From NCBI GenBank assembly GCA_963771075.1, contig CAVYSE010000002.1, forward strand, positions 14,714 through 78,713: a stretch of 64,000 nucleotides of DNA, in the 5' to 3' direction. The notes under the pieces were generated by a model. That model ran no database searches and had not been told where the DNA came from. It worked only from the letters and a program-made list of their open reading frames with translations. The position numbers and the translations under genes were made by a program. Origin of the DNA: a candidate division FCPU426 bacterium (GTDB lineage Bacteria; Oederibacteriota; Muellerivitia; Muellerivitales; Muellerivitaceae). Of the stretch, positions 1-64,000 are shown piece after piece (the stretch's first letter is position 1; each line of letters starts with the position of its first letter).

Positions 1-57
1 TTTTAATTGTCGCCTATGGTTGACACTTTTTCAAGGCCCGTTTTGTTGATATTTCCG

Positions 58-868
58 CTAATCAGCTAATGGTTGATTCAACTGATGCCAGCATTTTTTG
101 AACGGTTTTGTATTAACCCTTTCAAAATCGGATACAAACCATTGAGGTTGTTCTTCAGGTTTAATTCTTGTTTGAAGGGAACGAATCATTCGGACCGCAT
201 TTCCAGGCGTTGCGGAAACGATCAGTTTTAGGGCGCGGGGAAAACCACCTTTTAAATTCTCGGTCATTCTTTGGAGGATTACGTCGTTGTAGTGATGGTT
301 CTCAAGCTCAAGTGCAAAACCAACTCTTCGGCCTTCAATATCTGCCTCGAAATAACCATCAGGTGTTCTTCTTCCTTTGCGGATTGGGGTTGGCCCCATT
401 GGAACGCCATCTTTCCTTGTTCAACTTTCCTTCCAGGTATTCCGCCTTAATGGATGGGGTGATTCCTGATCGCATCTCAAAATCCGAAACCCAAAAAATA
501 TCCTTAAGTTCTTCCAATGACTCGAATGTTATTCGGATCGTCTGAACCATAACGTCATGCTCTTTTTCATGGGTGTTGATCTTTACCGGATACTTGTTGC
601 TCCTCACCAATATCTTGTTATTTTCGTCCAAAGTTCTCAAAGCTCCCGCAGTTAAGAAGAAAAGGTTACTGTTCCCAATGGGTGTTTTTAGAACGTGAAG
701 AAGATCCCTTTCCGGGCTAGTGTACTTTTTAAGTATTTTGTAAGCGTTCCTGGAAGTCTGGTTGGGAAGGAATTTTTTATAAAATAATTCCGGTGTCGTA
801 AATTTATTGGAATGAATCCATACGAGATGTTCCATTTCTATATCAGTCATTGCTTTCAAAGCTTTCAA
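58..868 (-). pseudogene. replication-relaxation (Replic_Relax-like) family gene, split by an apparent frameshift into ORFs 359..868 (N-terminal part) and 58..399 (C-terminal part)
   Basis: The N-terminal ORF has a winged-HTH-like segment (TSRNAYKILKKY). The two ORFs overlap by 41 bp in different frames, and together (~270 aa) match the usual length of this family. The family call is from memory of the motif pattern, not from a search. Confidence 0.4.
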
Positions 869-2484
869 TGGACTTCTTCTTTCTTTATTTTTTTAGAATA
901 ACCTTCTCCCTTGGACAATATTTCCGTGTCAGGCATTGGTTCAACCTTCACCTTCTCTTTGATCGGGGTTTTCGCTTCTTCTTTTTTAGGGCTCGTTTTT
1001 GATTGAGTCTCAGCTTTGGGCAAAACAATCTTGTTGTATTGGTTGGCTTTTAAATGGTTGTCCCGAATCGGAACGCACCCCACATAATCAAATTCCCTAG
1101 GAGGCGGTTTGACTTCCTTGAGCTTCATCTTGAAAACTTTCGGACCTGAGACATAAACGATCCTGCACACCGCTTCCCCACGTTTCATTCCCCTCAAGTA
1201 ATTAGGATGAATAATAAACTCCTCATCCTGTTTTTCGGTCCGTCCCCTAGGCTGAGAGATACGGGTGTCATATGAATAAACGTCCTTCTTTGTGACTTTG
1301 GTCCCGAATATCGAAGCGAAGAAGTCCACCGTGTCTTTCTCAGTGATGTTCATCACGATTTTGTGGTTGGTGTTGGTGAGAATGTCGTCCTTGAATTCCT
1401 GGCTGACGGCCCCCAACTGGCCCAGGCTGTGGTGGGCTAGAAAGAAGCAAACATTGGCTTCCCTCCCTAAGGAAATAAGGTCATTGAGCCCCGGATAAGC
1501 GGCGGTATAGAACTCGTCCAAAAAGACGAAAAAAGGCCTTTCCGGCTTCTCAATAAGCCTCCGCCCAATAACCCCAGCCAAGTCAGTTAGGGCCGAAATA
1601 ATGACCGGTTTGGAGTCCTCCTGGTTTACCAGTGAAGAGGTTCCAAATAGGAATATCTGTTGTTTCTCAACCACATCCCTCATCTTGATATCCGGGTTCA
1701 GGGTATTAATAAGGGGTGACCATTCGCGGGTGGTGAAACGTGCCAATTTGCTGGTTAACCCTGAAAGATTAAGCTCCCTGTCCTTCTCCGACATATTGAC
1801 CCACTTTTCCAGGAAGTATTTCCCCGAGACGGTGTCCTCGTGTTTCCGGGCCAAGACTTTGATCGAATCGAACGACCTAATCTCGTTTGAGATAAGGTTC
1901 TGGTAATCCATCCTGGTGACGTGCTTGAACTCCAAGAAAAGAAGGTTGGTAAGGTTGCTCAAAACGTCGCTGGCTTGGTCCCGGTAATATTCCTGGGTCA
2001 CAGGGCCGTAAAAGATCGACTTCATGAGGCCATTGAAGACCTCGTCCGGTTTGTCCTTGAAATCCGGGTTGTAAGTCTGGCTCCTTTTCACATCTGCCAA
2101 ATCAAAATACTTGAGGTCATGGAGCCGTCCGTATTTCTGGGCGTAATAGGGAATGTGTTTGTTGTAGTTGGATTTGGCGTCAAAAACGAACATCCCCAAA
2201 CCGTTCCTGATCCCCTGCTCAATCATGTGGTTGAAGATGTTGGTTTTTCCCATGCCGGAAGATCCGATGACCTCGGTGTGGTACTTGAGCAGTTCAGCAG
2301 GAATGAAAAACTTGTTTTCCGCATCCAGGTATAAAGAGAATTTTCCGCCTTCATGGCGGGGCGACTCGCCCGGATGTTCCGGGATATGCCTCATGAAGAA
2401 ATGAATGAAATAAATGCAGAAGCCGATCAGGATGGAAAGCCCCATCACCACATCCCCCGTGAACCCCTCGGTTCCCAGGAACAC
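865..2484 (-). CDS. type IV secretion/conjugation coupling protein-like ATPase (TraD/TraG/VirD4 family), GTG start, N-terminus possibly truncated
   Basis: Walker A motif GSSGMGKT and the C-terminal FFLAHHSLGQL motif typical of T4 coupling proteins. There is one N-terminal TM helix only. In-frame sequence upstream of the GTG encodes a further TM-like stretch (PLAPAVIALAFCHDFF) but is closed by a stop with no start codon. The gene abuts the relaxation-protein gene. Confidence 0.6.
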   Translation of the reverse strand: MFLGTEGFTGDVVMGLSILIGFCIYFIHFFMRHIPEHPGESPRHEGGKFSLYLDAENKFFIPAELLKYHTEVIGSSGMGKTNIFNHMIEQGIRNGLGMFVFDAKSNYNKHIPYYAQKYGRLHDLKYFDLADVKRSQTYNPDFKDKPDEVFNGLMKSIFYGPVTQEYYRDQASDVLSNLTNLLFLEFKHVTRMDYQNLISNEIRSFDSIKVLARKHEDTVSGKYFLEKWVNMSEKDRELNLSGLTSKLARFTTREWSPLINTLNPDIKMRDVVEKQQIFLFGTSSLVNQEDSKPVIISALTDLAGVIGRRLIEKPERPFFVFLDEFYTAAYPGLNDLISLGREANVCFFLAHHSLGQLGAVSQEFKDDILTNTNHKIVMNITEKDTVDFFASIFGTKVTKKDVYSYDTRISQPRGRTEKQDEEFIIHPNYLRGMKRGEAVCRIVYVSGPKVFKMKLKEVKPPPREFDYVGCVPIRDNHLKANQYNKIVLPKAETQSKTSPKKEEAKTPIKEKVKVEPMPDTEILSKGEGYSKKIKKEEVH

Positions 2485-2931
2485 CCCAAAAAAGTCATGG
2501 CAAAAGGCTAGGGCTATAACGGCAGGGGCTAAAGGCTAAGAGGTGGGTCATTCGGACATGCTTCTCAAACATGTAGAGAAAACCAACGGAAAGGGCCGAA
2601 ACCGTGTCAAAGGGGGTGACGGACGGGGAAATGATCCCCAGAGACCTCTAGGGTGAATTTAAGGCCCGAATAGACCCCAAATCCGCCTAAGACAGGGGGA
2701 GTGTGCTTCTCAATCGCTTTAAAAAAGTTTCCAAAATTCATGGCAGGTTTTTCTAGTGTTGTATTTGAAACACTCGAACACTTTTACTTTTATGCCTGTC
2801 GCCCGATGTTGGCAAGTTCATAAAAGACCAAAGGTTAAGAAAAACCAGGAGTCTTATTCGTGTCTTATTCAGTCATGTTTAGCCCTGGATTGCCAAGGAT
2901 GACCATGGTTGTCCATGGATACAAAAAAAGC

Positions 2932-2985
2932 CTTTGTCCGCTAGACTCGCTAAAGTCGTTGCAAACAAAGGCTTTTGAAATTGGC
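2932..2985 (-). terminator. Rho-independent terminator downstream of tRNA-Asp (hairpin GCCTTTG...CAAAGGC flanked by A7 and T4, so potentially bidirectional)
   Basis: Inverted repeat at 2939-2945 and 2975-2981 with flanking A-run and T-run. It lies 23 bp beyond the tRNA 3' end on the minus strand. Confidence 0.4.
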
Positions 2986-3007
2986 CTGTGACATTGATTT
3001 TTTAAAA

Positions 3008-3085
3008 TGGCGGGGTTGACGGGGCTCGAACCCGCGACCTCCTGCGTGACAGGCAGGCGCTCTAACCAAGCTGAGCTACAACCCC
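3008..3085 (-). tRNA. tRNA-Asp (anticodon GTC) with genomically encoded 3' CCA
   Basis: The reverse complement reads GGGGTTGTAGCTCAGCTTGGTTAGAGCGCCTGCCTGTCACGCAGGAGGTCGCGGGTTCGAGCCCCGTCAACCCCGCCA. It has a 7-bp acceptor stem (GGGGTTG/CAACCCC), D-loop AGCTCAGTTGGTTAGAGC-like, anticodon stem CCTGC/GCAGG with loop CTGTCAC, and T-arm GCGGGTTCGAGCCCCGT. Confidence 0.85.
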
Positions 3086-3220
3086 TCGCAGGAAAGGAAA
3101 AAGCAGGTAGGAAAAACCTCGCTTTGTCACTGCCTCTTTGGGAGGCCCCCTTAAGGGAAGCGAAACGGAGGGGTATCGTACTGGGGCAAGGGTCTTTCGT
3201 CAAGCGTCTGTAAGAAGTCC

Positions 3221-5218
3221 TTAGACCTTTTGGGGGACTGGGGCCATTTGCTCATGTGGGGGTTTTAAAAGCTTGAATTTCTTCACGCCGAACCGGGAAA
3301 CGGTATTCTTCAGCACGCTTTTGGCCGAGAGCTTGTAGACGTAATCGCCCTCGCCCATCTTGCCCGCGTCCCAAATGGAAACGGCATAAGCGCCGCCTTC
3401 CTTTTTTTCCTCCATCTTGTCCACCAGGGCCCCGGAGGCGTCAAAAATCTCCACCATCACGACGCAGTCTTCCTTCAAGAAATAATAGAAGCGAACCGGA
3501 CCAGTGAGGGTTGGGTTCGGGAAAAGCCCCACGTCCTCGATGAAGGTGGAAAATGTTTCCTGGGAAGAAGCCACCGCGATGTCCCGCAAGGCCAAAACGG
3601 GAAACTGGTCGCTCGACAACCGGACCTCATACCGCCCCTCGGGCAGATCGGGGAACTTGAACTGCCCCTTCGCGTCCGTGATGGCCACGGCTCCGTCCCG
3701 GTGGGCCCGGATCACCTCCACCTTGGCTCCCACCACCGGGGTGGTGCCGTCCTTGCGCAGGAACACACCCGCCAGGCTTCCCATGCGCCGGATCACGATG
3801 CGCCTTTTCGCCGTCAAGCTCCCGAGTTTGCCCCTTTTCGCGGCGGGCACCACGTGCAGGTACCAGACGCCCTCGGCGATATCCTTGAACTCGATCGTTT
3901 TTTCCGTGGTAAAGGGGTCCTCTTCCGTGACCCTTTCCACCTCATTGGGGCTCAAGCGGTAATGCACACCGCCACTTTTGAAAGAACCGTCATGGCGGTC
4001 CTCCAATAGAAAGACCGGATGGTGCTGGTTGACCGGTTCGTCCTCCCGGGGGTGGGTCGGGCTCTGCAAAACGGGAGGCGGCATTTCGCCCGCCGCGGTC
4101 ATCACTTTCGCGTGGGCCGGGTCGGAGAGGTTCCCCGCCCTGTCCCGGACCATCACGTGCAAATACCAAACGCCGGGCTCGGGGGCTTTCACCGTGATTT
4201 CATTCTCAGTTATTCGTTGGGCGTCCGCCAGTCCGGGCCGGGTCTCCGGTATTTGGTCAAAGAGGTAATAGTAGGCGTCAAAACCCGAGAGCTTGTTGGC
4301 CGTAAAAAGGTTGAACTGGATCTTGGACGAGGCGTACCAGCACTGGGAATCGGGATGGCTGGAGGAGGTCACCTGGGGCGGCGCGGGCCTTTCCACGTCG
4401 ATTTTCAAACGGTAATGGGCCGATTCCTCGCTTACATTTCCCGCCCGGTCCTTCGCCACCAGGTGGAAATACCAGACCCCGCTTTGCAGGTCCTTGAGTT
4501 CCATGCGCCTGCCGTCCGTGAAGGCCCGGTCCTCCAGGGGCGGGCGGGAATTGGGGCTTTGGTCGATCAGGGTGTAATAACCCGCGATGCCGGTGGCGTC
4601 CGCCGGGGCGTCCCACAGAATCACCGCCAGGGGATTCGAGCTCCAATCCTCGCTTGAGTGGGAAGGGCTGGAAAGCACCGGCACCCCGACCCCGTGGTCC
4701 GAAATACAAACGGAAACCTGGTTCCCCTCGTGCTGTTCGTTTCCCATGCGGTCCACGGCCTGCACGCAATAATAGTAGGCCACACTATCCCTTAATCCTT
4801 CGCCCGGATCCAGGAACGAAACTCCCTTCACTTCCCCGTCCATGGATATCTTTTCCCGGGGCGCTCCCTCGATCCACCGGTAGATTCGGTAAAAGTCGGT
4901 ACCCGAAAGGGTGTCCACCACCGGCGTCCACTTCAACTCGACATCCCCGCCCGCCTTGGGGGTGGCTTTCAATTGGGCCACCGGGGGAGGGGGGAAATAT
5001 CCACCATTACCGAGGCCATTTCCTTGGGCGACCATTCTTCCTGGTTGCCCGCCCCGTCCCGGGCACGGCAACGGAAGGCGTAACGCACCCCGTCCTGGGC
5101 CTGGAAGGTCCCGCCCCGGTCGGCGACCCTTGTCAAGAAGTCCGCCCAGTTGGCTTCGCCCGCCTTCACCTGCACGTCGTAGGATTCGATCCCGCTCAAG
5201 TCGTCCACGCTTTCCCAT
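3221..5218 (-). CDS. C-terminal part of the same giant repeat protein (3 more modules, carboxypeptidase-regulatory-like domain, C-terminal beta-sandwich sorting-type domain)
   Basis: The first ~90 codons of this ORF are G/R/P-rich read-through. Genuine coding sequence resumes in the FN3/module pattern (VWYFHLVAKDRAGNVS, VWYLHVMVRDRAGNLS). It overlaps the upstream ORF by 250 bp in another frame, so the two are read as one gene broken by a frameshift or an assembly error in repeats. Confidence 0.55.
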   Translation of the reverse strand: MGKRGRLERDRILRRAGEGGRSQLGGLLDKGRRPGRDLPGPGRGALRLPLPCPGRGGQPGRMVAQGNGLGNGGYFPPPPVAQLKATPKAGGDVELKWTPVVDTLSGTDFYRIYRWIEGAPREKISMDGEVKGVSFLDPGEGLRDSVAYYYCVQAVDRMGNEQHEGNQVSVCISDHGVGVPVLSSPSHSSEDWSSNPLAVILWDAPADATGIAGYYTLIDQSPNSRPPLEDRAFTDGRRMELKDLQSGVWYFHLVAKDRAGNVSEESAHYRLKIDVERPAPPQVTSSSHPDSQCWYASSKIQFNLFTANKLSGFDAYYYLFDQIPETRPGLADAQRITENEITVKAPEPGVWYLHVMVRDRAGNLSDPAHAKVMTAAGEMPPPVLQSPTHPREDEPVNQHHPVFLLEDRHDGSFKSGGVHYRLSPNEVERVTEEDPFTTEKTIEFKDIAEGVWYLHVVPAAKRGKLGSLTAKRRIVIRRMGSLAGVFLRKDGTTPVVGAKVEVIRAHRDGAVAITDAKGQFKFPDLPEGRYEVRLSSDQFPVLALRDIAVASSQETFSTFIEDVGLFPNPTLTGPVRFYYFLKEDCVVMVEIFDASGALVDKMEEKKEGGAYAVSIWDAGKMGEGDYVYKLSAKSVLKNTVSRFGVKKFKLLKPPHEQMAPVPQKV

Positions 5219-8200
5219 TCCAGGGCCACCTGGGTACGGTCCAAGAGGGGAGGAAGTGTCTTCATGCGGGTTCGAGGAGGCGCCGAGTCGATCTGGATCA
5301 CGTAGTGGGCCGCTTCCCGGCTCAGGTTCCCCACCTTATCCTTGGCCACCAGGTGGAAATAATAACGCCCATCCTTCAAGGCCGGAGTCGTGAGGGAATT
5401 TTCAGTGGTCCACTTTCCCTGGTTGGGCCCGGGTATGGTGTGGGGTTGGGTATCCAGCGAAACGTAATAACCTTCCACCCCGGAAAGTTCCCGGGGCGCT
5501 TCCCAAACCAGTTTGGCGCTGTTGGCCTTGACCCAGGTGTTGGGCGGGTGGGTGGGGCTCTTGACCATCGGGGCTTGGGCTTCCGAATCCACCTGGATTT
5601 TGAAACGCACACAGGGCCCGATGTTTCCCGCCCGATCCTTGGCGATTACGTGCACGAACCAGGTTCCGTCTCCCGGCAAGGTCACCACCGTGCCCCTCGT
5701 GGAGGTAAAGGCCATTTCTTTCAACACCGGCGTCCAGGATTCTTCTTGGTTCGAGAAAAAATAATAGCCCTCGATCCCCGAAAGGTCTTCCGGGTCTTTC
5801 CAAACCATTTCCACCCGGCGGGCGGCGTACCACTTTTCGGGTTGGGGATGGGTGACCGAGGTTACTTCAGGCGCGCCCGTGGTGGTATCCAGCCTGACCC
5901 GGTAAAGGGCAGGATCCTTGCCGATATTTCCCGCGGCATCTTGGGCCACAACGCTCAAGGTAAAGAGCCCGTCGCGGGGTATGTCCACGGAAATTTCATT
6001 TCGCTCGGTGAAATTGGCTTTCCCCGGTTCCGGAATGGGTTTGGGGTCCTCGGAGAAAAGGTAATAAAAACCCGTGACGCCCGACAGGTCGTCCGGCGCG
6101 GTCAGCTTGAACTGGGCCTTCGGGTTGACGGTCCAACGCTCCGGGTCGGGGTGGGTCTCGCTGGTGATAAAGGGCCGGGCCACTTCCGAATCCACATGGA
6201 TGGGATAATGCACGGCCTTCCAATCGGTGTTGCCCGCCTTGTCCTTGGTGGTGATATGAAAATACCAGAGGCCGTCGTCCGTCACTTCGAAGGAGACGGA
6301 CCGCTGGGTCGTGAAAAGCGAGTTGTGGTCGTTGGGAACCGTGTCGGCCTTGCGATCGATGTTGTAGTAGTAGCCCTCGATGCCGGAATGGTCGAAAGGG
6401 TCTTCCCATTGAATCTCGACCCGGCGGCTCTTGTACCACCGTCCCGCCTCTCCGTGGGTGGTGGAAACCACTTGGGGCGGGCTGGCCAGGGTATCCAGGC
6501 AGATCTTAAAGTGGGCCGCGTTGGGCGAGAGGTTCCCGGCCCTATCCTTCGTGCGCGCGTGGGCGTACCAGATGCCGTCCGACAGGTCCTGGAAGGAAAG
6601 CTGGGGCCGCAGGGTATAGAGAGCCGTCTCTTCCTGGGGGAGGGTCTGGGGCTCCTGATCCAAAACATAATAATAGCCTTCCACGCCCGACATGTCGGGA
6701 GGCGGCTGGATGAGAATCTCCACCTGGTTGGTGGGGTACCACTGCTCCTGCTGGGGGTGAGTGGGGGAGGAAAGGGTGGGCGCCAAGGCCTTGGTGTCGA
6801 TCTTGAGACTCAGGTGGGCGGCCGTCACCCCGACATTGCCCGCCAAGTCCTGGGTGGAGACATGGACGAACCAGAGGCCGTCTTCCAACGGTCCCAAAGA
6901 GATCCGGGAATCGGAAACAAATTGACCATTGCCCGGCCCAGGCACGGTCAGGGCCTCCCGGTCCGCCTTCACGAAATAGCCCTTCACCCCCGAAAGGTCC
7001 TCGGGTTCGGACCAGGTGACCACGGGCGAAGGGTTAGCCACCCACTTTTCACGGTCCGGATGGGTGTCGCTGTAAATTTCCGGCGGGGGCGGGGCTAGGG
7101 TGTCAATCTGGACCTGGTAATGGGTGGCCCGGTTGCCAACGTTGCCCGCGTCATCCATGCCCACCACGTGCAGGTACCAGACCCCGTCCGTCACCGGCAG
7201 GATCAAGCGTCGTTCTTCCGTATAGATGGCCTGGGGAGGCTGGGGAAGGGTTTCCGGATTTTGGTCCAGCTGGTAGAAATAGCCAGCCAAAGGCGAGGAG
7301 GGATGCAGTAAAAATTCGACTTGATGCGTGCTTTCCCATTTGTCGTGTTCCTCGTGCGTTGGGCAGGAAATGTCGGGAGGCAGGACCGGCGGGGTCGTGA
7401 AGGAAGAAACCTGGCTGGCCACCAGGGAGCTCGAACGGTTGGCGCTGACCACCCGGTACCGGTATTCGGTTTCCGCCCTCAAGTCGCTTAAGGCAAATCG
7501 GTGCCTAAGTCTCGCGGATTTGTCTGCCACCGAGCGGGACAGTTCTTCCCGATCCCCCGCGATCCCGTAAAAAAGCTCGGAAGCGGCCGAAAGGTCGGTG
7601 GTCCAGGTCAACAGGGCGGATGAGGAGGTCAGTTTTTCCACCTGGAGTTCGGTGATCTCGGGGATGCCCGCCATGTCGAAGGTGGAGCGCAAAAGTGCCC
7701 CCCCGTTTTCGGTGGCGGCGTAGAGATAATCGTTGAAGACCGTAAAGGCCCGCACCCCCTCCTCGTCGCTGGAGTAGGCGGAAACCCAGTTCTCGCCGTC
7801 ATGGGTCTTGAGGATACGGCCCGAGTTGCCGGTGCCCGCGTAGAGGGCGTTCTCGTAAACTTCCATGCAATAGAGGTTCAACTCCCGGCTGGTTTCATAG
7901 ACCGCCTGCCAATCCCGCCCGTTCTGGGTGCGGAGGATCTTGATGCCCTTGGGACTGGAGGTGCCCGCGTAGAGGGCGCCGTTGAACTCGTGGAAGCATT
8001 GGATGAAATGCTGACCGGTCGCGGAAACCTCTTCCCAGTTAAGCCCGTCATGGGTGGCGAAGATCAGTCCGCTGGGATAGGTTCCCGCGTAAAGCCGGTT
8101 CTTAAAGATACCAAAACATGTGACGGCGACTTCGCTCAGGATGCCCACGGTGTTCCATTGCAGGCCGTCGAAGGCCACCACCCTTCCCTGCGAGCTGGTG

Positions 8201-8796
8201 CCCGCGTAGAGGCGGTTCTTGAAAACCGTCATGGCGTGCACCCGGTCTTCCCGGGTCATGAAGGCCTCCCGCCAGGACTCGCCATCGAGGGTGGCATAGA
8301 TGGACCCGTTCAGGTTTGTGCCGGCAAAGAGCGATGGTTCGGAACCCGGAGGAGCGTAGGAACACAGGCAGTAGATCTGTGTGGTCAGGTCCCCCGCCCC
8401 CTCGGCGCTGTCTCCCGTGGGGCTGAAAAACTTCGGTTGTTCTTTAGTGACCTGGACGTTCTTGAAACTGCCAGGGGTACCACTGGTGGATCGCAGGACG
8501 CTGTCCCGCCCGGTGGCCACATAAAGGGAGCCCTTGTACTCGGCCAAGGCATAAAGGGTCGGGATTTCAGGAAATTTTTCCTGGGTGCCGAAAAAAGCCG
8601 GAGAAGCGGTGGAAAGGTGAAGGTCAATGACGGTTTTAAGGCGTTCCATCGCCTCTTTACTGTTTTTCCCCTGGGCCTGAACCCCGGGAAGGAGGGGGCA
8701 TCGGGCCAGGATCTGCCCGTTGGCCTTGGTTTCCATTTCCACGGGAAGGTCGTAAGGAAAGGTTTTTCTCTGGATTTTGTCGTCTTTTTTCAGCAA
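4969..8796 (-). CDS. giant repeat-containing surface/adhesin-like protein, N-terminal part (beta-propeller-like LYAGT repeats, FN3-like segment, 7 tandem ~100-aa modules); continues in ORF 3221..5218 after an apparent frameshift
   Basis: Tandem modules carry recurring motifs THPxxxxW, DLSG[IV]xGYYY, DGxWY[FL]HV and KD[KR]AGN. Five blades resembling two-component-regulator propeller repeats (NRLYAGT...). The first ~55 aa resemble a HicB/UPF0150 antitoxin fold (PYDLPVEMETKANGQILARCPLLPGVQAQGKNSKEAMERLKTVIDLHL). No signal peptide is recognisable. Confidence 0.6.
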   Translation of the reverse strand: MLKKDDKIQRKTFPYDLPVEMETKANGQILARCPLLPGVQAQGKNSKEAMERLKTVIDLHLSTASPAFFGTQEKFPEIPTLYALAEYKGSLYVATGRDSVLRSTSGTPGSFKNVQVTKEQPKFFSPTGDSAEGAGDLTTQIYCLCSYAPPGSEPSLFAGTNLNGSIYATLDGESWREAFMTREDRVHAMTVFKNRLYAGTSSQGRVVAFDGLQWNTVGILSEVAVTCFGIFKNRLYAGTYPSGLIFATHDGLNWEEVSATGQHFIQCFHEFNGALYAGTSSPKGIKILRTQNGRDWQAVYETSRELNLYCMEVYENALYAGTGNSGRILKTHDGENWVSAYSSDEEGVRAFTVFNDYLYAATENGGALLRSTFDMAGIPEITELQVEKLTSSSALLTWTTDLSAASELFYGIAGDREELSRSVADKSARLRHRFALSDLRAETEYRYRVVSANRSSSLVASQVSSFTTPPVLPPDISCPTHEEHDKWESTHQVEFLLHPSSPLAGYFYQLDQNPETLPQPPQAIYTEERRLILPVTDGVWYLHVVGMDDAGNVGNRATHYQVQIDTLAPPPPEIYSDTHPDREKWVANPSPVVTWSEPEDLSGVKGYFVKADREALTVPGPGNGQFVSDSRISLGPLEDGLWFVHVSTQDLAGNVGVTAAHLSLKIDTKALAPTLSSPTHPQQEQWYPTNQVEILIQPPPDMSGVEGYYYVLDQEPQTLPQEETALYTLRPQLSFQDLSDGIWYAHARTKDRAGNLSPNAAHFKICLDTLASPPQVVSTTHGEAGRWYKSRRVEIQWEDPFDHSGIEGYYYNIDRKADTVPNDHNSLFTTQRSVSFEVTDDGLWYFHITTKDKAGNTDWKAVHYPIHVDSEVARPFITSETHPDPERWTVNPKAQFKLTAPDDLSGVTGFYYLFSEDPKPIPEPGKANFTERNEISVDIPRDGLFTLSVVAQDAAGNIGKDPALYRVRLDTTTGAPEVTSVTHPQPEKWYAARRVEMVWKDPEDLSGIEGYYFFSNQEESWTPVLKEMAFTSTRGTVVTLPGDGTWFVHVIAKDRAGNIGPCVRFKIQVDSEAQAPMVKSPTHPPNTWVKANSAKLVWEAPRELSGVEGYYVSLDTQPHTIPGPNQGKWTTENSLTTPALKDGRYYFHLVAKDKVGNLSREAAHYVIQIDSAPPRTRMKTLPPLLDRTQVALEWESVDDLSGIESYDVQVKAGEANWADFLTRVADRGGTFQAQDGVRYAFRCRARDGAGNQEEWSPKEMASVMVDISPLPRWPN

Positions 8797-8949
8797 AGCT
8801 TCACCTTAAAGGGGTGTTGAACCGCTAGGGTTAACAGACAGCTAGGGCGATTATTTTAGTCAAACAGGGGGGGTGTTGACAGCACCTTAGTGACAAATGG
8901 GGCGGCTTCCACGTGGAAAAAGGGCGGAATGGTACAATGATCCGCTCTT

Positions 8950-9352
8950 CACCCCAGGGTTTCCCAAGAGGGCCTTCGATTTACGCATGAAACCAAAAAA
9001 TATACGCCCCAATCAAAACCCACGAATACAAGAAGACCTTGCCCTACATCAAGCCGGAAGGTTGGCGGAAGCGGTCGAGTTGATGAAGTAGTTGTTGAAT
9101 TTCTTCTCGAAAAACACCCAGCTATTGACCCACCTGGGCACCTATACCTCCAGCAAGGCAACACCGAGCAAGGTGTTTGATTGCTGAAAAAATTCCTGTA
9201 AATCACGCCCCAACAACCCATGGCCCACTTGAATCTCGCGAACGGCATGGTGTCCTTAAAAAAGTTCGAGGACGCCCTCGTCCAGTATGACCTGGCGCTG
9301 GTTATTTCGGAGGTGGTTCGTCGAATACAAGGTGAATTGAAATCAGATCCAT
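8950..9352 (+). pseudogene. degraded TPR-repeat gene fragments (multiple frame changes and stops) immediately beside the IS30 element
   Basis: TPR-like peptides appear in three different frames: MKPKNIRPNQNPRIQEDLALHQAGRLAEAVELMK; LLEKHPAIDPPGHLYLQQGNTEQG; AHLNLANGMVSLKKFEDALVQYDLALVI. They are interrupted by stops. Confidence 0.3.
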
Positions 9353-9365
9353 AAAAATCAGGAAG

Positions 9366-10414
9366 CTGAATTCAACCAGTAAGTGCAACACCTAGGCGAA
9401 AGACTTGCTCCGGCGTTTTGAAGCCAAGACACTTGCGGGGACGACCATTGAGAATCCGTTCCACGCGCCTGACTTGAGCTGGGGTTATGTTAGCAAAATC
9501 GGTTTTCTTCGGATAGAAGCGTCGAATCAAACCGTTGGTGTTTTCCACGGTGCCTTTTTCCCAACTGTGGAATGGCAGGCAGAAGAAAGACCTAGTGCCC
9601 AAAACGGCATTGACCTGGAGGTGTTCGACGTTCTCCGAGCCGTTGTCATAGGTGATGGTCCTGCGGAGTCCCTTGGAAAATTGACCGAGGCGACGATTGA
9701 TAGCCATACGGGTATTTGACGCGGATTTCTGGGGCAGCCAAGCAAGTTTTACCAGTCGGCTCTTTCTTTCGACCATGACCAAGATAGAAGCTTTGCTCTG
9801 CCTGGAAATGATAGTGTCCATCTCCCAGTGGCCGTATTGGTCCCGTGCCTTGACGATGGCAGGGCGTTGGGTGATTGAAACGCGTTGTGGGATATGGCTT
9901 TTGCGGTGATTGTGGGAATGCCATCGCCGAAGTCGTTTTCGATGGGAGCGAGCCAAGAAGGGAATGAGATGCCGAGCTTTGCTATAGATGAACTGGTAGA
10001 CGGCCTCGTGGGAAATGGAGATTTTGGATTTCTCCTGGTGAAGTTGACCGGCGATTTGTTCGGGTGAAAGACCTTGCCGAAGTTTACGCAAGACATACCG
10101 GCGCAGTTCGGGTTTCTTGAGCCGAAAGTGAGTTCGAGAGATCTGGTTGCGCAAGATGGCCCGATCGTGAGCCCTGGCAGGAAGATACCGGCCGGGACGT
10201 AAGGGAGGGGCGTTGCGCTTCAACTCTCGGGAAACGCTGGAAACATCACGGCCAAGGCGTTTGGCGATTTTTCGCAGGGAAAGGCCTTGAGCCTTCCAAA
10301 TAGAGATTTTTTCACGTTCGGCTAACAATAGATGCCTGTAGGATTGTTTCATGAAACTTAGGATAACCCCCGGGTTCTGCCGGGCCTAAGTGTTGCACTT
10401 CGTTATTGAACTGG
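9366..10414 (-). mobile_element. IS30-family insertion sequence (~1.05 kb) with imperfect terminal inverted repeats
   Basis: Inverted repeat cores AGTGCAACACCTAGGC (9381-9396) and GCCTAAGTGTTGCACT (10384-10399) match 15 of 16 positions, with weaker matches extending ~15 bp outward. They enclose a single transposase gene. Confidence 0.75.
9372..10352 (-). CDS. IS30 family transposase (N-terminal HTH, DDE/rve catalytic core)
   Basis: N-terminal HTH (SLRKIAKRLGRDVSSVSRELKRN) and the IS30-type HWEMD motif (usually HWEGD). The catalytic core includes TITYDNGSE. Length is 326 aa. Confidence 0.8.
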   Translation of the reverse strand: MKQSYRHLLLAEREKISIWKAQGLSLRKIAKRLGRDVSSVSRELKRNAPPLRPGRYLPARAHDRAILRNQISRTHFRLKKPELRRYVLRKLRQGLSPEQIAGQLHQEKSKISISHEAVYQFIYSKARHLIPFLARSHRKRLRRWHSHNHRKSHIPQRVSITQRPAIVKARDQYGHWEMDTIISRQSKASILVMVERKSRLVKLAWLPQKSASNTRMAINRRLGQFSKGLRRTITYDNGSENVEHLQVNAVLGTRSFFCLPFHSWEKGTVENTNGLIRRFYPKKTDFANITPAQVRRVERILNGRPRKCLGFKTPEQVFRLGVALTG

Positions 10415-10432
10415 GGGAACCATATCCTTCTC

Positions 10433-11347
10433 TTATTTTGACAATACCGGCACGGTCACAATCAACGGTTTATATTCCTGGTTTTTTAAAACTATTTGAT
10501 CTCCAGGCATGAAATCCCATCCATCGGAATAGCCAAACTCAATAACACGATGCACATGTTTAAAAAGGGTAAAGCTTTTGCTCACACTAAGCGTTGGATT
10601 TGTGAAAGTGGCAGAAATTCTGAAAATTCGATTAGAAGTTCTTTTAAAAATCGCAACCAAGCCTTTGCTAAATAACGCTTTTCTATAGGTTATCTCTATT
10701 GGCAACAACGGGCGGGCATCAACATGGATTGTAGATTTGTTTACGATTGTTTGATTGGGATGCGTAGTAACGGAATTACATGCTTTTAGCAGAATGAAAA
10801 AACACAACAGAACAACAAAACCCTTTTTCGCATTTGATAACCTTGAAAACTTTGCGGCAATTTTTTTAATTACGGTTAGATCAAATCGATCTGCCGAGAC
10901 AACCGAATTAGGAAAACTCGCGTCTTCTTTAACTAAAAACTGCAAATTTTCTTTAACCAACAACTGAACAATTTCCTCACCATCAATTAACCGCATTGTC
11001 GTTTCTACACTTTTCGAATACTCTCTCGCCTCTTTTGAAAATGTCGACGTAGTAACGAAAACACCAAGCGAGTTTCTCCGGCCATGAAGAGCACCAACGA
11101 ATTTTTGTATTTCGGGCCGCCCAACCGTGTCTTCCCATCTTTTCGCCTGAAACAAAAGATCACCAAAACCTAACTTATCCAATTTCAAACTACCATCAAT
11201 GCCTCCATCTCCAGTTTGTCCCTCAACTTCTCCAATTTCGCTGTTATATATTTTTTTAAGGAAATCTAAAACAAACTGTTCGAATTCAGCGGGGGAAAGA
11301 CTTTTCAGGCGATTTAATAATTCTTCGTTTACCAATTTTTTCACCAA
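10433..11347 (-). CDS. Mrr-catalytic-domain (restriction endonuclease type IV fold) protein fused to a C-terminal region with one TM helix and a domain of unknown function
   Basis: N-terminal ~135 aa match the Mrr_cat pattern (GDGGIDG ... LFQAKRW ... VFVTTSTFSKEAREY ... LIDGEEIV). It lacks the usual Mrr N-terminal wHTH. Residues 180-195 (GFVVLLCFFILLKAC) are hydrophobic. The gene is markedly lower in GC than its neighbours. Confidence 0.5.
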   Translation of the reverse strand: MVKKLVNEELLNRLKSLSPAEFEQFVLDFLKKIYNSEIGEVEGQTGDGGIDGSLKLDKLGFGDLLFQAKRWEDTVGRPEIQKFVGALHGRRNSLGVFVTTSTFSKEAREYSKSVETTMRLIDGEEIVQLLVKENLQFLVKEDASFPNSVVSADRFDLTVIKKIAAKFSRLSNAKKGFVVLLCFFILLKACNSVTTHPNQTIVNKSTIHVDARPLLPIEITYRKALFSKGLVAIFKRTSNRIFRISATFTNPTLSVSKSFTLFKHVHRVIEFGYSDGWDFMPGDQIVLKNQEYKPLIVTVPVLSK

Positions 11348-11365
11348 ATAATTTTAAGAAACTAT

Positions 11366-14029
11366 TTATTCCTGCAGTTTCTTTTTCCACTCCACCAGCA
11401 GATTCAAAGCCTCCCGGGGCGAGAGATCGTCCGGGTCGATGGACTTGAGTTCTTCCAAAACGGGATGGGCGCCGCCCTGGCCGAAGAAAGAGAGCTGGGC
11501 GATTGATTTCTCGTCGGCCCTTTTGACTTCAGGCAGCACCTCCCCTTCGGGAACCGGGGGAACCGGTTCCGTCCCCGCCGGGCCCTTGCTGGCCCTTAAC
11601 CCTGTGCCCGTCTCAAGGGAAGTCAAAATCTTCTTCGCCCTTTCCACCACCGGTTTGGGCACCCCGGCCAGGCGGGCCACCTGGATTCCATAGCTCTTGT
11701 CGGCCCCGCCCTCCACGATCTTGTGGAGGAACAGCACCTGGTCGTTCCATTCCCTGACCGCGATATTGAAATTGCGGACCTGCGGAAAGGTCGTCGCCAA
11801 CCGGGTCAGCTCGTGGTAGTGGGTGGCGAAGAGGGTGCGGGCGTTGATCTTTTGGGCCAGGTATTCCACCACGGCCCAGGCGATGGAGACCCCATCGTAA
11901 GTGGAGGTGCCGCGCCCTACCTCGTCCAAGATCAGAAGGCTCTTGGGGGTGGCGTGGTTGAGGATGTTGGCGGTCTCGACCATTTCCACCATGAAGGTGC
12001 TTTGGCCCTGGGTCAGGGCGTCGGAGGCCCCTACCCGGGAAAAGATGCGGTCCACGACCCCCAGTTTCATTTCCTTGGCCGGGACAAAGAACCCCACTTG
12101 CGCCATCAGGGTCAAAAGGGCCACCTGGCGGATATAGGTGCTTTTCCCCGCCATGTTCGGGCCGGTCAGGACAATGATTTCCACTCCGTCCGCGCCCAGT
12201 TTGGTGTCGTTGGGGACGAACTGGTCCGAGGAAAGCAGGCGGTCCAAAACGGCGTGGCGGCCATCCACGATGACCATTTCCCGGGAGTCGTCCACCTCGG
12301 GGCGCACGAACCGGCCCCGGTCGGCCACGGTGGCCATGCCGACGAAGACGTCCAGTTCGGCCAGGATATGGGCGGAACGCTGGAGCCGGGAAAGTTCCTT
12401 GGCGACTTCGGCGCGGATAGCCTCGAATATCTCATACTCAAGCCGGTTGGCCTTGTCCTGGGCCCCCAGTACCTTTCCTTCCATTTCCTTGAGTTCGGGG
12501 GTGATGAAACGTTCGGCGTTCACCAGGGTCTGTTTGCGGTGATAGTCGTGGGGAACCTTGTCCAGGTTGGCCTTGGAAACCTCGATGTAATAGCCGAACA
12601 CCGAGGTGTAGCGCACCTTGAGGGAGCCGATGCCCGTGCGGGCCTTTTCTTTTTCTTCCAGTTGGGCGATCCAACTTTTGCCTTCCAGGGAGGCGTCCTT
12701 CAATTCGTCCAACCGAGCGTCATAGCCCTTTCGGATGAGCCCGCCTTCCTTAAGGGCGAGGGGAGGCTCGGGGTCAATGGCCCGGTCCAAAAGCCCGTGC
12801 ACCTCGGTCAGGTTGTCCCATCCGTCCCGGCGATCCTTGATCCAGGCGCATTTGAAGGAAGATAGAACCCGGTGGACCTGGGGCAGGAGGGCCAGGGTGT
12901 TCTTGAGGGCGACCATGTCCCGCGCGTTGGCGGTGCCGCATCCTACCCGTCCCGAGAGGCGTTCCAAATCGGAAACCTGGCGGAAAAGGTCGCGAACCGT
13001 TTCCCTTTCCTCCAGGTGGGCGAAGAATTCTTCCACCGCGTCCTGGCGGCGTTTGATCTCTGAAACGGTGGTGAGGGGGGTCGTCAGCCATTGGCGTAAA
13101 AGCCTGCCCCCCATGGAAGTGACGGTTTCATCCAGCACCGAAAGAAGGGTGCCTTCCCGGCCGCCATCGCGCATGTTGCGGAGGATTTCCAGGTTTCGCT
13201 GGGTGGTCGCGTCCAACACCATGCCCTCCCCCACCTGAAAGTGGGTGAGTGAAACGATGTGGGAAAGAACGCTATGGGTAGTTTCCTTCAAGTATTGCAG
13301 AAGCGACCCGGCGGCCCGCACCGCCTGTTCCTCGCCCGACAGCCCGAAGCCATCCAGTGTTTTGACCTGGAAATGCTCCACCAAAGCTTCCTCGGCGCTC
13401 GCGTGGGAGAACTTCCAATCTTCCAAATGGGATAACTTGACCCCCTTCAGGTTTTGGAGAAGCTGGCGCCATTCGGGGGCGTCCGGCTGGTTTTGGGCGG
13501 TCAGCACTTCGGAAGGGGCGAACTTGAAGACCTCATTGGCCGCCTTGCTCCAGCGGGCGGGTCCGTGGAGTTCGCATGTCTTGAACTCACCCGTGCTCAC
13601 GTCCACCACCGAAAGCCCCAAGACCATGGGGGCATAGGCGAGGGCCACCATGTAGTTGTTGGCCTTTTCATCGAGCATGGAAGCGGAAAGCACGGTCCCG
13701 GGCGTGATGACGCGGGAAATTTCCCGCTTCACCAGTCCTTTGGCCAGGGCCGGGTCCTCGGCCTGCTCGCAGATCGCGATAGAAAAACCCTGCTTGACCA
13801 GGCGGGAAATGTAGTTTTCGGCGGCGTGGTAGGGGATCCCCGCCATGGGCACCTTTTGGCCCTTGCCTCCCTCCCGGGCAGTGAGGGTGAGGTTGAGGAC
13901 CCGGGCGGCCGTTTTGGCGTCATCGAAGAACATCTCGTAGAAATCGCCCAGTCGGAAGAAAAGCATCTCGTCCTTATGGACCCTTTTCATGTCCAGGTAC
14001 TGCCTCATCATGGGCGTGAGGTCTTCCAT
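11366..14029 (-). CDS. mutS: DNA mismatch repair protein MutS
   Basis: Mismatch-binding N-terminus (MMRQYLDMKRVHKDEMLFFRLGDFYEMFFDDA), Walker A GPNMAGKSTY and ABC signature FATHYHEL. The likely start is the internal Met giving MEDLTPMMRQY. Confidence 0.95.
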   Translation of the reverse strand: MEDLTPMMRQYLDMKRVHKDEMLFFRLGDFYEMFFDDAKTAARVLNLTLTAREGGKGQKVPMAGIPYHAAENYISRLVKQGFSIAICEQAEDPALAKGLVKREISRVITPGTVLSASMLDEKANNYMVALAYAPMVLGLSVVDVSTGEFKTCELHGPARWSKAANEVFKFAPSEVLTAQNQPDAPEWRQLLQNLKGVKLSHLEDWKFSHASAEEALVEHFQVKTLDGFGLSGEEQAVRAAGSLLQYLKETTHSVLSHIVSLTHFQVGEGMVLDATTQRNLEILRNMRDGGREGTLLSVLDETVTSMGGRLLRQWLTTPLTTVSEIKRRQDAVEEFFAHLEERETVRDLFRQVSDLERLSGRVGCGTANARDMVALKNTLALLPQVHRVLSSFKCAWIKDRRDGWDNLTEVHGLLDRAIDPEPPLALKEGGLIRKGYDARLDELKDASLEGKSWIAQLEEKEKARTGIGSLKVRYTSVFGYYIEVSKANLDKVPHDYHRKQTLVNAERFITPELKEMEGKVLGAQDKANRLEYEIFEAIRAEVAKELSRLQRSAHILAELDVFVGMATVADRGRFVRPEVDDSREMVIVDGRHAVLDRLLSSDQFVPNDTKLGADGVEIIVLTGPNMAGKSTYIRQVALLTLMAQVGFFVPAKEMKLGVVDRIFSRVGASDALTQGQSTFMVEMVETANILNHATPKSLLILDEVGRGTSTYDGVSIAWAVVEYLAQKINARTLFATHYHELTRLATTFPQVRNFNIAVREWNDQVLFLHKIVEGGADKSYGIQVARLAGVPKPVVERAKKILTSLETGTGLRASKGPAGTEPVPPVPEGEVLPEVKRADEKSIAQLSFFGQGGAHPVLEELKSIDPDDLSPREALNLLVEWKKKLQE

Positions 14030-14242
14030 ATAGCTCCCTAATGAAATTCTAAACCAACTTCCAACACGAAGACACAAAGGGCACTCAGTTCACAAACAGA
14101 CAATCTTTAGTTTTAACCAACTTTTCAAATGATCTTCGTGTCTTAATGGCTTTGACCCCTTTGGCCTTTAGGCCAAAGAATACGGGACCATATCATCCTC
14201 TTTATATCTTTTATTGATAGAGGGTATGTGTTTTTTTGGGTT

Positions 14243-16876
14243 TTAGTCTTCCACGATGAAGTTCTTCAATTTAGTCTTTTTCAGCAGTTCCTTCGAGGCT
14301 CTTTGCGCCGCGGCGTGGTCGGGATAATCCCCTACCCGGATCTTATAAAGGGGATAGGCCATATCCTCGGTCTTGACCTTCAAAACCTTGGGTTTATACC
14401 CGGCCTTTTCCAGCTGTTTAAGCGTTGGGGCCATAAACCGGGTCCGGCTGTAAACCCCGACCTGGATATGGAAAGGGGCCGCCGCGCTGATGGTATCGTC
14501 CGATTCCGCCTCTTCCTCACCGGTCGCCTGGATCGCGGGGGTGGGGTTCTCCGCCATAACCGTATTTCCCGCGGAAGCCGGGGCCGCTGGGACAACTGCC
14601 TCCGGAAGTTCGGTCGGGGTAGGCAGGGCCATCATCACAATGGGAGTCAGCTCGGGGTTGAGGCGCTCCATCGCGGACATCCTCTGAAGGGCATCCTCCG
14701 TTTCCAGTGCCCGGGGAAACTGGGTCGCCAGGGTGGCGTAAGCGGCGTGGGCCTGGGGTATCTTGGTTTCCAATTCATAAAGCCGCCCGAGGCGATAATA
14801 AACAAGGTTCATTTCCAAGAATTGGGGGTAGCGGTCCAGGACCTTCAGATATTGTTTCTCGGCCATGGGATAAAGCCTTAATTTGACATAGGTATTGCCC
14901 GCCCCCAGCAAGGCCTTGGGCGCCCAGGGACTGTCCGAGGCGTTGTCCGCCACCTTGATGAACTGGGCCATGGCTTCAGGGTATTTATTGAGGGAATAGA
15001 GGGAGCAAGCGTACCAGTAGCGGGCTTCAGGCGCGGAGGGGCTGTCAGGATGGGTCTTCAGGAATTCCTCGTAAGTATGCGCGGCGTCGCCATATTTATC
15101 CGCGAGATAATAACGGGCCCCCAGGTCCTTTTGGGCCTCCTCGCCTTCCGGTTTGTCGGAATACTGCTTGGCCAGTTCGGTGAATTGCTTGGTGGATTTG
15201 TTGAAATCCTGCTCCATTCGGGCCAGCATGAGCTTGGCCTGGGGGATCATCTGGTCCATGGGATGTTCGGCCACGAACTTGGAGAAGGAATCCCGGGCCT
15301 GGTCGTAGTTTTTCCGGTTGAAATAGTCCTTCGCCTTGTCGAAGAGGGATTGGGAATTATCCGCGACGGCCCCGATGGGGGTCGCGCCGGTCGTTTGGGC
15401 CATCAACATGGCCGGAGCCACAAGCAAGGCAAAGATTAACAAAAGCACGCCCACCCTTTGTCCGTACAGGCTGGCGATCTTGCTTTTTTCCACCTTTACT
15501 CGCACCTTGTCCCCGGCCTTCAAACCCTTCGCCGGAAAGACCACCGTCCGGTTTTGCCGGGTCTTGCCGTAATAGGCGCCAGGCGTCTTGTCCGCCGGGC
15601 CTTCCACCATGACCTCTTCCACGCGACCGACACGGGAAAGGTGCCGGTCGGCGGCGTGCTTCCAGGCCTTCTCGTTCAAGCGGGCCAGGCGTTCGTCCTT
15701 CACTTCCTCCGGCACCTGGTGAAGCATGCGGGCTGCGGGGGTTCCGAGCCTCGGGGAATACTTGAAACTATAGACCAGGTCGTAACGCACCTCATCCAAA
15801 AGCTTGAGGGTGCCCTCGAAATCCTCATCGGTCTCGCCTGGGAACCCCACGATCAGGTCGGTGGTAAGAGCCAGTTCGGGGATGGCCTTGTGAAGGGTTT
15901 CCACCCGGTTCAAGTAATGGGCCACGGTGTATTTTCGGTTCATGCGTTTCAAGACGGTGTCCGACCCGCATTGGACGGGAAGGTGGATCATCTCGCAAAC
16001 GCTGGGCGTCTCAGCCATGGCGGCCACCAAGTCGTCGGAAAGGTCCAGGGGGTGGGACGTCATGAACCGCACCCGCTCGATGCCCGGGACGGCCCCCACT
16101 TGGCGCAGAAGATCGGGGAAAGAAACCGGCCTCTCGTTGCTTAGGGCCAGCCCTGTTTCAATATTGTTTTTTTTGCGGGAACTGGGCTTGCCTAGTTGTC
16201 CATTTTCCGATTTTTGAATCGGTGAACTAGATAAGCCATAGGAATTCACGTTCTGGCCCAGAAGCATCACTTCCTTCACCCCCGCCTGGGCGATGCGGGT
16301 GACCTCGTCCAGGATGTCCTCGGGAGGGCGGGAAACTTCACGGCCCCGGGTGAAGGGAACCACGCAGAAGGTGCAGAACTTGTCACAGCCCTTCATGATC
16401 TCCACGAAGGCCCGGTGGGGGGCGGATAAACGATTAGGATCGTTCGCCGGGAAATAAGCGGGGTCAAAATCGGCCAGCACCTGGGGTCCCGCGCCCTGGG
16501 AGGCCTTGGCGATGGCCCCGACTGCCTTGGGATATTGGTCCGGCCCCAAAACCAGGTCCACCTGCGGGGCGCGGTCGATGATGTTTTCCTTGTGGCTGGT
16601 GGCCATACATCCCAACACCCCCAGGACCCGGCCGGGCTTGCCGTTTTTCCAGTCGGTCAGTTCCCCCAGGCGGGAAAAGATCTTGTCCTCGGCGTGCTGG
16701 CGCACCGAGCAGGTGTTGAAGAGGATGACGTCCGCCTGGGCGCTGTCAGGCGTCAGGGAGTAACCCTCTTGGATCAACAGGCCCGCGACATGGTCCGACT
16801 CGACCACGTTGGACTGGCAGCCCAATGTTTCGAGATAGACTTTTTTTTGCGGATGAGGATTTAAGGTGATTTCCAT
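14243..16876 (-). CDS. miaB: MiaB-like tRNA methylthiotransferase (radical SAM + TRAM) reading through, without a stop, into a TM helix, TPR repeats (YbgF/CpoB-like) and a C-terminal SPOR domain
   Basis: Residues 1-465: MTTase N-domain, radical SAM CxxxCxxC (GCDKFCTFC) and TRAM (DKVRVKVEKSKIASLYGQRVG). This is followed by VLLLIFALLVAPAMLMA (TM or signal-like), TPR/YbgF-like repeats, and PFHIQVGVYSRTRFMAPTLKQLEKAGYKPKV...YKIRVGDY (SPOR-like). There is also a ~25-aa low-GC insertion after NVNSYG relative to canonical MiaB. Confidence 0.75.
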   Translation of the reverse strand: MEITLNPHPQKKVYLETLGCQSNVVESDHVAGLLIQEGYSLTPDSAQADVILFNTCSVRQHAEDKIFSRLGELTDWKNGKPGRVLGVLGCMATSHKENIIDRAPQVDLVLGPDQYPKAVGAIAKASQGAGPQVLADFDPAYFPANDPNRLSAPHRAFVEIMKGCDKFCTFCVVPFTRGREVSRPPEDILDEVTRIAQAGVKEVMLLGQNVNSYGLSSSPIQKSENGQLGKPSSRKKNNIETGLALSNERPVSFPDLLRQVGAVPGIERVRFMTSHPLDLSDDLVAAMAETPSVCEMIHLPVQCGSDTVLKRMNRKYTVAHYLNRVETLHKAIPELALTTDLIVGFPGETDEDFEGTLKLLDEVRYDLVYSFKYSPRLGTPAARMLHQVPEEVKDERLARLNEKAWKHAADRHLSRVGRVEEVMVEGPADKTPGAYYGKTRQNRTVVFPAKGLKAGDKVRVKVEKSKIASLYGQRVGVLLLIFALLVAPAMLMAQTTGATPIGAVADNSQSLFDKAKDYFNRKNYDQARDSFSKFVAEHPMDQMIPQAKLMLARMEQDFNKSTKQFTELAKQYSDKPEGEEAQKDLGARYYLADKYGDAAHTYEEFLKTHPDSPSAPEARYWYACSLYSLNKYPEAMAQFIKVADNASDSPWAPKALLGAGNTYVKLRLYPMAEKQYLKVLDRYPQFLEMNLVYYRLGRLYELETKIPQAHAAYATLATQFPRALETEDALQRMSAMERLNPELTPIVMMALPTPTELPEAVVPAAPASAGNTVMAENPTPAIQATGEEEAESDDTISAAAPFHIQVGVYSRTRFMAPTLKQLEKAGYKPKVLKVKTEDMAYPLYKIRVGDYPDHAAAQRASKELLKKTKLKNFIVED

Positions 16877-17088
16877 AAATTCTTTATGTTTTTTTCAGTG
16901 CCTGGGCGTCTGGGTGTTTCAAACTTTTTTCGGGATTCTGATTGTAAAGGCTTTGGAGGTAAGTGGCAACGCCCCTCAAGCTCCAACCCCAAAGGACAAA
17001 GGCCCCCAAGCGAAACTTCAGGAATTAATCACCCATTTAAGGTCAACCTTTGTGTACTTCGTGTTCTTCGGGGGCGAGAGATGTTTTT

Positions 17089-17373
17089 TCAGTGGTGAAG
17101 ATGAAGCACTTGGTAAGCAACCCAAAGAGCGGCCAGGAGGATGATCGCCCTAAATATCCACCGGGTCCGGTTGACCCCCGCTGGCACGCCTCCCTTGGTC
17201 TTGGGTTTGGGAAAATACTGTTCGCTCAATTGAACGGGGGTAAAGGGCTTGCCTTCCTCGTCGTAGACGATCGGCAGACTGGCCCCGCAGTTCCCGCAGA
17301 TTTTGTTCTCGGGAATGTTGAACATCCCGCACCGCAGGCATTTGACATCCAGGTTTTTAGCGTGAAGTTCCAT
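17089..17373 (-). CDS. small zinc-ribbon (CxxC...CxxC) protein with a C-terminal TM helix
   Basis: CLRCGMFNIPENKICGNCG followed by the hydrophobic tail IFRAIILLAALWVAYQVL. Confidence 0.4.
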   Translation of the reverse strand: MELHAKNLDVKCLRCGMFNIPENKICGNCGASLPIVYDEEGKPFTPVQLSEQYFPKPKTKGGVPAGVNRTRWIFRAIILLAALWVAYQVLHLHH

Positions 17374-17511
17374 TGCTCTTTATTCTTGGAATGCTGAACG
17401 AGTTGAAAACACAGGCGACCCGATCCATCGAATGTTCTTCACCGAATGCTTTGACTCGATCACGGCTGAAGGGTGTCTTAACGGAATTTCCCAACGTCCA
17501 TTCCTCTTAAG

Positions 17512-18768
17512 CTACTTCATCCCCTGCAGGCGCACGAGGACCAGGCCCACCTTTTTGGCTTCCTCCACCATCTTCTTGTTGGTATAAGCGGCCTGGAGCT
17601 TTTTATAGGTGTCGATGACTTCCTGTTTCTTGGTCTGCTTCAGATAAACCTCCGCTTTTTTCTTGAGGGCCTCCACGTTATCGGGCTCGAGCCCCACGAT
17701 GTTATCCAGGTAGGTATGGGCCGCGTCGTAACGGGCCTCATTGAGCGCATGCTGGGCCAGTTCCATGTAAATGGAAAGCGCCTCCACCCTTTTGCCCGTT
17801 TGGAGCAGGATCTTGGCCTGGCGGGGCAGTAATTTCGGGTCATTGGGACGCAAGGCCATCAACTGGTTCAGGTACTGGTAGGCGGCGTTCCAATCCTTGG
17901 TTTCCTCGCAGAGATTCAACAATTGTTCAATGAGGTCGCCATCCCCGGGGTTCTTGGCCAAAAGCTCCTCGAACTTAGCCCTCGCTTCCTTGGGCTGTTT
18001 GAGGCCGATCAATATCTTCGCGTGGAGGGGAGCCAGATCGGCATTGCCCGCCTGCACCGCCGCTTCGACCGCGTTTTTCGCGATTTCGAACAGGGACCCA
18101 TCGCAGGCGATCTTGGCCAGTTGGGAGCCGTATTGGGAGATCTTGTCCGTCTCGCCTTTCTTTTGGGCCAAAGTCAGGAAAAGTTGAAGGGTATCAATGC
18201 CTTCCGGGTCGATATTGGCGATCTTGGCGGCCCATTCCTGGGCGGCGTCGGGCCGGTTCTCGGACAAATGAAAATCGGCGATGGCTTTCAGGGTGGAAGC
18301 CGCCTCGGTGACGCGGGCGTGTTCCAGATAGAGATTCGCCAGTTTTTCCCGGTATGAGAAATTGATGGGCTCCGCAGCGATCAGCTGCTGGTAATGGGCG
18401 ATCGCGTCTTCCACGTTTCCATCGGAGGCTTTTCGCTCGGCCTCCTGGGACTTGGAGATGGTCAGGAAGGCCTTTCGCAGGGGGGGCGGCATCCGTTCGG
18501 GATTGAGCTTGGAGATCTTCCGCTCGATGTTCTGCACCTTGTTGACCTGGCCCTGCCGATCGAAAAGCTCCTTGGCCTTTTGGTAGGACCCGAAGGCGTC
18601 GGCGTCGTCCTGCTTCTTGGCGTAGGCGTCGCCCATCATGTTATGAACGTGCGCGTCGTCCGGGTTGTCCACCAGGAGTTTTTTATATTCCTCGATCGCC
18701 TTATACCATTCGCCCGATTGCACATAGAGAAAGGCCATTTTGATGATGAGCGGCTTGTCTTCAACCAT
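17512..18768 (-). CDS. tetratricopeptide repeat protein
   Basis: TPR-like helical repeats run throughout (e.g. AIEEYKKLLVDNPDDAHVHNMMGDAYAKKQDDADAF). Confidence 0.6.
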   Translation of the reverse strand: MVEDKPLIIKMAFLYVQSGEWYKAIEEYKKLLVDNPDDAHVHNMMGDAYAKKQDDADAFGSYQKAKELFDRQGQVNKVQNIERKISKLNPERMPPPLRKAFLTISKSQEAERKASDGNVEDAIAHYQQLIAAEPINFSYREKLANLYLEHARVTEAASTLKAIADFHLSENRPDAAQEWAAKIANIDPEGIDTLQLFLTLAQKKGETDKISQYGSQLAKIACDGSLFEIAKNAVEAAVQAGNADLAPLHAKILIGLKQPKEARAKFEELLAKNPGDGDLIEQLLNLCEETKDWNAAYQYLNQLMALRPNDPKLLPRQAKILLQTGKRVEALSIYMELAQHALNEARYDAAHTYLDNIVGLEPDNVEALKKKAEVYLKQTKKQEVIDTYKKLQAAYTNKKMVEEAKKVGLVLVRLQGMK

Positions 18769-18804
18769 GGCCCTTCCTTTCCTGTGATTGGCTGGGATTG
18801 AACC

Positions 18805-20437
18805 CTACGATTTTAGTCCGGTGACGCTGTAGGCTACGACCTTATCGGTTTTACCCTTTACCTTCAAGGGGTCCAGCATGACCGCCTCGATCTTGTGTTT
18901 GACCCTCTCGTAGGTGGCGGCGGAAATCAGGATCTGTCCCTTTTCGGCAACCGACTCCAGGCGCTGGGTCAGGTTCACATTGTCCCCGATGGCGGTGTAT
19001 TCCATGCGCTCGTTGGAGCCGATGTTGCCCACGACCACTTCCCCGGTGTTGATGCCGATGCCTATATTAACCTCTTTTTTTCCCTCCATGCGCCATTTGG
19101 CCTGGAGTTCTTTCATTTTTTCACTCATTTCCACCGCCGCCAGGACCGCCCGTTCCGCGTGGTCGGGCATGTCGATGGGGGCGCCGTAAACCGCCATGAT
19201 GGCGTCGCCCATGAACTTATCCAGCGTACCCTCGTATTTGAAAATGATCGCCGTCATGGCGGTGAAATATTCGTTAAGGATATGGACCACCTGCTCGGCC
19301 GTGAGGGCCTCGGACATGGGGGTAAACCCCCGGATATCCGAGAAAAAGATGGTCACCATTTTCTTTTCCCCGCCCAGTTTCAGGCCATCCTTGTGTTCCA
19401 GGATTCGGTCCACCACGCTCTTGGTGACATATTTGGAGAAGGCCCCCTTGATGACTTCCTTTTCCCTCAGGGACTTGGCCATGTTATTGAAGGCCTCGGT
19501 GAGGTCGCCCAGTTCGTCCGACCGCCGGATATTGATCTTTTGGTCGAAATCGCCGCCCGCGATGGCCGTGACGCCGTTGACCAAGAGACCGATGGGCTTG
19601 ACCAGCAATGTCACGAATAGGGCCATGAAAACAATACCGATTAAGAGGAAGGCCAGGGTGGTGAGGACGATGGCAATTCCCACATAACGAACCACGCGGG
19701 TGATGGAGTTTTGGTTCATGCCCACGTGCACCTCCCCCACCCTGTCCCGTCGGCCCTCGGCGGTGATAAAAATGGGGGTCGCGATGTCGTAAAGGGTTCT
19801 GCCGCCGATTCGGTAGGCTTGGGTCAAAACCGATTCCCCGCCCAGGGGCTTGATGCCCGGGGGGAAGGTATGTGGCGTGTTCGAATACATATTTGGGCTC
19901 ATTGTCGCCCACGATAATCCCGTTTTTCCCGACGATTTTCACGTACTCCATGTCGCCCTTTTTAATCTCGGCCTCATCCGGCCAAAGGAACTGACGGACC
20001 GAGTCGTTGGCGATGTTGGAATAGGAGAGAAGCTGTTCTTGAATGGGGGTAAGCCCGGTGGGAACATCCCGAACCGAATCACTGGACTGTAGGACCATGG
20101 CGTCCTTGGCGGACACAAGGAGGATCGTGCTCACGTCTTCCACCGTCGAGGCGTTGGGGGCCCCCGGGGTCTTGGAGCTTTGAACGGTCACCAACCGAAG
20201 TACCTCTTCCTCGCTGTTGGACGCCAGGCTCCGGGCCTGGGCTTCCCCACGGTCCAAAACCTGCTGGGTCAAGGTTTGGCGGGTTTGATCCAACACCATC
20301 CACGTCACCACAACCATGAGAGAACAGATGAGGACGGTTAAGACCAGGATAAATTTAAAACTGAGAGGAAACAGATGGTGTTTTCGCCTCGGCTTGGCCT
20401 GGGAAGGGGCGCTCGCCGGATTGGATTTCGGATTCAA
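18805..20437 (-). CDS. membrane sensor adenylate/guanylate cyclase (periplasmic sensor - TM - HAMP - class III cyclase domain), interrupted by an apparent single-base frameshift in a C6 run near 19880
   Basis: ORF 19484..20437 gives a TM helix plus an extracytoplasmic domain, then decays into G/R/H-rich read-through after KYVFEHATYLPPG. ORF 18805..19902 supplies the continuation (FPPGIKPLGGE...), a second TM, HAMP (LGDLTEAFNNMAKSLREKE) and the cyclase core (FSDIRGFTPMSE...FMGDAIMAVYGAP). The two frames meet at ccttccccccggg. Confidence 0.65.
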
Positions 20438-20517
20438 GGTAAGGTCCCCTGGCTGAAAGTGACTGAGTGTCTCGTTAATATACGGGATGACCTTTTAGGG
20501 TGTCAAACCGGTGAAAA

Positions 20518-21210
20518 TTAAGGGTTAGAACCGGGTGGGGGGGGTTCCGTGCCACTCGCCTCAGCCACCGCCTCGGCGGGGACTTCGGTCTCTCCCTCTT
20601 CCATGGGGGCGAGGCCCAGCTTGGTCTCGCGACGCCTCAATTCGCCCTCCATTTCCTTCAAAAATTCCGGAGAAGGCCGGTCACCCGCCAGTTCCTGTAT
20701 TTCAGAAACCTTAGGCAGGTCGGAAAGGTCTTTCAACCCGAAATGGATTAGGAATTCATGGGTCGTACCATAGAGTAGGGGGCGGCCTGGAGTCTCGGCC
20801 CGGCCGAGGATACGGATCATTTTCTTTTCCAATAGCGACTGGATGAGATTGGTGACTTCCACACCCCGGATGGCTTCCACCTCGGCGCGGGTCACGGGCT
20901 GTTTATAGGCGATGATGGCCAGGGCTTCCAGGGAAGCCTTGCTGAGGCGGGTCTTGGAAATGACCTTGTAGAGTTCTTTGGCGTAACGGTGAAACTCGCC
21001 CCGGGTGACCAGTTGATATCCCTGCGCGACCGGCAGGACTTGGAAACTGCGGTCCAAACCTTCTATTTCTTCCCGCAACGACTCGAAGGCCTTTTCGACT
21101 TCCTCTTCCTGGGTATCCTTCAGGAAAGAGGAGACCTTCTTGGCCGAGAGGGGGGTTTCGCTCACGAAAAGCAGGCTCTCGAGTATTTTCTTGAGTTGTT
21201 CAATTTCCAT
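20518..21210 (-). CDS. scpB: segregation and condensation protein B (ScpB)
   Basis: ScpB wHTH pattern: ILESLLFVSETPLSAKKV and ALEALAIIAYKQPVTRAEVEAIRGV. Confidence 0.85.
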   Translation of the reverse strand: MEIEQLKKILESLLFVSETPLSAKKVSSFLKDTQEEEVEKAFESLREEIEGLDRSFQVLPVAQGYQLVTRGEFHRYAKELYKVISKTRLSKASLEALAIIAYKQPVTRAEVEAIRGVEVTNLIQSLLEKKMIRILGRAETPGRPLLYGTTHEFLIHFGLKDLSDLPKVSEIQELAGDRPSPEFLKEMEGELRRRETKLGLAPMEEGETEVPAEAVAEASGTEPPPPGSNP

Positions 21211-21426
21211 TTGGTTTCTTTATCCTTTGTAGAACTTATAAAACAATGAACGACCGAGGCGCATGCCGACCCTCCATAAAACATGAAAGGAGGCCGGTAT
21301 CGTCCCTATTTCTTTGGTCCATGGGGCCAAGGGGGACCGAGATTCGGGAAAGGAATGGCCAATCCCAGGACCCTTTTCATAATATTATCTCCGTGCCTCC
21401 GGGTCCCCGTGGTGAAATCTTTTTGT

Positions 21427-22272
21427 TTAAGCGGTTGGGTTTGCCGGCGGTTCGGACTGGACCAGGATGACCTCGATTTCCCCGAACACCTTGTTTTGCA
21501 CGACCCGGACCAACTTCAAACGGATCAATTCCAACAGGGCCAAAAGGGCCACGATCTTCTCGGTTTTAGTGCGGCAAGATTCCAAAAACGGCCGGAAGAC
21601 GACCCGGGGACTGTCCTGCAGCACGTCCATCAGGTCGTTGATCTTCTGGCTCACCGTGATCTCGGGCCGGTCCAACTCGGCCGACACGTCTTCCTGGGAA
21701 TGGATGAGGATGTCCTTATAGGCCGCCAGGAGGCCGAAGAGGGTGACTTCCTCCAGCCTTTCCTCCTCCTCCCCTTCCTTTTGTTCGGACGACACCGCCC
21801 GGGGCAACAGATGCTGGCGGTTCTTTTCCAGGCCCATCAGCTGGTCCGCGGCGTCCCTGAACTTTTTATATTCCAGCAGGCGGCGCATCAGCTCCATCCG
21901 CGGGTCCTCTTCCGGCTCGTCCGGGGTGGCATCCAGGGGAAGCAGCATTCGGCTCTTGATCTGCATCAGGGTGGCGGCCATGACCAAAAAATCACCCGCG
22001 ATCTCCAGGTTCATCGCCTTCAGGATCTCGATGTAGGCCAGGTACTCCTTTGTGATGCGGGAAATGGGAATATCGTAAATGTCGAGCTCATGTTCCTTGA
22101 TCAGGTGAAGCAGCAGGTCCATGGGCCCGTCGAAGGAAGGCAGGGTGATCTGGTAGGTGGCCCGCTGGTCCTCGGGATGGAGGATTTCCTTGATGCCCAC
22201 CATCCTGGTTTCGGAGGAAAGTTGGATCGAGAAAGAACTGGGCGGCGGCGTTTCGGGTGTCGCTTCGCTCAC
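21427..22272 (-). CDS. scpA: segregation and condensation protein A (ScpA)
   Basis: FDGPMDLLLHLIKEHELDIYDIPISRITKEYL. Gene order is scpA-scpB. Confidence 0.85.
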   Translation of the reverse strand: MSEATPETPPPSSFSIQLSSETRMVGIKEILHPEDQRATYQITLPSFDGPMDLLLHLIKEHELDIYDIPISRITKEYLAYIEILKAMNLEIAGDFLVMAATLMQIKSRMLLPLDATPDEPEEDPRMELMRRLLEYKKFRDAADQLMGLEKNRQHLLPRAVSSEQKEGEEEERLEEVTLFGLLAAYKDILIHSQEDVSAELDRPEITVSQKINDLMDVLQDSPRVVFRPFLESCRTKTEKIVALLALLELIRLKLVRVVQNKVFGEIEVILVQSEPPANPTA

Positions 22273-23315
22273 AGGCCCCCCTCCCTCGATAGTTCCTTCT
22301 TGATCTTGGAGACCGGAATGCCGGTTGCCTCATAGACCTGTTCCATGGTCCGGGCCGCGGCTTGCCGAGCCTTTCGGGCGCTTTGGACCAGCACGTCCTC
22401 CACCCGAGCGGGCTGGGCGTCCAATTGTTTCCTTTTTTCACGAATCGCCCCGCCGAAGGTTTCCTCCAGTTTGGCGGCGAGGAGTTTTTTCGCGTCGCCG
22501 TAGCCCATACCGCCCTTGCGGAATCCCCGCTCCATTTCGGCGGCTTCCTCCGGCTTGGCGACCAATTGGTAAAGCTGGTAAAGGACGCTCTCCTCCGGGT
22601 CCTTGGGGTCGGCGACCCCCTTGGAATCGGTGATGATCCCCATGACCTTCTTTTTGATCTCGGCGGGTTCCCCGAAAATGGGAAGCACGCTCGCCTCGTC
22701 GCTTTTGCTCATCTTCCCGCCGGTCAAACCCATGACCTTGGGCGCCTCGCTCAAGATCCCTTCGGGAAGCTTGAACACTTCCCTGCCGAAGGCGTGGTTG
22801 AAGTATCCCGCCATGTCGCGGGTCATCTCGATATGCTGGACCTGATCCTGGCCCACCGGGACCTTGTCGCTCTGGTAGATGAGGATATCCGCGGCCATCA
22901 AAACGGGGTAGAAAAACAATCCCACGGAAGGCGGGATGCCCCGGGCCAACTTGTCCTTGAAGGAATGGGCCCTTTCCAGGAGACCCATCCCCGTCACGGT
23001 CGAGAGGATCCAGGACAATTCGGTCACTTCCGGCACGTCGCTCTGCCGGAAGATCAAGGCCTTCGCGGGATCCAACCCCAGGGCCAGGTAATCGGCGGCC
23101 ACCATGAAGGTATAACGGGAAAGCTCATCCCGGTTCTGGATGGTCGTGAAAGCGTGGTAATTGGCGATGAAATAGAAGCATTCGCCCTCATCCTGCAGGC
23201 GGATGTGGTTTTGGATGGCCCCGAAATAATTGCCCAGGTGCAACCGGCCGCTGGGTTGGACGCCGGAAAGGTACCGGACGGGCGCTTTGGCATGGGATGG
23301 GGAGGACAAGTTCAC
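22269..23315 (-). CDS. trpS: tryptophan--tRNA ligase
   Basis: HIGH-like SGVQPSGRLHLGNYFG and the KMSKS motif (GGKMSKSDEA). Length 348 aa. Confidence 0.9.
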   Translation of the reverse strand: MNLSSPSHAKAPVRYLSGVQPSGRLHLGNYFGAIQNHIRLQDEGECFYFIANYHAFTTIQNRDELSRYTFMVAADYLALGLDPAKALIFRQSDVPEVTELSWILSTVTGMGLLERAHSFKDKLARGIPPSVGLFFYPVLMAADILIYQSDKVPVGQDQVQHIEMTRDMAGYFNHAFGREVFKLPEGILSEAPKVMGLTGGKMSKSDEASVLPIFGEPAEIKKKVMGIITDSKGVADPKDPEESVLYQLYQLVAKPEEAAEMERGFRKGGMGYGDAKKLLAAKLEETFGGAIREKRKQLDAQPARVEDVLVQSARKARQAAARTMEQVYEATGIPVSKIKKELSREGGL

Positions 23316-23341
23316 CTCGTGATTATAATCGGGGATAGGGT

Positions 23342-24034
23342 TTAGCTGAGATTGATATATGAGGCAAGATGACCCAACCCCATCAGGTGGAGGCCGAAAA
23401 AAAGACAGGCGACCACGGGATCAAAGATGTAATTGAAGATATTCCGGAACATGAGAAGCGCGCCCAACAACACCAAGGCCCCGTAACGGTCCACCTGGGA
23501 AAGTTTATAAGCCCAGGGCCCCGGCAATAAGGCCTTCAAAATCCACGACCCATCCAAAGGGAATATGGGGATCAGGTTGAAGACCGCCAGCGCGAAATTG
23601 ATCCAGAAGAAGGTGCTGAAAAAAGTCACAAAGCTGAATTCAGCGGAGGAGCCGGGTTGTGCGAATTGGGTTAAATCCAGTATCGCGAAAGCCGTCAGGG
23701 CGACCAGGCAAAGCCCCATGTTGGCCAGGGGGCCCGCCAGGGCCACCAGGGCCCCATCCTTCCGGGGATTCTTAAAATTCTCAGGGGTGATGGGGACCGG
23801 CTTGGCCCAGCCAAAGAACAAACTACCCGGAAAAACCAGGCGAAGCAGGGGGAAAAGAATGGTGCCAATGGGGTCCGCATGGGCCATGGGGTTAATGGTC
23901 AGGCGGCCCAGCATTCGGGGGGTAGGGTCTCCCAGGCGGTCCGCCATGTAGGCATGGCCGAACTCATGCAAGCTCAAGGAAAACAAGAGAATGGTGAAGT
24001 TCATTAAGATGGAGACGATTTGCTGCTGATCCAA
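23342..24034 (-). CDS. site-2 protease family (M50) membrane zinc metalloprotease
   Basis: HEFGHAY zinc-binding motif in a polytopic membrane protein. Confidence 0.7.
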   Translation of the reverse strand: MDQQQIVSILMNFTILLFSLSLHEFGHAYMADRLGDPTPRMLGRLTINPMAHADPIGTILFPLLRLVFPGSLFFGWAKPVPITPENFKNPRKDGALVALAGPLANMGLCLVALTAFAILDLTQFAQPGSSAEFSFVTFFSTFFWINFALAVFNLIPIFPLDGSWILKALLPGPWAYKLSQVDRYGALVLLGALLMFRNIFNYIFDPVVACLFFGLHLMGLGHLASYINLS

Positions 24035-24162
24035 AAGGCTTCCCCTTAAAAGTCGAAAAATGAGGGGATAACTTTACTTGATGCGGGGCTTCGGCGCAAC
24101 CGGCTAAAAAAAGCCTAAGAACCAAGGATGCCCTTGGTTTCGATGAAATTTTCAAGATTCTT

Positions 24163-25425
24163 TTAATTCGCGAAGGTGTCCTTCACCCACTTCAAAGTCT
24201 GGGAGCGATTCCTGAACTTTCCGTCCAATTGGCCGTTCAAAGCTTCCAACAGGATGAACGAATATTGGAACCCCGGTTCGATCCCCATGGCTTGAAGGTC
24301 CTTGCCCCTTACCCAAGGTTTGGAGGTTTGGATCTTCTGGAAATAGACCTTGAGCCGAGTGTGCGATGCGCCCCGGGAAGCCGCCAGGAGATAACATTGG
24401 ACCTCCGGACGCAACGGACACAAGAGTTTATACATTTGGCTCGTCGTGATCTTGGAATCGGCCAGCTTCCCCAACATCGCAGGATAGGCCTGGGCGGACT
24501 GGAGAACGATCTTTTGCTCGGCCCGCGAAAGCATCATGCGTTTCGTCAGGGCACGAGCCTCGGCCTCCGAGGGTTTCGCAAGCAGGGCCTGGAACCAAAC
24601 CATGGTCTCCTCATCCAAAGGGATCTTCAGCTTTCGGAAATACTCCATCGCGGCGGGGATTCCGGGTAAAAAAGCCCGGGTCGCCGGAAGAACATCCAGG
24701 GAAGGATGAATATGTCTCAGGACGCCCAACTCCTTCAGGCGCCTGACTGCTTTTTCCGGATGGGGTTCCTTGAAAATAAGGCGCAGTTCATTGCGCAGCC
24801 TTTCACCGGAAACCCGGCGGATGAACTCGCCTTTCACCGACTTCAGGAGCCACCGTTGGGTTTGGCTCTCGATGCGTTTTTGGAATCTCTGCTCAAAACG
24901 CACCGCGCGGAAAATGCGCGTGGGATCGTCCTCGAAGCTTTTCGAGTGCAGGGCCCGGATGCGCCCCTTTTGGAGGTCGACCCACCCGTTGTAGGGGTCC
25001 AATAAATGGAGGAAATTTCCAGAGGACAGGCTCAAGGCCATCGCGTTCAGGGTGAAGTCGCGGCGGTAAAGGTCTTGGACGATTCCGCTCTTTTCCACTT
25101 TCGGCAAGGCTCCCGGATGGTCGTAGGATTCCCGGCGCGCGGTGGCCACGTCCACCTTGCCGAACCCCGGCACCACCACGATGGAAGTTCCGAATTGGGT
25201 GAAGGCTTCCACCTCGGACCCGTAGGCATGGGCCAGTTTCTCGGCGAAGGTAAGCCCATCGCCCTCCACGGTGATGTCGATATCCATTCCGCTCTTGCGC
25301 AGGAGCAAGTCCCTGACAAAACCTCCCACCGCATAGGCCATCTCACCCCTTTGTTCGGCCAGTTGGCCTATCCTTTTCAAAAGGGACAGGGTTTTGGCTG
25401 GGATTCGGTCTTGGAATCGGATCAT
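24163..25425 (-). CDS. cca: tRNA nucleotidyltransferase / poly(A) polymerase family protein (CCA-adding enzyme-like)
   Basis: Pol-beta nucleotidyltransferase head (AYAVGGFVRDLLLRKSGMDIDITVEGD) and RDFTLNAMA. The start is assigned to the internal Met (MIRFQ...) because the upstream part of the ORF overlaps yraN. Confidence 0.7.
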   Translation of the reverse strand: MIRFQDRIPAKTLSLLKRIGQLAEQRGEMAYAVGGFVRDLLLRKSGMDIDITVEGDGLTFAEKLAHAYGSEVEAFTQFGTSIVVVPGFGKVDVATARRESYDHPGALPKVEKSGIVQDLYRRDFTLNAMALSLSSGNFLHLLDPYNGWVDLQKGRIRALHSKSFEDDPTRIFRAVRFEQRFQKRIESQTQRWLLKSVKGEFIRRVSGERLRNELRLIFKEPHPEKAVRRLKELGVLRHIHPSLDVLPATRAFLPGIPAAMEYFRKLKIPLDEETMVWFQALLAKPSEAEARALTKRMMLSRAEQKIVLQSAQAYPAMLGKLADSKITTSQMYKLLCPLRPEVQCYLLAASRGASHTRLKVYFQKIQTSKPWVRGKDLQAMGIEPGFQYSFILLEALNGQLDGKFRNRSQTLKWVKDTFAN

Positions 25426-25462
25426 TTGAAACCTCCGGCCTTTTGAGTAGTTGGAAAAACCC

Positions 25463-25846
25463 TTACACGTTATACCCTTCTTCGGACGTGAAAGCATTGG
25501 AAAGATGCTGGATGCGGGGTAACCCCAATAGGTTTTTGGCTGGGGAAAGGGCGACCACGTCAAACCGTGCGCTTCGAGGTTCCCCCGGGTAGCGGGCGAG
25601 GAAGACCGCCGCGGCGGCGGAGAGGCGGCTGATCTTATGGGCTGTCACGGCTTCCAGGGGGGAACCTTTGGAATAGGTGGTCCTTCGTTTGACCTCGACA
25701 AACACGATCGTATCACCCTTGCGGCAAACCAGGTCGATCTCGCCCTGGGGAACCCGGTAGTTCCGCTCCAGGATTTTGTAGCCCTTCAGGCGCAAATAGA
25801 CGGCCGCGATCGCCTCTCCCCGGCGGCCGACCTTGTGCGTGCTCAT
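25463..25846 (-). CDS. yraN: YraN family (UPF0102) putative endonuclease
   Basis: VGRRGEAIAAVYLRLKGYKILERNYRVPQGEIDLVCRKGDTIVFVEVKRR. Confidence 0.8.
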   Translation of the reverse strand: MSTHKVGRRGEAIAAVYLRLKGYKILERNYRVPQGEIDLVCRKGDTIVFVEVKRRTTYSKGSPLEAVTAHKISRLSAAAAVFLARYPGEPRSARFDVVALSPAKNLLGLPRIQHLSNAFTSEEGYNV

Positions 25847-26820
25847 GATCCGGAACCCTTCAATTGAAACGCCCGCCGGGAATAGACCTCCCTCAACCGG
25901 TTTAATTCATCCTCGTTCAGGGTGCCGCCCGCCATCCGCTTGATGCTCAGGCCGGTTTTTTTCAGGTCCGCCGCGGATTTCGCCTCTTCCAACTTGCCGC
26001 TCCAAAAGCCGAAGTTTCCCTGAGGGTGCTTCGCGGCCTGGGCCTGGGCGACGGGGGCGAAACTGAGCCGGTGCTCGGGGCAAAGACCCTTTTCCTGGAT
26101 CGCCGCCAGGTGCTCCGGGGTGCCGTAACCCTTGTGGGAAGCGAACCCGTAACCCGGGTAGCGGGTTTCCAAATCCATCAACATTTTGTCCCTCGCTACC
26201 TTGGCCAAGATGGAAGCGGAAGCGATGCTCAAGGAGAGCGCGTCCCCATGGGTGAGGGCTTTTTGCGGAAGGTGCTTGAAATTCGGCAGGGGCATGGCGT
26301 CGGTGAGCAGTCCATCGGGGGGAATGGGCAGGGCCTGGATGGCCCTTTCCATGGCCAGACGGGCCGCCTGGTAAATATTGATCTCGTCGATTTCACTCGC
26401 GGTGGCTTGGCCGATCCCGAAGGCCAGGGCCTTTCCCCGGATGGTCCCGTCCAGTTCCTCCCTTTTCGAGGGGGTCAGTTTTTTGGAGTCGTTCACCCCT
26501 GCCAATAGCAATCCGGGTGGCAGGATGACCGCCGCCGCCACCACCGGACCCACCAGGGGCCCCCGGCCCGCCTCGTCGATACCGGCGATGAGTTTGCAAC
26601 CCAAAGCCTGCAATTCCCTTTCGGGGGCCAGCATGGCCTGGAGGCGTTCCGTTTCCAGGATTTCTTTTCGGAGTTTTTTCTCGAACTTGAGGAAGAGCTT
26701 TTCGGCGGCGGGACGGACGTCCCCTTGCAGTTGATTCCTTAGAAAATGGAGGGCCTCACCCGTCGACCCTTTTTCGAGGGCCTCCAGCTCAAGGCTTCGG
26801 AGCGGGGGTTGGCTTGTCAT
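25843..26820 (-). CDS. rnhB: ribonuclease HII with a ~70-aa C-terminal extension; start uncertain (candidates 26820 or 26634)
   Basis: RNase HII catalytic region IAGIDEAGRGPLVGPVVAAAVIL...DSKKL. The long ORF (to 26946) overlaps the upstream lipoprotein gene, so an internal start is assumed. Confidence 0.75.
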   Translation of the reverse strand: MTSQPPLRSLELEALEKGSTGEALHFLRNQLQGDVRPAAEKLFLKFEKKLRKEILETERLQAMLAPERELQALGCKLIAGIDEAGRGPLVGPVVAAAVILPPGLLLAGVNDSKKLTPSKREELDGTIRGKALAFGIGQATASEIDEINIYQAARLAMERAIQALPIPPDGLLTDAMPLPNFKHLPQKALTHGDALSLSIASASILAKVARDKMLMDLETRYPGYGFASHKGYGTPEHLAAIQEKGLCPEHRLSFAPVAQAQAAKHPQGNFGFWSGKLEEAKSAADLKKTGLSIKRMAGGTLNEDELNRLREVYSRRAFQLKGSGS

Positions 26821-28630
26821 TCGGGGTGGAAGGAGCGCTCGGAGTGGCTTGCGCCCCGGAAGCGGGCTGGTCGTCGGATTCGGTTTCGTCATCCGGAGTC
26901 GGTTGGATGACTGAAGTGGGTACGGCGATCGGGGTGGTTCCGGCATTCGCTGAAGCTTTGGCCTTCACAACCGGTATGGGACGGGTTTGGGCCGCGGGAG
27001 TATTTCCCTCGACATCAACGATGGGCTTCGGAGGCGCGGTCAGGAGGGTCAGGGGGGCCGCCTCGCTTAAAACCCGGTCATTGGTTTTTAACAAGGCCTT
27101 CAAGACAACCGGATAATCCGGTTTTTCGTCCTTTTTCATCCGGATCAGGACGTTCACGGATTTGAGCTCGGAGGAGGAAATGGTCCCGATTTCCAGGTCC
27201 ATGGCGTCGTCTTTCATTTTCCACTCGCCGGTGACGGCGGCCGGTTTTTTCAGGGCGGGCGCGGAAGGAGCCGGCCCCCCCGAGGGAGTCCCCACTACCG
27301 AAGGGGCGGTACCGGGCAAGGGGGTGGGGGTCATCGTCCACGCGGGGGTCGCCGTCAGGGGGGGACGTTCGGAGGAACCCGTATCGGAAGGGTTCACGGA
27401 CGGATTCGCCAGGGGGGTCGGGGTGGCGAGGGGAACCATTTCAAACCCCTTGGGCAGGGGCAGTTCAAAGGTGGACAGGGGCGAGGTTTTGGGGCTTTGG
27501 TTCTGGAAGGTAAAGTTCAGGGTGTAAAAGGGTTTGGCCTTGTTGGGTTTCTGGGCCACTTCACCCTTGAAAAGGAAGTCGAACTTGGCCATTTCCCCGT
27601 TGGGTTGGTACCGGAGGATGGTTCCATTCGCCCCGACGATGAACCCCATATCGCCGGAAAAGGCGATCCCGTTCAGGGATGGTTTCCCGGTGGGTTTGAC
27701 GTGGGAAATCCAGCGGCTGCCATCGTAAAAGATGAGGGTGCCGTCCTGGCCCGTGGCCCATCCGTTGCTCTCGTCCTTCATCCAGACCTTGTAGAGGTCA
27801 AAACCCGAGAAAGCGGTTCCCATCTTGTTCCAGGTCGTGCCGTTGAATTGGAGGATCGTTCCGAAGGCGCCGACCGCCCAGGCCTGAACGTCGTTGATGA
27901 CCGAAACGCTGTTGAGCCGCTCGGTGGTGGGATTGCCGGGGAAGGGGGCCCAGGTTTGGCCGTCAAATTTGATGATGGTCCCCAGGTTACCTACCGCCCA
28001 GCCATTGTTCTCATCGGTCAGGGACAGGCTGTAGAGGTCATTCTTGATGGTGGAGGCCGCCGCAGCGGTAGTCGCGGGACTGATTACCTGCAGTGCGCCC
28101 CAGGAAATCCCGTTGAACTTCAAGAGGGTGCCGTTGGACCCTACGACCCAGACCGTGTGGGATTTCGTGACCGCCACGTCGTAGAGGGTTTCGGTGGAAC
28201 CGGAATCGGGTTGACTCCACTGGCCGTTGTTGTAATAGAGGATGGTGCCGTGGGAGCCCACAAACCACCCCTCGGTCTCATTGATGAAGGCCACCGATAA
28301 AAGGTTCTCGTTCTTGGCGTAGCCGCTGTCCACCCGGCCCCAAGTCTCCCCGTCCCATTTAAGGATGGTGCCGTTGTTGCCGCAGGCCCAACCCGCCTTT
28401 TTATTGATCATGAAGACGTCGTTCAGGGCGTCGGTGACGGTGATGGTCACGGGAAAGGAAACCCAGTAGATGACGTCGGAGTCGGCGGCGGACCCGGCGT
28501 CCGTCTGGTTGGCCTTGGAAGGGGACAAGGGGCTGACGGCCCCGCTGCCCGAACAACCCGCCATCAGGCCCAACCCGAGGGCTACGGATAAAGCCAGAAA
28601 AAGAAATAGAAGGTTCAGTGGTTTTTTCAT
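26789..28630 (-). CDS. large lipoprotein with beta-propeller-like repeats (Ycf48/BNR-like) and a Pro/Thr/Ala-rich C-terminal tail
   Basis: Lipobox signal peptide MKKPLNLLFLFLALSVALGLGLMAGC. Repeated GTIL.WDG.TW and GS.GTLLKF.G..W blades. It is inserted between rplS and rnhB. Confidence 0.5.
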   Translation of the reverse strand: MKKPLNLLFLFLALSVALGLGLMAGCSGSGAVSPLSPSKANQTDAGSAADSDVIYWVSFPVTITVTDALNDVFMINKKAGWACGNNGTILKWDGETWGRVDSGYAKNENLLSVAFINETEGWFVGSHGTILYYNNGQWSQPDSGSTETLYDVAVTKSHTVWVVGSNGTLLKFNGISWGALQVISPATTAAAASTIKNDLYSLSLTDENNGWAVGNLGTIIKFDGQTWAPFPGNPTTERLNSVSVINDVQAWAVGAFGTILQFNGTTWNKMGTAFSGFDLYKVWMKDESNGWATGQDGTLIFYDGSRWISHVKPTGKPSLNGIAFSGDMGFIVGANGTILRYQPNGEMAKFDFLFKGEVAQKPNKAKPFYTLNFTFQNQSPKTSPLSTFELPLPKGFEMVPLATPTPLANPSVNPSDTGSSERPPLTATPAWTMTPTPLPGTAPSVVGTPSGGPAPSAPALKKPAAVTGEWKMKDDAMDLEIGTISSSELKSVNVLIRMKKDEKPDYPVVLKALLKTNDRVLSEAAPLTLLTAPPKPIVDVEGNTPAAQTRPIPVVKAKASANAGTTPIAVPTSVIQPTPDDETESDDQPASGAQATPSAPSTPNDKPTPAPKP

Positions 28631-28737
28631 GAAGGGCTATCCTACCTTTGACGCGCAAGCCGCGCAAGCCGGGTCGGAGGCATAAAAAAACCGCCCCCGC
28701 TATGAAAAGCGGGGGCGGTCGTGAGACGGGGATCCAA

Positions 28738-29217
28738 TCAGGCTTGGGCTGACTTCTCGGGCGTCGCGGAAGTTGCCGCGGCGGGAGCTTCCACCGGGGC
28801 GGGAGCCACGGTTTCGGGGGTCAGGGTCGCGGCGGATTCGGCCGTTTCCTCGCCTGGAACCTTGACGCCGCGCTTGCTTTCCTGGATGCGGGCGGCCTTC
28901 TTCGTGAGCTTCCCGCGTAGGTAGAACAGCTTGCCCCGCCGGACCCTGCCCGAACGGGTGACCTTGATATCCTTGATCATGGGGGACTGGACGTAGAAGG
29001 TCTTTTCCACCCCGACCCCGTAGGACAATTTGCGGACCGTAAAGCGCATGCGGGGTCCGCGGCCCTGCAGGCCGATGACCACGCCCTCATAGGCCTGGAT
29101 CCTTTCCTTCTCGCCTTCCTTGATGCGCAGGGAAATCTTGACCGAATCGCCCACCTTGAAGGGCACGGCCTTCCGGATCACCTGGGTTGCCTCGAATTTA
29201 CGGATTATCTCGTTCAT
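28738..29217 (-). CDS. rplS: 50S ribosomal protein L19 with an ~45-aa Ala/Pro-rich C-terminal extension
   Basis: MNEIIRKFEATQVIRKAVPFKVGDSVKI...IQAYEGVVIGLQGRG. Start taken at the internal Met. Confidence 0.9.
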   Translation of the reverse strand: MNEIIRKFEATQVIRKAVPFKVGDSVKISLRIKEGEKERIQAYEGVVIGLQGRGPRMRFTVRKLSYGVGVEKTFYVQSPMIKDIKVTRSGRVRRGKLFYLRGKLTKKAARIQESKRGVKVPGEETAESAATLTPETVAPAPVEAPAAATSATPEKSAQA

Positions 29218-30005
29218 TGCTTCTTCCTCCCGCGTCCTGCCCTGTGCGGCCCGGGGTTTTCCCGGCCCTTCCACTCTTCCCTCACTTCTTGAAGAAGGTC
29301 CCGGTCCTCATCGGACAGGACGGCTTTCTCCAGTAGGTCGGGCCTTTTTGTAAAGGTATTCCTCAGGGACTGTTTTTTTCTCCAAAGCTCGATCCGGGCA
29401 TGATTGCCCGAAAGCAGAACCTCCGGCACTTCCATCCCCTTGAAAAGGCGGGGACGAGTATAGTGCGGATAGTCCAATAATCCATTAAAAAAGCTGTCCT
29501 TTTCCACGGACTGCCGGTCGCCCACCACGCCGGGTAAGAATCGGACCAGGCTGTCCACCAGGGCTGCCGCGGCGGGCTCCCCGCCGGTTAAGACAAAATC
29601 TCCCAGGCTGACTTCCTCGTCGATCTGGCCCATCACCCTCTCGTCCAGACCCTCGTAATGTCCGCAGACCAAAATCAGGGCGGGCACTTGGGAAAGATCC
29701 AAGACCTTCCGGTGATCCAGCCTTTGCCCCTGCGGGGAAAGAAGGATCGTCCTCACCCCCCGGCGCCTGCCTTTCAAGGCCTTCAGCGCCTTGTCGAGCG
29801 GCTCGGGCTTCATCACCATCCCGGCCCCGCCCCCATAGGGGACGTCGTCAGCCTTGTGATGCTTGTCCGTGGCCCATTGGCGCAGGTCGTGGAGCTTGAG
29901 ATCGACCGCTCCCTTTTCTTGCGCCCGCTTGACCATGGAAACCGTGAAAGGCCCCTGGAAGTAATCGGGGAAAAGGGTCAGGATATCAATCCGTGTTTTC
30001 CGCAT
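29214..30005 (-). CDS. trmD: tRNA (guanine37-N1)-methyltransferase TrmD
   Basis: MRKTRIDILTLFPDYFQGPF...VPYGGGAGMVMKPEPL. A short basic C-terminal tail follows. Confidence 0.9.
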   Translation of the reverse strand: MRKTRIDILTLFPDYFQGPFTVSMVKRAQEKGAVDLKLHDLRQWATDKHHKADDVPYGGGAGMVMKPEPLDKALKALKGRRRGVRTILLSPQGQRLDHRKVLDLSQVPALILVCGHYEGLDERVMGQIDEEVSLGDFVLTGGEPAAAALVDSLVRFLPGVVGDRQSVEKDSFFNGLLDYPHYTRPRLFKGMEVPEVLLSGNHARIELWRKKQSLRNTFTKRPDLLEKAVLSDEDRDLLQEVREEWKGRENPGPHRAGRGRKKQ

Positions 30006-30546
30006 CGATCTCTTCCATGGGATCCGCTACCAGGACCCGGTCCTTCAGATCCACCCGCTTCACCACCGACTTCAAGGCGGGCAGGAGGATTTCCTTCCCT
30101 TCCCTCCTCACCACCAAAACCGCGTTGGCGGTCTCGTCCATCACTTCCTCGACCACGCCGAGGGGCTCCCCGGTGGATGTCTCCACCCTCAGCCCCACCA
30201 GGTCGTTCACGTAAAACTGGTTCTCCACCAATGGCGCGCGGTCGGACTCGGGCACGGCCAGGAAAGCGCCCCGGAGGCTTTCCGCCTCCTCCACGCCCTC
30301 CACCTCCAAAAGCCTCACGACCGCGTCCCCGTCGTTGTGCATGAAGGCCCTTCCGACGGTCACCTTTTTTAACACGATCCCGTCCCGAACGAGGGACAGG
30401 GAGGGGCAATTCTTCAAGCGATCCAGGCCGGAGCAGGAAAGCGAAAGTTTCACTTCGCCCTTCAGGCCGTGGGACCGGACGATCGTCGCCAGGACGATCC
30501 AATCGTTTCGTTGGGGTTCGGGGGTTGGGTTCCCGGGATTACTCAA
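29986..30546 (-). CDS. rimM: 16S rRNA processing protein RimM
   Basis: IVRSHGLKGEVKL and a PRC barrel. Position is between the KH protein and trmD. Confidence 0.85.
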   Translation of the reverse strand: MSNPGNPTPEPQRNDWIVLATIVRSHGLKGEVKLSLSCSGLDRLKNCPSLSLVRDGIVLKKVTVGRAFMHNDGDAVVRLLEVEGVEEAESLRGAFLAVPESDRAPLVENQFYVNDLVGLRVETSTGEPLGVVEEVMDETANAVLVVRREGKEILLPALKSVVKRVDLKDRVLVADPMEEIDAENTD

Positions 30547-30775
30547 CGACTTCCAGGGAGAACTTCAGACCGTTTTTGGCGCAGGCGGCCGAAACCAGGG
30601 TTCGGAGAGCCTTGATCGTGCGGCCCTGTTTTCCGATGATCTTGCCGTAATCTTCCTTGGAGACTCTCAGTTCCAGCACGGTCGTGTCGCCTTCCATGCG
30701 CTCTTGCAGTGCCACCGCATCGGGCTTGTCCACGAGGCCCTTCGCCACGAATTCGATGAGATCTTTCATACACAT
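30539..30775 (-). CDS. KH domain protein (UPF0109/YlqC-like)
   Basis: LIEFVAKGLVDKPDAVALQERMEGDTTVLELRVSKEDYGKIIGKQGRTIKALRTL. Position is between rpsP and rimM. Confidence 0.7.
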   Translation of the reverse strand: MCMKDLIEFVAKGLVDKPDAVALQERMEGDTTVLELRVSKEDYGKIIGKQGRTIKALRTLVSAACAKNGLKFSLEVVE

Positions 30776-30842
30776 CCTTCCGATTAAAGAAAGCGGATGG
30801 CCCACCCGCTTTGGGGAGTGGCCAGCGCTCGTTTCTTTTCGA

Positions 30843-31091
30843 CTAAACCTTGGCGACGGCCTTTTTCAGGAGACCCGCCACGGTGGGGGTCATGACCGCG
30901 CCCTTTTTCACCCAGGCTTCCAAGTCATCCTTCTTGAAATTGACGATACTGTTGGCCACGTTCTTGGGATTGTAGGTACCCAAATCCTGCACCCGGCGGC
31001 CCTTGCCGGACATGCGCTCATCCACCACGATCAAGCGGAAATAGGGTTTCTTGCTGCTTCCCATCCGTTTCAAACGAATCTTGAGGGACAC
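30843..31091 (-). CDS. rpsP: 30S ribosomal protein S16
   Basis: MSLKIRLKRMGSSKKPYFRLIVVDERMSGKGRRVQDLGTYNP. Confidence 0.9.
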   Translation of the reverse strand: MSLKIRLKRMGSSKKPYFRLIVVDERMSGKGRRVQDLGTYNPKNVANSIVNFKKDDLEAWVKKGAVMTPTVAGLLKKAVAKV

Positions 31092-31423
31092 AATGCCTCC
31101 TAAAAAGCATAAAAAGTCGTCGACCGATACACGTTCGGCCCCGTTTCCATCCTATAAAACATCGGTTTTAGGGAAGGGAGAAGGATTCTAAAAACCACGC
31201 CCCCCTTTGTCAAGGAAATAGGCCGTTTAAAAGGTTTTAGCAACAAAGAATGATCGTTTAAGCACCACCCGGAAGGGATTGGATGATCATGTCCGCAAGT
31301 GTTGTGCAGTATCGGGAATGAATCCGGGGGGAGCCGGAAGATCCGGGGGTTTTGCCTTATCTTCAGTTATTAGCTCGACAGATAAATAGATTTGATATCT
31401 GAATTCTAATAAATATTCACTGT

Positions 31424-31451
31424 CGACTGCGGACTGCGAACTGCCAACTAG
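31424..31451. repeat. four tandem heptamers of the NGACTGC type (CGACTGC GGACTGC GAACTGC CAACTAG)
   Basis: Direct tandem heptamers. A near-identical block recurs at 32725-32752. Confidence 0.5.
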
Positions 31452-31520
31452 CTTTAGGGTGGCGGGGTCGATAAAACCTATGGTGTGATTTGTAAGCAAA
31501 GCCCCTCGGTTTTTTTACTG

Positions 31521-31757
31521 TTATTGCCAGAACCATTTCTTCTTCGGCACCAGGGGCTTGTTCGTGTAAGAAGTACGCTTGTACCCGGTAAACCTGATCC
31601 TATCCCGGGATTCGGATTCCTTTTGTACCACGATCACCGGCTTAGGCAGGGTCGCCTCGGGGGTGACACCCACTTCGGGCGCCTTAACAGCCGGTGCCGG
31701 AACCGGGGTGGTGGCGGGGACTTCTTTGTTTTGTTTGATGTTAATGGCGTCATTCAT
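31521..31757 (-). CDS. hypothetical small protein (Pro/Ala/Val-rich N-terminal half, basic C-terminus)
   Basis: ORF with an AAGGA motif 7 nt upstream of the ATG. No recognisable domain. Confidence 0.3.
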   Translation of the reverse strand: MNDAINIKQNKEVPATTPVPAPAVKAPEVGVTPEATLPKPVIVVQKESESRDRIRFTGYKRTSYTNKPLVPKKKWFWQ

Positions 31758-32156
31758 AGTCGTTTCCTTTGGAAGAACCTCGTCATGAAAAACTCTCCCG
31801 GTGATGCTGAATTTCCTAAAGACCTTTTAAGTTAAGCTACGGAGGTTTGGACACAGGGACAAGTGGCGGGGGCTGATAGTTAAAAATCATCCGGGGCGCG
31901 GAGTAAGAAATTATCGAAATGATTCGAATGGGTGACGCACGATCAATTTGATTGGAATGAGGTTCGTCTTTTTAAAGGCTTTCCTGACGACCCATCTTTC
32001 TTGGATTCAACTGGCCCTGGTAGGTTTTCCAAGGGGAATGAAACGATCCATCAGGCCGTCGATGCGGGCGCTAGGCGCCGTTGCTTTTGATGGCTTCCCC
32101 GTAGTCAAATACCCCGGATAAACACCCGGATCATCACGCGCTTAAAGGAACCTGCC

Positions 32157-32687
32157 ATGGCCGCTCAAAATAAAAAAATCGCTCTCTTGGTCGCCAAGGA
32201 TTTCGAGGATATGGAAGTGATGTACCCCTACTACCGGCTCCTGGAAGCAGGACATCCGGTGGACGTGATCGGTGAGGACCCGGCCGGCACGAGGTACGTC
32301 GGGAAGAACGGTTATCCCATCGTCTCCACCCTGGAGATCTCCCAGGCGAACCCCCTGGATTATGCCGGCTTGGTGGCGCCGGGGGGCTGGGCGCCCGATA
32401 AATTACGAAGAAACCCCCAGGTGCTGAAGCTCGTCGTCGATATTGAGCGTCATGACGGCGTCTTGGCTTCGATCTGCCATGGGCCCTGGATCTTGATCTC
32501 GGCGGGCGTGATGAGGGGCAAGAAAACCACCTCGACCCCGGCCTTGAAGGACGACCTGGTGAACGCGGGGGCCCGGTGGGAAGATCGCGATGTAGTCGTG
32601 GATGGCCGCCTGGTCACCAGCCGCAAACCCGACGACTTGCCGGCTTTCATGCGGGAAATGCTGAATCTGCTCGGGGAAAAAGTGTAG
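32157..32687 (+). CDS. DJ-1/PfpI family protein (type 1 glutamine amidotransferase-like)
   Basis: Nucleophile elbow SICHGPWIL, characteristic fold length, and KIALLVAKDFEDMEV. Confidence 0.8.
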   Translation: MAAQNKKIALLVAKDFEDMEVMYPYYRLLEAGHPVDVIGEDPAGTRYVGKNGYPIVSTLEISQANPLDYAGLVAPGGWAPDKLRRNPQVLKLVVDIERHDGVLASICHGPWILISAGVMRGKKTTSTPALKDDLVNAGARWEDRDVVVDGRLVTSRKPDDLPAFMREMLNLLGEKV

Positions 32688-32724
32688 CGGGAAGGGCCGT
32701 CTGTCTGTTGAGGGCCTTCCCTGC

Positions 32725-32752
32725 CGACTGCGAACTGTCGACTGCCGACTGC
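32725..32752. repeat. second block of NGACTGC tandem heptamers (CGACTGC GAACTGT CGACTGC CGACTGC)
   Basis: Same heptamer family as at 31424-31451. The two blocks bracket the small ORF and the DJ-1 gene. Confidence 0.5.
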
Positions 32753-32787
32753 CTCTTCCACCCAATAATTTTAAGCGAGAAAGGCAT

Positions 32788-33498
32788 CTAGGGCGCTCGC
32801 AATACAAAAGAACCGTTCTCCATCCCTGCAATCGCATGATAAGAATATTGGACTGTCAACGACCCATCCGCATTTGAATCAAATACCAGCATTTCATAGG
32901 GTCTTAAATTAACCTCGAACTTGGATTTGGTTAGATAACTTTGCAATTCACCGGCGTTCAAGGGCCACCGGGCATTTTCCTTGCGGAAAGACAAAATAGG
33001 CAAATACAAGCCGACTTTAGCTGAAGAGGTGTAGGAATATTCCTCATCCCCATGCCCCGTATGTCGGGTTGAAATAAACAGGCCAATCCCACAAAGCGTG
33101 AATAAAGTCACGAATAGGACAACCAAAGTCGTGACCCCACCCCAATCGGCCAAATCAAAACCCCTCCAACCCCGGACGATATCAGGCGGGACCCTGAATA
33201 AAGATCGGGATGCGGGGTTTTTATCTCCCACAAAACCGCCATACCTTGTCAGTGTAAAAACCTTCGTCAGAGGGAAAAAGGCGCTCAAGCCCCCGTCGTC
33301 CAGGCTTATGCGAACATTTAGGCTTCCGTTCACCCGATCCACCCAGGACGACTTTATTTCAATTCGGTAAATTCTTCCGGAAGTCCCCGTGAATTCACGA
33401 ACCGATTCGGGGGCTTCTTCAAAATATCCCTTCAGTTCAGAATAATTCATTTGTTTGAGCAAGGAGAAATGTTTGGAAAGGATGTCGTCCGCTTCCAC
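32788..33498 (-). CDS. hypothetical protein with one TM helix (low-GC)
   Basis: Central hydrophobic segment TTLVVLFVTLFTLCGIGLFI. No recognisable domain. Confidence 0.35.
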   Translation of the reverse strand: MEADDILSKHFSLLKQMNYSELKGYFEEAPESVREFTGTSGRIYRIEIKSSWVDRVNGSLNVRISLDDGGLSAFFPLTKVFTLTRYGGFVGDKNPASRSLFRVPPDIVRGWRGFDLADWGGVTTLVVLFVTLFTLCGIGLFISTRHTGHGDEEYSYTSSAKVGLYLPILSFRKENARWPLNAGELQSYLTKSKFEVNLRPYEMLVFDSNADGSLTVQYSYHAIAGMENGSFVLRAP

Positions 33499-33585
33499 GC
33501 GATTGCCTCTTTCCTGAATTTGCAGATAGAGTCTGTTTTAAATCTTGCTTTATTTGGTTGTCATTGCGACGAGTGGCCGCCGAAT

Positions 33586-33623
33586 AAGGAACATAGGGGC
33601 CAGAGAAGGAACATAGGGGCCAG
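33586..33623. repeat. tandem duplication of an 18-bp unit (AAGGAACATAGGGGCCAG x2) abutting the left inverted repeat of the Y1-transposase element
   Basis: Exact 18-bp direct repeats separated by 2 bp. Confidence 0.6.
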
Positions 33624-34629
33624 GCCTACATTTTACACTTTATAAGCTTCTTGGCGAACGCCCGGTCTCTTGCCATCTTCGCCTTGATCCTCGCCCATTG
33701 GTTCCCCACCGCCGAAAACCCTACCCCCATCCTTTTCCCGATCTCTTTTAAGCTCAATCCCGATTCTTTTTTCAACAAGTAAATCGCCACTTCCCTCGCT
33801 TCACGCCTTCTCCCGCCTGATTTAAGTATCTCTTCCGGCTTTTCCCCATACACTTCACCGATCTTCTCCAATACCTTTGCCGGTTCCTTTTTCACCACAT
33901 GCTTCTGGTACTTGGGCACATCCAGGTTTCGGTGTTTTCGACCTACCTCATGCACCTTGCCCAAAAACTCTTCTTTTCCCAGGTAAACCTGTGAAGAAAG
34001 CTCGTCCCAAGGCGATTCTTTCTTGCCCATCCCCTCCGCCACAAAACGCTTATAGCTGTCTTGGGCCTGCTTTTCCGTTTTTCCGAACTGCCCCAAGATC
34101 CAGTCCCTTTCCAGCCAGGTTTCGGCTTTGTCCATCCCAGCCGTCCCCCGGTAACTGCTCCATTTCCAATCCCCAGGCTTCTTGACCATTCGCGCCCTTA
34201 CTGGGTTTAACACCACATACCGGCACAACTCTTTCAAATAGCTTTCCTTCTCCACCACAATCGCCTTGAACCGCCCTTGAAAAAGATGGCCTGAACGGTA
34301 ATGTTTCTTGTTGAACCGCTGGGTGTAAATCGCATTCAGGTGCTTCATGGCCAAGGATAGGTTGGCTTCAGGAGTTTCCAGTAGGAGGTGGTAATGGTTA
34401 TCCATCAGCACCCAGGCATGGCAAACCACCTGGTTCTCCTCGATCATTTCACCCAATATTCTTATAAACATCCACCGGTCGGCGTCATCCATGACGATTT
34501 TTCGCCGCTCATTCCCCCGGGAAGTAACGTGGTACACGGCCCCTTCATAGTGTATCCGTTTGGGTCTTGGCATGGAGACATCTTACAACCTACGATGCCC
34601 CTGTAAAGTGTAATATGTAGGCCTGGCCC
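33616..34629 (-). mobile_element. ~1.0-kb element bounded by 27-bp inverted repeats and carrying a single Y1 (HuH) transposase gene
   Basis: Left end GGGGCCAGGCCTACATTTTACACTTTA (33616-33642). The right end's reverse complement is GGGGCCAGGCCTACATATTACACTTTA (34603-34629), matching 26 of 27 positions. Confidence 0.65.
33626..34573 (-). CDS. IS200-like / RAYT-like tyrosine (Y1, HuH) transposase with a C-terminal HTH resembling the DnaA C-terminal DNA-binding domain
   Basis: HuH motif HYHLLLETP, catalytic Tyr region KWSSY, and C-terminal EVAIYLLKKESGLSLKEIGKRMGVGFSAVGNQWARIK. Confidence 0.7.
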   Translation of the reverse strand: MPRPKRIHYEGAVYHVTSRGNERRKIVMDDADRWMFIRILGEMIEENQVVCHAWVLMDNHYHLLLETPEANLSLAMKHLNAIYTQRFNKKHYRSGHLFQGRFKAIVVEKESYLKELCRYVVLNPVRARMVKKPGDWKWSSYRGTAGMDKAETWLERDWILGQFGKTEKQAQDSYKRFVAEGMGKKESPWDELSSQVYLGKEEFLGKVHEVGRKHRNLDVPKYQKHVVKKEPAKVLEKIGEVYGEKPEEILKSGGRRREAREVAIYLLKKESGLSLKEIGKRMGVGFSAVGNQWARIKAKMARDRAFAKKLIKCKM

Positions 34630-34938
34630 CTTTGTTTTTGTTCAGCGGTGACAAATTAATTGTAAATTCTTTAATGTTAATCGGAGGAACTGCCAATTAT
34701 TGTGCAGTTTTTTAAAAGAATGTAGATTTTACATACCAAACTAAATCTTGGTTTTCCCTGGGTTTCTAATCTTCCCAGAAATCACAACAATGCATCCAGA
34801 AGGGTTAAGGAATGGGGCGGGCAGCCAGGAATGTAAAGATTCACTGGCACGGTAGGGGCAGCGCCACCCAACAGCTGGGGATTCTTCAGAAATGGCCCCC
34901 GATAAATAAACCAAGTTGCGGGGGCCTACAAAACTAAA

Positions 34939-34962
34939 GGGCCAGCTTGGCCCTTTTTCTTT
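34939..34962. terminator. Rho-independent terminator (hairpin GGGCCAGCTTGGCCC + T-run); works on the plus strand and has a weaker T-run on the minus strand
   Basis: Perfect 6-bp GC-rich stem, then TTTTTCTTT on the plus strand. A-rich stretch upstream. Confidence 0.5.
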
Positions 34963-34982
34963 ATTGGAATGCCGCGGATTCA

Positions 34983-35012
34983 GCCCGTGCGAAATCGCAC
35001 GGGCTTTTTTTT
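34983..35012 (+). terminator. Rho-independent terminator (hairpin GCCCGTGCGAAATCGCACGGGC followed by T8)
   Basis: 9-bp stem, 4-nt loop, T8 tail. It sits tandem to the previous terminator. Confidence 0.55.
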
Positions 35013-35163
35013 ATGAGGGGGTGGCGACCTTAGTCTTGGGCGCCATGGACTTCGCCATGTACTCCACCAGGGCCGAACCAGTCAAATGGCGGGTCTGCTT
35101 GCGTTCGATGCGCTTCACGGAAAAAGTCGTCTTGGGTTTTTTGGGCCCTTTCTTCTTCGTCAT
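35011..35163 (-). CDS. hypothetical small basic protein (50 aa)
   Basis: GGGAG Shine-Dalgarno motif 6 nt upstream of the ATG. Lys/Arg-rich sequence MTKKKGPKKPKTTFSVKRIERKQTRHLTG... Terminator hairpins lie immediately downstream. Confidence 0.3.
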   Translation of the reverse strand: MTKKKGPKKPKTTFSVKRIERKQTRHLTGSALVEYMAKSMAPKTKVATPS

Positions 35164-35365
35164 GACATGCTCCCAACCGACGGCTTCTTGCTTTATTTTT
35201 AAGTGGCCGGTTGCCCTCAAGGGGTTTCAGCGGCCCATCCTAGGCTTATTACCACCCAATAGATACCACGCTGGAATAATAGGTGTGCCGTTCTGTTTTG
35301 TGAGGAAGATCCCATCGACAAATTGGATACCCGGAGCAAGAAAGAGTCCGGACAGGCCCCCGTCC

Positions 35366-36676
35366 CTATCCGATTTTCGAGAAAACCAGGCAGCCGTTGG
35401 TGCCGCCGAACCCGAAACTGTTGGAAAGCGCGTGATCCAGGGCGGCCTTCCGCGCCTTCCGGGAGACAAAGTCCAGGCCCTGGCCCTCGCAGGCCGGGTC
35501 CAGGTTTTCCAAATTGGCCGTGGGGGGAATCACCTGATCCCTCAGGCTCAGGAGCGAGAAAAGGGCCTCGGTGGCCCCCGCCGCCCCCAGCATGTGGCCC
35601 GTCATGGATTTGGTGGACGACACCGCCACGGGGATTTTCCGGTTTCCGCCCAAAACCCGGGCGATGGCCGTGGTTTCCTCCAGGTCCCCTGAGGGCGTGG
35701 AAGTGGCGTGGGCGTTGACGTAGCCGATTTGGCCGGGCTGAAGACCCGCGTCCTCGAGCGCCAGGGCCATGGCGCGGCCCGCGCCCTCGCCTCCGGGCGA
35801 AGGATTGGTCAGGTGGTGGGCGTCCGAGGTGGCCCCATAGCCCGTCAGTTCCCCGTAGATCCTGGCGCCCCGGACCTTCGCGCTCTCGAATTCCTCAAGC
35901 ACCAAAACCGTGGCGCCCTCGCCCATCACGAACCCGTCGCGGTCCTTGTCGAAGGGGCGGGAGGCGGCGGCCGGGTCCCCGTTGCGCTGGGAAAGGGCCC
36001 GCATGGCGTTAAAGCCCCCGATCCCCAGTTCGCAAATCACCCCCTCGGCCCCGCCCGCGAGCATCACATCGGCCTCGCCCCGTGCGATGAGCCGGAAGGC
36101 TTCGCCGATGGAATGGGTGCTGGAAGCGCAGGCCGTCACGTTGCAATGGTTGGGCCCCTTCAGGTTGAGCAGGAGGCTCAACTCGCCCGAGGGAATGTTG
36201 CTGATGACCTGCAGGGCGAAAAAGGGCGTGATGCGGCGGTAGCCTTTTTCCTTGAATTCATCGTAGACCGCCTGGATCTCGGGAAGCCCGCCCAACCCCA
36301 CGCCGATGTTGACACCCATGCGTTCGGCGGGGATTTTTCCCCGGAAAGCGTCCAGGCCCGAATCCACGTAAGCCTGGATGCCGGCGTAGACGGCGAATTG
36401 GCCGTAGCGGCCGAAGCGGCGCAAATCCTTGGGAAGGATAGCCTGGGTCAGGAGTTCTTTTTCCGGAAAGGGTCTCAGGGGTTGGTCCAAGGCGCGGGTC
36501 ACGTCAAAATCCCTCACCTCGGCCGCGATCCGCACCGGGCTGGAAGCGGCGTCAAAAAGGGTGATGGGCCCCACGCCGGACTCGCCTTCCAACACCTTTT
36601 CCCAGCTTCCCTCCACCGTGTTTCCCAGGGGATTGGTGGTTCCCAACCCCGTGATCACGACCCTTCGCCTTGCCAT
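35366..36676 (-). CDS. fabF: beta-ketoacyl-ACP synthase II
   Basis: Active-site Cys context NVTACASSTHSIGEA, the His motifs GYVNAHATST and SMTGHMLGAAG, and length 436 aa. Confidence 0.9.
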   Translation of the reverse strand: MARRRVVITGLGTTNPLGNTVEGSWEKVLEGESGVGPITLFDAASSPVRIAAEVRDFDVTRALDQPLRPFPEKELLTQAILPKDLRRFGRYGQFAVYAGIQAYVDSGLDAFRGKIPAERMGVNIGVGLGGLPEIQAVYDEFKEKGYRRITPFFALQVISNIPSGELSLLLNLKGPNHCNVTACASSTHSIGEAFRLIARGEADVMLAGGAEGVICELGIGGFNAMRALSQRNGDPAAASRPFDKDRDGFVMGEGATVLVLEEFESAKVRGARIYGELTGYGATSDAHHLTNPSPGGEGAGRAMALALEDAGLQPGQIGYVNAHATSTPSGDLEETTAIARVLGGNRKIPVAVSSTKSMTGHMLGAAGATEALFSLLSLRDQVIPPTANLENLDPACEGQGLDFVSRKARKAALDHALSNSFGFGGTNGCLVFSKIG

Positions 36677-37394
36677 AGCCAGCCTTTCCGGGGGTTCATC
36701 CCCCGCGAGATTGTAATGAACCCGGGAACGTTTTAGGGGATGTTGATGCTAAAAACCAGTAACAAAACCTTTTTTTCCACCAAAACACCAAGCCATCAAC
36801 TAAGACTTGGTCAAAAACTCCTAAAAATTATCTTTTTGCCCTTCTCGGTGCCATCGTGACGGGGTTGTGAATTATTTTATGACAACCTCACCAAACAATC
36901 CCAGGGGGTCCGAAACCATGACAAGGACAAATAATTTCCACTTGATGGTTCGCAAGAAAAGCGGGGCTGCAGGATGGAATCCCCATCCGGTTTCTAAATA
37001 TACTGATCCCCGGCCGAAAATCCCCGTTGATGCGGGTGAATCGAGGAAACGCATTGAACCGTCCGCCCCCCCCACACAACTTGATCTTCTGGCTGAAGAA
37101 AATCAGCAAAACCAGGAACATGGACGAGTTGAACGAGATCGGAAACGCCATCACCCGGCAGATCAGCCTAAGGTTTCCCACCGCGATCGATATCGATTTG
37201 TCGGAGGAGGCCATCGTCGCGCTTTGGAATTCTTTCAAGGAAAAAAGAATCCACTTTATGGTGGATTCGCCCTACCAAAAATACGTCGGCCAGATGGGGC
37301 CCTGATTTTACCTGCGGTGAGCCCGTCGAACCCCTCGAAGGGGTCCCCGCCTGCCAGGAATTGAGGCAGGCTGTTTCCCTGTTACAATGGCGGC

Positions 37395-38063
37395 ATGGTT
37401 CGACAAAAAGCAATCGTCTCCTGGTCCAGCGGGAAAGACAGCGCCTGGGCGCTTCATCAAGCAAGGCTTGATCCCGGTTTGGAGGTCGTCGGGCTCCTCA
37501 CGACGGTCACCCAAGACTTCCACCGGGTCTCCATGCACGGGGTTCGGGAGGAACTGTTGGAAGCCCAGGCGCGTTCGCTGGGCCTCCCCCTGGTCAAAGT
37601 CCCAATCCCCTACCCCTGCCCGAACGAAACATATGAAGCGGCCATGTCCACAGCCCTGAGTAAGGCCCGTGAGAATGGCGTGACGCGCATTGTCTTCGGC
37701 GACCTTTACTTGGGGGACGTCCGAAAATATAGGGAAGCAAAACTGGAAGGGTCCGGCTTCGAAGGCGTTTGGCCCCTTTGGCTCAAGGACACCCGGACCC
37801 TCTCCCGCCAGATGGTGGAAGCGGGCCTCAAGGCCACGGTTGCGTGCCTGGACCCCAAACACCTGTCCCGATCCTTCGCGGGGCGCGAATACGACGTCCG
37901 ACTGCTTCAAGACCTTCCCAGGGAAGTGGACCCCTGCGCGGAAAACGGCGAATTCCACACCTTCGCCTGGGGCGGGCCCATGTTCTCAAAACCCGTTTCT
38001 TTTCGGGTCGGGGAAACCGTCGAGCGGGACGGGTTTGTCTTCACGGATTTATTACCCGCTTAA
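37395..38063 (+). CDS. PP-loop ATP-binding domain protein (Dph6/MJ0570-like adenine-nucleotide alpha-hydrolase)
   Basis: N-terminal SWSSGKDS PP-loop motif, ~220 aa. Confidence 0.65.
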   Translation: MVRQKAIVSWSSGKDSAWALHQARLDPGLEVVGLLTTVTQDFHRVSMHGVREELLEAQARSLGLPLVKVPIPYPCPNETYEAAMSTALSKARENGVTRIVFGDLYLGDVRKYREAKLEGSGFEGVWPLWLKDTRTLSRQMVEAGLKATVACLDPKHLSRSFAGREYDVRLLQDLPREVDPCAENGEFHTFAWGGPMFSKPVSFRVGETVERDGFVFTDLLPA

Positions 38064-38090
38064 ATACTTGATCTCATGAATTCTAACAAT

Positions 38091-40068
38091 TGCAGAGTAG
38101 AGCGCTGGCGCGTATGCCTTAGAGTACGGTGGCGAATCCAACCCTTTCGGATTGGGCCTCAGTCCGGCTCTCATCACCACGTTTCCAGCGCCCCCTCATC
38201 AAACCGTACGTGACCTTTTCGATCATACGGCTTTCCGACAACCTTTCAACCGGCAGCATTCAAGGCAAAAGCTGGAATCCAGTTCAAACCAAGGCGTTTC
38301 ACTTCCTCGATCGACCATGTTCGTCCTTCCCAGGCGTACTTATGCCTCCGAAACAAAGTCAGCCTTTCGAGTACGTAAAATTGAAGCTTGGAAAAGTATG
38401 GCTGGCTGTCCCCAATTCGGAAATAGTTGGCCCACCCCCTTAACACCGGGTTCAAAGCCTTCGCTACATCCTCCATTGGAGATAAGAGCCGCTCTCGGCC
38501 CGCCGTCATCTGCTTCACTTTCTCGGCGATTTTCTTCATGGCCTTCCGGCTCGGCCAGCTCAGGCAACAGGTCTTACCCAATCCTACCACCGGCATACCT
38601 ACTCGAAAGTGGAACCCAAGGAAGTCAAACCCTTCCTTCCCAGGCCCCATTTCCACCAGCCGTGTCTTTTCGGGGTGCAGTTCAAGCCCTAGTCGTCCCA
38701 TCAATTCCTTGATGACTTCCAGGCTCTTTTCCGCATGGGCTTGGCTTCCGCACAACACCACAAAATCGTCGGCGTAGCGCACCAGCCTACCCAGTTTCCT
38801 GTGCCTCTTATTCCAAACCTTGTCCAGCAAGTGAAGGTAAACATTGGATAACAGCGGTGAGATCACCCCGCCTTGCGGTGTCCCTCGGAGAGTCGGCGTA
38901 AGCCTTCCTTCCTCAAACACACCCGCCTTCAGCCACCCTCGGATCAGTTTCAAAACCTTCCGGTCACTGATCCTCTGGCGCACCAGCACCATCAGTTTGT
39001 CGTGGTCGATGGAATCGAAATACTTCCGAATATCTCCATCCACCACCCATCTGTACCCGCCATTGATCCACTTCTTGATCTCCCGGTGGGCCTGCTGGGC
39101 TCCGCGTTTTGGCCGAAATCCAAACGAGCCTTCCAGAAAGTCCGCCTCAAAGATGGGTTCCACCACCTTCCGGCAAGCCGCTTGAACTACCCGATCCCGA
39201 ATTACCGGGATTCCCAACGGTCTCTTGCTTCCATCAGGCTTGGGTATTTCCACTCGTCTCACAGGTTTAGGCAGATACTTCCCAGCTTTGAGTTCTTCCT
39301 GGATGCCCTTCAGGAATGGAATAATTCCCACCTTCTCTTCGATCCATTCCAGCGTTTCCCCGTCCACTCCTCCTTGGCCTTTATTAGCCTTCACCTGTTT
39401 CCATGCCGCTGTCAGGACATCCCATCGGGTCATCCTGTCATGCAGTACATGAAATCTCCGGCTTGGGCTCCTCTTGGCCGCTCGGTATAGCGCCCTTTGA
39501 AGGGTTCGCGCCTTGTCTTCGGAGTTGTTGGCCCTTTGGGGCATGCTCCAGCGCCTCCCTTTTGAAGGTTGCTTGGTTGAAGCAGGGGTCCTTCCCTCCA
39601 GGTGGTTTTGTTGTCCACCCTTCACAGGTATTGTGACCCCCTCCGACTTCCTCCCGCCCTTGCCCCTTTTCGGTTTTAGCCTTATAGCGGCAAGTCTTTT
39701 GGCGGGTAGGATCTCCCAGGTTGCTTGCAAAGCCTTTCCAGCATTCCGTTCCCCATACGCCGGAGGACTTGCCCCGCTTGCTCCAGATTCTTCAGCGGGA
39801 TCGTGGCCTTCGCCGGTAGACACGCGGCTCGGCATCCTCTTGCACCTTTCGGTGTCCCATTCACGACGCGGCAGGATTCACTTGATGTTGCGGACTGCTA
39901 GATTGTTCCCTCACTGAATGAGGTTTATGACCCCGTTTCGGGCAGAACCTCTCGGTCCTACGCCGGGGGCTGACTTCCAGGCTCTCTGGCGATTACCTGG
40001 TCAGGATTTGGGCTGGCCCTCTTCGGCCTACTCCCTCACCTGCTGGCTCTACAAACCTTCGCTGGCAC
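38091..40068 (-). mobile_element. group II intron (class C-like, bacterial), full copy with intron-encoded protein; boundaries approximate (+/- a few nt)
   Basis: Domain V is recognisable on the minus strand (AAGCCGTATGATCGAAAAGGTCACGTACGGTT) about 100 nt from the 3' end. The 5' end (GTGCCAGCGAAGG...) lies 2-3 nt after the 28-bp palindrome R1. The intron-encoded RT/maturase ORF sits in domain IV. Boundaries were defined by comparison with the second copy at 42539-43335. Confidence 0.85.
38246..39544 (-). CDS. group II intron reverse transcriptase/maturase (intron-encoded protein)
   Basis: RT domains with YADD (RYADDFVVLC), fingers/palm PQGGVISPLLSNVYL, and a C-terminal maturase. Start assigned to the internal Met (MPQRANN...) because the upstream 97 codons translate intron RNA domains also present in the ORF-less copy. 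Confidence 0.85.
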   Translation of the reverse strand: MPQRANNSEDKARTLQRALYRAAKRSPSRRFHVLHDRMTRWDVLTAAWKQVKANKGQGGVDGETLEWIEEKVGIIPFLKGIQEELKAGKYLPKPVRRVEIPKPDGSKRPLGIPVIRDRVVQAACRKVVEPIFEADFLEGSFGFRPKRGAQQAHREIKKWINGGYRWVVDGDIRKYFDSIDHDKLMVLVRQRISDRKVLKLIRGWLKAGVFEEGRLTPTLRGTPQGGVISPLLSNVYLHLLDKVWNKRHRKLGRLVRYADDFVVLCGSQAHAEKSLEVIKELMGRLGLELHPEKTRLVEMGPGKEGFDFLGFHFRVGMPVVGLGKTCCLSWPSRKAMKKIAEKVKQMTAGRERLLSPMEDVAKALNPVLRGWANYFRIGDSQPYFSKLQFYVLERLTLFRRHKYAWEGRTWSIEEVKRLGLNWIPAFALNAAG

Positions 40069-40070
40069 GA

Positions 40071-40097
40071 TGTCCACGATGGGTCCCTATCGTGGCC
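40071..40097. repeat. palindromic cassette-boundary repeat R1 (TGTCCACGATGGGTCCCTATCGTGGCC), 10 bp 3' of the yafQ-like stop; intron A is inserted just beyond it
   Basis: Member of the 28-bp palindrome family. Its right arm is degenerate. Confidence 0.7.
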
Positions 40098-40106
40098 TTA
40101 TACATA

Positions 40107-40376
40107 TCATTCAAATAAATCCGAATGTGTTCCGGTTCTTTCAAAAATGATTTCGCTACCCGAGAGCTTGTAAATCAAAAGCCAATCAGGCTCCAAATGG
40201 CACTCCCAGCGATCCTTGTAGTTCCCTGAGAGTTTATGATTCCGAAATCGAGGTTCTAAAACGCTCTGAGATATCAAACAACTGGCGACATCCTTGAACT
40301 TTTCGACAAGTTTGCCACGCCGAATCATCAATTTAAGATCTTTCTGAAATTGGTTGGTGTAGGAAGGGATAAGCAT
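40107..40376 (-). CDS. type II toxin, RelE/YafQ family mRNA interferase
   Basis: 89 aa RelE/YafQ-like. It overlaps the upstream antitoxin gene by 1 bp. Confidence 0.65.
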   Translation of the reverse strand: MLIPSYTNQFQKDLKLMIRRGKLVEKFKDVASCLISQSVLEPRFRNHKLSGNYKDRWECHLEPDWLLIYKLSGSEIIFERTGTHSDLFE

Positions 40377-40636
40377 CAGATGCCGAGTTTATTGAACATG
40401 TCCTCGGCATTCTTAGTTCGGACCAGATGCCGGCCTTTATCCGTAGACTTGAAAACGGCCTTCGTTTTCGCATTCGGTAGGGTGACATCGAAAGGCAGCC
40501 CGCGCCTCAAAAGGATTTGACTGTAATAAATCGAGATGGCCTGGCTGGCTGTAAGCCCCAATTGGTGTAACAACTTTTCCGTATCGGCCTTCAAATGCGG
40601 TTCTAACCGCGCGCGGACTGTCGCTTCTTTTGCCAT
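40376..40636 (-). CDS. type II antitoxin, DinJ/RelB-like
   Basis: 86 aa with an N-terminal RHH-like segment (ATVRARLEPHLKADTEKLLHQLGLTASQAISIY). Immediately upstream of the toxin. Confidence 0.6.
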   Translation of the reverse strand: MAKEATVRARLEPHLKADTEKLLHQLGLTASQAISIYYSQILLRRGLPFDVTLPNAKTKAVFKSTDKGRHLVRTKNAEDMFNKLGI

Positions 40637-40703
40637 ATAGATCCCCCTTTAAGGAACTAAAGGAAGTGTAGCTCGTTTGGGCTACATTTACAAGCCACTT
40701 CAT

Positions 40704-40731
40704 TGTTCACGATGGGTCCCCGTCGTGGACA
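40704..40731. repeat. palindromic repeat R2 (TGTTCACGATGGGTCCCCGTCGTGGACA)
   Basis: Near-consensus copy, 208 bp 3' of ORF 40939..41952. Its left flank (AAGCCACTTCATT) resembles that of R8. Confidence 0.8.
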
Positions 40732-40938
40732 ATTTCAATTATGATTGCGGCCATAGTATTGCAAGTAGCCGTATCCGATCTGCCCCCTTCATTGGCCTTA
40801 AAAGGGTTTGACCAGGCCCTGCATGTGCACCAACAATATTCGAGAATGGAGTTTTCTTGCGTGACTCTGCCCGCCTAGCCCCTTCTTTAGCGGCTCAGTA
40901 ACGCGTTTCAAACAACGGGCCTTTTCAAAATTCCAACC

Positions 40939-41952
40939 TTATTTCCCGATCACCTCGACTTGAATCTCAAATACCTTATGTTGCCTCTCGTTTCTCCAAT
41001 TGGTTTCCCAAACCGCCACGGTACTCTTCCCCGGTTTCACGGCCTTCAGCCGGTCGAAGTAATATCCTCTGCTAATCCGCACAGACGACCCTGTGTATTT
41101 CTCGGCCGTTGTTTCCGCCACCGATTTCCCCTGAATCGTCAATTTATAAAAAGGCCCCCTATTGCTGCCGGATCGACCTTCCCGCAGGAAAAAAACGTCG
41201 TTCAGGGCCACTTTGTTCACCGGATAAAAATTAAATTCCGTTCGGGCTATGCGTGTATTACCTGAACCATCCACTGCGTCGACCTCAAGGATGTTTTTAC
41301 CGGGTGAAGGAGCCGTTTCGATCGAACCGCTCAAGTGAAAAGCATCCGGACCCTCGGGGGAACATTTCGGATCGACCGGGAGACCATTGATTAAGACCCG
41401 TACACTGGAGGGGACCAAGTAATACCCATCCCAAAGGACCGGGTCGATTTTGGGGGCGAACAAACCTTCTTGGTCATCCGGCGGTCCAACAATGAAAACC
41501 GCCGACAGGGGCCGGTAATCGAATGAAGTTTCAGCCGACCACTCGCCTACACGGATTTTCACTTTCTTGGTACCGGGTGCTCCGGGATAAATATTAAAAT
41601 AAAATTCATAATCTCTCAGTTGCCCCGCTTGGCTGTCACCCCGGCCCCCGAGCCTAAACTCCGCTTTATTACCGTTGATCCACAACTTGGCCTCACCCCG
41701 CGATAGGAGGTCCATTATTTCGCCGTCTGTCTTGTAGTCGTCTTTGGGCAAGGGCACGATGAACCTTAGGGTGGCGGTGCCTGCGTTTATCGGGTTTAAG
41801 TAATTCCAGTCCGAGGCAGAACTTGGGTTCGGCAAAGATACTTCGATCCGCGGTTTGGACATATCCAAGTTTGCGCCGAAACATATGGTTGCGATCAGCA
41901 TTCCCAAAAAAAGGACGACATTAGCCACTACATTGAAAACCGTGCTTTTCAT
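40939..41952 (-). CDS. hypothetical secreted protein (signal peptide / N-terminal TM)
   Basis: N-terminal hydrophobic segment VVANVVLFLGMLIATICFGA. No recognisable domain. Confidence 0.45.
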   Translation of the reverse strand: MKSTVFNVVANVVLFLGMLIATICFGANLDMSKPRIEVSLPNPSSASDWNYLNPINAGTATLRFIVPLPKDDYKTDGEIMDLLSRGEAKLWINGNKAEFRLGGRGDSQAGQLRDYEFYFNIYPGAPGTKKVKIRVGEWSAETSFDYRPLSAVFIVGPPDDQEGLFAPKIDPVLWDGYYLVPSSVRVLINGLPVDPKCSPEGPDAFHLSGSIETAPSPGKNILEVDAVDGSGNTRIARTEFNFYPVNKVALNDVFFLREGRSGSNRGPFYKLTIQGKSVAETTAEKYTGSSVRISRGYYFDRLKAVKPGKSTVAVWETNWRNERQHKVFEIQVEVIGK

Positions 41953-42005
41953 AGACCTTCCCCATTGTTTTTCCCATTTATTAAGTCACACCCTATGCGT
42001 TTACC

Positions 42006-42033
42006 TGTCCACAAAGGGTCCCCGTCGTGGACA
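42006..42033. repeat. palindromic repeat R3 (TGTCCACAAAGGGTCCCCGTCGTGGACA)
   Basis: 41 bp 3' of ORF 42074..42484. Confidence 0.8.
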
Positions 42034-42073
42034 AAAAACCGAAGACCAGTAGTACCCCCGCCTATTTTTTACC

Positions 42074-42484
42074 CTAAGTCCTTTTCTTTTTTAACCAAAC
42101 CCCAAAAAAACATCCAATCGTCCAGGGTGTAATTACAAGAAACAACCAAAATAAAAAGAAATATAAAATACCGTCGCTAAACATTCCGCTGAGGGCAATA
42201 GCCCAAAAAATGATGCTGATAAAAATCAACGGCCAAATAAATTTTCGAACATCCAAACCAATTCTAGAACTCTGGAGAGTACCAGCCAGAAACATAGAAA
42301 TAAAAGGGCCAAAAAATAACTCAATGTATAACCAAAGCGGAAAAGGTCGTCCGTGAGAATAAGGAAGATACTTCTCTAATATATCTTGTAAAAGATTTGC
42401 TATCAGAACAACAGCTATAAAAGAACCCAAGACAGTTCCAATGAAAATAGGCACTGTGTTAATAATTTCTTTACGATTATTCAA
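42074..42484 (-). CDS. hypothetical integral membrane protein (3-4 TM helices)
   Basis: Hydropathy only. Confidence 0.4.
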   Translation of the reverse strand: MNNRKEIINTVPIFIGTVLGSFIAVVLIANLLQDILEKYLPYSHGRPFPLWLYIELFFGPFISMFLAGTLQSSRIGLDVRKFIWPLIFISIIFWAIALSGMFSDGILYFFLFWLFLVITPWTIGCFFGVWLKKKRT

Positions 42485-42538
42485 AATTTATTCCTCTTGC
42501 GAAGGGCGTAACTTATTAGATTTCAATACAAGAAATCA

Positions 42539-43335
42539 TGCAGAGTAGAGCACTGGCGCGGTGGTGTACAGGTCGGCCCTTGGCTGTATCCGCCGTTTCC
42601 GGCTTCGTGCCCGTTTAGGGACTCCCATCACTTCGTTTCCAGCGCCCCCTCGTCAAACCGTACGTGACCTTTTCGATCATACGGCTTTCCGACAACCTTT
42701 CCTCCGGCGGCTTTACAGGTTCGACTTCCCCCTTGGCCACTCGGTATAGTGCCTGTTATCGATGGTCCCGCGCTTTGGTACTACAGAGTTGTTGGCCCTT
42801 TTGGGGCATGCTCCAGCGCCTACCTTCTTTGAGACACATGGTTGAAGCAGGGGTCCTTCCCTCAGGGTGGTTTTGTTGTCCACCCCTTCATCGGTACTGT
42901 GACCCCCTCCGACTTCCTCCCACCCTTGCCTCTTTTCGGTTTTAGCCTTATAGCGGCAAGTCTTTTGGCGGGTAGGATCTCCCAGCTTGCTTGCATAGCC
43001 TTTCCAACATTCCGTTCCCCATACTCCGGAGGACTTGCCCCGCTTGCTACCAGATTCTTCAGCGGGATCGTGGCCTTCGCCAGTAGACACGCGGCTCGGC
43101 ATCCCCTTGCACCTTTCGGTGTCCCATTCACGAAGCGGCAGGATTCACTTGATGTTGCGGACTGCTGGATTGTTCCCTCACTAAATGAGGTTTATGACCC
43201 CGTTTCGGGCAGAACCTCTCGGTCCTACGCCGGGGGCTGACTTCCAGGCTCTCTGGCGATTACCTGGTCAGGATTTGGGCTGGCCCTCTTCGGCCTACTC
43301 CCTCACCTGCTGGCTCTACAAACCTTCGCTGGCAC
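42539..43335 (-). mobile_element. ORF-less deletion derivative (~0.8 kb) of the same group II intron, retaining ~590 bp of the 5' region and ~240 bp of the 3' region including domain V
   Basis: Near-identical to intron A over 39500-40068 and 38091-38330. The RT ORF is deleted. Inserted 2-3 nt after palindrome R4. Confidence 0.75.
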
Positions 43336-43337
43336 GA

Positions 43338-43365
43338 TGTCCACGATGGGTCCCCATCGTGGACA
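43338..43365. repeat. palindromic repeat R4 (TGTCCACGATGGGTCCCCATCGTGGACA, perfect 12-bp arms)
   Basis: 9 bp 3' of ORF 43374..43811. Intron B abuts it. Confidence 0.85.
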
Positions 43366-43373
43366 CCCTAGGT

Positions 43374-43811
43374 TCAATGCAATTCACCGATTACAACTTC
43401 AACATCATCATTTTTCATATATCTAGTAAGGTATTGCCAACCACCGCCCAGGGGTTCTAATCCACTGGACAACCCGTAAGTATCAAGCCACCCACTTGAA
43501 TCTTTTTCCCAAATATAACAATTGGATCTTCCATCGATTTTCACTTTGACTAAATCTTTAGAATTCTTTTTGAGCGTGTTTTTCAGAACAAACGAATCTA
43601 TTTCATTCAGTTCGAAATCGCTGTTCCCATTTAAATCCATTTGAAAATTAACATTCTTTGATAAGTTTAAAAATAAACTTTTTACAGTTTTTAACTGTTC
43701 CAAGTTCTCAATAACAATATTTATCTTTTCTTGTTTATCTGAACTTCTTCGAAGAATCTTAATACTCATTACGGCTCTCCAAACCAGATCATTTTTAATG
43801 CCGCTCAACAC
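43374..43811 (-). CDS. hypothetical protein (low-GC, 145 aa)
   Basis: No recognisable domain. Confidence 0.4.
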   Translation of the reverse strand: MLSGIKNDLVWRAVMSIKILRRSSDKQEKINIVIENLEQLKTVKSLFLNLSKNVNFQMDLNGNSDFELNEIDSFVLKNTLKKNSKDLVKVKIDGRSNCYIWEKDSSGWLDTYGLSSGLEPLGGGWQYLTRYMKNDDVEVVIGELH

Positions 43812-43832
43812 CTAGTCGAACTGGGATTACCT

Positions 43833-43860
43833 TGTTCACGATGGGTCCCCGTAGTGGACA
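43833..43860. repeat. palindromic repeat R5 (TGTTCACGATGGGTCCCCGTAGTGGACA)
   Basis: 20 bp 3' of ORF 43880..44113. Confidence 0.8.
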
Positions 43861-43879
43861 GGCAACTTTCATCACAGGT

Positions 43880-44113
43880 TTATAAATGAACCCCCCAGAG
43901 GTGCGCGTAATAAAACATGAGTAAGAGTATCAAAGCGGCGCAAAAATACAAAATAACCATCACCCAAAAGGCCATTACATCTTTATCCTTCAAGATTGCC
44001 GAACCTGTATAGCCCATTAAAGTCGGAGCCTTACCAGTCATTAAAGAGAAAATAATTAAAAAAACGAAAAGTAATCCCCCGAAAAGAAAAAACCAAGGAT
44101 TAAGTCGATGCAT
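43880..44113 (-). CDS. hypothetical small membrane protein (2 TM helices)
   Basis: Hydropathy only. Confidence 0.35.
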   Translation of the reverse strand: MHRLNPWFFLFGGLLFVFLIIFSLMTGKAPTLMGYTGSAILKDKDVMAFWVMVILYFCAALILLLMFYYAHLWGVHL

Positions 44114-44158
44114 TAATAGTTTCCTTTATTCAACAATGAACTTCAGGGGTTCTTTTTC

Positions 44159-44186
44159 TGTCCACGAAGGCTCCCGGTCGTAGAGA
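44159..44186. repeat. degenerate palindromic repeat R6 (TGTCCACGAAGGCTCCCGGTCGTAGAGA)
   Basis: 60 bp 3' of the GH12 gene. Confidence 0.55.
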
Positions 44187-44245
44187 AGTCTAATGAACAA
44201 ACTCTTGGGATTTACAATTGCTTTAACGCCTGGGGTTTTTCCATT

Positions 44246-45526
44246 TCAATGCAAAACGATGATTTTAAGGATTTTCACCGTCGAGTTACTTCCGTCCACC
44301 GCCTTGACCCGAATGTAGTAAAGACCGTTAGAAAGTGTATTACCCGTCAGGCCGGTCAGATTCCAATGAACCGTAGCGTTTTCGTTAATGGTTTGCGACC
44401 CACCCTCGATTTTACGGAAAGACACCGTGAAGACATCCCAGGCGAGGGCGGTACCAGGAGGGGCTTGCACGTCAAAGTTAACCCCTTCCGTGTTTTTAAC
44501 GGGGTTGGGGTAAGGAAGGCCGATCAAAACGCTCGTGGCGTTGATGGTCGGGGTCATTTCCGGGGTAGAAGTGTTTGACGGCGTCGAGGTGGGTGTGCAG
44601 GTGTTTCCCATGGCGTCCATGCAGGGGACCTGGGTGTATACCGGAGTGGGGGTCACGGTGGGCGTGGGAGTCCCGGTGGGGCTGGGGGTGGGGGAGCAGG
44701 CGTTAACGGACACGGAAAAACTGTTGCTGGTGAAGGGTACGGCGCCGTTTTGGATCTCGATTCCGGCCTCCACCGCGTAGAGGTACCAGGAGGGTTGGAT
44801 GTAACCCCGTGATATGGCGTCCCCGATGAAGGCTTTGATGTCCAGGCCGGTCACGGAGGTCGTTTGGGCGTTGGAAAGGTAACCGATATAGTTCCAGGTG
44901 ACGCTTCCGGAACCCTGGTTCCACTGCCAGACTTCCCAAGGCATGCCGCTGATCGTGGCGGAGCCCTGGTCGTATTCCCATCCGTGGGAGGTGTATTTGA
45001 GCCAGATCATCATTTCCGCGCCGCCGCTGAACCCGGCGGCCCCGCAAGTGTTGTCCGGGCAGAACCAAATGTCGTAGGCCACGTCCCAGACCCCGGTTTG
45101 GGAAACCGAGAAGTTCCAGTCGCTGGTCACGCAGGTCAGGGTGCTGATTGCGGCCGGAAGGGCGCAGGGCGGGGGGCTGGAACCGCCGAAGGCGCTTCCG
45201 TACATGATGTCCGGATAGGAACCCACCGTGTTGGCGCCGCAGGTGGGCCCCTGGGTCACGCTGAAGGCCCCCGTCGTTGTGTCGATATTCATACATTGGG
45301 TGCCGGGGCAGCTGCCATTATTCCAATAATCGGTCTGCACCATATAGGGCCCCATACTAATGGGTACACTCTGGAAGAGCGCACAGGTGTTGACGATGAC
45401 ATCCCCTTCCACGGGACGGGTGCCCCCCCATAGGGCAATGGCCATCAAGGCAGAGAGATATAAGAACGGTTTGGGGGAGAAAAGGAATTTTGGCCGTCTC
45501 AAAGCGTGATTATATCCAAAAAACAT
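44246..45526 (-). CDS. secreted glycoside hydrolase family 12-like protein with a Thr/Pro linker and a C-terminal beta-sandwich sorting-type domain
   Basis: GH12-type catalytic motifs AEMMIWL (E[IL]MIW nucleophile region) and VEAGIE (acid/base region). TPTPT linker. C-terminal NGLYYIRVKAVDGSNSTVKILKIIVLH. Confidence 0.55.
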   Translation of the reverse strand: MFFGYNHALRRPKFLFSPKPFLYLSALMAIALWGGTRPVEGDVIVNTCALFQSVPISMGPYMVQTDYWNNGSCPGTQCMNIDTTTGAFSVTQGPTCGANTVGSYPDIMYGSAFGGSSPPPCALPAAISTLTCVTSDWNFSVSQTGVWDVAYDIWFCPDNTCGAAGFSGGAEMMIWLKYTSHGWEYDQGSATISGMPWEVWQWNQGSGSVTWNYIGYLSNAQTTSVTGLDIKAFIGDAISRGYIQPSWYLYAVEAGIEIQNGAVPFTSNSFSVSVNACSPTPSPTGTPTPTVTPTPVYTQVPCMDAMGNTCTPTSTPSNTSTPEMTPTINATSVLIGLPYPNPVKNTEGVNFDVQAPPGTALAWDVFTVSFRKIEGGSQTINENATVHWNLTGLTGNTLSNGLYYIRVKAVDGSNSTVKILKIIVLH

Positions 45527-45635
45527 TCATGCGCCTCTCGGGCACCCGAATTCATAAACGGGTTTTTCGCCGGGTTCCGTGATGCCCTATCTTTAAGTAT
45601 CCCATTGGGAATATTAAAAAACATATATTTTTACT

Positions 45636-45663
45636 TGTCTTATTCGGGTCCCCAACGAGGACA
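45636..45663. repeat. degenerate palindromic repeat R7 (TGTCTTATTCGGGTCCCCAACGAGGACA)
   Basis: Right arm conserved, left arm diverged. 96 bp 3' of vapC. Confidence 0.5.
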
Positions 45664-45758
45664 GCTCTAATTCCCTTTCATTGGCTCAAAGTGAATTTCG
45701 TCCTCAAGAAGAATCTTCACACAAATGGAGAATGTATCGCTTTCGGCATCCTGCTGGT

Positions 45759-46160
45759 TCACCAGATCACTTTCAGTCCATGGAATGCGCGGATACGTTT
45801 GTCCTTGCTGAGAATAGGGCACCCATACTCTTTGGCAGTGGCCACGAGGATACGATCCGCGGGATCTCCGTGAAATTCACCCTCTAACCGGGTGCTCTTC
45901 ACGGCGATAGCAGGCGATAATGGGATCAATTGGATTTTTGGGAGCTTTAAAGCTTGGTCCACCCATACCTCAACATCCCGATCAAGTTCTAAGCGCTTTT
46001 TCGCCACCAACATGCCTACTTCCCAACAGCTAATGGCATTAACGTAAATGCTGTCGGTAGCGCGAATGGCTTTGGAAGCCTTGGAGGAGAGTTGGGGAGA
46101 GCCCGTTGCCCACCAAATCCAGGCGTGTGTGTCGAGAAGAATCACTGACCCGCTTCCCAA
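45759..46160 (-). CDS. vapC: PIN-domain toxin VapC
   Basis: LLDTHAWIWW ... acidic residues of the PIN fold, 133 aa. Overlaps the upstream Phd-type antitoxin gene. Confidence 0.75.
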   Translation of the reverse strand: MGSGSVILLDTHAWIWWATGSPQLSSKASKAIRATDSIYVNAISCWEVGMLVAKKRLELDRDVEVWVDQALKLPKIQLIPLSPAIAVKSTRLEGEFHGDPADRILVATAKEYGCPILSKDKRIRAFHGLKVIW

Positions 46161-46369
46161 ACGTCCTCAATTGGCGAAAGAATGTCCTTTTCACTCAAGA
46201 CGCTTCCGTGAAGCGAAGTACCGTGTTTGCCTTTCTCCTTCAAAACCGGGCCGATTTTAGCCACTGGAATTCCCCGTTTGGTCACTACGATAGTCTCGTG
46301 GGCTCTGCTCACTTCATCCAGTAGCGACAGGCATTTGGCCTTGAATTCACCGGCGGCGATGGTTTTCAT
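46142..46369 (-). CDS. Phd/YefM family antitoxin
   Basis: MKTIAAGEFKAKCLSLLDEVSRAHETIVVTKRGIPVAKI. Start assigned to the internal Met. Confidence 0.65.
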   Translation of the reverse strand: MKTIAAGEFKAKCLSLLDEVSRAHETIVVTKRGIPVAKIGPVLKEKGKHGTSLHGSVLSEKDILSPIEDVWEAGQ

Positions 46370-46527
46370 AAAATCTCCTTTGTGACCACTTATCATGGTC
46401 ATGTTCCCACGGGAGAAAGAAGAAGTCAAGCCGACCCCTATTCGCAATGCTTGGAGGCGCAATGGAACCGGATAGGGGGATATGGGGACATAAAACGAAA
46501 TAATTTGAAGGGAGCCCTAATTTCTTT

Positions 46528-46896
46528 TTAACGCGCCGTGCGGGTTTTAACGCCGAGTGAGCGGCTGACGGCCCATAAGGCCTTATCCCGAGTCCAAAAT
46601 TCACATTGATTCGAGTAACAGGAAAACAATAAATGAGCGTCCACCCAATTAATGCCTTTACCGTTGAGGCGGTGCTTCTCAACCCAGTCCAAGACTTCCG
46701 GATTTAAAGCGGGATACAGGAGGGGCAGTAATTGGAGGTCATGCAGGAATTGGCTCCTGTTTTTTAAATGTCCCAGGGCCAGTTCCCCAATGATAAAGGG
46801 GTGGGTGAGGGCTTCATCCTTTTCCAAAAGGGAAATGAGAAACGCATTCGGGGAATGGAGGTGGTCGACCCACACCGAAGTGTCGACCAGCATCAC
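46528..46896 (-). CDS. vapC: PIN-domain toxin VapC (second copy, unrelated sequence)
   Basis: MMLVDTSVWVDHL..., 122 aa. 4-bp overlap with the upstream VapB gene. Confidence 0.75.
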   Translation of the reverse strand: MMLVDTSVWVDHLHSPNAFLISLLEKDEALTHPFIIGELALGHLKNRSQFLHDLQLLPLLYPALNPEVLDWVEKHRLNGKGINWVDAHLLFSCYSNQCEFWTRDKALWAVSRSLGVKTRTAR

Positions 46897-47093
46897 GCTT
46901 TAGCGGCTCGCCGCCTGCGGGAAGGAGCGGAAGCGCGGGGATCGGTCCCCCCCATGGCCGCAAGCCGCTTGGCGGCTTCCCGGCGGATGAGGGATTCAAG
47001 ACCCATCCGGACAAGGGAGGTCTTTTCGGATACTCCCGTCATTTGACCGGCTTTTTTAATTAGCTGGTCATCGATGTTCAAGGTTGTTCTCAT
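46893..47093 (-). CDS. vapB: VapB family antitoxin
   Basis: MRTTLNIDDQLIKKAGQMTGVSEKTSLVRMGLESLI (classic VapB N-terminus). Start assigned to the internal Met. Confidence 0.65.
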   Translation of the reverse strand: MRTTLNIDDQLIKKAGQMTGVSEKTSLVRMGLESLIRREAAKRLAAMGGTDPRASAPSRRRRAAKA

Positions 47094-47296
47094 ATGCATC
47101 AATATGCCGTTTTGATATGCATCTGTCAAGGAGCGATTCCGGGGATCTTAAAAGCGATCAATTGGAACCGACTCGGGAAAAATCTTCTCAAATGCCGGAA
47201 TGGAAGTTCAAGGATTTCATCGATAACTGCTCGCTGAAGAGAATTAAATACCCGGTGTGGAAAAGAATTACAAAATCATGTTAGGCCACTTACAGT

Positions 47297-47324
47297 TGTT
47301 CACCCCGGGTCCCCGTCGTTGACA
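47297..47324. repeat. palindromic repeat R8 (TGTTCACCCCGGGTCCCCGTCGTTGACA)
   Basis: 143 bp 3' of the flotillin gene. Its left flank GGCCACTTACAGT resembles that of R2. Confidence 0.75.
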
Positions 47325-47466
47325 ACAAAAGTGTTTCCAACAGGTTCAAGACATCCATCTATTCCCCATTAGCCATTTCAAGATTAAAAGCCCGGTCTTT
47401 GTTCAGGCGACCGGGCTTTTTGAATTACAGGAATCCGGGCAAACTACCGTTAAAACCGGGGATGAA

Positions 47467-49398
47467 TTAATTGGGTTTCTTTTTTTCTCCGAGATATTTC
47501 ATGAGGGTGGCCGCAAGGCCCTCGACACCGCCCCCATTTCCACCGGTCACCAAAATATCCGGAACGACTTTGATATTCTTTTCCGCCAAAGCCTTTACGA
47601 TATTCACGATGGCCGTGGGGGTCTGCCCGAAGGCGTCCACCTGGGCCTTAAACGCCTTGGCGTTGGCCATACCGACCGCCTCAATCTCGGCGCCCTTGGC
47701 CGTACCTGTTTGTTGGATGTAAGAGGCTTCCCCGCGCCCTTCGGCGTCACGGGCATTCGCGTTGTTGGTTTTGATGTCGATGCCCACTTGCGATTTGGCC
47801 AATTCAGCCTGCATATCCGCCGTCCCCTTGGCCTTTTCGGTTTTGATCCTTTCCTCCTGTGCCTCGCGCTGCATGGAAAATGTGGTCTTTTCCTGGTTGG
47901 CGATCTCACGGGTGGTGAGCACCTTGACCAGGTCGCCGGGCAGAACCACGTCCTGGATATAAACGCCTTTAGTCTCGATCTTATAGTCCTTCAACTTGGC
48001 CTCGATATGGGCAAAGGCCTCCTCTTGCACCCCTTGGCGGGTTTCAATGAAGCGAATGGCGGGCATGCTTTGGATCTTGTCGCGGAAATGGTTGCCGACC
48101 GCCGCCTGCAAGACCTCATTCACCAGGTTCTTCATGCTTCCCACGATGGAAATGACCATCGGCGCCTGGGTATCCGCCACGTGGATCTGCACCTGCAGGT
48201 CGATGGAAAAGACGAACCCTTCCCGGCTCTTGGCCACGATAGCCTTGAGGAACTGGTCCAGCTTGTGGGCCTCGGAGACCGCATCGGCCCAATTCAGGTT
48301 CAGGATATAGGTCGGGACGATCTCGGCCTGATAACAGTGGGGGTTGATGGGGTACTTGCCCGTGCGCAAGGGTTCTTCCCAGATACCGCGGTGCCCAGGC
48401 CGCACCAAGGTGCCAAACTTGAATTCCACCCCCGAGGTGTCCTCGGAGAAAAGCCCGACGTAGGACTTGATGACCGCAACCTCGCCCTGTTCCACCACCA
48501 GCATGGGCACCAAGTTGACCGACACCAGGAAGGGGTTCAGGTTGTAGGCCCCATATAGCAGGGGGTCATGCTGAAGACCGATCTTGCCGCCGTTGTCCAG
48601 GAAAGCCTGGAAATCCTGGTAGTTGTTGTGCAGGCCGTTCTTGGTACCAAGGTTAGCCTCCACCAGTTCGGCGTTCTTGGAACCGCCCTTTTCCAGCTTC
48701 TGCAGGTCGTCGAAATCCCCCAGCCGCCCCGCGATACTGCCCGGAGGCAGGGGCCCTCCCTCGTAAGTGGTGACCACGCCCACCACGTCGATGAGCTTCC
48801 CATCCTGGGTGGGCAGTGGCTCGATGCGGATGACGTTGAGCTTCTGGGGGTCCAGGCCGAAGGGCCGGTTTTTGCCGTCCGCGCCTTCCTGGATGCTCGA
48901 ATGGTCGGGCATGATGGGGATGCCGTAGGTCTTGTCCTTCGTGATGACCACGAAGGCGACGGGATGCAGTGGCAAAAGGGTGCCCGGGGGCAGGACGGGC
49001 CTTTGGATGCCTTTTTGTCCGCCCGCCGTGATAAAGGTCTCCAGGTCGGTGAAATGGCCGAATTCCTTTTTGTAAACAGCCGATTTGGCCCCCACGGGAA
49101 TAGCCTCACCCACTTGGGCGAAAACCACACCGATCTGTCCCGCGGGAATCTGGACCCACGGGAATTTCCGCACGCTGTAAAGGACCCAGAACTTGAGACG
49201 GATACCTGGCATGAGCATTTGGGCCTGGAATCCCGCCTCACCCTTGAAGGCGATGGGATTGTCACCCTTGAGTTTCGCGAAGGAGAACCTTTTGAGCACA
49301 AGCCCCACCTCGGTGGGACCAATGACATGAATGGATGGCAGGATGAGAATGGCCAACAACAAGATTGAACCCACCGCCAAAATCAAATAGAGATCCAT
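47467..49398 (-). CDS. flotillin-like SPFH/band-7 domain protein
   Basis: N-terminal TM, SPFH domain, and a long Ala/Glu/Lys-rich coiled coil (EAQEERIKTEKAKGTADMQAELAKSQ). Confidence 0.65.
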   Translation of the reverse strand: MDLYLILAVGSILLLAILILPSIHVIGPTEVGLVLKRFSFAKLKGDNPIAFKGEAGFQAQMLMPGIRLKFWVLYSVRKFPWVQIPAGQIGVVFAQVGEAIPVGAKSAVYKKEFGHFTDLETFITAGGQKGIQRPVLPPGTLLPLHPVAFVVITKDKTYGIPIMPDHSSIQEGADGKNRPFGLDPQKLNVIRIEPLPTQDGKLIDVVGVVTTYEGGPLPPGSIAGRLGDFDDLQKLEKGGSKNAELVEANLGTKNGLHNNYQDFQAFLDNGGKIGLQHDPLLYGAYNLNPFLVSVNLVPMLVVEQGEVAVIKSYVGLFSEDTSGVEFKFGTLVRPGHRGIWEEPLRTGKYPINPHCYQAEIVPTYILNLNWADAVSEAHKLDQFLKAIVAKSREGFVFSIDLQVQIHVADTQAPMVISIVGSMKNLVNEVLQAAVGNHFRDKIQSMPAIRFIETRQGVQEEAFAHIEAKLKDYKIETKGVYIQDVVLPGDLVKVLTTREIANQEKTTFSMQREAQEERIKTEKAKGTADMQAELAKSQVGIDIKTNNANARDAEGRGEASYIQQTGTAKGAEIEAVGMANAKAFKAQVDAFGQTPTAIVNIVKALAEKNIKVVPDILVTGGNGGGVEGLAATLMKYLGEKKKPN

Positions 49399-49571
49399 AG
49401 GGTTTATACCTACCTTTCAATTAAAAAACATTTCCTGTTTAAATCTTCCAGCCAAGTTGACGGGAAATTCAACGCTTATTATATTCCTGCTCTGCGAGGC
49501 AGGCTCTTAAATATCTTTACGCTGTTACAGGGTGGAAACATATCCAAAAGACCAATTCCTTATCATTTCTA

Positions 49572-49599
49572 TGTCAATTAGGGGTTCCCGTCGTGGACA
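49572..49599. repeat. palindromic repeat R9 (TGTCAATTAGGGGTTCCCGTCGTGGACA)
   Basis: 13 bp 3' of ORF 49612..49845. Confidence 0.7.
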
Positions 49600-49611
49600 A
49601 AGAAATAATGG

Positions 49612-49845
49612 TTAAGGCTCGATTAAGGATTTCGCTTTTTCGGTCTTCCGAACGCGGGACTGCCAAAGGCTAAAGGCCAGCAGTATCACCCCTTCGATGC
49701 TTGATACCATGTCAAACTTCAGGCTTGGAAAAAGCGGAAAAAGTATCGCATCGAGGATGCCCATGAAAAGCCCGCCCAAGAAGAGCCGCAACATCAGGTT
49801 TTTCAAGTATTGAACTAACTTTTTAAACTTCAAAATCAACGCCAA
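49612..49845 (-). CDS. hypothetical small membrane protein (2 TM helices), overlapping the 3' end of the Sel1 gene by 10 bp
   Basis: Hydropathy only. Confidence 0.35.
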   Translation of the reverse strand: MALILKFKKLVQYLKNLMLRLFLGGLFMGILDAILFPLFPSLKFDMVSSIEGVILLAFSLWQSRVRKTEKAKSLIEP

Positions 49846-52811
49846 CCGGACTGGTGATAGGTATTCACTTTGTCGGCGGCGTCTTTATATCCCTGGTTTG
49901 CGGCCAATTGAAACCAATAAAGCGCCTTGGGACAGTTGTAGGGGGTGTTCTCGGGCGGGGTTAAAAGGGTGCCATCACAATAAGAGTCGTACAAATCACC
50001 CAATTTATATTCAGCCTCCGCATTCCCCATATTCCCCGCGTAGGTGTACCATTCGATGGCCTTCGCCTCATCAAAATGTCCGCTGTCGGTCGCCATATAA
50101 TAATCCCCGTTTTGGACGGCCTGTTCCGCCGTGGGGGTTGAACTCGAATCCCCCTGGCTGGCGCTGCTTGCGGCGCCCGTGTCGGAAGCCGCCGTCGCGT
50201 TCTTTAAATTATCCAAACATAATTGGGCGTGGGCAAAACCCTGGTTCGCGGACAATTGATACCAATATTTCGCCTTGGCCAAATCCTTCGGCATGCCCGT
50301 TCCCTCCTGGCAGCGCCAACCGATCTCGAACTCGGCCTGGAAATATCCCTGGTCCGCCGACTTCTGGAGCCAGATTACCGCCTTCGCATCGTCCAGCGGG
50401 ACCCCGTGCCCCCCCGCATAACATTCCCCGAGGATATACTCCCCGGTGAGGTTGCCCTGGGCCGCCGATTTGCTCCCCCATTCATAAGCCTTCACGTAAT
50501 CAGCATCCGTGCCCCGGTTGAAATATTGGATGGCTAACTGGCCTTCTCCCTCCGCGTTGCCCTGTTCGGCCGACTGTTGGTAATCTTCAAAGGCTTGGTC
50601 GTTCTGGCCCGCTTTGAGGGCGTCATTCCCCTGTTGCAAGAGGGACGCACCCCCGTCCCCCGAGGAAGCGGCGGCGGCCGCCTTGGATTTTTGTGAATTG
50701 GAATTGAGGACGTCCAATAGTTTTTGCGCTCCGGGATAATTTTGATCCACGGACAATCGAAGCCAATAGAGGGTTTTATCCGGGTCCTTGGCGAGTCCAT
50801 AGCCGAATTGGTAACAGGTCGCCAAGGTATATTCGCCCCTCGCGTCCCCATGGTCCGCCGACTTTTGAAGCCAATCCACCGCCATGCCGTAGTCGCTCTT
50901 GACCCCGAGCCCGGATAAATAGATCAACCCCATTCCACATTCCCCGCTTCCATCACCCTGGTCCGCGGCTTTTTTGAACCATTTTTGGACCGGGACATAA
51001 TGATCTCTCTTGATCCCCTGGCCCTCGCAATAGAGCCAGCCAAGCGCGGCTTGGGCCCGGGCGTTTCCCAATGAGGCCGATTTTTTAAAGAACCCGAGGG
51101 CCTTTTTCAAATGGCCGGCCTTTTGAGCGTCCAGGCCTTTTTGATAATCGGCATGCCCTGGAGCCTTGGGATCCTCTGGCGCAGGGGCAGGATTTCCATT
51201 CTTTTTTTGAGAAGACAGGTTCGAGCCGCCGGTAGCGTTTGGGGAAGAAGTCTTTTCCGAAGTGGTTTGGGAATCCAAGTCCGAAAATGCGCCCTTATAG
51301 GGCGGCGTGATCCCCGAGTTCAAATCGGACAACATTTCCTTGGCTTCCCCATTACCTTGCTTGGCGGCCTTTTCCAGCCATTGTTTGGCCTTTTCCATAT
51401 CCTGTTCCAGGCCAAAATGTTCGTTCAACTGACCACCTTTGGTGGCGTAAAACTTTCCCAGCACAAGTTCAGCGGGCGCGTAGTTTTGCGCGGCTGATTT
51501 TTCAAGCCAATCCAAACCCTTCTCTCGGTCGTCCTCCACTTCTTTGTCCCATTTTTCCTTATCGTTTCCTTCGGTCACCCACATTCCCCCAATGTTCCCG
51601 GCGATCACGGTAGTAAATAGGTTGGCGGCCATGCGGTACTGTCCCTCGGCATTACCCCCCTTGGCCGACCATTCGTACATCCTTGCGGCTTCTTTATAGT
51701 CCTTCTTTTCATCCGCTTCTTTTGCCCTCTTTAAAGCCTCTTCGGGGGATAGGGAATCCTGATTTTGGGGAGCCGCCGGGGAGGAGGCTTGATTCAATTT
51801 TTGCAAGTTCGTGACCGCTTCAGTGTTGCCGAGAGCGGCCGCCTTTTCGAATAAACTCCTGGCCCGGTCTTCGTCCTTGATTCCTAACCCACAGGGATCG
51901 TTTTGATAATAGATCCCCATCCAATTCAAACCGGGGGGATAATTTTGATCCGCTGATTTTTGGATCATGGCCGCATATTCACGGCATTTATCGGGGTCCC
52001 AGTGTTTGGTTTGATCCGCTAACCCTTGCATTTCCATTGCGAACCAGTTTCCGGTACCTTCTTTATACTCCGCCTCGGCATCCCCCTGGGTCGCCGCCTG
52101 GGTACCGGACTCCCCCGTCGCGGTACCTCCCAGGTTTTTCAAATCACTTTGCGCGCTTGCATTTTTTTGATCGGCGGCCATTTGCAGCCAATGCCGGGCG
52201 GTTTCCAGGTTTTTATCCACGCCCGCCCCGTATTCGTAACACTGCCCCAGGCCGTACTGGCCGTAGGCGTTGCCCTGAGCGGCGGATTTTTGGTACCACT
52301 CCAGCGCCTTCGCGTAATCCTTAGCCGCCCCGTGTCCAGTGAAATAGCTTTCACCCAACCCATATTCTCCGTAAGCGTTGCCCGTGTCCGCCGATTTTCG
52401 ATACCACTTCACCGCCTCGGTATAATCCTGGGTTTCGCCCATGCCGTAATCGTAGGCGCAGCCTATACCGTACTGCCCGCCCGACTCGTTCTGGGCCGCT
52501 GATTTCTTGAACCATTCCACTGCGGTCGCGTAATCCTTTTCCACTCCCCATCCGTTCCAGTAGCACCAACCCAGGAGCTGTTCCCCGGTCGGATTTCCCG
52601 CGGCGGCGGACTGTTGGTAATCGCTAAAGGCCTCATCCATCCGCCCGGCCTGCTGGGCCCCCAGGCCGTTCGTGTTGAGCGCGATGGGATCGGCACTTGA
52701 ACTGGAAGGGGGCGCCTCCGCCTGGCAGGCGGCGGTTGTGGCCGAAAGCCACACCCAGGCGGCCGCCCCAAGGATGACGAACAAACCTTTCCCTATGCGT
52801 GCACGAACCAT
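49836..52811 (-). CDS. secreted Sel1-like repeat (SLR) protein, 991 aa
   Basis: Signal peptide, then more than 15 Sel1 repeats (e.g. GNAYGEYGLGESYFTGHGAAKDYAKALEWYQKSAAQG). Confidence 0.75.
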   Translation of the reverse strand: MVRARIGKGLFVILGAAAWVWLSATTAACQAEAPPSSSSADPIALNTNGLGAQQAGRMDEAFSDYQQSAAAGNPTGEQLLGWCYWNGWGVEKDYATAVEWFKKSAAQNESGGQYGIGCAYDYGMGETQDYTEAVKWYRKSADTGNAYGEYGLGESYFTGHGAAKDYAKALEWYQKSAAQGNAYGQYGLGQCYEYGAGVDKNLETARHWLQMAADQKNASAQSDLKNLGGTATGESGTQAATQGDAEAEYKEGTGNWFAMEMQGLADQTKHWDPDKCREYAAMIQKSADQNYPPGLNWMGIYYQNDPCGLGIKDEDRARSLFEKAAALGNTEAVTNLQKLNQASSPAAPQNQDSLSPEEALKRAKEADEKKDYKEAARMYEWSAKGGNAEGQYRMAANLFTTVIAGNIGGMWVTEGNDKEKWDKEVEDDREKGLDWLEKSAAQNYAPAELVLGKFYATKGGQLNEHFGLEQDMEKAKQWLEKAAKQGNGEAKEMLSDLNSGITPPYKGAFSDLDSQTTSEKTSSPNATGGSNLSSQKKNGNPAPAPEDPKAPGHADYQKGLDAQKAGHLKKALGFFKKSASLGNARAQAALGWLYCEGQGIKRDHYVPVQKWFKKAADQGDGSGECGMGLIYLSGLGVKSDYGMAVDWLQKSADHGDARGEYTLATCYQFGYGLAKDPDKTLYWLRLSVDQNYPGAQKLLDVLNSNSQKSKAAAAASSGDGGASLLQQGNDALKAGQNDQAFEDYQQSAEQGNAEGEGQLAIQYFNRGTDADYVKAYEWGSKSAAQGNLTGEYILGECYAGGHGVPLDDAKAVIWLQKSADQGYFQAEFEIGWRCQEGTGMPKDLAKAKYWYQLSANQGFAHAQLCLDNLKNATAASDTGAASSASQGDSSSTPTAEQAVQNGDYYMATDSGHFDEAKAIEWYTYAGNMGNAEAEYKLGDLYDSYCDGTLLTPPENTPYNCPKALYWFQLAANQGYKDAADKVNTYHQSGWR

Positions 52812-52991
52812 GACCGCCTCCCCTTTACGACCAATTAATAAAAAAACCGCGAAAGCCTTAGGCTCGTTCTCCCTTTATTCTATTCCTTCAGTTTGAGGGA
52901 TCGGCGTCGTATCCCTTTTTATCGTATTTGCCGCTGGGAATGCCAAAGACAGTAAACCAATATCAATGAAGACTCAAGGCCGACCACCCCA

Positions 52992-53019
52992 TCGAATTTA
53001 AGATTCCCCATCGTGGACA
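52992..53019. repeat. degenerate palindromic repeat R10 (right arm CCCCATCGTGGACA conserved)
   Basis: 28 bp 3' of the RelE-like gene. Confidence 0.5.
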
Positions 53020-53046
53020 GGTAATATGAATAAATTTCACATTCGG

Positions 53047-53319
53047 TTAAAGATTCCGTAGAATTCTTTCTAGTTCTTTTCGGTCAAGGACACGCAAAAC
53101 AACCACTCCCTTTTTGGTGGGTTCGAAGAGGGACCTATAATCCCCGGTTCGTAAACGGTAAAGGTTCTTATAGCCTTCTAGTTTTTTTACTTTGGGGGGG
53201 CCGGGCCAAGGACGAGTTTGAAGGATTTTCAGTTCGACCAGGATTTCACCTGCGACGGTTTTTTCAAGGGCCTTCAAATCCCTCAAGGCACGGGGTGAAA
53301 GCTCAACGAGGAGGGACAA
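53047..53319 (-). CDS. RelE/ParE family toxin (probable TTG start)
   Basis: ELSPRALRDLKAL ... YRLRTGDYRSLFEPTKKGVVVLRVLDRKE. The long ORF's N-terminal extension overlaps the antitoxin gene and looks non-coding. Confidence 0.55.
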   Translation of the reverse strand: MSLLVELSPRALRDLKALEKTVAGEILVELKILQTRPWPGPPKVKKLEGYKNLYRLRTGDYRSLFEPTKKGVVVLRVLDRKELERILRNL

Positions 53320-53320
53320 A

Positions 53321-53575
53321 TCAGAGCCCCAGCTTCTTGCGGGCTTCCGAAAGGGAAACCCCGCCTTTCTTGGCGTATTCCTTCCTCGACTCCTCGATTT
53401 GATCCATAAACTCGGGCTGTTTATAAACCAAATCCTCGATTTCATCCTCGGTCAGGTGAAGAAGGACGGCCTGGGGTTTTCCATGGTTCGTAATGACGTA
53501 TTTTTCCCCGTTTTCCACACCTTTCATGACAGCTGGGGTTTTCAAGCGCAAATCACGCATATTCACGAATTTCAA
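53321..53575 (-). CDS. Phd/YefM family antitoxin
   Basis: MKFVNMRDLRLKTPAVMKGVENGEKYVITNHGKPQAVLLHL. Confidence 0.65.
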   Translation of the reverse strand: MKFVNMRDLRLKTPAVMKGVENGEKYVITNHGKPQAVLLHLTEDEIEDLVYKQPEFMDQIEESRKEYAKKGGVSLSEARKKLGL

Positions 53576-53661
53576 GAGCGGGTCCTTTGTTACTTATTTG
53601 AGTAACATTATAATAAATCCGAGCTGAACGAAAAGCAAGCGTACCGATATAAGATATAGTT

Positions 53662-53689
53662 CGTTCACGATAGGTCCCCGTCTTGGACA
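53662..53689. repeat. palindromic repeat R11 (CGTTCACGATAGGTCCCCGTCTTGGACA), between the CoA-disulfide reductase stop and the first cassette
   Basis: Most distal copy of the family within the window. Confidence 0.7.
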
Positions 53690-53774
53690 ATCTTCAGGTA
53701 AGGGTTTCTCCCCAAAAAATAATTTGAATTTTTATTCGGATGGTTAGCGGATTATTTTATTAAATTTCGACAAT

Positions 53775-55436
53775 CTAAACCCCATTCGGGTAGACCCGTA
53801 AATAAGAAAGATAACCGCCCGGTAGATTTCGTGCTTTAAAGCCGTTTTGCAAAAGCACCCGGTTAGCGTAATAAGACCTCTGTCCCACCCGACAATTGAC
53901 CCATATTTCCTTGTCTTTCGGTAATTCCCCCAACCGGCTTCTTAAATCATTCAAGGGTATGTTGATGGCTCCTGGGATATGGCCGGTTTGGAATTCTTCC
54001 GGATCGCGGACGTCCAAAATAATTTTGTCTGGAGTGGGCTGAATATCACCCCAGGAAGCCAGTTCCAGGTCGCCCCTCATCACGTTGGATGCGATCATGC
54101 CCGCTACGTTCACCGGGTCCTTGGCCGCGCCATATTGGGGCGCGTAACAGAGCTCCGCTTCCTCCATGTCATAGACCGTGCCGCCCATTTGAATAATGGT
54201 GGAAACCACATCCACACGCTTCTCAACCCCTTCCTCCCCTACCGCCTGGAAACCCAATACCTTTCCGACCGTTCGATCAAACAAAAGTTTGATGATGATG
54301 GGCTTGGCGTCCGGGTAATAAGCAACGTGATGGCCGGGATGCAAGAAAATGGCGGCGTAATTTTTGTAGCCGGAAGTTTTGAGGGTTTTTTCGCTTTCTC
54401 CCGTCATGGCTGCAGTCAGGCCAAAAAAACCGCATACCGCCGTAGATTGAACCCCCCGGAATTGCCGCGGCTTGCCGGATATAACATCCGCCGCGATTCT
54501 TCCCTGGCGGTTCGCCGGCCCCGCCAGGGGAATGAGCCGGGTCACACCCAATGGCAGGGTTTTGACTTCCACCGCGTCCCCCACAGCGAAAATGGAAGGA
54601 TCACTCGTTCGCATTTCATCATCGACCTTGATTCCTCCCAGCGCCCCCAATTCCAAACCCGCCTCTTTAGCCAGGGTAGTTTCAGGCCTTACGCCGATGG
54701 CTAAGATGACCATGCCCGTCTGAATTTGAGCACCTGATTTGGTTTTTACGATCAGGCCGTTGGAAGTCGCCTCAAACGAAGCCGCGCCGTCATTTAAACG
54801 TAAATCCACGCCCCTTTGCCTCAGGCGTTCATGGACCGGCTCCGCCATTTCCGGGTCCAGGGGAGGCATGGCCTGGGAACTCATTTCCAGGAGGGTGACA
54901 TGAAGGCCCTTGTGAACCAGGTTCTCGGTCATTTCCAAACCCACAAATCCCCCGCCCACCACCAGGGCATCCTTGACATTCTTTTCCCTGATCCATTCCC
55001 GGATATGGCGTGAATCGGGGATATTCCGAAGGGTGAAAATGCCTGGCAAATCCACGCCCGGCAGGGGCGGCTTGATGGGCTTGGCTCCCGGGGAAAGAAC
55101 CAGGGCGTCATAAGTTTCGGTGTAAACTTTTCCGCCGGCGAGGTCCTTAACCGACAATTCTTTCTTTGTTCGGTCAATGGAAAGCACCTCGGTATCCACT
55201 TTGACCTGGATATTGAACCTATCCCGGAACAGGGCGGGAGTGGCCACCAACAGTTTTTTCTCCTCGGTAATAACCTCGCCCACGTAATAGGGCAAACCGC
55301 AGTTGGCGAAGGAGACGTATTTACCCCGATCCAGAAGGAGGATTTCCAGGTCTTCCCTTTGGCGCCTTAACCTGGCCGCGCAGGACGCTCCACCCGCCAC
55401 ACCGCCCACGATGACCACTTTTTTCAGGTTATCCAT
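53775..55436 (-). CDS. CoA-disulfide reductase / NADH oxidase-type pyridine nucleotide-disulfide oxidoreductase fused to a C-terminal rhodanese domain
   Basis: FAD site VVIVGGVAGGASCAARL, redox Cys in SFANCGLPY, and a C-terminal rhodanese domain (ILDVRDPEEFQTGHIPGAINIP...CRVGQRS). Confidence 0.8.
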   Translation of the reverse strand: MDNLKKVVIVGGVAGGASCAARLRRQREDLEILLLDRGKYVSFANCGLPYYVGEVITEEKKLLVATPALFRDRFNIQVKVDTEVLSIDRTKKELSVKDLAGGKVYTETYDALVLSPGAKPIKPPLPGVDLPGIFTLRNIPDSRHIREWIREKNVKDALVVGGGFVGLEMTENLVHKGLHVTLLEMSSQAMPPLDPEMAEPVHERLRQRGVDLRLNDGAASFEATSNGLIVKTKSGAQIQTGMVILAIGVRPETTLAKEAGLELGALGGIKVDDEMRTSDPSIFAVGDAVEVKTLPLGVTRLIPLAGPANRQGRIAADVISGKPRQFRGVQSTAVCGFFGLTAAMTGESEKTLKTSGYKNYAAIFLHPGHHVAYYPDAKPIIIKLLFDRTVGKVLGFQAVGEEGVEKRVDVVSTIIQMGGTVYDMEEAELCYAPQYGAAKDPVNVAGMIASNVMRGDLELASWGDIQPTPDKIILDVRDPEEFQTGHIPGAINIPLNDLRSRLGELPKDKEIWVNCRVGQRSYYANRVLLQNGFKARNLPGGYLSYLRVYPNGV

Positions 55437-55465
55437 TGAAGCCGGCTTCCTCTCCCCATGACGCG

Positions 55466-55834
55466 CTATTTTTTGATCGGCAGGCTAAACCCGCGCCAAG
55501 CCATGATACCGCCCTTGATATGGGCCACACGAGTGAACCCCGTTCCTTTCAACAACCTGAGGGCCAGCCCACTCCGGGTCCCGCTGTGGCAATAAAGAAT
55601 GACAGGTTGATCTGTTTTTATTTCCCCCGTTCTTTTCCCCAGTTCCTGAAGGGGGATCAACTTGGAACCGTCAATGTGCCCCTGTTTGTATTCTTCCTCG
55701 CTTCGAACATCCACCAATTGGGGCGGGGTAGGTGCGTTGAGATTCGTGTAGGCTTCCTGCGGGGTCAAATTTTCCGCCGGGTCGCTGGGGCCGAAACCCA
55801 ATAAGGCTTTGAGCATCGAAAGAATGTCTCCCAT
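55466..55834 (-). CDS. single-domain rhodanese (sulfurtransferase)
   Basis: LVDVRSEEEYKQGHIDGSKLIP ... active-site loop CHSGTRS. Confidence 0.75.
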   Translation of the reverse strand: MGDILSMLKALLGFGPSDPAENLTPQEAYTNLNAPTPPQLVDVRSEEEYKQGHIDGSKLIPLQELGKRTGEIKTDQPVILYCHSGTRSGLALRLLKGTGFTRVAHIKGGIMAWRGFSLPIKK

Positions 55835-55851
55835 AAAAAGCTCCTTACCAA

Positions 55852-56478
55852 TTAGTTTTTGGTTCCCGCCAAAAGAAATACTGTAAATTCGCGCTTTTCA
55901 CCTTGCGGCGTTTTCTTTTCAACTTTTGCCGCCGTCCAATCCTGAACTTTTTCAAACCCAGATTGGACATAAAGCCTCGCCAGCGCGCCCCGGTCAAAAC
56001 CCTGGTGAAAAACGCCGGTGTTATCCTCATGAAAGAGTCCACCTTCGGGGTCCAAATCCGCCAAGGCCAGTACTCCGCCCGGTTCCAATAGACTATGGAA
56101 TTTCGAAAGCAGCGCGGCTGTATCCGGCACATGGTGCAGGGCCATACTGCTGACAATTGAGTGATAACGCCCCTGGATTTTTTCGCCCTTTTCCAGATCA
56201 AGAAGCGTCAATTTCACATTCTTAATCCCTGTTTTTTCAATCTTAAGTCGAAGGATATCAAGCATGCCTTGGGATGTATCCAGGGCCATCACGGATTTCA
56301 CGAAAGATTGAATCTTTAGGGTGACGAGTCCCGTTCCACACCCGAAATCGAGAACATTCATCCCAGGATTAAATGTCAAGTTATTGAGCATGGATTGACC
56401 CACGTCATTCGCTAGTTTGACCCGTCCCGGATTCTCGTCCCAGGTCGAAGCTACCTGATTAAAATTTCTCGTTTCCAT
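55852..56478 (-). CDS. class I SAM-dependent methyltransferase
   Basis: Motif I VLDFGCGTGL. Length 208 aa. Confidence 0.7.
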   Translation of the reverse strand: METRNFNQVASTWDENPGRVKLANDVGQSMLNNLTFNPGMNVLDFGCGTGLVTLKIQSFVKSVMALDTSQGMLDILRLKIEKTGIKNVKLTLLDLEKGEKIQGRYHSIVSSMALHHVPDTAALLSKFHSLLEPGGVLALADLDPEGGLFHEDNTGVFHQGFDRGALARLYVQSGFEKVQDWTAAKVEKKTPQGEKREFTVFLLAGTKN

Positions 56479-56616
56479 ATCCGCCCTTCCTCAATTCCAA
56501 GTCACGATAATAATCCATGCGAACTAACATCCCCGATAGGTATGAACCCACCCCAGTCCCCAAGGCGGTCCTTTGCGATTTTCCGGCGGTGGTCTATGAT
56601 GAGCCCCGGAGGAAAA

Positions 56617-56919
56617 ATGTCCAGACCCCGATGCCCACGCCGAATCGAATGCCGCCCTGACGCGAACTACTTCAAGCCTCGCGGAATTCCCATGAGTGAG
56701 TTGCAGGAAATTCGTTTGGAAGCCGATGAACTGGAATCCCTACGTCTCGCCGATTACGAGGGCCTCTATCACGAGGAGGCTTCTAAAAAGATGGGCGTTT
56801 CCCGCCCAACCTTCGGGCGCATCCTGGAATCCGCGCGAAAAAAAGTCGCCTCGGCGCTGGTCAAGGGTTGCGCCCTTCAAATCCAAAAAGAAACAAAAAA
56901 TCCCCCTTCGAAAAGTTAA
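56617..56919 (+). CDS. DUF134 (UPF0251) family HTH protein
   Basis: The N-terminal pattern MSRPRCPRRIECRPDANYFKPRGIP is typical of DUF134. C-terminal sigma-70-region-4-like HTH (YHEEASKKMGVSRPTFGRILESARKK). Confidence 0.6.
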   Translation: MSRPRCPRRIECRPDANYFKPRGIPMSELQEIRLEADELESLRLADYEGLYHEEASKKMGVSRPTFGRILESARKKVASALVKGCALQIQKETKNPPSKS

Positions 56920-57065
56920 TCTAGCGAAAGTCTCCCACACCTTGCCGGACCCATTATTGTCCCCATTTCCCTTGAAGGTTATGAACATATGTTCATAATA
57001 AAGACTTCCGTTGCTCCCCATTCACGGATTTGCCGTTCATCGTGATCACCCCAAAGGAGAATACC

Positions 57066-57485
57066 ATGAAACTCTGTATCCCCGTCCAGGAAGACAAAGG
57101 TCTTCAAAGCGAAGTGAATCCTCATTTTGGCTCTTCCAAATATTTTTTGGTGGTCGATACGGAGACCACGGCATGCCGTTCATTGGCTAACCAAGTCCAC
57201 GTACACGGGGAGTGCCGGCCGGTCCAGGCCCTTTCCGCCGAATCGATCGATGGAGTCGTGGTCGGGGGGATTGGGAAGGGCGCCTTGATGAAGCTCCGTG
57301 CTTCCGGAATCGAAGTCTATCTATCCGGGCATCACACCGTGGAAGAGGTAGTGGCGGCATCGAAGGTTCAAGGTCTCCAACCCGCAGTAGCGGAGGATTG
57401 TTGCGGTGGTCACGGTTCCGGCCACAATTGTTCATCTGTAGACCAGGCCCCAGGAAAAAACCTCGGGCCAAGAGGTATCTTTTAA
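57066..57485 (+). CDS. NifB/NifX-family (dinitrogenase FeMo-cofactor-binding fold) protein
   Basis: MKLCIPVQEDKGLQSEVNPHFGSSKYFLVVD...GVVVGGIGKGA. This family commonly partners with DUF134. Confidence 0.55.
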   Translation: MKLCIPVQEDKGLQSEVNPHFGSSKYFLVVDTETTACRSLANQVHVHGECRPVQALSAESIDGVVVGGIGKGALMKLRASGIEVYLSGHHTVEEVVAASKVQGLQPAVAEDCCGGHGSGHNCSSVDQAPGKNLGPRGIF

Positions 57486-57545
57486 GTCAACGGCTCCCTA
57501 CGGATGCAGTGTCCAATATAAAGATCACTGAATGAAAACACGGTT

Positions 57546-57929
57546 TCAGAGTCCCTTCACATGGAATCCCTTCAAAGCGCCCAGAACGATCCAGAGACCC
57601 ACCAGGGTGACGAAGATTCCGAAGGACATCTTGAGCCAGACTTCGGAAAGATGATGGACCTCGAAAGCCCCGAGCCAGGCGCCCAGAACGAGCCCCAGGG
57701 CGATTAAAACCCCGGCCCTCAGGTCTACATTGCCATGGCGGTAATATTCGATCACCGCGAGTAGCCCCACGGGAGGAAGCAGGACCGCCAGGCTGGTTCC
57801 CGTGGCCCTTTCCTGTGTGAAGCCCGCCAAGAAGGTGAGTGCGGGAACAATCAGGATTCCCCCGCCGACCCCAAAAAAACCCGCCGCCAACCCCGCAACC
57901 AGCCCGATCCCCAAAAATAATAAAATCAT
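57546..57929 (-). CDS. TauE/SafE-family half-size permease (4 TM helices)
   Basis: GFFGVGGGILIVPAL motif. Start assigned to the internal Met (MILLFLG). Confidence 0.5.
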   Translation of the reverse strand: MILLFLGIGLVAGLAAGFFGVGGGILIVPALTFLAGFTQERATGTSLAVLLPPVGLLAVIEYYRHGNVDLRAGVLIALGLVLGAWLGAFEVHHLSEVWLKMSFGIFVTLVGLWIVLGALKGFHVKGL

Positions 57930-57963
57930 CTTCGACTCCCTTCCCCGGCGGTCCATTGGATCC

Positions 57964-58158
57964 CTATTTTTTCTCGGCGGCACAGGTGCTGAACCCGAAC
58001 AGGGCGTAGGGCAGGCACCACCCGAACAAGCCTGTTGCCAGGGGAACCAGGCCCAACAAAAACCACAAATTCGCCGGACCCCAAAAAGCCAAACTGGTCA
58101 AAACCAACCCTACCACAACTCTTACGGTCCTCTCGACTGGATGAATATTCTTTTTCAT
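57964..58158 (-). CDS. DUF2892 (YgaP-like) inner-membrane protein
   Basis: ERTVRVVVGLVL...GWCLPYALFGFSTC pattern, two TM helices. Confidence 0.5.
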   Translation of the reverse strand: MKKNIHPVERTVRVVVGLVLTSLAFWGPANLWFLLGLVPLATGLFGWCLPYALFGFSTCAAEKK

Positions 58159-58175
58159 GACAACCTCCCCTTCTT

Positions 58176-58376
58176 TTAAACAGATTTATTTTCTATCTTC
58201 CTGAACAACATTTCCAAAGGGCAAAATCCCGTAAAAGCAGATTGCAACAAGTTCAATCCTACGAAAAGCGTGAAAAACAGCCAGTTGTGCGAATGAAACT
58301 GGTAAAGCAAGAGGCTTAGGAGGATGAACCCACCTGCAAAAGCCCTAACCAGTGAATCAATTGTCATCCTTTTCAT
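58176..58376 (-). CDS. DUF2892 (YgaP-like) inner-membrane protein, second copy
   Basis: [16 protein letters not shown]...[10 protein letters not shown] pattern. Confidence 0.5.
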
Positions 58377-61300
58377 TCCGCCATCTCCTTATGGTCATTG
58401 ATGTACTTTTCACGCGCTGGCCCGATGAACCAATAATAAAGTACCGGAACCGCCAGCGGGCTCAACAGCGTGGCCGCCACCTCCCCGAAGATCAGGCTCA
58501 AGGCCAGGCCATGGAAGATGGGGTCCATCAGCATGACCGAACTGCCCACCACCACCGCCTCGGCCGTCAACAACATGGGGCGAAACCGCAACACGCCCGC
58601 GCTCATGACAGCTTCCTTCAGGGGAACGCCCCGTCGCAACTGACGCTCGGTAAAATCCACCAAAATGATCGAGTTGCGCACGATGATGCCCGCCCCCGCG
58701 ATGAACCCAATCATGGAGGTGGCCGTGAAATAGGACCCTGTCAACCAATGGCCCGGCAGGATGCCGATCAGGCTCAAGGGAATGGGCGCCATGATGATCA
58801 GGGGCACGGCGTAACTGCGGAACCACCCCAGGACCAACACATAAATGAGGAGCACTACTACCCCGTAGGCGCCCCCCAGGTCGCGAAAAACTTCGTAAGT
58901 GATGAACCATTCGCCGTCCCACTTGACCACCGGTTTCTGGGTATCCCAGGGCACCTCGGCGGTTTGTTGTTCATATTGGATTTTCGGTGAAAGCTTCAGG
59001 ATGTCGTAAACCGGCGCCTCGTCCTTGCCCGCCAGCTCGCTCATGACATAGGCCACGGGTTTGAGGTTCTTGCGGTAGAGCGTTTGATCCTCCACGGTCA
59101 CGGGCTTCTGGATCGCGTTTTCCAAACTGGCCGTACCGGAGACGTAAGACCCCATCATTTGGTCCCTGAATGGGTTGGACCCGGACCGGACCGCCTGGTC
59201 CACTGACAGATCCACGTTCACGTCCTCCGGACTGGAAGCATCGTTGAGAGTCCCGATGGAAGTTTCAGAAAATAGCAGCCTTCCCGCCGACATGACCTGC
59301 GCGGCGTTTAGCCCAAGCTGCCCCCCCTTGATCTGGTCGAAGCCGTAGATGATGCGGGGGCGGCCCAATCTCCATGTGCTATCCAGGTCCACCACGCTTT
59401 CCTCGGAGGCAAAGTCCCGGTAAACCTCCTCGGCCACATGGCGGCGCGTTGAGGCGTCGGGCCCATAGATCTCGGCCATCATCGTGGCCAAGACAGGCGG
59501 CCCTGGCGGGATCTCAATAACCTTGGTTACGGCTCCCTTCAACTGACCGAAACGCAGGATCACCGGGCGCAGGGCCTGGATGATATCGTGGCTGGATTGT
59601 TTTCTTTCCCCCTTATCCGTCAACACGATCTGCAAATCAGACTGGTAATCACTACCCCTTAAAAAGGTGTGTTTCACCATGCCGGAAAAGGAATAGGGAG
59701 CGGCCTCGCCCGTGAAAACCTGGATTCTCTTCACGTTGGGGTCCTTCAACATTTGGGAGGCCAGTTCCCCGGACCAGGACAGGCTCTGCTTCAGGGGGGT
59801 GGTGGACGGGTAATCCAGCAGAACCTGGAACTCGTTCTTGTTGTCGAAAGGAAGCATCTTGACCCGCACCGCCTTGAAGGCGAAGAGGCTGCAGGATGCC
59901 AGCAACAAAACAACGACCCCGATCCCCAGACCCCAGGCCGCCTTTTTGTCGGTCAGGAGCTTGTTCATGGTGGCCTGGTAAAGGTTTTTCAGCGGGATGG
60001 CCTTGGCCTTTTCCTTCCCGTGTTCCTTCCCGTAGTTTTTCAAGAGCCGCACCGAGGCCCAGGGGGTCACGATGAAAGCCACCAGCAGGGAAAACAGCAT
60101 GGCCATGCTTGCCCCGACGGGGATGGGTTTCATGTAGGGGCCCATCAGGCCCCGCACGAAGGCCATGGGCAGGATGGCCGCGATGACCGTGAAGGTGGCC
60201 AGGATGGTGGGGTTGCCCACTTCCGCCACGGCCTCCAGGGTGGCCTTTAAAACCCCCTTCTTGGGGTCGGTCTGGAGGTAACGCTCGATGTTTTCCACCA
60301 CCACGATGGCGTCATCCACCAGGATACCGATGGAAAAGATCAGGGCGAAGAGGGTGACCCGGTTCAGGGTGTAGCCCATGAAATAGTAGACCGCCAGGGT
60401 CAGGGCCAGGGTCACGGGGATGGCGGTGGCCACCACCAGGGCGGAGCGCCCTCCCATCACGAGCGCGATGAGCACGCAAACCGACAGGGTGGCCAAAATC
60501 AAGTGCTCGATCAGCTCCTTGGATTTCTCACCGGCGGTGGCGCCGTAATCCCTCATGACCGACAGGGTGACGTCGGGGGGAAGCTGGGCGGAAAAGGTCT
60601 TGGCCCTCTGGAGCAGTTGGGATGAAAGTTCCACCACGTTGGTGCCCTTGCGCTTGGCGAAAACGATGGAAACGGCGGTTTCCGGATCGGCGCCCTTGTC
60701 CTTGTCCAACAGTACCGAGGCCCGGACCCTTTCCTCGGGACCATCCACCACCCGGGCGATATCACGGATGCGCACCTGGGCGCCGCCCCTTTGGCCCACG
60801 GGGATGGTCTCGATGGCCTGGGCGGAAGTAATCCGGGCCCCCACCTCCACGTCAAAGACCTGGGTGTCGCCCCAGGTTTTCCCCGCGGGGGCGTAGGCGT
60901 CGTTGGCCCTCAGGGCCTGGGCCACGTCAGGGAGTGAGACCCCATGTTCGGCCAGGCGTTTGGGGTCCACGATGACCCGAATGGCCCTTTTCTGGCCGCC
61001 CAGAAGATCCACCCTTGATAGGTCGGGAGTACTGGACAGTTCCCTGGCCAGGGGCGCCACCAGCGTACGGAGGGCGTAGTCATCCCGGCTCTTGGAACTG
61101 AAAGTGAGGGTCAAGAAGGGCACATCGTCGATGGAATAGGACTTCACCATCGGGGCCGAGGTGTTCTCGGGCAATTGCTGCCGAATGGACATGAGCTTGT
61201 GGTGCACTTTCACCAGACTGGGTTCCATGGGCTCGCCCACCTTGAAGCGCACCGTCACCAGCGACCCGTGGGCCCGGCTGGCGGAATACACGTATTCCAC

Positions 61301-61549
61301 CCCGTCCAACCCCCAGACCGCCCGTTCAATAGGTTCGGTGACTTTGCGTTCTACCTCATCCGCCTCAAAACCCGGCGCGGCCACCTGGATGTCGATCATG
61401 GGGACGGAGATCTGCGGCTCTTCTTCCTTGGGTGTCAGCCAAACGGCCAGAACGCCCAGCACGATACTCATGACCGCGATGACGGGCGTGAGCTTGGAAT
61501 GGACGAAGGTCTCGGCCAGATTTCCCGCGAAACCCTTATTGGTTGTCAT
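58373..61549 (-). CDS. RND efflux transporter permease subunit (AcrB/CzcA superfamily)
   Basis: 1059 aa, 12-TM topology with two large periplasmic loops. Start assigned to the internal Met ([15 protein letters not shown]...). Confidence 0.85.
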
Positions 61550-62873
61550 GGATAGACTCCTCAAATCCGGAATTGACGGAAAGGGAAATATGGGCTTGCA
61601 CCAGGTCCATCTCAGCCTGAGCCCGGTTGGTGATGAGGTCGGCGCGGCGGGCCAGCACTTCAACCAGTTGCAGGGCGTTGATGGAGCCGTTTTTGAAAAG
61701 GTTCCTGGCCGTTTCGGTTTGCTCTTCCAATAGTTTCGAGCTGTCATCCATCAGGTCGAGATTGGCTTTGATTGCACCCAGGCTTTCCTGTGCCTGCACT
61801 TGGTCCATCCGGGCCATTTGTTGGAGGGTTTCCGCATGGGCCTGGGCGGCTTTGGCTGAATCCTCCGCCTCCTCCCCCGCCCCGAAATTGGGCAGATCCA
61901 GCAGGTCCCACTGCAGGTAGGCCCCCGCCGTATAACCGGTGGCCGAGGACCGGTCGCCCCCGTTCAGGTATCCCTCCCCAAACAAGGCCACCTTGGGAAG
62001 AAGCAATGCGTTCTGGGCTCCCCGCATTTTCTCAACCGATTCCGCCCCCCTCTGGGCGGCCCGCACGAAGGCCGGGTCCTGGGGCTGGGCGGGCAAGGGC
62101 AAAACCAGTTCCAGGAAATCCTTGGCCCGGCCCGGGGTGGGGGACCAATCGCCTGTCAAGGTCGTGGCCTGGATCTGGATTTGGCTTTTCAGCGTCACCT
62201 GTTGGGCATGGGCCTGCGCTTGCAGGCCCGTGAGACGGTTGGCGAGGGTTTTCAGCCCCAGGAGGCCCGAGTAGCCCACGGGGTTGGATTTGGAACCGAT
62301 GCTGTAGTTTTTCAGGATGTCCTCGACCCGGGCGCCCAGCTTGCCGAGATTTTCCAGCTCATCGGAGAGAACCAGCAGGGAGGCGTAAGTACCGGCCAGC
62401 TGGCCGTATTGCCCGGTGGCGACCGCCTGCATTTCCATTTCCTTGGCTTCCCGGCCCTTCCGGGCCGACTCGGCCAGGGCTACCTTGGCCCCTCCCTCGA
62501 AAAGGGGAAAGTCCAATCCCAGGGTTCCACGCTCGTAAAAACTGTCCTGGGGCTCGTTGAGGGAAGAGGCTGCGAAATCGGAAGGCCCGATCTGGCGCTC
62601 CTCCAGGACCGACATAAAGGACAGGGCCGGGTCGTTGGTCTCGAAGGCCCGGGCGTCCGCGTAAAGCCGGGGATACCAGTGCTCCCCCGCCCGATCCTCG
62701 CCGATCTTGGCGGCCTTGAGTTCGTAGCCCGCCGCCTGGATCGAGGGCGAGTTTTGTTGGACCAGGTTCCATATTTCGGCGAAGGCCAGGGTTTTGCCCG
62801 GCGTTTGCGCCATGGCACCCCAAGGAATGAACAGCATCAGCGCCGCCACAAGAAAGGATTTTTTCACACGCAC
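61536..62873 (-). CDS. TolC-family outer-membrane efflux protein
   Basis: Signal peptide MRVKKSFLVAALMLFIPWGAMA, 445 aa, with the alpha-helical coiled-coil and beta-strand repeat pattern of the OMF family. Confidence 0.75.
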   Translation of the reverse strand: MRVKKSFLVAALMLFIPWGAMAQTPGKTLAFAEIWNLVQQNSPSIQAAGYELKAAKIGEDRAGEHWYPRLYADARAFETNDPALSFMSVLEERQIGPSDFAASSLNEPQDSFYERGTLGLDFPLFEGGAKVALAESARKGREAKEMEMQAVATGQYGQLAGTYASLLVLSDELENLGKLGARVEDILKNYSIGSKSNPVGYSGLLGLKTLANRLTGLQAQAHAQQVTLKSQIQIQATTLTGDWSPTPGRAKDFLELVLPLPAQPQDPAFVRAAQRGAESVEKMRGAQNALLLPKVALFGEGYLNGGDRSSATGYTAGAYLQWDLLDLPNFGAGEEAEDSAKAAQAHAETLQQMARMDQVQAQESLGAIKANLDLMDDSSKLLEEQTETARNLFKNGSINALQLVEVLARRADLITNRAQAEMDLVQAHISLSVNSGFEESIHDNQ

Positions 62874-62901
62874 TCCCTACCGAATATGATTTCAGCCTGT
62901 C

Positions 62902-63228
62902 TCACTTGCCCGAGCCCACCAGGGCCGCTTTTAAGGTCTGGGGCGGGGTCAGCCCCACGAAGGTTTTCTTGGCTTTCCCCTTCTCGAACACCATGAGCGT
63001 GGGGATGCCGCGGATGCCGTATTGCTCGGCGATGTCCGGGTAGTCGTCGCTGTTGAGTTTGCCCACCACGGCCGATTCCCCCACCTCCCCGGCCAGCTGT
63101 TCCACCAGGGGCCCCTGCATCCGGCAGGGACCGCACCAGGGGGCCCAGAAATCCACCAGCACGGGCTTTTCGGCCTCCAGAACTTCCTTCTTCCAGTTTT
63201 GCGTCGTGAATTCCTTGACGTTCTTCAT
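62902..63228 (-). CDS. trxA: thioredoxin
   Basis: WAPWCGPCR active site. 109 aa from the internal Met (MKNVKEFT...). Confidence 0.85.
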   Translation of the reverse strand: MKNVKEFTTQNWKKEVLEAEKPVLVDFWAPWCGPCRMQGPLVEQLAGEVGESAVVGKLNSDDYPDIAEQYGIRGIPTLMVFEKGKAKKTFVGLTPPQTLKAALVGSGK

Positions 63229-63239
63229 GTATTCCTCCT

Positions 63240-63395
63240 TTAAGCGTGTGAGAAAAGGAACCCCATGGCTGCCCCGTAAAGGGTGCTGATCCAGGGATTG
63301 GCGGTGATGGGGCAGGCCCCGGTGGAACAGCCCACCAGCTTGTGGTAGCCGAAACCCAAAGCCGCGCCGACCGCGATTCCGATGATGATGCGCAT
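63240..63395 (-). CDS. small (51 aa) membrane protein with a GCSTGACP motif (DUF6132-like), absent from the ORF track because it is below 60 aa
   Basis: Translation: MRIIIGIAVGAALGFGYHKLVGCSTGACPITANPWISTLYGAAMGFLFSHA. Strong Shine-Dalgarno motif GGAGGT 7 nt upstream. Located between arsR and trxA. Confidence 0.5.
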   Translation of the reverse strand: MRIIIGIAVGAALGFGYHKLVGCSTGACPITANPWISTLYGAAMGFLFSHA

Positions 63396-63454
63396 TTTTA
63401 CCTCCAAAAGTATATTCTGATTTACTAATGTACTCGGTCAAAAAAAAAGACTTC

Positions 63455-63745
63455 TTATATCTCTTCCCCGCAGAAAACCTCTCTCATAAGTTCCATCAAT
63501 TTGATGAGTTTGGGATTCTGGATGGAGTAGTAGATCATGTTGCCTTCCCGCCTCGTCACGACCAGGTCCCTCGCCCTCATCTGGAACAAATGTTGTGAAA
63601 CGTTGGATTGGGTGGTGCCCAAAGCTTTCGTAAGTTCCTGCACGTTTTTTTCACCGTCTGCCAATAAACCCAAAATAGAAAGGCGGTGGGGATGGCCTAT
63701 GGCCTTGATGCAGTGAGCGGCTTTGTGAACTTGCGCGGTTTTCAT
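63455..63745 (-). CDS. ArsR/SmtB family transcriptional regulator
   Basis: LADGEKNVQELTKALGTTQSNVSQHLFQMRARDLVV (wHTH). Confidence 0.8.
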   Translation of the reverse strand: MKTAQVHKAAHCIKAIGHPHRLSILGLLADGEKNVQELTKALGTTQSNVSQHLFQMRARDLVVTRREGNMIYYSIQNPKLIKLMELMREVFCGEEI

Positions 63746-63807
63746 GTTTCAATCCTTATTAGCATATTTGATTATACTAATATTATGAATTAAGTCAAGC
63801 CTCCAAA

Positions 63808-63842
63808 CAAAAAAACCTCCGCTCGAAAAAATCGGACGGAGG
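63808..63842 (-). terminator. Rho-independent terminator on the minus strand (hairpin CCTCCG...CGGAGG followed by T7)
   Basis: 6-bp GC stem with an A/T-rich loop, then TTTTTTT on the minus strand. It would terminate a gene entering from beyond the window end. Confidence 0.4.
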
Positions 63843-64000
63843 CTTCTGAAATCCGCGCGGGACGATGTTTTAGCGACTTAACAACCAAAAACCGCGACCC
63901 TGCAAAAAGGAAAAAATGGAGCCCTTCGATAGCAAAGATCGCTCCTCAGGGCAAAAATGGAGCTGGGGACCGGGTACGATCCGGCGACCTGCTGTTTACG

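What the first reader, a model, noticed from the sequence alone, without database searches (positions are those of the whole stretch)
3221..8796. A ~1,900-aa repeat protein split by a frameshift, with ten tandem ~100-aa modules and a HicB-like N-terminus but no signal peptide
ORFs 4969..8796 and 3221..5218 overlap by 250 bp in different frames. Both carry the same module (THPxxxW / DLSGxxGYYY / DGxWYxHV / KD[KR]AGN), so they are one gene broken by an indel. The DNA-level tandem repeats at 5.3-7.3 kb make assembly error or slipped-strand variation plausible. The first ~55 residues (FPYDLPVEMETKANGQILARCPLLPGVQAQGKNSKEAMERLKTVIDLHL) look like a HicB/UPF0150 antitoxin domain. That domain is out of place in front of beta-propeller, Ig-like and sorting-domain architecture. 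No Sec signal is seen. Either a small HicB-like gene has been fused in-frame, or the true start is elsewhere.
Basis: partly seen in the sequence, partly recalled or inferred. Interest (0 to 1): 0.5.

Follow-up and report, generated by a model that had tools for sequence, protein, structure and literature searches.

The report
Giant HicB-capped surface-type protein, homopolymer frameshift
The two overlapping reading frames are one conserved 1,858-residue repeat protein of the uncultured bacterial group FCPU426, broken here only by a missing C in a run of Cs (probably a sequencing error); its real oddity is a conserved antitoxin-like (HicB) domain at the N-terminus where a secretion signal would be expected.

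Summary
ORFs 4969..8796(-) and 3221..5218(-) are one gene. The break is one missing C in a C7 tract, read as C6 at 4989-4994. An independent assembly of the same species (L093/P0314) carries the intact 1,858-aa gene. Inside the gene it differs by 17 substitutions and this single indel. About 38 of 50 related loci surveyed, from separate species, also have one uninterrupted ORF.

A second conserved gene in the window, an adenylate cyclase, is broken at another C6 tract (19859-19864). A homopolymer consensus error is therefore the most likely cause. A real strain-level slip is not excluded.

The break is not in the repeats. The ten ~100-aa modules share only 32% identity on average, and TRF finds no DNA tandem repeat.

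The N-terminal HicB/UPF0150-like domain is real, by family-wide Pfam hits, a profile search, and an AF2 model with Foldseek. It has been fused to a beta-propeller since before FCPU426, Goldbacteria and Firestonebacteria diverged. The start (mostly TTG) is conserved with a stop just upstream. There is no hicA partner and no hydrophobic signal peptide.

The C-terminus resembles a T9SS type A sorting domain. The export route is unresolved.

Verdict: the frameshift is ordinary and the domain architecture is modestly novel.

The parts
3221..8796 (-). One gene. After repair it is 1858 aa plus a stop. As assembled it is split into ORF A (4969..8796) and ORF B (3221..5218).
   Evidence: Intact twin P0314/L093 at 99.8% aa identity. 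Intact orthologues in L003-L064.
4989..4994 (-). Frameshift site. The window reads C6, whereas the same-species contig L093 and the closest species L013 read C7 (GATATTTCCCCCCCTCCCCCGGTG). The missing base puts a premature TGA at 4969..4971.
8853..8882 (-). Promoter-like site, CTGTCA-18 nt-TAAAAT. The same motif lies upstream of the orthologues in L093, L013, L014 and L037.
   Evidence: This is a consensus match plus conservation; function was not tested.
8794..8807 (-). Shine-Dalgarno-like AAGGTGA (8801..8807) and TTG start codon (8794..8796). An in-frame TAA lies at 8806..8808.
   Evidence: Read from the sequence. The start position is conserved in relatives, mostly as TTG.
8572..8757 (-). 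HicB/UPF0150-like N-terminal domain, residues about 14-75, with strands, a helix and a final strand in HicB-like order and a conserved LPG..G motif.
7681..8571 (-). Beta-propeller, residues about 76-372, with repeated LYAGT...DG..W blades and a weak DUF6242 / BNR-Ycf48-like signal.
   Evidence: Pfam and NCBIfam. AF2 model with pLDDT 88. Foldseek matches to propellers.
7393..7659 (-). FN3 domain 1, residues 380-468.
   Evidence: Pfam fn3 at 44.9 bits and Pur_ac_phosph_N at 34.5 bits.
5281..7371 (-). Modules 1-7 of the ~100-aa OmpL47-type / Big_13-like Ig-like repeat, residues 476-1172.
   Evidence: NCBIfam NF047446 at 64.1 bits (cutoff 40) and Pfam Big_13 at 87.7 bits (cutoff 27). Module alignment.
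4995..5280 (-). Divergent Big_13-like module, residues about 1173-1267. It ends in the SPPPP linker that contains the frameshift.
   Evidence: Best Big_13 stretch at residues 1124-1170 and the sequence following it. Alignment with relatives.
4703..4981 (-). FN3 domain 2, the first domain after the frameshift.
   Evidence: Pfam fn3 at 31.7 bits on the ORF B translation, residues 18-108.
3770..4666 (-). Modules 8-10 of the same ~100-aa repeat.
3557..3769 (-). CarboxypepD_reg-like (prealbumin-fold) domain.
   Evidence: Pfam PF13620 at 37.1 bits, cutoff 32.3.
3317..3526 (-). C-terminal beta-sandwich resembling a T9SS type A sorting domain / FlgD Ig-like domain. It is followed by a tail of about 30 residues that runs to the stop at 3221.
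   Evidence: On the isolated C-terminal 115 residues, the window copy scores 21.1 bits on TIGR04183 (cutoff 23); 10 of 11 sequences in the C-terminal alignment match it, best E 5e-8. Pfam Por_Secre_tail matches 9 of 11.

Best explanation
This is a single, vertically conserved gene of candidate division FCPU426. It encodes a 1,858-aa multidomain protein.

Domain order:
- a HicB/UPF0150-like N-terminal domain
- a beta-propeller
- FN3
- seven OmpL47/Big_13-type Ig-like modules
- a Big_13-like module
- FN3
- three more modules
- a CarboxypepD_reg domain
- a T9SS-type-A-like C-terminal beta-sandwich

Shown: in this assembly the reading frame is interrupted only because a C7 run is read as C6.

Inferred: the most likely cause is a homopolymer-length error in the consensus sequence, not biology.

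Shown: the HicB-like domain is an integral, ancient part of the protein.

Inferred: it does not act as an antitoxin. It more likely serves as a fast-folding cap or interaction module on the propeller.

Inferred from domain content only: the protein is most likely a surface-exposed or extracellular binding (adhesin-like) protein, with an Ig-module stalk presenting the propeller.

Unresolved: how it leaves the cytoplasm. The whole family lacks a Sec-type signal peptide.
For: One gene:
- GC3 switches frame at about 5000.
- The repaired product is 1858 aa.
- About 38 of 50 related loci surveyed, from separate species, have one ORF of 1846-1959 aa, with a few longer forms of 2043-2488 aa.
- P0314, from GCA_052915985.1, is 1858 aa and differs from the repaired product at 4 residues.
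- At DNA level the gene differs from L093 by 17 substitutions, all within 6760-7881, plus one indel, C6 versus C7.
- The closest species, L013, also reads C7-T-C5.

Error rather than biology:
- A second conserved gene, a HAMP/adenylate cyclase with an N-terminal sensor-like region, is split at another C6 run (19859-19864). Relative L036 has C5 there, and L036 and L026 read through in one frame.
- No substitution lies within 1.7 kb of the indel on either side.

HicB-like domain:
- Of 9 family N-termini, 9 hit UPF0150 and 7 hit HicB_lk_antitox.
- A family profile hits HicB in the PDB (6g1c, E 0.01).
- The AF2 models give a HicB-like strand-helix-strand order.
- The top 13 Foldseek PDB matches are all HicB/UPF0150; 6g1c aligns at rmsd 0.8 A over 47 residues.
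- A profile search of 1.84 billion proteins gave 7770 hits. Beyond the family these are 60-150-aa proteins; all eight of that size tested are bona fide Pfam HicB_lk_antitox members, and two 369-406-aa hits tested also carry the domain.

No signal peptide:
- The maximum Kyte-Doolittle(12) score in the first 120 residues is 0.9-1.7 in 38 full-length homologues (L063, which runs into upstream non-coding translation, scored 0.1). Four other window proteins with N-terminal hydrophobic segments, three of them signal- or lipoprotein-like, score 2.3-3.1.
- An in-frame stop lies just upstream of a conserved start.

Surface-type content: NF047446 at 64 bits, Big_13 at 88 bits, FN3, CarboxypepD_reg, and a T9SS-like C-terminal domain. 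OmpL47 is a surface-exposed Leptospira protein (PMC2698987).
Against: - No reads were available, so an assembly error cannot be told apart from a genuine slip in one strain. The truncated 1275-aa product is what the public record of this contig encodes.
- I do not know which sequencing platform produced this contig.
- A surface location is inferred from domain families only.
- The lack of a signal peptide argues against the ordinary Sec-then-T9SS route.
- The window's own C-terminal domain and HicB-like domain both score below the curated cutoffs.
- No T9SS machinery genes were looked for in the genome.
Confidence: 0.6

Rival explanations
1. The frameshift is a genuine, recent inactivating mutation in this strain. 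The gene would then be a pseudogene, or would yield a 1,275-aa fragment lacking the C-terminal third and the sorting-type domain.
For: The sequence as deposited encodes the truncated product. The strain differs from L093 by real substitutions elsewhere. IS30 and Mrr insertions next to the gene show that the locus is in flux.
Against: The window holds a second frameshift at another C6 run in an unrelated conserved gene, which is unusual for a genome whose other long ORFs are intact. No substitution lies within 1.7 kb of the indel. GC3 stays coding-like downstream, so there is no decay.
Confidence: 0.25
2. The poly-C run is a contingency tract. Slipped-strand mispairing would switch expression of a surface protein on and off (phase variation).
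For: A homopolymer lies inside a surface-type gene. Both C6 (window) and C7 (L093) occur in the same species at 99.3% DNA identity. Relatives carry C7-C8 runs at the same Pro linker (L013, L014, L022, L023).
Against: The tract is short. In most relatives the PPPP linker uses mixed codons, with a longest C run of 3-5, so the tract is not conserved. The other C6 frameshift is in a cyclase gene, not a typical contingency gene. No within-sample length variation could be examined.
Confidence: 0.08
3. A programmed -1 ribosomal frameshift, or transcriptional slippage, on the C run produces the full-length protein from two frames.
For: A -1 slip of tRNA-Pro on TCC-CCC-C would recreate exactly the consensus DISPPPPV (reasoned from the sequence).
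Against: Every orthologue, including the 99.8%-identical twin, is in a single frame. No slippery heptamer or stimulatory structure is conserved.
Confidence: 0.01
4. The two ORFs are separate genes, and the HicB-like part is a separate small antitoxin gene mis-joined to the next gene.
For: None beyond the raw ORF calls.
Against: Single ORFs in relatives span both junctions. No stop or restart separates the HicB-like domain from the propeller in any homologue. The AF2 model runs continuously from the domain into the propeller at high confidence. There is no hicA neighbour.
Confidence: 0.01

Closest known systems
HicB antitoxin N-terminal domain / UPF0150 family (Pfam PF15919, PF21748; structures 6g1c, 6g26, 6hpb, 2dsy, 2yzt)
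   Same: Same small strand-helix-strand fold and the same LPG..G motif. Homology is supported by a profile search and by Foldseek.
   Different: Here the domain is the first ~75 residues of an 1,858-aa protein. It has no C-terminal DNA-binding domain and no adjacent hicA. The window copy scores below the Pfam gathering cutoff (20.5 versus 27.3 bits).
T9SS type A cargo proteins of Bacteroidota (C-terminal sorting domain, TIGR04183 / PF18962)
   Same: A C-terminal ~70-residue beta-sandwich with PNP and G.Y.Y motifs and a basic last strand. 10 of 11 sequences in the C-terminal alignment match TIGR04183.
   Different: No N-terminal Sec signal peptide anywhere in the family, although known T9SS cargo needs one to reach the periplasm (my own knowledge of the pathway). 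The window copy is just below cutoff, and a tail of about 30 residues follows the domain. Presence of T9SS genes in FCPU426 was not tested.
Leptospira OmpL47-type domain proteins and Big_13 Ig-like repeat adhesins
   Same: The ~100-aa modules match NF047446 (64 bits, cutoff 40) and Big_13 (88 bits, cutoff 27). OmpL47 is surface-exposed (PMC2698987).
   Different: Ten modules are combined with a propeller, FN3 domains and a HicB-like cap. The organism is an unrelated free-living peat/soil lineage.
Giant type I-secreted repeat adhesins with an N-terminal retention module (LapA, MpIBP type; from my own knowledge)
   Same: Very long Ig-like repeat stalk, no Sec signal, and a folded N-terminal domain.
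   Different: No RTX repeats or T1SS-type C-terminus were detected. No ABC transporter or membrane-fusion protein genes lie next to the gene in either lineage.
Homopolymer-tract contingency (phase-variable) surface genes
   Same: A poly-C run inside a surface-type ORF, with +/-1 length difference between near-identical strains.
   Different: The tract is short and not conserved. A similar +/-1 change also breaks an unrelated gene in the window, which fits a technical cause better.

Membership tests
HicB_lk_antitox / UPF0150 domain family | Sequence match to the Pfam models at or above the gathering score | tested here: inconclusive
   The window N-terminus scores 20.5 bits on UPF0150 against a cutoff of 27.3. 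However, 9 of 9 family N-termini hit UPF0150 and 7 of 9 hit HicB_lk_antitox (best E 1.7e-6). The family profile also retrieves small proteins that pass the Pfam cutoffs, at E 1e-10 to 1e-14.
HicB_lk_antitox / UPF0150 domain family | HicB N-domain fold (three strands, a helix, a fourth strand) | tested here: met
   AF2 models. The top 13 Foldseek PDB matches are all HicB/UPF0150, at probability 0.99-1.00, with rmsd 0.8-2.5 A over 45-51 residues.
HicAB type II toxin-antitoxin system | An adjacent hicA toxin gene | tested here: not met
   ORFs between the gene and the IS30 element have no Pfam hit. In L005, L011, L021 and L025-L027, mutS abuts the gene. In Goldbacteria-type loci the neighbours are POR subunits and a GNAT.
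HicAB type II toxin-antitoxin system | A small antitoxin with a C-terminal DNA-binding (RHH/HTH) domain | tested here: not met
   The domain runs directly into a beta-propeller within an 1,858-aa protein.
T9SS type A cargo | C-terminal type A sorting domain (TIGR04183 / PF18962) | tested here: inconclusive
   The window copy scores 21.1 bits against a cutoff of 23. 10 of 11 sequences in the C-terminal alignment match, best E 5.3e-8. Pfam Por_Secre_tail matches 9 of 11, best E 1.3e-6.
T9SS type A cargo | N-terminal Sec signal peptide | tested here: not met
   No hydrophobic segment in the first 120 residues of the window protein or of 39 full-length homologues. The test was hydropathy only; no dedicated predictor was run.
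T9SS type A cargo | T9SS machinery (SprA/Sov, PorV, PorU, GldKLMN) in the same genome | not tested
OmpL47-type / Big_13 Ig-like repeat proteins | Domain match above the curated cutoff | tested here: met
   NF047446 at 64.1 bits (cutoff 40). PF19077 Big_13 at 87.7 bits (cutoff 27).
Phase-variable contingency locus | Tract length varies within a population, and the tract is maintained | tested here: inconclusive
   C6 (window) versus C7 (L093) at 99.3% DNA identity. The tract is not conserved among relatives, and no reads were available.
Programmed ribosomal frameshift gene | The frameshift and slippery site are conserved in orthologues | tested here: not met
   All intact orthologues read through in one frame.
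T1SS repeat adhesin with N-terminal retention module | RTX or T1SS C-terminal signal, and adjacent ABC / membrane-fusion protein / TolC genes | tested here: not met
   No RTX-type hit in Pfam or NCBIfam. The flanking genes are mutS, tRNA-Asp and mobile genes, or POR, GNAT, Wzy_C-TPR and pur genes.

The most novel reading that the evidence does not exclude
The conserved HicB-like domain plus propeller replaces the signal peptide because this family leaves the cell by a Sec-independent route. In this reading the rapidly folding N-terminal HicB-like/propeller head stays behind as a plug or anchor, as the retention module of type I-secreted giant adhesins does, or it docks on a dedicated partner. 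The Ig-module stalk and the T9SS-like C-terminal domain would be threaded outward. That would be a new export or anchoring logic for a sorting-domain protein, and a new, non-antitoxin use of the HicB fold.
Probability: 0.1. Interest if true: 0.7.

Novelty: new variant of a known kind. Interest (0 to 1): 0.35.

Why it matters
For the assembly: the 'split' gene should be annotated as one gene. The same window holds a second homopolymer frameshift, which warns that other apparent pseudogenes in this MAG may be consensus errors.

For biology: an almost unstudied phylum-level lineage keeps a ~1,860-aa protein next to mutS. That protein joins a toxin-antitoxin-type HicB fold to an otherwise extracellular-looking architecture, and it has no signal peptide. 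If it is exported, the route is not the textbook Sec-then-T9SS path. If it is not exported, propeller/FN3/Ig-repeat/sorting-domain architectures cannot be read automatically as surface proteins. Either outcome would refine how such giant proteins are annotated in uncultured bacteria.

Tried and rejected
- Exact look-up of ORF A and of a neighbouring protein in the look-up of encoding contigs returned nothing, so the source contig's own gene calls could not be read.
- The first genome-contig scan with the single protein found no relative. The alignment-based scan worked.
- L001 (P0007) and L002/L035 (P0004) looked like further frameshifted or truncated copies. L001 is riddled with broken genes throughout, and L002 switches to an opposite-strand gene after residue ~330. 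I treated both as assembly noise, not as evidence of recurrent frameshifting.
- L028, L036 and L059 are also truncated in 'MFD' MAGs. I recall these being long-read assemblies, but did not verify it here.
- The distribution of G/C homopolymer lengths did not separate the window from short-read or long-read relatives.
- The other overlapping ORF pairs in the window (26.8 kb, 61.6 kb and others) are ordinary adjacent genes, not frameshifts.
- Foldseek on the whole N-terminal model returned only generic propellers.
- Flagellar genes near the P0007 homologue in L001 suggested a link to flagellar export. That neighbourhood is not conserved in other Goldbacteria-type loci, so I dropped the idea.
- Two proteins with T9SS-like C-terminal endings (window 44246..45526 and an L006 ORF) did not reach E 1e-4 on T9SS models, so I make no claim that the lineage uses such sorting domains widely.
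- Literature searches found nothing on this fusion or on secretion systems in FCPU426.


Full report
**The observation**

On the minus strand, ORF A (4969..8796, 1275 aa, TTG start) and ORF B (3221..5218, 665 aa) overlap by 250 nt in different frames. Third-position GC follows frame A down to about 5050 and frame B from about 4975.

At the switch the sequence is GAT ATT TCC CCC CTC CCC CGG TGG CCC AAT TGA. It contains a C6 run at 4989-4994. Adding one C gives ...EMASVMVDISPPPPVAQLKATPKAGGDVELKWTP... and a single open frame of 1858 codons.

Both halves carry the same ~100-aa module. I count ten: seven upstream of the break and three downstream. A Big_13-like module and an FN3 domain separate the two groups.

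**The break does not come from the repeats**

- The modules share 21-43% amino-acid identity, 32% on average.
- Tandem Repeats Finder reports nothing in 2500-9500.
- The repeat finder sees only short stretches of 60-80% identity at a 303-nt period.
- The break lies in a Pro-Pro-Pro-Pro linker, outside the ten repeats.

**It is one gene**

Metagenome contigs at 49-80% identity span the junction in one frame. A scan of species-representative genomes returned 80 loci. In about 38 of the 50 closest, the gene is one uninterrupted ORF. Most are 1846-1959 aa, and a few are 2043-2488 aa.

The decisive result came from the cluster look-up. The truncated 1275-aa product shares its 90% cluster with P0314, an 1858-aa protein from another assembly (GCA_052915985.1). 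P0314 differs from my repaired protein at 4 of 1858 residues and reads DISPPPPVAQLKAT across the site.

At DNA level, window 2402-8795 and that contig (L093) are 99.3% identical. Inside the gene there are 17 substitutions, all between 6760 and 7881, and one indel: C6 in the window versus C7 in L093. The closest other species, L013, has the same string with C7.

**Why the frame is broken**

A frame-switch scan of the whole window flagged one other pair of ORFs with a long overlap. These are 19487..20494 and 18808..19938 on the minus strand. The downstream ORF carries HAMP and an adenylate-cyclase domain. GC3 switches frame at about 19900. The join ...EHATYLPP|GIKPLGGE... falls on another C6 run, at 19859-19864.

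Relatives L036 and L026 encode this protein in one frame. L036 has C5 where the window has C6.

So two unrelated conserved genes in 64 kb are each broken by a +/-1 change in a C run, while the other long ORFs are intact. No substitution lies within 1.7 kb of the first indel.

My estimates for the cause:

| Cause | Probability |
|---|---|
| Homopolymer-length consensus error | about 0.65 |
| Real strain-level slip | about 0.25 |
| Phase variation | about 0.08 |
| Programmed frameshifting | effectively excluded |

Phase variation is not excluded, but most relatives code the linker with mixed codons. Programmed frameshifting is excluded by the in-frame orthologues. Without reads the first three cannot be separated.

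**The N-terminus**

The window's own Pfam hit to UPF0150 is sub-threshold: 15.8 bits in the full protein and 20.5 bits on the isolated 79 residues, against a cutoff of 27.3. The family evidence is consistent:

- All nine N-termini tested hit UPF0150, and seven hit HicB_lk_antitox.
- One homologue carries a precomputed PF15919 hit, and JGI names another a 'HicB family nuclease'.
- A family profile finds HicB structures in the PDB (6g1c at E 0.01; 6g1n, 2yzt, 2dsy).
- AF2 models give strands at 18-23, 29-32 and 40-43, a helix at 46-63 and a strand at 69-74. The 384-residue model has pLDDT 88 and the isolated domain 72.
- The top 13 Foldseek PDB matches of the isolated domain are all HicB/UPF0150. 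6g1c aligns at rmsd 0.8 A over 47 residues.
- A profile search of 1.84 billion representative proteins gave 7770 hits at E <= 0.001. After the family itself, the best are proteins of 60-150 aa at E 1e-10 to 1e-14. All eight of that size tested pass Pfam's HicB_lk_antitox or UPF0150 cutoffs, and two 369-406-aa hits tested also carry the domain.

**The fusion is old and the start is real**

Homologues down to 33-37% identity keep the domain joined to the propeller with no stop between. These include Goldbacteria-type MAGs, MAGs labelled 'Spirochaetia', and Firestonebacteria MAGs.

Each has an in-frame stop within a few dozen codons upstream, and a conserved start at (M/L)KKDDKIQKK. The start codon is TTG in the window and most FCPU426 loci, and ATG or GTG in others. 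In the window, AAGGTGA lies 4 nt upstream of the TTG.

A promoter-like CTGTCA-18-TAAAAT at 8882..8853 coincides with a motif that is also present upstream of the orthologues.

**No antitoxin context**

There is no hicA. The small ORFs between the gene and the IS30 element have no Pfam hit. In several relatives mutS ends 30-200 nt before the gene. In others the spacer holds unrelated cargo: an acyltransferase, a TPR protein and, judging by eye from the predicted sequences, toxin-antitoxin-like ORFs.

In Goldbacteria-type loci the conserved neighbours are 2-oxoacid:ferredoxin oxidoreductase subunits, a GNAT, a zinc-ribbon protein, a Wzy_C-TPR protein, and genes matching the Formyl_trans_N and AICARFT/IMPCHase families (PurN- and PurH-like).

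**No signal peptide**

| Measure | This family | Comparison proteins in the window |
|---|---|---|
| Highest 12-residue Kyte-Doolittle mean, first 120 residues | 1.07 (window); 0.9-1.7 in 38 full-length homologues | 2.3-3.1 in four proteins with N-terminal hydrophobic segments, three of them signal- or lipoprotein-like |
| Highest 19-residue mean over the whole protein | 1.15 (window) | not computed |

The 19-residue value means no transmembrane segment is present. One further locus, L063, runs into upstream non-coding translation and scored 0.1. More distant Elusimicrobia proteins with a similar propeller lack the HicB-like domain. Two of them have hydrophobic N-termini.

**The rest of the protein**

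- A propeller with LYAGT...DG..W blades.
- FN3 domains.
- Modules matching the NCBIfam OmpL47-type domain (64 bits, cutoff 40) and Pfam Big_13 (88 bits, cutoff 27).
- CarboxypepD_reg (37 bits, cutoff 32).
- A C-terminal domain that aligns with the T9SS type A sorting-domain pattern. It matches TIGR04183 in 10 of 11 sequences in the C-terminal alignment. The window copy scores 21.1 bits against a cutoff of 23. It matches Pfam Por_Secre_tail in 9 of 11.

The intact orthologue in L013 shows the same Pfam content. OmpL47 itself is a surface-exposed Leptospira protein (PMC2698987).

**Interpretation**

The domain content is that of a surface or extracellular binding protein. That is an inference. 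It conflicts with the absence of a signal peptide, which known T9SS cargo needs (my own knowledge of the pathway).

I could not test whether FCPU426 has a T9SS. I found no secretion genes next to the gene in either lineage.

The HicB-like domain fails the defining context of an antitoxin: no toxin partner, no DNA-binding domain, and not a small protein. I therefore read it as a structural or interaction module on the propeller.

The most novel reading left open is a Sec-independent export or anchoring route in which the folded N-terminal head is retained. I give it about 0.1.

**Taxon and locus**

Record titles of the closest genomes name candidate division FCPU426. One paper places the FCPU426 16S cluster with Goldbacteria (PMC7031533).

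The gene lies downstream of mutS in 28 loci, including a few duplicate or partial contigs. It lies upstream of tRNA-Asp.

In the window, an IS30-type transposase (HTH_38 + rve) and an Mrr-type endonuclease sit between mutS and the gene, in a low-GC stretch.

**Verdict**

Its central inference, one gene broken by an indel with a HicB-like N-terminus and no signal, holds. Its proposed causes do not: the break is not due to repeat slippage, the fusion is not recent, and the start is not misplaced.

The frameshift is ordinary and probably technical. The conserved architecture is a modestly novel variant of giant repeat surface-type proteins.

Noticed in passing
window 19859-19864 (ORFs 19487..20494 and 18808..19938, minus strand): A second frameshift at a C6 run splits a conserved HAMP/adenylate cyclase gene that also has an N-terminal sensor-like region. 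Relative L036 has C5 at this site, and L036 and L026 read through in one frame.
   Followed up: yes
window 9372..10352 (-), 10433..11347 (-), 8897..9091 (+): An IS30-type transposase (HTH_38 + rve) and an Mrr_cat restriction-endonuclease-like gene lie in a low-GC stretch between mutS and the gene. A 64-aa ORF at 8897..9091 resembles the N-terminus of the 622-aa TPR protein found in this spacer in L013, so it is probably a truncated remnant. In relatives the mutS-gene spacer ranges from about 0.1 to 6 kb and holds different cargo.
   Followed up: partly
window 58..2484 (-) and tRNA-Asp 3008..3085 (-): Beyond tRNA-Asp lies a lower-GC element encoding a TrwB/TraD-type coupling protein (865..2484) and two small ORFs. 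Copies at 94-98% amino-acid identity sit at the same position in L006, L014 and L037. The big gene in those loci is only 64-82% identical, which suggests a recently spreading integrative element.
   Followed up: partly
window 8796 boundary; L093 1-358: Against the same-species contig L093, 99.3% DNA identity ends abruptly at the start codon. Upstream, only the promoter-like motif (CTGTCA-18-TAAAAT, 8882..8853) is shared. The window's 5' region resembles L014, while L093's resembles L013 and L037. This suggests recombination at the gene's 5' edge.
   Followed up: partly
window 6760-7881: All 17 substitutions between the window gene and L093 cluster in 1.1 kb (end of the propeller, FN3, modules 1-2). 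None lie in the other 4.4 kb. This is a mosaic pattern that could reflect a recombination tract.
   Followed up: no
window 38246..39835 (-): Group II intron reverse transcriptase/maturase (TIGR04416, 422 bits).
   Followed up: no
window 14243..16876 (-): An 877-aa protein in which MiaB (tRNA methylthiotransferase) is fused to a YbgF/BamD-like TPR C-terminal half. Some relatives show only the MiaB half matching.
   Followed up: no
L039 7173-9977 and 15588-20903 (and 13-17 other Goldbacteria-type loci): In the Goldbacteria-type lineage the orthologue sits in a conserved same-strand block: three 2-oxoacid:ferredoxin oxidoreductase subunits and a GNAT upstream; a zinc-ribbon protein, a Wzy_C (O-antigen ligase-like)-TPR protein, a Formyl_trans_N (PurN-like) gene, DUF2007 and an AICARFT/IMPCHase (PurH-like) gene downstream.
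   Followed up: partly
L062, L064 (2430-aa relatives): These more distant members keep the HicB-like domain and the propeller, but end in a different C-terminus (…LQWPVLTFARLP) that is not T9SS-like.
   Followed up: no

Follow-up and report, generated by a model that had tools for sequence, protein, structure and literature searches.

A single open reading frame (ORF) in the 64,000-nucleotide stretch of candidate division FCPU426 DNA analysed here (the window) runs from the tRNA-modification enzyme MiaB into a protein of TPR units with a C-terminal SPOR domain. The locus raises the question of whether the two parts are joined in the genome and, if so, how one gene would supply products to both sides of the inner membrane.

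Structure of the fused reading frame

The ORF listing of the window gives one ORF of 877 aa plus stop at 14243..16876 on the minus strand, with an ATG start and no in-frame stop codon between the MiaB and TPR-SPOR parts. Pfam matches were UPF0004 (aa 12-111), Radical_SAM (158-360), TRAM (414-473), several TPR families (507-720), and SPOR (800-875). The features, with the basis of each in brackets where one applies, are as follows.

14243..16876, minus strand: whole fused ORF, MiaB, internal signal-peptide core, TPR, linker, and SPOR in that order (ORF listing, Pfam, NCBIfam)
15449..16876, minus strand: MiaB moiety, aa 1-476 (UPF0004 16843-16544, Radical_SAM 16405-15797, TRAM 15637-15458)
16127..16234, minus strand: lineage-variable loop insertion after NVNSYG, aa 215-250 (7MJZ alignment, relatives)
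15491..15493, minus strand: speculative alternative start, in-frame GTG (V462) with AAGGTG 9 nt upstream (read from the sequence)
15398..15460, minus strand: fusion junction Q473-A493, QR-VG-VLLLIFALLVAPAMLMA, the former h- and c-region of a signal peptide, now internal
15440..15454, minus strand: candidate in-frame internal starts GTG 15454-15452, GTG 15448-15446, and TTG 15442-15440, behind the Shine-Dalgarno (SD)-like string AAAGGGTGG
14660..15361, minus strand: TPR region, aa 506-739, including a YbgF-type TPR match (Pfam, NCBIfam, PDB sequence match, AF2, Foldseek)
14474..14659, minus strand: disordered Pro/Ala/Thr/Glu-rich linker, aa 740-801 (AF2 pLDDT below 50)
14246..14479, minus strand: SPOR domain, aa 800-877, beta-alpha-beta-beta-alpha-beta fold (PF05036 and AF2 model)

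MiaB, a radical-SAM methylthiotransferase of the cytoplasm, forms ms2i6A37 in tRNA. The window protein scored 464.2 bits against the MiaB equivalog TIGR01574 (cut-off 355.3), its aa 473 falling on position 435 of the 437 in the profile (NCBIfam), and all cysteines of the UPF0004 cluster (C20, C56, C90) and of the radical-SAM CxxxCxxC motif (C164/C168/C171) are present, as is the TRAM domain (PF01938, 36 bits, aa 414-473). By profile, cysteines, and TRAM, this part of the fusion is classed as a predicted tRNA ms2i6A37 methylthiotransferase. The alignment with the solved Bacteroides uniformis MiaB (7MJZ, 457 aa) ends at window aa 475, which corresponds to residue 455, so the hydrophobic stretch begins where a normal MiaB ends; judged from these alignments, the MiaB part is complete up to the junction. 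The likeness to MiaB (TIGR01574; 7MJV/7MJZ) thus comprises a full-length match, both Fe-S cluster motifs, the TRAM domain, and a solved C-terminus at most 2 residues away, whereas the window protein differs in a 400-aa C-terminal extension, in the lack of its own stop, and in an extra loop of about 28 residues after NVNSYG. The low-GC insertion reported there by the initial annotation is real: aa 215-250 are encoded at 45% GC, where the MiaB part has 60%, and make the loop about 28 residues longer than that of 7MJZ. Across FCPU426 MiaBs the insert is homologous in one relative (L001), shorter in another (L011), and absent from most.

In the AF2 model the TPR region consists of 12 helices, which form about 5-6 hairpins and a capping helix, roughly the six or more TPR units first proposed. 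The block at aa 579-685 scored 104.1 bits against the YbgF TPR model TIGR02795 (cut-off 90.1), and CpoB/YbgF, the Tol-Pal-associated periplasmic TPR protein (6G5S, 2XEV), is the best PDB sequence match of the TPR block; Foldseek with the C-terminal model returned generic TPR matches only. The window protein is unlike CpoB/YbgF in several respects: its score against the equivalog NF008068 is 31.5 bits (cut-off 383), the modelled TPR hairpins begin at once with no long N-terminal coiled coil, extra TPRs and a SPOR domain are present, and the neighbours are miaB and mutS rather than tol-pal genes. The SPOR part, which would bind the cell wall, scored 25.8 bits against PF05036 (gathering threshold 21), and its strands and helices were modelled at residues 326-400 with pLDDT of about 82-94. 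As in the SPOR-domain division proteins FtsN, DedD, DamX, and RlpA, a SPOR domain of RNP-like fold lies C-terminally beyond a membrane-spanning or signal segment, its periplasmic location being predicted in the window protein; where the window protein has a 476-aa enzyme, however, those proteins have a short tail in the cytoplasm or a lipoprotein anchor, and none of them has the TPR block.

Upstream of the miaB start lies a sigma-70-like promoter match (TTGCCA, 17 nt spacer, TACAAT; 16941..16969, minus strand), which is a consensus match only, from a scan whose match count was not above that in shuffled sequence. The scan of the fused gene on its own strand gave no promoter-like or terminator-like sites, with counts at chance level.

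The junction and its hydrophobic segment

The junction of the window is found, identical, in two further assemblies, L003 (GCA_052915985.1) and L004 (Logan ERR10755947). Both carry SNPs of their own relative to the window, all of them outside the junction; the differences among the three assemblies amount to four synonymous changes in MiaB and one K/R exchange in the TPR part. The three fused FCPU426 contigs are at least 99.9% identical and represent one species-level lineage. Exact look-up of the window protein gave no record, owing to one K/R difference, and the near-identical P0001 was found instead. Because the same junction occurs in three assemblies with different SNPs elsewhere, a sequencing error is unlikely. 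The fused frame of MiaB, hydrophobic segment, TPR, and SPOR that the initial annotation described is genuine on the ORF listing, Pfam, NCBIfam, and the three assemblies, and the topology that it considered is plausible.

The hydrophobic stretch VLLLIFALLVAPAMLMA occupies aa 477-493 (nt 15448-15398) within a segment of 17-19 residues, the uncharged run V475-A493 being 19 residues long. Judged by eye and by Kyte-Doolittle scores, it has the features of an h-region, and the residues at -3 and -1 after it are small and uncharged (VLLLIFALLVAPAM-LMA/Q), with a predicted signal peptidase I site between A493 (15400-15398) and Q494 (15397-15395); the sites at the same place in orthologues are LLA/Q, LSA/Q, and LHS/Q. 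The segment begins at ORF aa 475-477 and so is not N-terminal, and neither a Met nor a K/R n-region belonging to it remains; the MiaB residues R474, K466, and K464 precede it. The segment described at first as transmembrane is what remains, as h- and c-region, of the signal peptide of the downstream gene, a point that had been missed, and its cleavage site is intact. A lipoprotein-like product, also suggested, finds no support, since no lipobox L-[AS]-[GA]-C and no Cys at all occurs within aa 470-520.

The GTG behind AAAGGGTGG to which attention had been drawn is present, with GTG codons at both 15454-15452 and 15448-15446. In-frame GTG/TTG codons behind SD-like strings at the junction could allow some TPR-SPOR protein to arise independently. 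A start at GTG 15491..15493 would yield M-EKSKIASLYGQR followed by the h-region, and this codon is not conserved in relatives. Programmed frameshifting at GAAAAAAGC was rejected because the fused frame requires no shift; the heptamer does not stand in the register that a -1 slip needs, and the string represents conserved EKSK codons.

Two-gene ancestry within FCPU426

About 20 other FCPU426 loci carry miaB followed by a separate, adjacent TPR-SPOR gene, and miaB and mutS are its neighbours in all FCPU426 loci, that of the window included. In the unfused loci MiaB stops 4-14 aa past (N)LYG, and the four closest relatives share a TTGA in which the stop of miaB and the TTG start of the downstream gene overlap. 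The window is 17 nt shorter than these relatives at the junction, and the alignment gap spans the SD, the TTG, and the TGA. What is missing in the window lineage is the MiaB tail, its stop, and the SD, start, and charged N-terminus of the downstream signal peptide; what is kept is the hydrophobic core and the L-x-A/QT cleavage site (LMA/QT), the signal peptides of close relatives ending in L-x-A/S ahead of QT. A stop after TRAM in orthologous loci had been named as evidence against the fusion. Such stops do occur, and they demonstrate only a two-gene ancestor, not the state of this lineage.

Window MiaB is 84-86% identical to that of unfused FCPU426 sisters. Similarity to outgroups is 70.0% for window MiaB, against 71.2 and 69.3% for the unfused sisters, and 48.1% for window TPR-SPOR, against 47.1-48.9%; in these sequence comparisons neither half appears to be under relaxed constraint or accelerated in rate. 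Scans of GTDB representatives and JGI metagenomes gave no further copies of the fused species and no closer relatives. The fusion is seen in only one species-level FCPU426 lineage, all sampled FCPU426 relatives being unfused. Several long MiaB matches (P0003-P0008, P0034, P0084) were set aside as double-methylthiotransferase ORFs (MiaB-MtaB type in P0004-P0008) or low-quality ORFs.

The parallel fusion in Omnitrophota

The same architecture was found in at least 30 protein clusters (90% identity) of Candidatus Omnitrophota, which are 39-91% identical to one member, P0187 (689 aa), itself present on 18 contigs, the longest of 504 kb. P0187 came from an exhaustive search of representatives; a homology search with the C-terminal part only listed stand-alone proteins and not even P0001, and was thus blind to fusions. 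The fusion flagged as unusual by the initial annotation is genuine in the window and is, as had been overlooked, an established architecture in Omnitrophota, whose members (P0187; P0333-P0358) are named plain 'MiaB' by NCBI.

Both groups share UPF0004, radical SAM, (where present) TRAM, a short hydrophobic segment with a small-x-small end, YbgF-like TPRs, and SPOR, the TPR and SPOR parts being colinear at 28-32% identity. Both are joined directly after the last TRAM strand (...GHTLxG; ...SLYGQ in the window), and both derive from overlapping adjacent genes, an unfused Omnitrophota form (L066) having a 20-nt gene overlap. The Omnitrophota fusions differ in that their MiaB parts are only about 40% identical to that of the window (as is P0187), their TPR-SPOR module is about 225 aa long as against about 384 aa, some lack TRAM, and they lie in a miaB - miaA - hflX - hrcA - grpE - dnaK operon, with miaA-hflX-hrcA downstream where the window lineage has mutS. 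They have also been kept over deep divergence, as against one species-level lineage in FCPU426. Common descent of the fused state was not found; the window fusion appears independent and convergent because all sampled FCPU426 relatives are unfused.

Alternative explanations

That the true genome has two genes with a stop after TRAM, the junction being an assembly or sequencing artefact, is extremely unlikely. Every other FCPU426 locus is two-gene, short homopolymers (AAA, GGG, TTTT) lie at the junction, and frameshifts occur in some related long-read MAGs (L013), all of which would fit such an error; against this stand the junction shared by three assemblies whose SNP patterns differ (one was assembled from a single run, by Logan) and the size of the difference from relatives, a 17-nt net loss that takes the start and n-region rather than a 1-nt indel. 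Correcting 1 nt would make MiaB end in ...GWACFC*, and the gene behind it would still lack a normal start and n-region. The stop lost through sequencing error that was first suspected is discounted on the same two grounds. It is equally hard to credit that a real fusion arose as a recent neutral or slightly harmful accident, with one or both halves working poorly and heading to decay. The restriction to one lineage, with no closer relatives in the collections scanned, agrees with an accident, but the domains of both halves are intact and above curated cut-offs, the set of Fe-S cysteines is full, neither half is accelerated, the three haplotypes differ by synonymous or conservative SNPs, and the same design is stably maintained in Omnitrophota.

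If the fusion is real, its hydrophobic segment might remain uncleaved as a signal-anchor, giving an 877-aa bitopic inner-membrane protein that tethers MiaB to the membrane and possibly, via SPOR, to the septum. Topologies of N-in/C-out with a large cytoplasmic N-domain, as predicted here, are common among bitopic inner-membrane proteins, the 19 uncharged residues V475-A493 come close to the length of a TM helix, and loss of TRAM in some Omnitrophota fusions could mean a new membrane-bound context for the MiaB part. This arrangement is nevertheless rather unlikely, as signal-peptide rather than anchor features prevail: 27 of 27 TRAM-containing Omnitrophota fusions have a short hydrophobic segment that closes with [A/V]-x-A after a helix breaker, their h-regions being some 12-15 aa long, and the L-x-A/QT site of the window equals that of orthologues with ordinary N-terminal signal peptides. 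Still less probable, and quite unlikely, is that TPR-SPOR is made mainly from an internal start (GTG 15454/15448, TTG 15442, or GTG 15493), the long fusion being a tolerated by-product of miaB stop loss. SD-like strings (AAAGGGTGG, AAGGTG) do stand ahead of in-frame GTG/TTG codons, and starts survive in some Omnitrophota junctions: L065 retains AAGGAG, ATG, and MRR in an otherwise stop-less in-frame junction, L063 an in-frame ATG, and L067 an ATG with AAGGAG 11 nt upstream. However, starts at 15454, 15448, and 15442 would give a signal peptide without a charged n-region, against 35 of 39 stand-alone orthologues analysed, in which K/R precedes the hydrophobic stretch (the 4 exceptions are truncated start calls), and the ancestral SD and start lay within the deleted stretch. 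The local RNA fold is unremarkable (z = -1.9), internal starts are not conserved over the Omnitrophota set, and MiaB would be made as a fusion even so. In L060, no canonical start codon occurs from the TRAM end to the start of the h-region, the first being a TTG within the h-region, so only the fused chain can serve for export at that locus.

Proposed origin and products

We consider it reasonably likely that the locus is a real lineage-specific fusion, encoding a precursor whose MiaB part stays inside while TPR-SPOR is exported by an internal signal peptide, with a probable split by signal peptidase I. The single ORF, its reproducibility, the two-gene ancestry, and the Omnitrophota precedent are direct observations. 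The ancestor would have had adjacent, translationally coupled genes for MiaB and for a Sec-exported periplasmic TPR-SPOR protein. A 17-nt net loss at the stop/start overlap would then have taken out some 7 codons at the end of MiaB together with its stop, and also the SD, TTG start, and charged n-region of the downstream gene, while the h-region and the L-x-A/QT cleavage site outlived it.

As MiaB has no stop of its own, all of it would be made as the 877-aa precursor. MiaB would fold in the cytoplasm, the basic residues K464, K466, and R474 replacing the lost n-region, and the hydrophobic segment would enter the Sec translocon as an internal signal sequence in N-in/C-out orientation, delivering the TPR-SPOR module to the periplasm. 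We infer the topology with MiaB in and TPR-SPOR out; cleavage by signal peptidase I is put forward with less certainty. It would probably occur after A493, releasing a mature TPR-SPOR protein the same as the product of the ancestral separate gene and leaving MiaB with a short C-terminal membrane tail. The intact cleavage site may be mere inheritance, not yet lost.

The merger is probably a working arrangement for two proteins from one gene and not an error, because the same merger is fixed in another phylum. A comparable case is the cytochrome b-c1 precursor FbcH of Bradyrhizobium japonicum, which is reportedly split at an internal signal peptide. There, too, two proteins come from a single gene: a segment within the chain that resembles a signal peptide exports a C-terminal part, which signal peptidase cuts off (a predicted step in the window protein). 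The N-terminal part of FbcH, however, belongs to the same complex and is itself a polytopic membrane protein, whereas the window protein begins with a soluble enzyme of the cytoplasm that has no known connection with what is exported.

Implications

Our literature search found no papers on a MiaB::TPR-SPOR fusion, none pairing MiaB with 'SPOR domain', and nothing relevant on Omnitrophota, SPOR, and cell division; the FCPU426 literature found consisted of community surveys. If the TPR-SPOR part is exported and cut as proposed, signal peptidase would be parting two products of one frame, a soluble enzyme of the cytoplasm and a periplasmic protein. To our knowledge, only a few bacterial examples of a 'one gene, two compartments' design exist, all with membrane complexes. 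For annotation, the fusions carry the bare name 'MiaB', and such ORFs may be split in error or 'repaired' by gene callers or curators.

The passage from overlap to fusion took place at the same residue in two phyla, and the loci offer a series of states, from overlapping genes through a stop-less junction with the start kept to full fusion, in which it can be followed how a signal peptide loses its n-region yet works. The miaB and TPR-SPOR genes are adjacent in two phyla and have been fused at least twice. On this basis a functional link may be imagined, in which a trans-envelope unit would place or time MiaB at the inner membrane or division site and couple translation, or the state of tRNA modification, to the remodelling of septal peptidoglycan, with the MiaB of TRAM-less Omnitrophota fusions repurposed for a non-tRNA or membrane-proximal substrate; we regard this as unlikely. 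The conserved miaB/TPR-SPOR linkage points to an uncharacterised periplasmic protein family and, as a pattern of gene order and fusion, raises a possible link between tRNA modification and the cell envelope.

The fused reading frame

The miaB frame was found to continue without interruption into a TPR-SPOR module as a single ORF (ORF listing of the window), and the composition proposed in the initial annotation, MiaB followed by a hydrophobic segment, TPRs and a SPOR domain, was confirmed by the ORF, domain searches and a structural model. The features are:

14243-16876, minus strand: fused ORF, 877 aa
16127-16234, minus strand: MiaB loop insert after NVNSYG, aa 215-250
15448-15398, minus strand: hydrophobic stretch VLLLIFALLVAPAMLMA, aa 477-493
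17089-17373, minus strand: 94-aa zinc-ribbon protein, C-terminal TM segment
17512-18768, minus strand: 418-aa TPR protein

The MiaB part is complete (UPF0004, Radical_SAM and TRAM; Pfam, NCBIfam), has 6 of 6 Fe-S cysteines, scores 464 bits with TIGR01574 (cut-off 355) and at aa 473 has reached position 435 of the 437 in that profile; every MiaB property that could be tested was found. Alignment with the solved MiaB of B. uniformis (7MJZ, 457 aa) runs to window residue 475, corresponding to chain residue 455, and the hydrophobic stretch therefore starts exactly at the usual MiaB end. The remainder contains YbgF-type TPRs (TIGR02795, 104 bits versus 90; NCBIfam) and a standard C-terminal SPOR domain (25.8 bits, cut-off 21; Pfam), and in an AlphaFold model of the C-terminal 401 residues (mean pLDDT 82.5) the hydrophobic segment is helical and is followed by 12 helices of TPR type, ~60 residues of disordered linker and a SPOR domain with the canonical fold. 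A lipobox is absent from the window protein.

The extra loop reported earlier in MiaB was also recovered (45% GC). This loop is an insertion hot spot: a homologous insert of ~25 aa is common to the window and FCPU426 locus L001, that of L011 is shorter, most FCPU426 MiaBs have none, and the inserts that Omnitrophota MiaBs have in this loop are unrelated. Four database proteins of 870-882 aa (P0004, P0005, P0006, P0008) join MiaB-like and MtaB-like methylthiotransferase units in one ORF, and their similarity in length to the window protein is coincidental. The conserved 94-aa protein and the 418-aa protein lie upstream of miaB in the window and in L001-L005 and L007 (FCPU426 loci with upstream genes listed), and may belong to the same conserved cluster.

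Reproducibility of the junction

An 877-aa database protein (P0001), one K/R substitution apart from the window protein, is encoded by two contigs, one of 9.6 kb from NCBI (L003, GCA_052915985.1) and one of 6 kb from Logan (L004, ERR10755947), with nucleotide identities to the window of 99.906% and 99.98%, respectively. The differences (four synonymous in miaB, one K/R, a few intergenic) fall at sites particular to each contig and none at the junction, so the fused frame is common to three assemblies with distinct haplotypes, which makes a sequencing or assembly error unlikely.

Elsewhere, miaB and mutS calls in L013 (~3523-3750) and L007 are frameshifted or truncated. Contigs named 'contig_N' with such calls are probably long-read MAGs, and the broken calls look like assembly indels; frame evidence from one locus in such MAGs needs caution.

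Ancestral arrangement in FCPU426

The order miaB, TPR-SPOR gene and, usually, mutS is kept in ~20 distinct FCPU426 loci, in every one of which miaB and the TPR-SPOR gene are separate. There, MiaB stops 4-14 residues past the (N)LYG motif, and the TPR-SPOR gene, with a start codon of its own, encodes a classical signal peptide. Of 39 stand-alone orthologues examined, 35 have K/R ahead of the hydrophobic core (start calls are truncated in the other four). In the four closest relatives, of which only L005 and L011 have a comparable full-length MiaB (84-86% identity to the window), the miaB stop and a TTG start overlap as TTGA, with a GGAG(G) Shine-Dalgarno site 7-8 nt upstream. From the conserved EKSK codons to the mature N-terminus (QT) there are 99 nt in the window versus 116 nt in L005, and an alignment gap of 20 nt spans the Shine-Dalgarno site, TTG and TGA; the MiaB tail, stop, Shine-Dalgarno site, start and n-region have thus been lost in the window lineage. 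The h-region and L-x-A/QT cleavage site are retained (LLA/QT, LSA/QT or LHS/QT in relatives).

In L001, mutS is separated from the TPR-SPOR gene by a 167-aa Sel1-repeat gene (6938-7441), which is missing from the window, where this interval is 165 bp (14078-14242). The 347-bp miaB/TPR-SPOR spacer of L001 is filled with G+C-rich palindromic REP/MITE-like elements and also has two CCACGGGCTAYGCCCGTGG hairpins (noted at L001 5375-5640). The typical translation of such elements, PHPxPLPxGERGE, occurs in frame in the MiaB loops of several Omnitrophota proteins (P0346, P0348, P0356).

Fusions in Omnitrophota

Among 1.84 billion representative proteins, searched exhaustively, no close fused relative of the window protein was found. 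The search did return P0187 (689 aa), with MiaB (~40% identical), a hydrophobic segment, TPRs and SPOR, and a search with P0187 identified at least 30 clusters of this architecture in Candidatus Omnitrophota (39-91% identity), some on contigs of 200-500 kb; P0187 itself occurs on 18 contigs. The TPR-SPOR modules of the two groups align colinearly at 28-32% identity. The Omnitrophota fusions head the operon miaB-miaA-hflX-hrcA-grpE-dnaK. At L064, an Omnitrophota-type locus with a stand-alone MiaB, nothing lies between miaB and miaA; at L066 a separate TPR-SPOR gene lies between them and overlaps miaB by 20 nt; and at L065 the junction is in frame without a stop, with AAGGAG, ATG and an MRR n-region still there. 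Overlapping neighbours therefore led to fusion independently, by the same route as in the window lineage.

Some Omnitrophota fusions lack the TRAM domain (P0362, P0364, P0370, P0371, P0391, P0409; L063, 3232-5082), which is unexpected for a MiaB, as it leaves the enzyme without its own RNA-binding domain; the hydrophobic segment directly follows the radical-SAM C-terminal helix, and the gene is still upstream of miaA. In some Omnitrophota the gene immediately upstream of miaB encodes a GIY-YIG domain (P0348, P0433, P0451; L067, 3775-4014), and in some records the two are fused in frame.

Proposed processing and alternatives

Because miaB has no stop, MiaB in the window lineage can be produced only as the 877-aa chain. 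We infer that export of TPR-SPOR is directed by the hydrophobic segment as an internal signal sequence, with MiaB and its basic C-terminal residues remaining cytoplasmic. Signal peptidase I would cut after A493, giving the mature periplasmic protein that relatives also make and leaving MiaB with a short tail in the membrane. An uncleaved bitopic protein, anchored by the same segment, was rated lower. Each of the 27 Omnitrophota fusions that have a TRAM domain shows, after the last TRAM strand (GHTLxG), a run of ~12-15 hydrophobic residues, then a helix breaker and finally [A/V]-x-A; TRAM-less fusions end in [L/A/V/I]-F-A. The AXA motif retained in Omnitrophota is the main argument that cleavage would occur, since an uncleaved anchor does not need it.

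Internal initiation, with TPR-SPOR translated from its own start, was also rated lower. At L060, an Omnitrophota fusion, no canonical start codon occurs from the TRAM end to the h-region start, the first being a TTG inside the h-region, and internal starts in the other Omnitrophota fusions are not conserved. An artefact and a decaying accident were likewise rated below internal signal-directed export; neither the MiaB nor the TPR-SPOR half of the window protein evolves faster than in unfused sisters.

Comparison with known systems

The TPR part resembles CpoB in the TPR block only, scores below the CpoB equivalog level and lacks a tol-pal context. The closest analogue in principle is the FbcH cytochrome b-c1 precursor, which is reportedly split at an internal signal peptide. 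The septal-peptidoglycan-related gene adjoins the mismatch-repair gene mutS in the window and L001 (miaB-TPR-SPOR-mutS), and miaA and hflX in L060 and L066 (miaB-TPR-SPOR-miaA-hflX). In E. coli, amiB-mutL-miaA-hfq-hflX form a superoperon, and the resemblance may be a coincidence or an old conserved neighbourhood.

A literature search found no paper on MiaB together with a SPOR domain, and the architecture, which stands in public databases as plain 'MiaB', appears to be undescribed as yet. The window case was classed among gene fusions, or polyproteins whose signal peptide is internal, and adds an independent origin of the fusion in a second phylum.

Follow-up and report, generated by a model that had tools for sequence, protein, structure and literature searches.

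An autonomous group II intron and its ORF-less relative probably home to the 3′ end of a short cassette repeat in an uncultured bacterial lineage

Two group II introns lie on the minus strand of the window, the whole 64,000-nt stretch of DNA analyzed here (candidate division FCPU426 bacterium), each beside a palindromic repeat of a cassette array, which raises the questions of what these introns recognize when they insert and whether the shorter of them, which has no reverse transcriptase (RT)/maturase gene, is part of a mobile lineage. It appears probable that both belong to one lineage, termed W, which has a D1D4-4 ribozyme, lacks an En domain and EBS2, and homes in a sequence-specific manner to the 3′ end of a 28-nt cassette repeat, the shorter copy representing an ORF-less sub-lineage mobilized in trans. 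The host of the repeat arrays is an uncultured soil/peat bacterial lineage.

Group II introns are ribozymes of six domains, with a conserved domain V (D5) and a domain VI (D6) that carries a bulged branch-point A; their termini read 5′-GUGYG ... AY-3′, and the autonomous form encodes an RT/maturase in domain IV. Both copies in the window exceeded the Rfam gathering thresholds. The full-length intron A (38092..40070, minus strand, 1979 nt; 5′-UCGUGCCAG ... CUCUACUCUGC-3′) matched RF02003 (D1D4-4) at 39883-40019 and RF00029 (D5/D6) at 38092-38235; its 5′ end was fixed by the EBS1-IBS1 register and homology, and its 3′ end by a multi-copy alignment together with the point where the RF00029 model stops. 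D5 of W is AAGCCGUAUGAUCGAAAAGGUCACGUACGGUUU (~33-34 nt), located in intron A at 38201..38233 (minus strand) by the RF00029 alignment and an MFE fold; its catalytic triad is AGC, and its bulge measures 2 nt. D6 (38095..38197, minus strand; MFE fold, z = -3.5) has a bulged branch-point A at 38098, 7 nt from the 3′ end, and a distal extension of ~75 nt. The D1-D3 consensus of nine family members contained 141 pairs, 36 of them with compensatory changes, and W and all relatives tested fell into Rfam family D1D4-4. As the sequence-only reading had described, intron A is positioned at the 3′ edge of the array, where its neighbor is a convergent plus-strand gene (37395-38063, Diphthami_syn_2).

The intron-encoded protein (IEP) gene in domain IV of intron A (38246..39544, minus strand) specifies 432 aa, and the gene call for a homologue of 92% identity (P0001) gives the same start. 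Pfam analysis revealed RT0-7 and X/maturase domains (RVT_1, PF00078, 1.8e-38; GIIM, PF08388, 2.8e-14) and found no D or En domain, and the score against NCBIfam TIGR04416 was 423 bits (cut-off 300). Toro and Martinez-Abarca are said to have described in 2013 class F/g1-g4 introns with an RT plus X IEP without D/En and an IIB-like RNA, clades being assigned from the X domain and a C-terminal signature and g2 having FADD in place of YADD; as W and nearly all of its relatives have YADD, membership in g2 is unlikely.

Intron B (42540..43337, minus strand, 798 nt) matched RF02003 at 43150-43286 and RF00029 at 42566-42689. It keeps D1-D3, D5 (42655..42687, minus strand, identical to that of intron A) and D6 (42543..42651, minus strand, with a bulged A at 42546 in the MFE fold). 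These domains fold in both copies, and, as first proposed from the sequence, A is an autonomous group II intron and B an ORF-less one. The missing part amounts to ~1.18 kb of ORF, in agreement with the earlier estimate of ~1.2 kb including the IEP gene; the beginning of the ORF is still present in domain IV, its first ~30 codons kept but now frameshifted. The near-identity that the sequence-only reading saw at both ends of the two copies applies to D1-D3 (~97% across the initial ~500 nt), to D5 (100%) and to the terminal ~25 nt, but not to the ~75-nt distal extension of D6, of which they carry different variants ("A" and "B").

It could be argued that intron B is a dead remnant, which arose by internal deletion of a copy of A or by duplication and neither splices nor moves any longer, in which case the presence of both introns would be accidental and local, and they would not form an autonomous/non-autonomous pair. 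Its lack of an IEP is compatible with this, as is a short-read scaffold (L223) that links the upstream flank of B to A-type intron sequence and shows how readily such repeats are mistaken for one another. We regard a dead remnant as unlikely, because B retains all D1-D3 helices as well as the identical D5 and the D6 branch A, A and B are flanked by unrelated cassettes, and the B locus recurs in an independent assembly (L222, a long contig) with 797/798 identical positions. In addition, the same deletion junction was observed at a different repeat with different flanks (L208:454-1250), in a copy 91.5% identical to B, showing that the ORF-less form has spread and diverged. Comparison thus indicates that intron B is a member of a propagating ORF-less lineage, which plausibly depends on an IEP supplied in trans, as established knowledge of such introns would predict. 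For Thermosynechococcus elongatus, Mohr and colleagues reportedly demonstrated by experiment in 2010 that ORF-less introns are trans-mobilized. As in W, a full-length intron there stands beside ORF-less relatives that keep the ribozyme and use the IEP in trans; those introns, however, are of the CL/IIB1 type with an En domain and have other targets, whereas for W we infer trans-mobilization.

Both introns adjoin copies of the palindrome and point the same way as the cassette genes, as had been noted. The repeat is 28 nt long (TGTCCACGAYGGGGACCCnnnGTGGACA), with a 13-bp inverted repeat around GA, and cassette arrays delimited by it were seen on at least 120 metagenome contigs. All five perfect palindromes in the window are on the minus strand. 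R1 (AGGCCACGATAGGGACCCATCGTGGACA; 40071..40098) is the last of the array and provides, in its final 7 nt, the IBS1 of intron A; that of intron B is formed by the final 7 nt of R4 (TGTCCACGATGGGGACCCATCGTGGACA; 43338..43365). The empty repeats R2 (40704..40731) and R5 (43833..43860) have the right arm GTGAACA, which mismatches EBS1, and the empty R3 (42006..42033) has GTGGACA followed by G, not A. The array extends beyond these palindromes, with degenerate copies from 40071 to at least 53689. Two repeats of the window with GTGGACA are occupied, the two empty ones precede G, and all other repeats have mismatched arms.

Integron attC sites are imperfect palindromes of 55-140 nt with R″/L″…L′/R′ boxes (RYYYAAC…GTTRRRY) and an IntI integrase nearby or recombining them. 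An attC identity was rejected for the present repeat, which is 28 nt long, ends in GTGGACA and has no GTTRRRY core. Neither the window nor ~135 array loci yielded an integron integrase, and the tyrosine recombinases observed scored 44-51 bits against TIGR02249 (cut-off 265).

The exact boundaries bear directly on how the target is recognized. The sequence-only reading had the introns inserted 2-3 nt after the palindrome, with 5′ ends at 40068 and 43335. We placed these ends 2 nt further upstream, at 40070 and 43337, so that both introns directly abut the last repeat base (…GTGGACA|) and start 2 nt upstream of "GTGCC"; the 3′ ends were revised from 38091 and 42539 to 38092 and 42540, the A that follows being exon. 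The gap had arisen from the assumption that the intron starts at what looks like GUGYG. With a start at GUGCC, the 5′ exon would end …GGACA(U/G)C, leaving two unpaired exon bases between the EBS1 helix and the splice site. In support of such a start, GUGCC is similar to the GUGYG consensus, the introns of two further families (X and Y), which occupy two other positions of the same repeat, begin GUGCG, and the base there differs among close relatives, as is normal for exon sequence. We nevertheless consider this register very unlikely, on several grounds. When positions 3-9 of EBS1 were set against the 7 nt before "KC", 88 of 98 positions paired, compared with 26-49 at other offsets, the GUGCC start giving 49. 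In ~25 more distant relatives, position 3 of the homologous loop (CUCAUGUCA and variants) pairs, with covariation, with exon position -1 of …CAUG|GUGCG, and 6 nt precede stem I(i), whereas only 3 nt would precede it in W if the intron began at GUGCC. Moreover, a T stands directly after the repeat in 6 of the 10 filled copies and in just 2 of the 282 empty ones, which assigns this T to the intron; under a GUGCC start, the intron would need to choose sites with T after the repeat, which are <1% of empty repeats.

In the abutting register, the first five bases of W would be (U/G/C)CGUG, and the L081 member reads GUGUG, the canonical start. The W 5′ terminus may be viewed as a variant of GUGYG, with GUGCC a look-alike two bases further in. 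Variation of the first base (U, G or C) is unusual among group II introns; at the 3′ end, the window copies have GC and several relatives AC. These termini depart from the consensus yet can be aligned with it. Searches made for an empty allele of either window site found none, and the placement of the boundaries draws on comparison of related copies instead of a filled/empty pair; it is probably correct to within the limits of such evidence. An empty allele would be expected to read …GTGGACAA… if the introns abut the repeat and …GTGGACATCA… if they start at GUGCC.

EBS1 is a 9-nt loop of domain I (CGUGUCUAC), located on the minus strand at 39816..39824 in intron A (RNAalifold hairpin, columns 245-261, with stem covariation) and at 43083..43091 in intron B (RNAalifold hairpin and pairing table); its positions 3-9 form base pairs with GUGGACA, the final 7 nt of the repeat. 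Loop and target covary across five combinations (UGUCUAC/GUGGACA, UGUCCAC/GUGGACA, UGUUCUU/GGGGACA, UGUCUUA/UAUGACA and UUCAUGC/GCAUGGG), two of which are outside the 28-nt repeat, one of them without an evident hairpin. Six or seven of the 7 IBS1 positions are paired in 13/14 copies. No EBS2 is present, the d2 position being occupied by a GAAA-capped (GNRA) hairpin or absent in relatives, and target positions -8 to -11 are variable; a search for EBS3 by covariation in W identified none. Further copies do exist beyond the window, as the junction of repeat and KC-GTGCCAG was observed at a minimum of 12 independent repeat copies on other contigs. W fills 10 of 292 distinct repeat copies, all 10 with an nnnGACA arm; the 73 repeats whose arms differ are all free of W. 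These patterns suggest that targeting is explained by EBS1 pairing and covarying with the 3′ 7 nt of the repeat, not by the stem-loop mechanism of class IIC.

That mechanism had been favored in the sequence-only reading, which called the introns IIC-like and supposed that they recognize a stem-loop rather than an exon sequence. Class IIC(-like) introns recognize a palindrome as a DNA or RNA stem-loop and insert a few bases downstream via a very short IBS1, as at terminators or attC. Several features would fit: an IEP without En domain that, among PDB entries, matches IIC reverse transcriptases best (E 1e-65; a IIB enzyme gives 1e-50, and PDB has no representative of classes D, E and F), the lack of EBS2 with a GNRA hairpin at d2, a strong palindrome as target, one orientation common to 11 of 12 repeat insertions, and a 5′ sequence in L081 (GUGUGCCAGG) resembling the one that PMC1702495 gives for the IIC intron B.h.I1. 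Class IIC introns, however, have a D5 shorter than that of IIA/IIB with CGC replacing the AGC triad, an IBS1-EBS1 pairing of only 3-4 bp, and in the ε′ region an 11-nt bulge with a conserved AGGAA (PMC1702495). In W, D5 is of normal length with AGC, IBS1 comprises 7 bp, and no AGGAA was found in domain I, the motif occurring only at J2/3 and near D4/D5 in a check confined to the sequence. On these tested RNA criteria W departs from class IIC, with which it shares only the absence of EBS2 and of the En domain. In addition, the IIC intron of known crystal structure is assigned to D1D4-3 (PMC3965019), and not to D1D4-4 as W and its tested relatives are. Most sites do have a palindrome, but the IBS1 of W is the 3′ arm of the stem itself, not a site downstream of it, and EBS1 covaries with its 7-nt target even in L094-096, where no hairpin is evident, and in L081, where a different hairpin lies 13 nt away; in one repeat insertion (L147), the intron occupies the opposite strand. 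We therefore judge stem-loop recognition of the IIC kind to be quite improbable and prefer sequence-specific EBS1 pairing, although the hairpin may help targeting, given that 11/12 repeat insertions share the array orientation.

Comparison with known systems places W among several types of specialized introns. IIC-attC introns such as S.ma.I2 likewise lack En and EBS2 and are specialized on the palindromes that bound cassettes, in toxin-antitoxin-rich arrays (PMC4424553, PMC3001079, PMC7923331). They differ from W in their CGC triad, short D5 and 3-4 bp IBS1, as opposed to AGC, 7 bp and the D1D4-4 fold, and in inserting into the attC bottom strand, opposite to cassette transcription, whereas W mostly has the cassette orientation and targets a 28-nt repeat that cannot be recognized as an attC. 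Terminator-targeting IIC introns such as B.h.I1 also lie beside an intergenic inverted repeat, without EBS2 or En and with a similar 5′ sequence (PMC1702495), but in W the palindrome contributes its 3′ arm as the 7-nt IBS1, which covaries with EBS1. Non-IIC introns located just after attC in cassette orientation were described by Sonbol and Siam (2021), namely UHB.I2 (CL1/IIB1) and H.ha.F1/F2 (class E) (PMC7923331). Similar to W, these are En-minus and directly downstream of a cassette palindrome, in toxin-antitoxin-rich arrays or CALINs; they are, however, single or truncated cases in which pairing with the site was not demonstrated, whereas in W the association is seen at a minimum of 12 sites and EBS1-IBS1 covariation accounts for it, and their attC are much longer than the W repeat, with which no integron integrase was seen. 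RmInt1 (class D), which homes into ISRm2011-2, and other En-minus introns with repeated mobile DNA as their target resemble W as well, in that an En-minus retroelement gains copies through sequence-specific EBS/IBS homing into DNA that is both repeated and dispensable (PMC1802570, PMC5894124). RmInt1 uses EBS1, EBS2 and EBS3 on an IS element, whereas W would use a single 7-nt EBS1 (plus position +1) on a 28-nt palindrome.

We propose that pairing of the EBS1 loop with the last 7 nt of the repeat would direct insertion exactly after its terminal A, usually before an A. Intron A would supply the RT/maturase, and an IEP of the kind made by A would act in trans to splice and mobilize intron B. From what is established for other En-minus introns, W would retrohome by reverse splicing into DNA, with priming at replication forks, and would be expected to splice out of cassette transcripts. 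The copy L084 and its equivalents show only 3/7 IBS1 pairs, which may be attributed to another intron that now lies inside their IBS1; a plausible, if ad hoc, order of events is that W inserted first and the other intron later.

Two copies of a group II intron, one autonomous with an RT/maturase ORF and one ORF-less, lie on the minus strand of the window and are both tied to a palindromic 28-nt repeat, as the sequence-only reading had proposed. Intron A (38092-40070) and intron B (42540-43337), which define the family W, each exceed the Rfam curated thresholds of the domain-I model RF02003 (D1D4-4; 39883-40019 and 43150-43286) and of the domain V/VI model RF00029 (38092-38235 and 42566-42689). 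Their D5 folds in the standard manner, with its AGC triad and a bulge of 2 nt, and the basal helix of D6 has a bulged A (A38098 in A, A42546 in B) that lies 7 nt from the 3' end. The D1-D3 structure predicted by RNAalifold from nine family members comprises 141 pairs, 36 of which show compensatory changes. The intron-encoded protein (IEP) of A matches RVT_1 (1.8e-38), GIIM (2.8e-14) and NCBIfam TIGR04416 (423 bits, cut-off 300), and carries the YADD motif; it likely starts at the Met at 39544, giving 432 aa, since the same start was called for P0001, a homologue of 92% identity. It stops about 20 residues past the maturase domain and thus has no DNA-binding or endonuclease (En) region. In alignment, A and B are ~97% identical across the first ~500 nt (D1-D3), and their D5 sequences are identical. 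In B, the ORF survives as its first ~30 codons, frameshifted, after which ~1.18 kb is missing and the sequence resumes a few codons ahead of the stop. D6 is unusually long in both copies, with a distal extension of ~75 nt (38109-38184 in A, 42557-42638 in B), whereas more distant relatives have a short, normal D6 (RF00029 matches of 52-74 nt versus ~145 nt in the window copies). The extension exists as two sequence variants, an A-type in A and a B-type in B; the latter was also found in an otherwise different intron, Y (locus L087 of another assembly, ~1440-1530).

The junctions of W introns with the repeat always read …GACA-KC-GTGCCAG…, where K is T, G or C, and the assignment of the KC dinucleotide decides where the intron begins. 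A 9-nt hairpin loop at the end of the d arm, CGUGUCUAC (39816-39824 in A and 43083-43091 in B, minus strand), was identified as EBS1, the D1 loop that pairs with the exon bases IBS1. Its positions 3-9 can base-pair with the 7 nt ahead of KC, which are the final 7 nt of the repeat; in this register 88 of 98 positions pair across 14 copies, versus 26-49 at other offsets, including the one that would fit a GUGCC start. Loop and target also covary, in the combinations UGUCUAC/GUGGACA, UGUCCAC/GUGGACA, UGUUCUU/GGGGACA, UGUCUUA/UAUGACA and UUCAUGC/GCAUGGG. Similarly, ~25 more distant relatives from GTDB genomes (IEP identity 40-57%) have a homologous loop, CUCAUGUCA and variants, whose third base pairs with exon position -1 of …CAUG|GUGCG; here, too, loop and target covary. 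These relatives have 6 nt ahead of stem I(i), and W would have 3 with a GUGCC start and 5 with a start two bases upstream. In the upstream register, the W member at locus L081 begins with the canonical GUGUG, and the window copies read UCGUG. In addition, T directly follows the repeat in 2 of 282 empty repeats versus 6 of 10 filled ones, among the matches listed. From these comparisons, we conclude that KC belongs to the intron, that A and B each begin directly after the final base of the repeat, and that the 3' arm of the palindrome serves as IBS1. The introns had previously been placed 2-3 nt after the repeats; by the EBS1 register and homology, the earlier coordinates are 2 nt off at each 5' end and, by alignment of many copies, 1 nt off at each 3' end. 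Annotation pipelines anchored on GUGYG would likewise put the 5' end of W introns 2 nt wrong. Two other candidates for EBS1, a second D1 hairpin loop (alignment columns 280-296) and the GGAUG/GCUG motifs, were rejected, as neither covaries with the targets, and no D1 column fits an EBS3 sought through covariation with the +1 base.

Unoccupied alleles of either site in the window were sought by BLAST of the flanks against all fetched loci, by k-mers of the 3' flanks and by exact-protein look-ups of the neighbouring cassettes, which returned filled copies only, except for L184 and L211, where homologous cassettes have other downstream neighbours. L223, a short-read scaffold (ERZ19044461 scaffold_23559), runs from the cassette upstream of B straight into a 100% match to A. 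The two were most likely mis-joined in assembly across the 5' segment that both introns share, a warning for inferring intron content from short-read metagenomes.

The geometry of these insertions had suggested class IIC introns, which would recognize a stem-loop instead of an exon sequence. According to Toor et al. (2006; PMC1702495), the IIC ribozyme has a short D5 with a CGC triad, an ε′ bulge with AGGAA, an IBS1 of 3-4 bp and no EBS2. The D5 of W is of normal length with an AGC triad, a sequence check found no AGGAA bulge motif in its D1, and its IBS1 is 7 bp long; EBS2 is absent. W, its relatives, including all tested distant relatives among the ~25 from GTDB genomes, and intron Y match Rfam D1D4-4, and the Oceanobacillus IIC intron of known crystal structure has been assigned to D1D4-3 (PMC3965019), the sole mapping recovered; the papers found give no class labels for the Rfam D1D4 families. 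The best PDB matches of the IEP are IIC RTs (1e-65, versus 1e-50 for a IIB RT), in a database that holds no member of classes D, E and F. The YADD motif argues against Toro's group g2, which has FADD in its place (PMC3552965). By the criteria examined, the W RNA falls outside IIC, even though W, like IIC introns, lacks EBS2 and an En domain; targeting is better explained by an EBS1 that pairs and covaries with a 7-nt IBS1, also at non-repeat sites, than by the proposed stem-loop recognition.

The repeat unit, TGTCCACGAYGGGGACCCnnnGTGGACA (28 nt), has 13-bp arms and a GA centre. In the window it occurs on the minus strand at 40071-40098, 40704-40731, 42006-42033, 43338-43365 and 43833-43860, with degenerate copies at 44159, 45636, 47297 and 49572 and near 53019 and 53689. 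The genes between the repeats of this array (40071-53689) are small and all on the minus strand, and include RelB/YafQ, two PIN/antitoxin pairs, hypothetical membrane proteins, GH12, SPFH and a Sel1-repeat protein; toxin-antitoxin genes are abundant among the cassettes. When JGI metagenomes were scanned with the left arm and centre of the repeat, at least 120 contigs were recovered, most of them from peat, bog and soil; among the matches listed, they carry 292 distinct repeat copies spaced 0.4-1.5 kb apart (loci L097-L216). The orientation of the repeat is constant within an array, even in L085, where a cassette gene is reversed. One RelB/YafQ cassette was found with differing downstream neighbours and one cassette start behind different repeats, which indicates that the repeat bounds shuffled cassettes.

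A literature search for the repeat sequence found no relevant report, and the repeat is not a recognizable attC, being far shorter than any attC and without the GTTRRRY core. No integron integrase or other array-linked recombinase was found in the window, and a motif screen together with tblastn, using approximate IntI1 and XerD queries, detected no integron integrase near the arrays in ~135 loci, but only generic tyrosine recombinases of integrative elements. A REP-associated tyrosine transposase (RAYT) gene lies on the minus strand at 33626-34573 (Y1_Tnp plus DnaA-C HTH; NF047646 at 92 bits, cut-off 80). The 28-nt palindrome was rejected as its REP, because the gene is flanked by 33-nt inverted repeats of its own (33610-34636), unrelated to the 28-nt repeat. 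RAYT orthologues (70-81% identity) occur 0.3-4 kb from arrays in four other loci (L097, L108, L119 and L141), which could reflect conserved synteny or a functional link.

IEP homologues (67-92% identity) were found in metagenome assemblies only. A search with the 5' and 3' ends of the intron over all fetched loci, including the contigs of these homologues, revealed at least 12 independent W insertions adjoining the repeat. The 3' ends read …CUCUACUCU(G/A)C and are almost always followed by A. Among the matches listed, W fills 10 of the 292 distinct repeats; all ten have an nnnGACA arm, and W is absent from the 73 repeats whose arm differs. In the window, both occupied repeats end in GTGGACA; of the rest, the two that share this arm have G as the next base, and all others have mismatches in the arm. 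This occupancy fits an IBS1 formed by the 3' arm. Eleven of the 12 insertions into repeats follow the array orientation, and the L147 member uses the other strand of the palindrome. This strong bias may stem from the direction of replication, from selection for insertions that can be spliced, or from an effect of the hairpin. W members also occur at non-repeat sequences, in L081 and, as a sub-lineage, at AATGACACGWATATGACA (L094:5483, L095:5484 and L096:3689). At L203:5666-5684 the same sequence is unoccupied, with a tRNA gene and the gene of a generic tyrosine integrase beside it; in L095 and L096 it is found a short way downstream of an integrase of that type. The sequence may be an attachment-site repeat of an integrative element. 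With five loop/target combinations in one family, W provides a clear natural case of retargeting through EBS1 change. The nearest W relatives in reference genomes (L004-L025 and others, from Acidobacteriota, Actinomycetota, Myxococcota and Planctomycetota) sit almost all directly after …CATG or ATG, with junctions CATG|GTGCGTCC or CATG|TTGCGTCC and an EBS1 loop that contains CAUG; they look like a lineage homing to a very short ATG-containing motif.

In bacteria, group II introns without an ORF are rare. A second ORF-less W intron, at L208:454-1250, has the same deletion junction as B and is 91.5% identical to it, but sits at a different repeat with different flanks, and L147 and L166 contain 3' fragments that carry the B-type D6. 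By these sequence comparisons, the ORF-less form is a lineage that spread and diverged, not a one-off deletion. In D1-D3, B is nearer to A than to L208, and in D4-D6 it is nearer to L208 than to A, which suggests exchange between B and the resident full-length copy. Intron B retains the D4 segment around the ORF start, which in studied introns such as Ll.LtrB is the primary binding site of the IEP, and it is a natural inference that B would be mobilized in trans by an IEP such as that of A. The locus would hold a natural pair of autonomous and non-autonomous introns.

Two further intron families, absent from the window, occupy the same repeat in related loci, and both start with GUGCG. Intron X (Rfam D1D4-6, 131 bits; L084:4689-5481, L085:~10226 and L195:~2619, with an IEP at L088:331-1662) occurs in RT-encoding and ORF-less forms and sits in the right arm, two bases ahead of the repeat end (…GTGGA|CA). 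Intron Y (Rfam D1D4-4, 113-117 bits; L087:719-1548, L084:~9630, L086:~9634, L108:~11443 with a 3' end at 978, L188, and a 3' end at L090:228) is ORF-less and sits at the repeat centre, TGTCCACGACG|GGGACCC. The EBS1 loops, UCCACGA in X and CGUCGUGG in Y, pair right up to the splice site, that of Y with the left arm. Thus, three intron lineages converge on one 28-nt site at different positions. In L084-L089 and L093, X and W are adjacent and X splits the IBS1 of W, so that the exon pairing of W would be restored only once X is spliced out; the two form a nested, twintron-like arrangement.

Beyond the ribozyme domains, the IEP, the EBS1-IBS1 specificity, the recurring junctions and the spread of the ORF-less form, all documented at the sequence level, a route of insertion may be proposed by analogy with the En-minus behaviour of RmInt1 and IIC introns (PMC4424553). 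The W intron RNP would reverse-splice into the DNA strand carrying GTGGACA|A, and the nascent strand at the replication fork would then prime reverse transcription. A review (PMC4424553) names three known target specificities of group II introns, namely homing sites, terminators and attC sites, and gives terminators and attC sites for class C alone; specialization for cassette-boundary palindromes has so far been treated as a property of class IIC; W appears as a non-IIC, EBS2-less lineage in the same niche, reached through Watson-Crick homing with a single 7-nt EBS1. The locus also points to an uncharacterized, widespread cassette-array repeat in soil and peat bacteria. A tentative and rather doubtful reading would be that, in an uncultured bacterial lineage, the palindrome marks an undescribed integron-like cassette system that has sites of 28 nt, lacks IntI and may rely on the nearby REP-type Y1 transposase or on a recombinase yet to be seen, that at least three intron lineages independently retargeted EBS1 to three positions of its site (W to …GTGGACA, X to …GTGGA, Y to the centre), and that W spawned a self-propagating, ORF-less non-autonomous retroelement. 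If so, the repeat would be a shared retroelement "safe harbour", with a role analogous to that of attC for IIC-attC introns but evolved separately.

The MutS gene of the window (11366-14077) has relatives at 75-91% identity, and the best-scoring named phyla, Aureabacteria, B38, Schekmanbacteria, Nitrospinae and Latescibacterota, reach only ~50%; the 2.05-Mb contig that holds L081 comes from a relative with 77% MutS identity. The end of the window opposite the array carries genes for a TraG/TrwB-type coupling protein (865-2484), a tRNA (3011-3085) and an rve-type (IS) transposase (9372-10352), and its low GC content at 1-3 kb (0.41-0.48) and 9-11 kb (~0.44-0.50) suggests another integrated mobile element.
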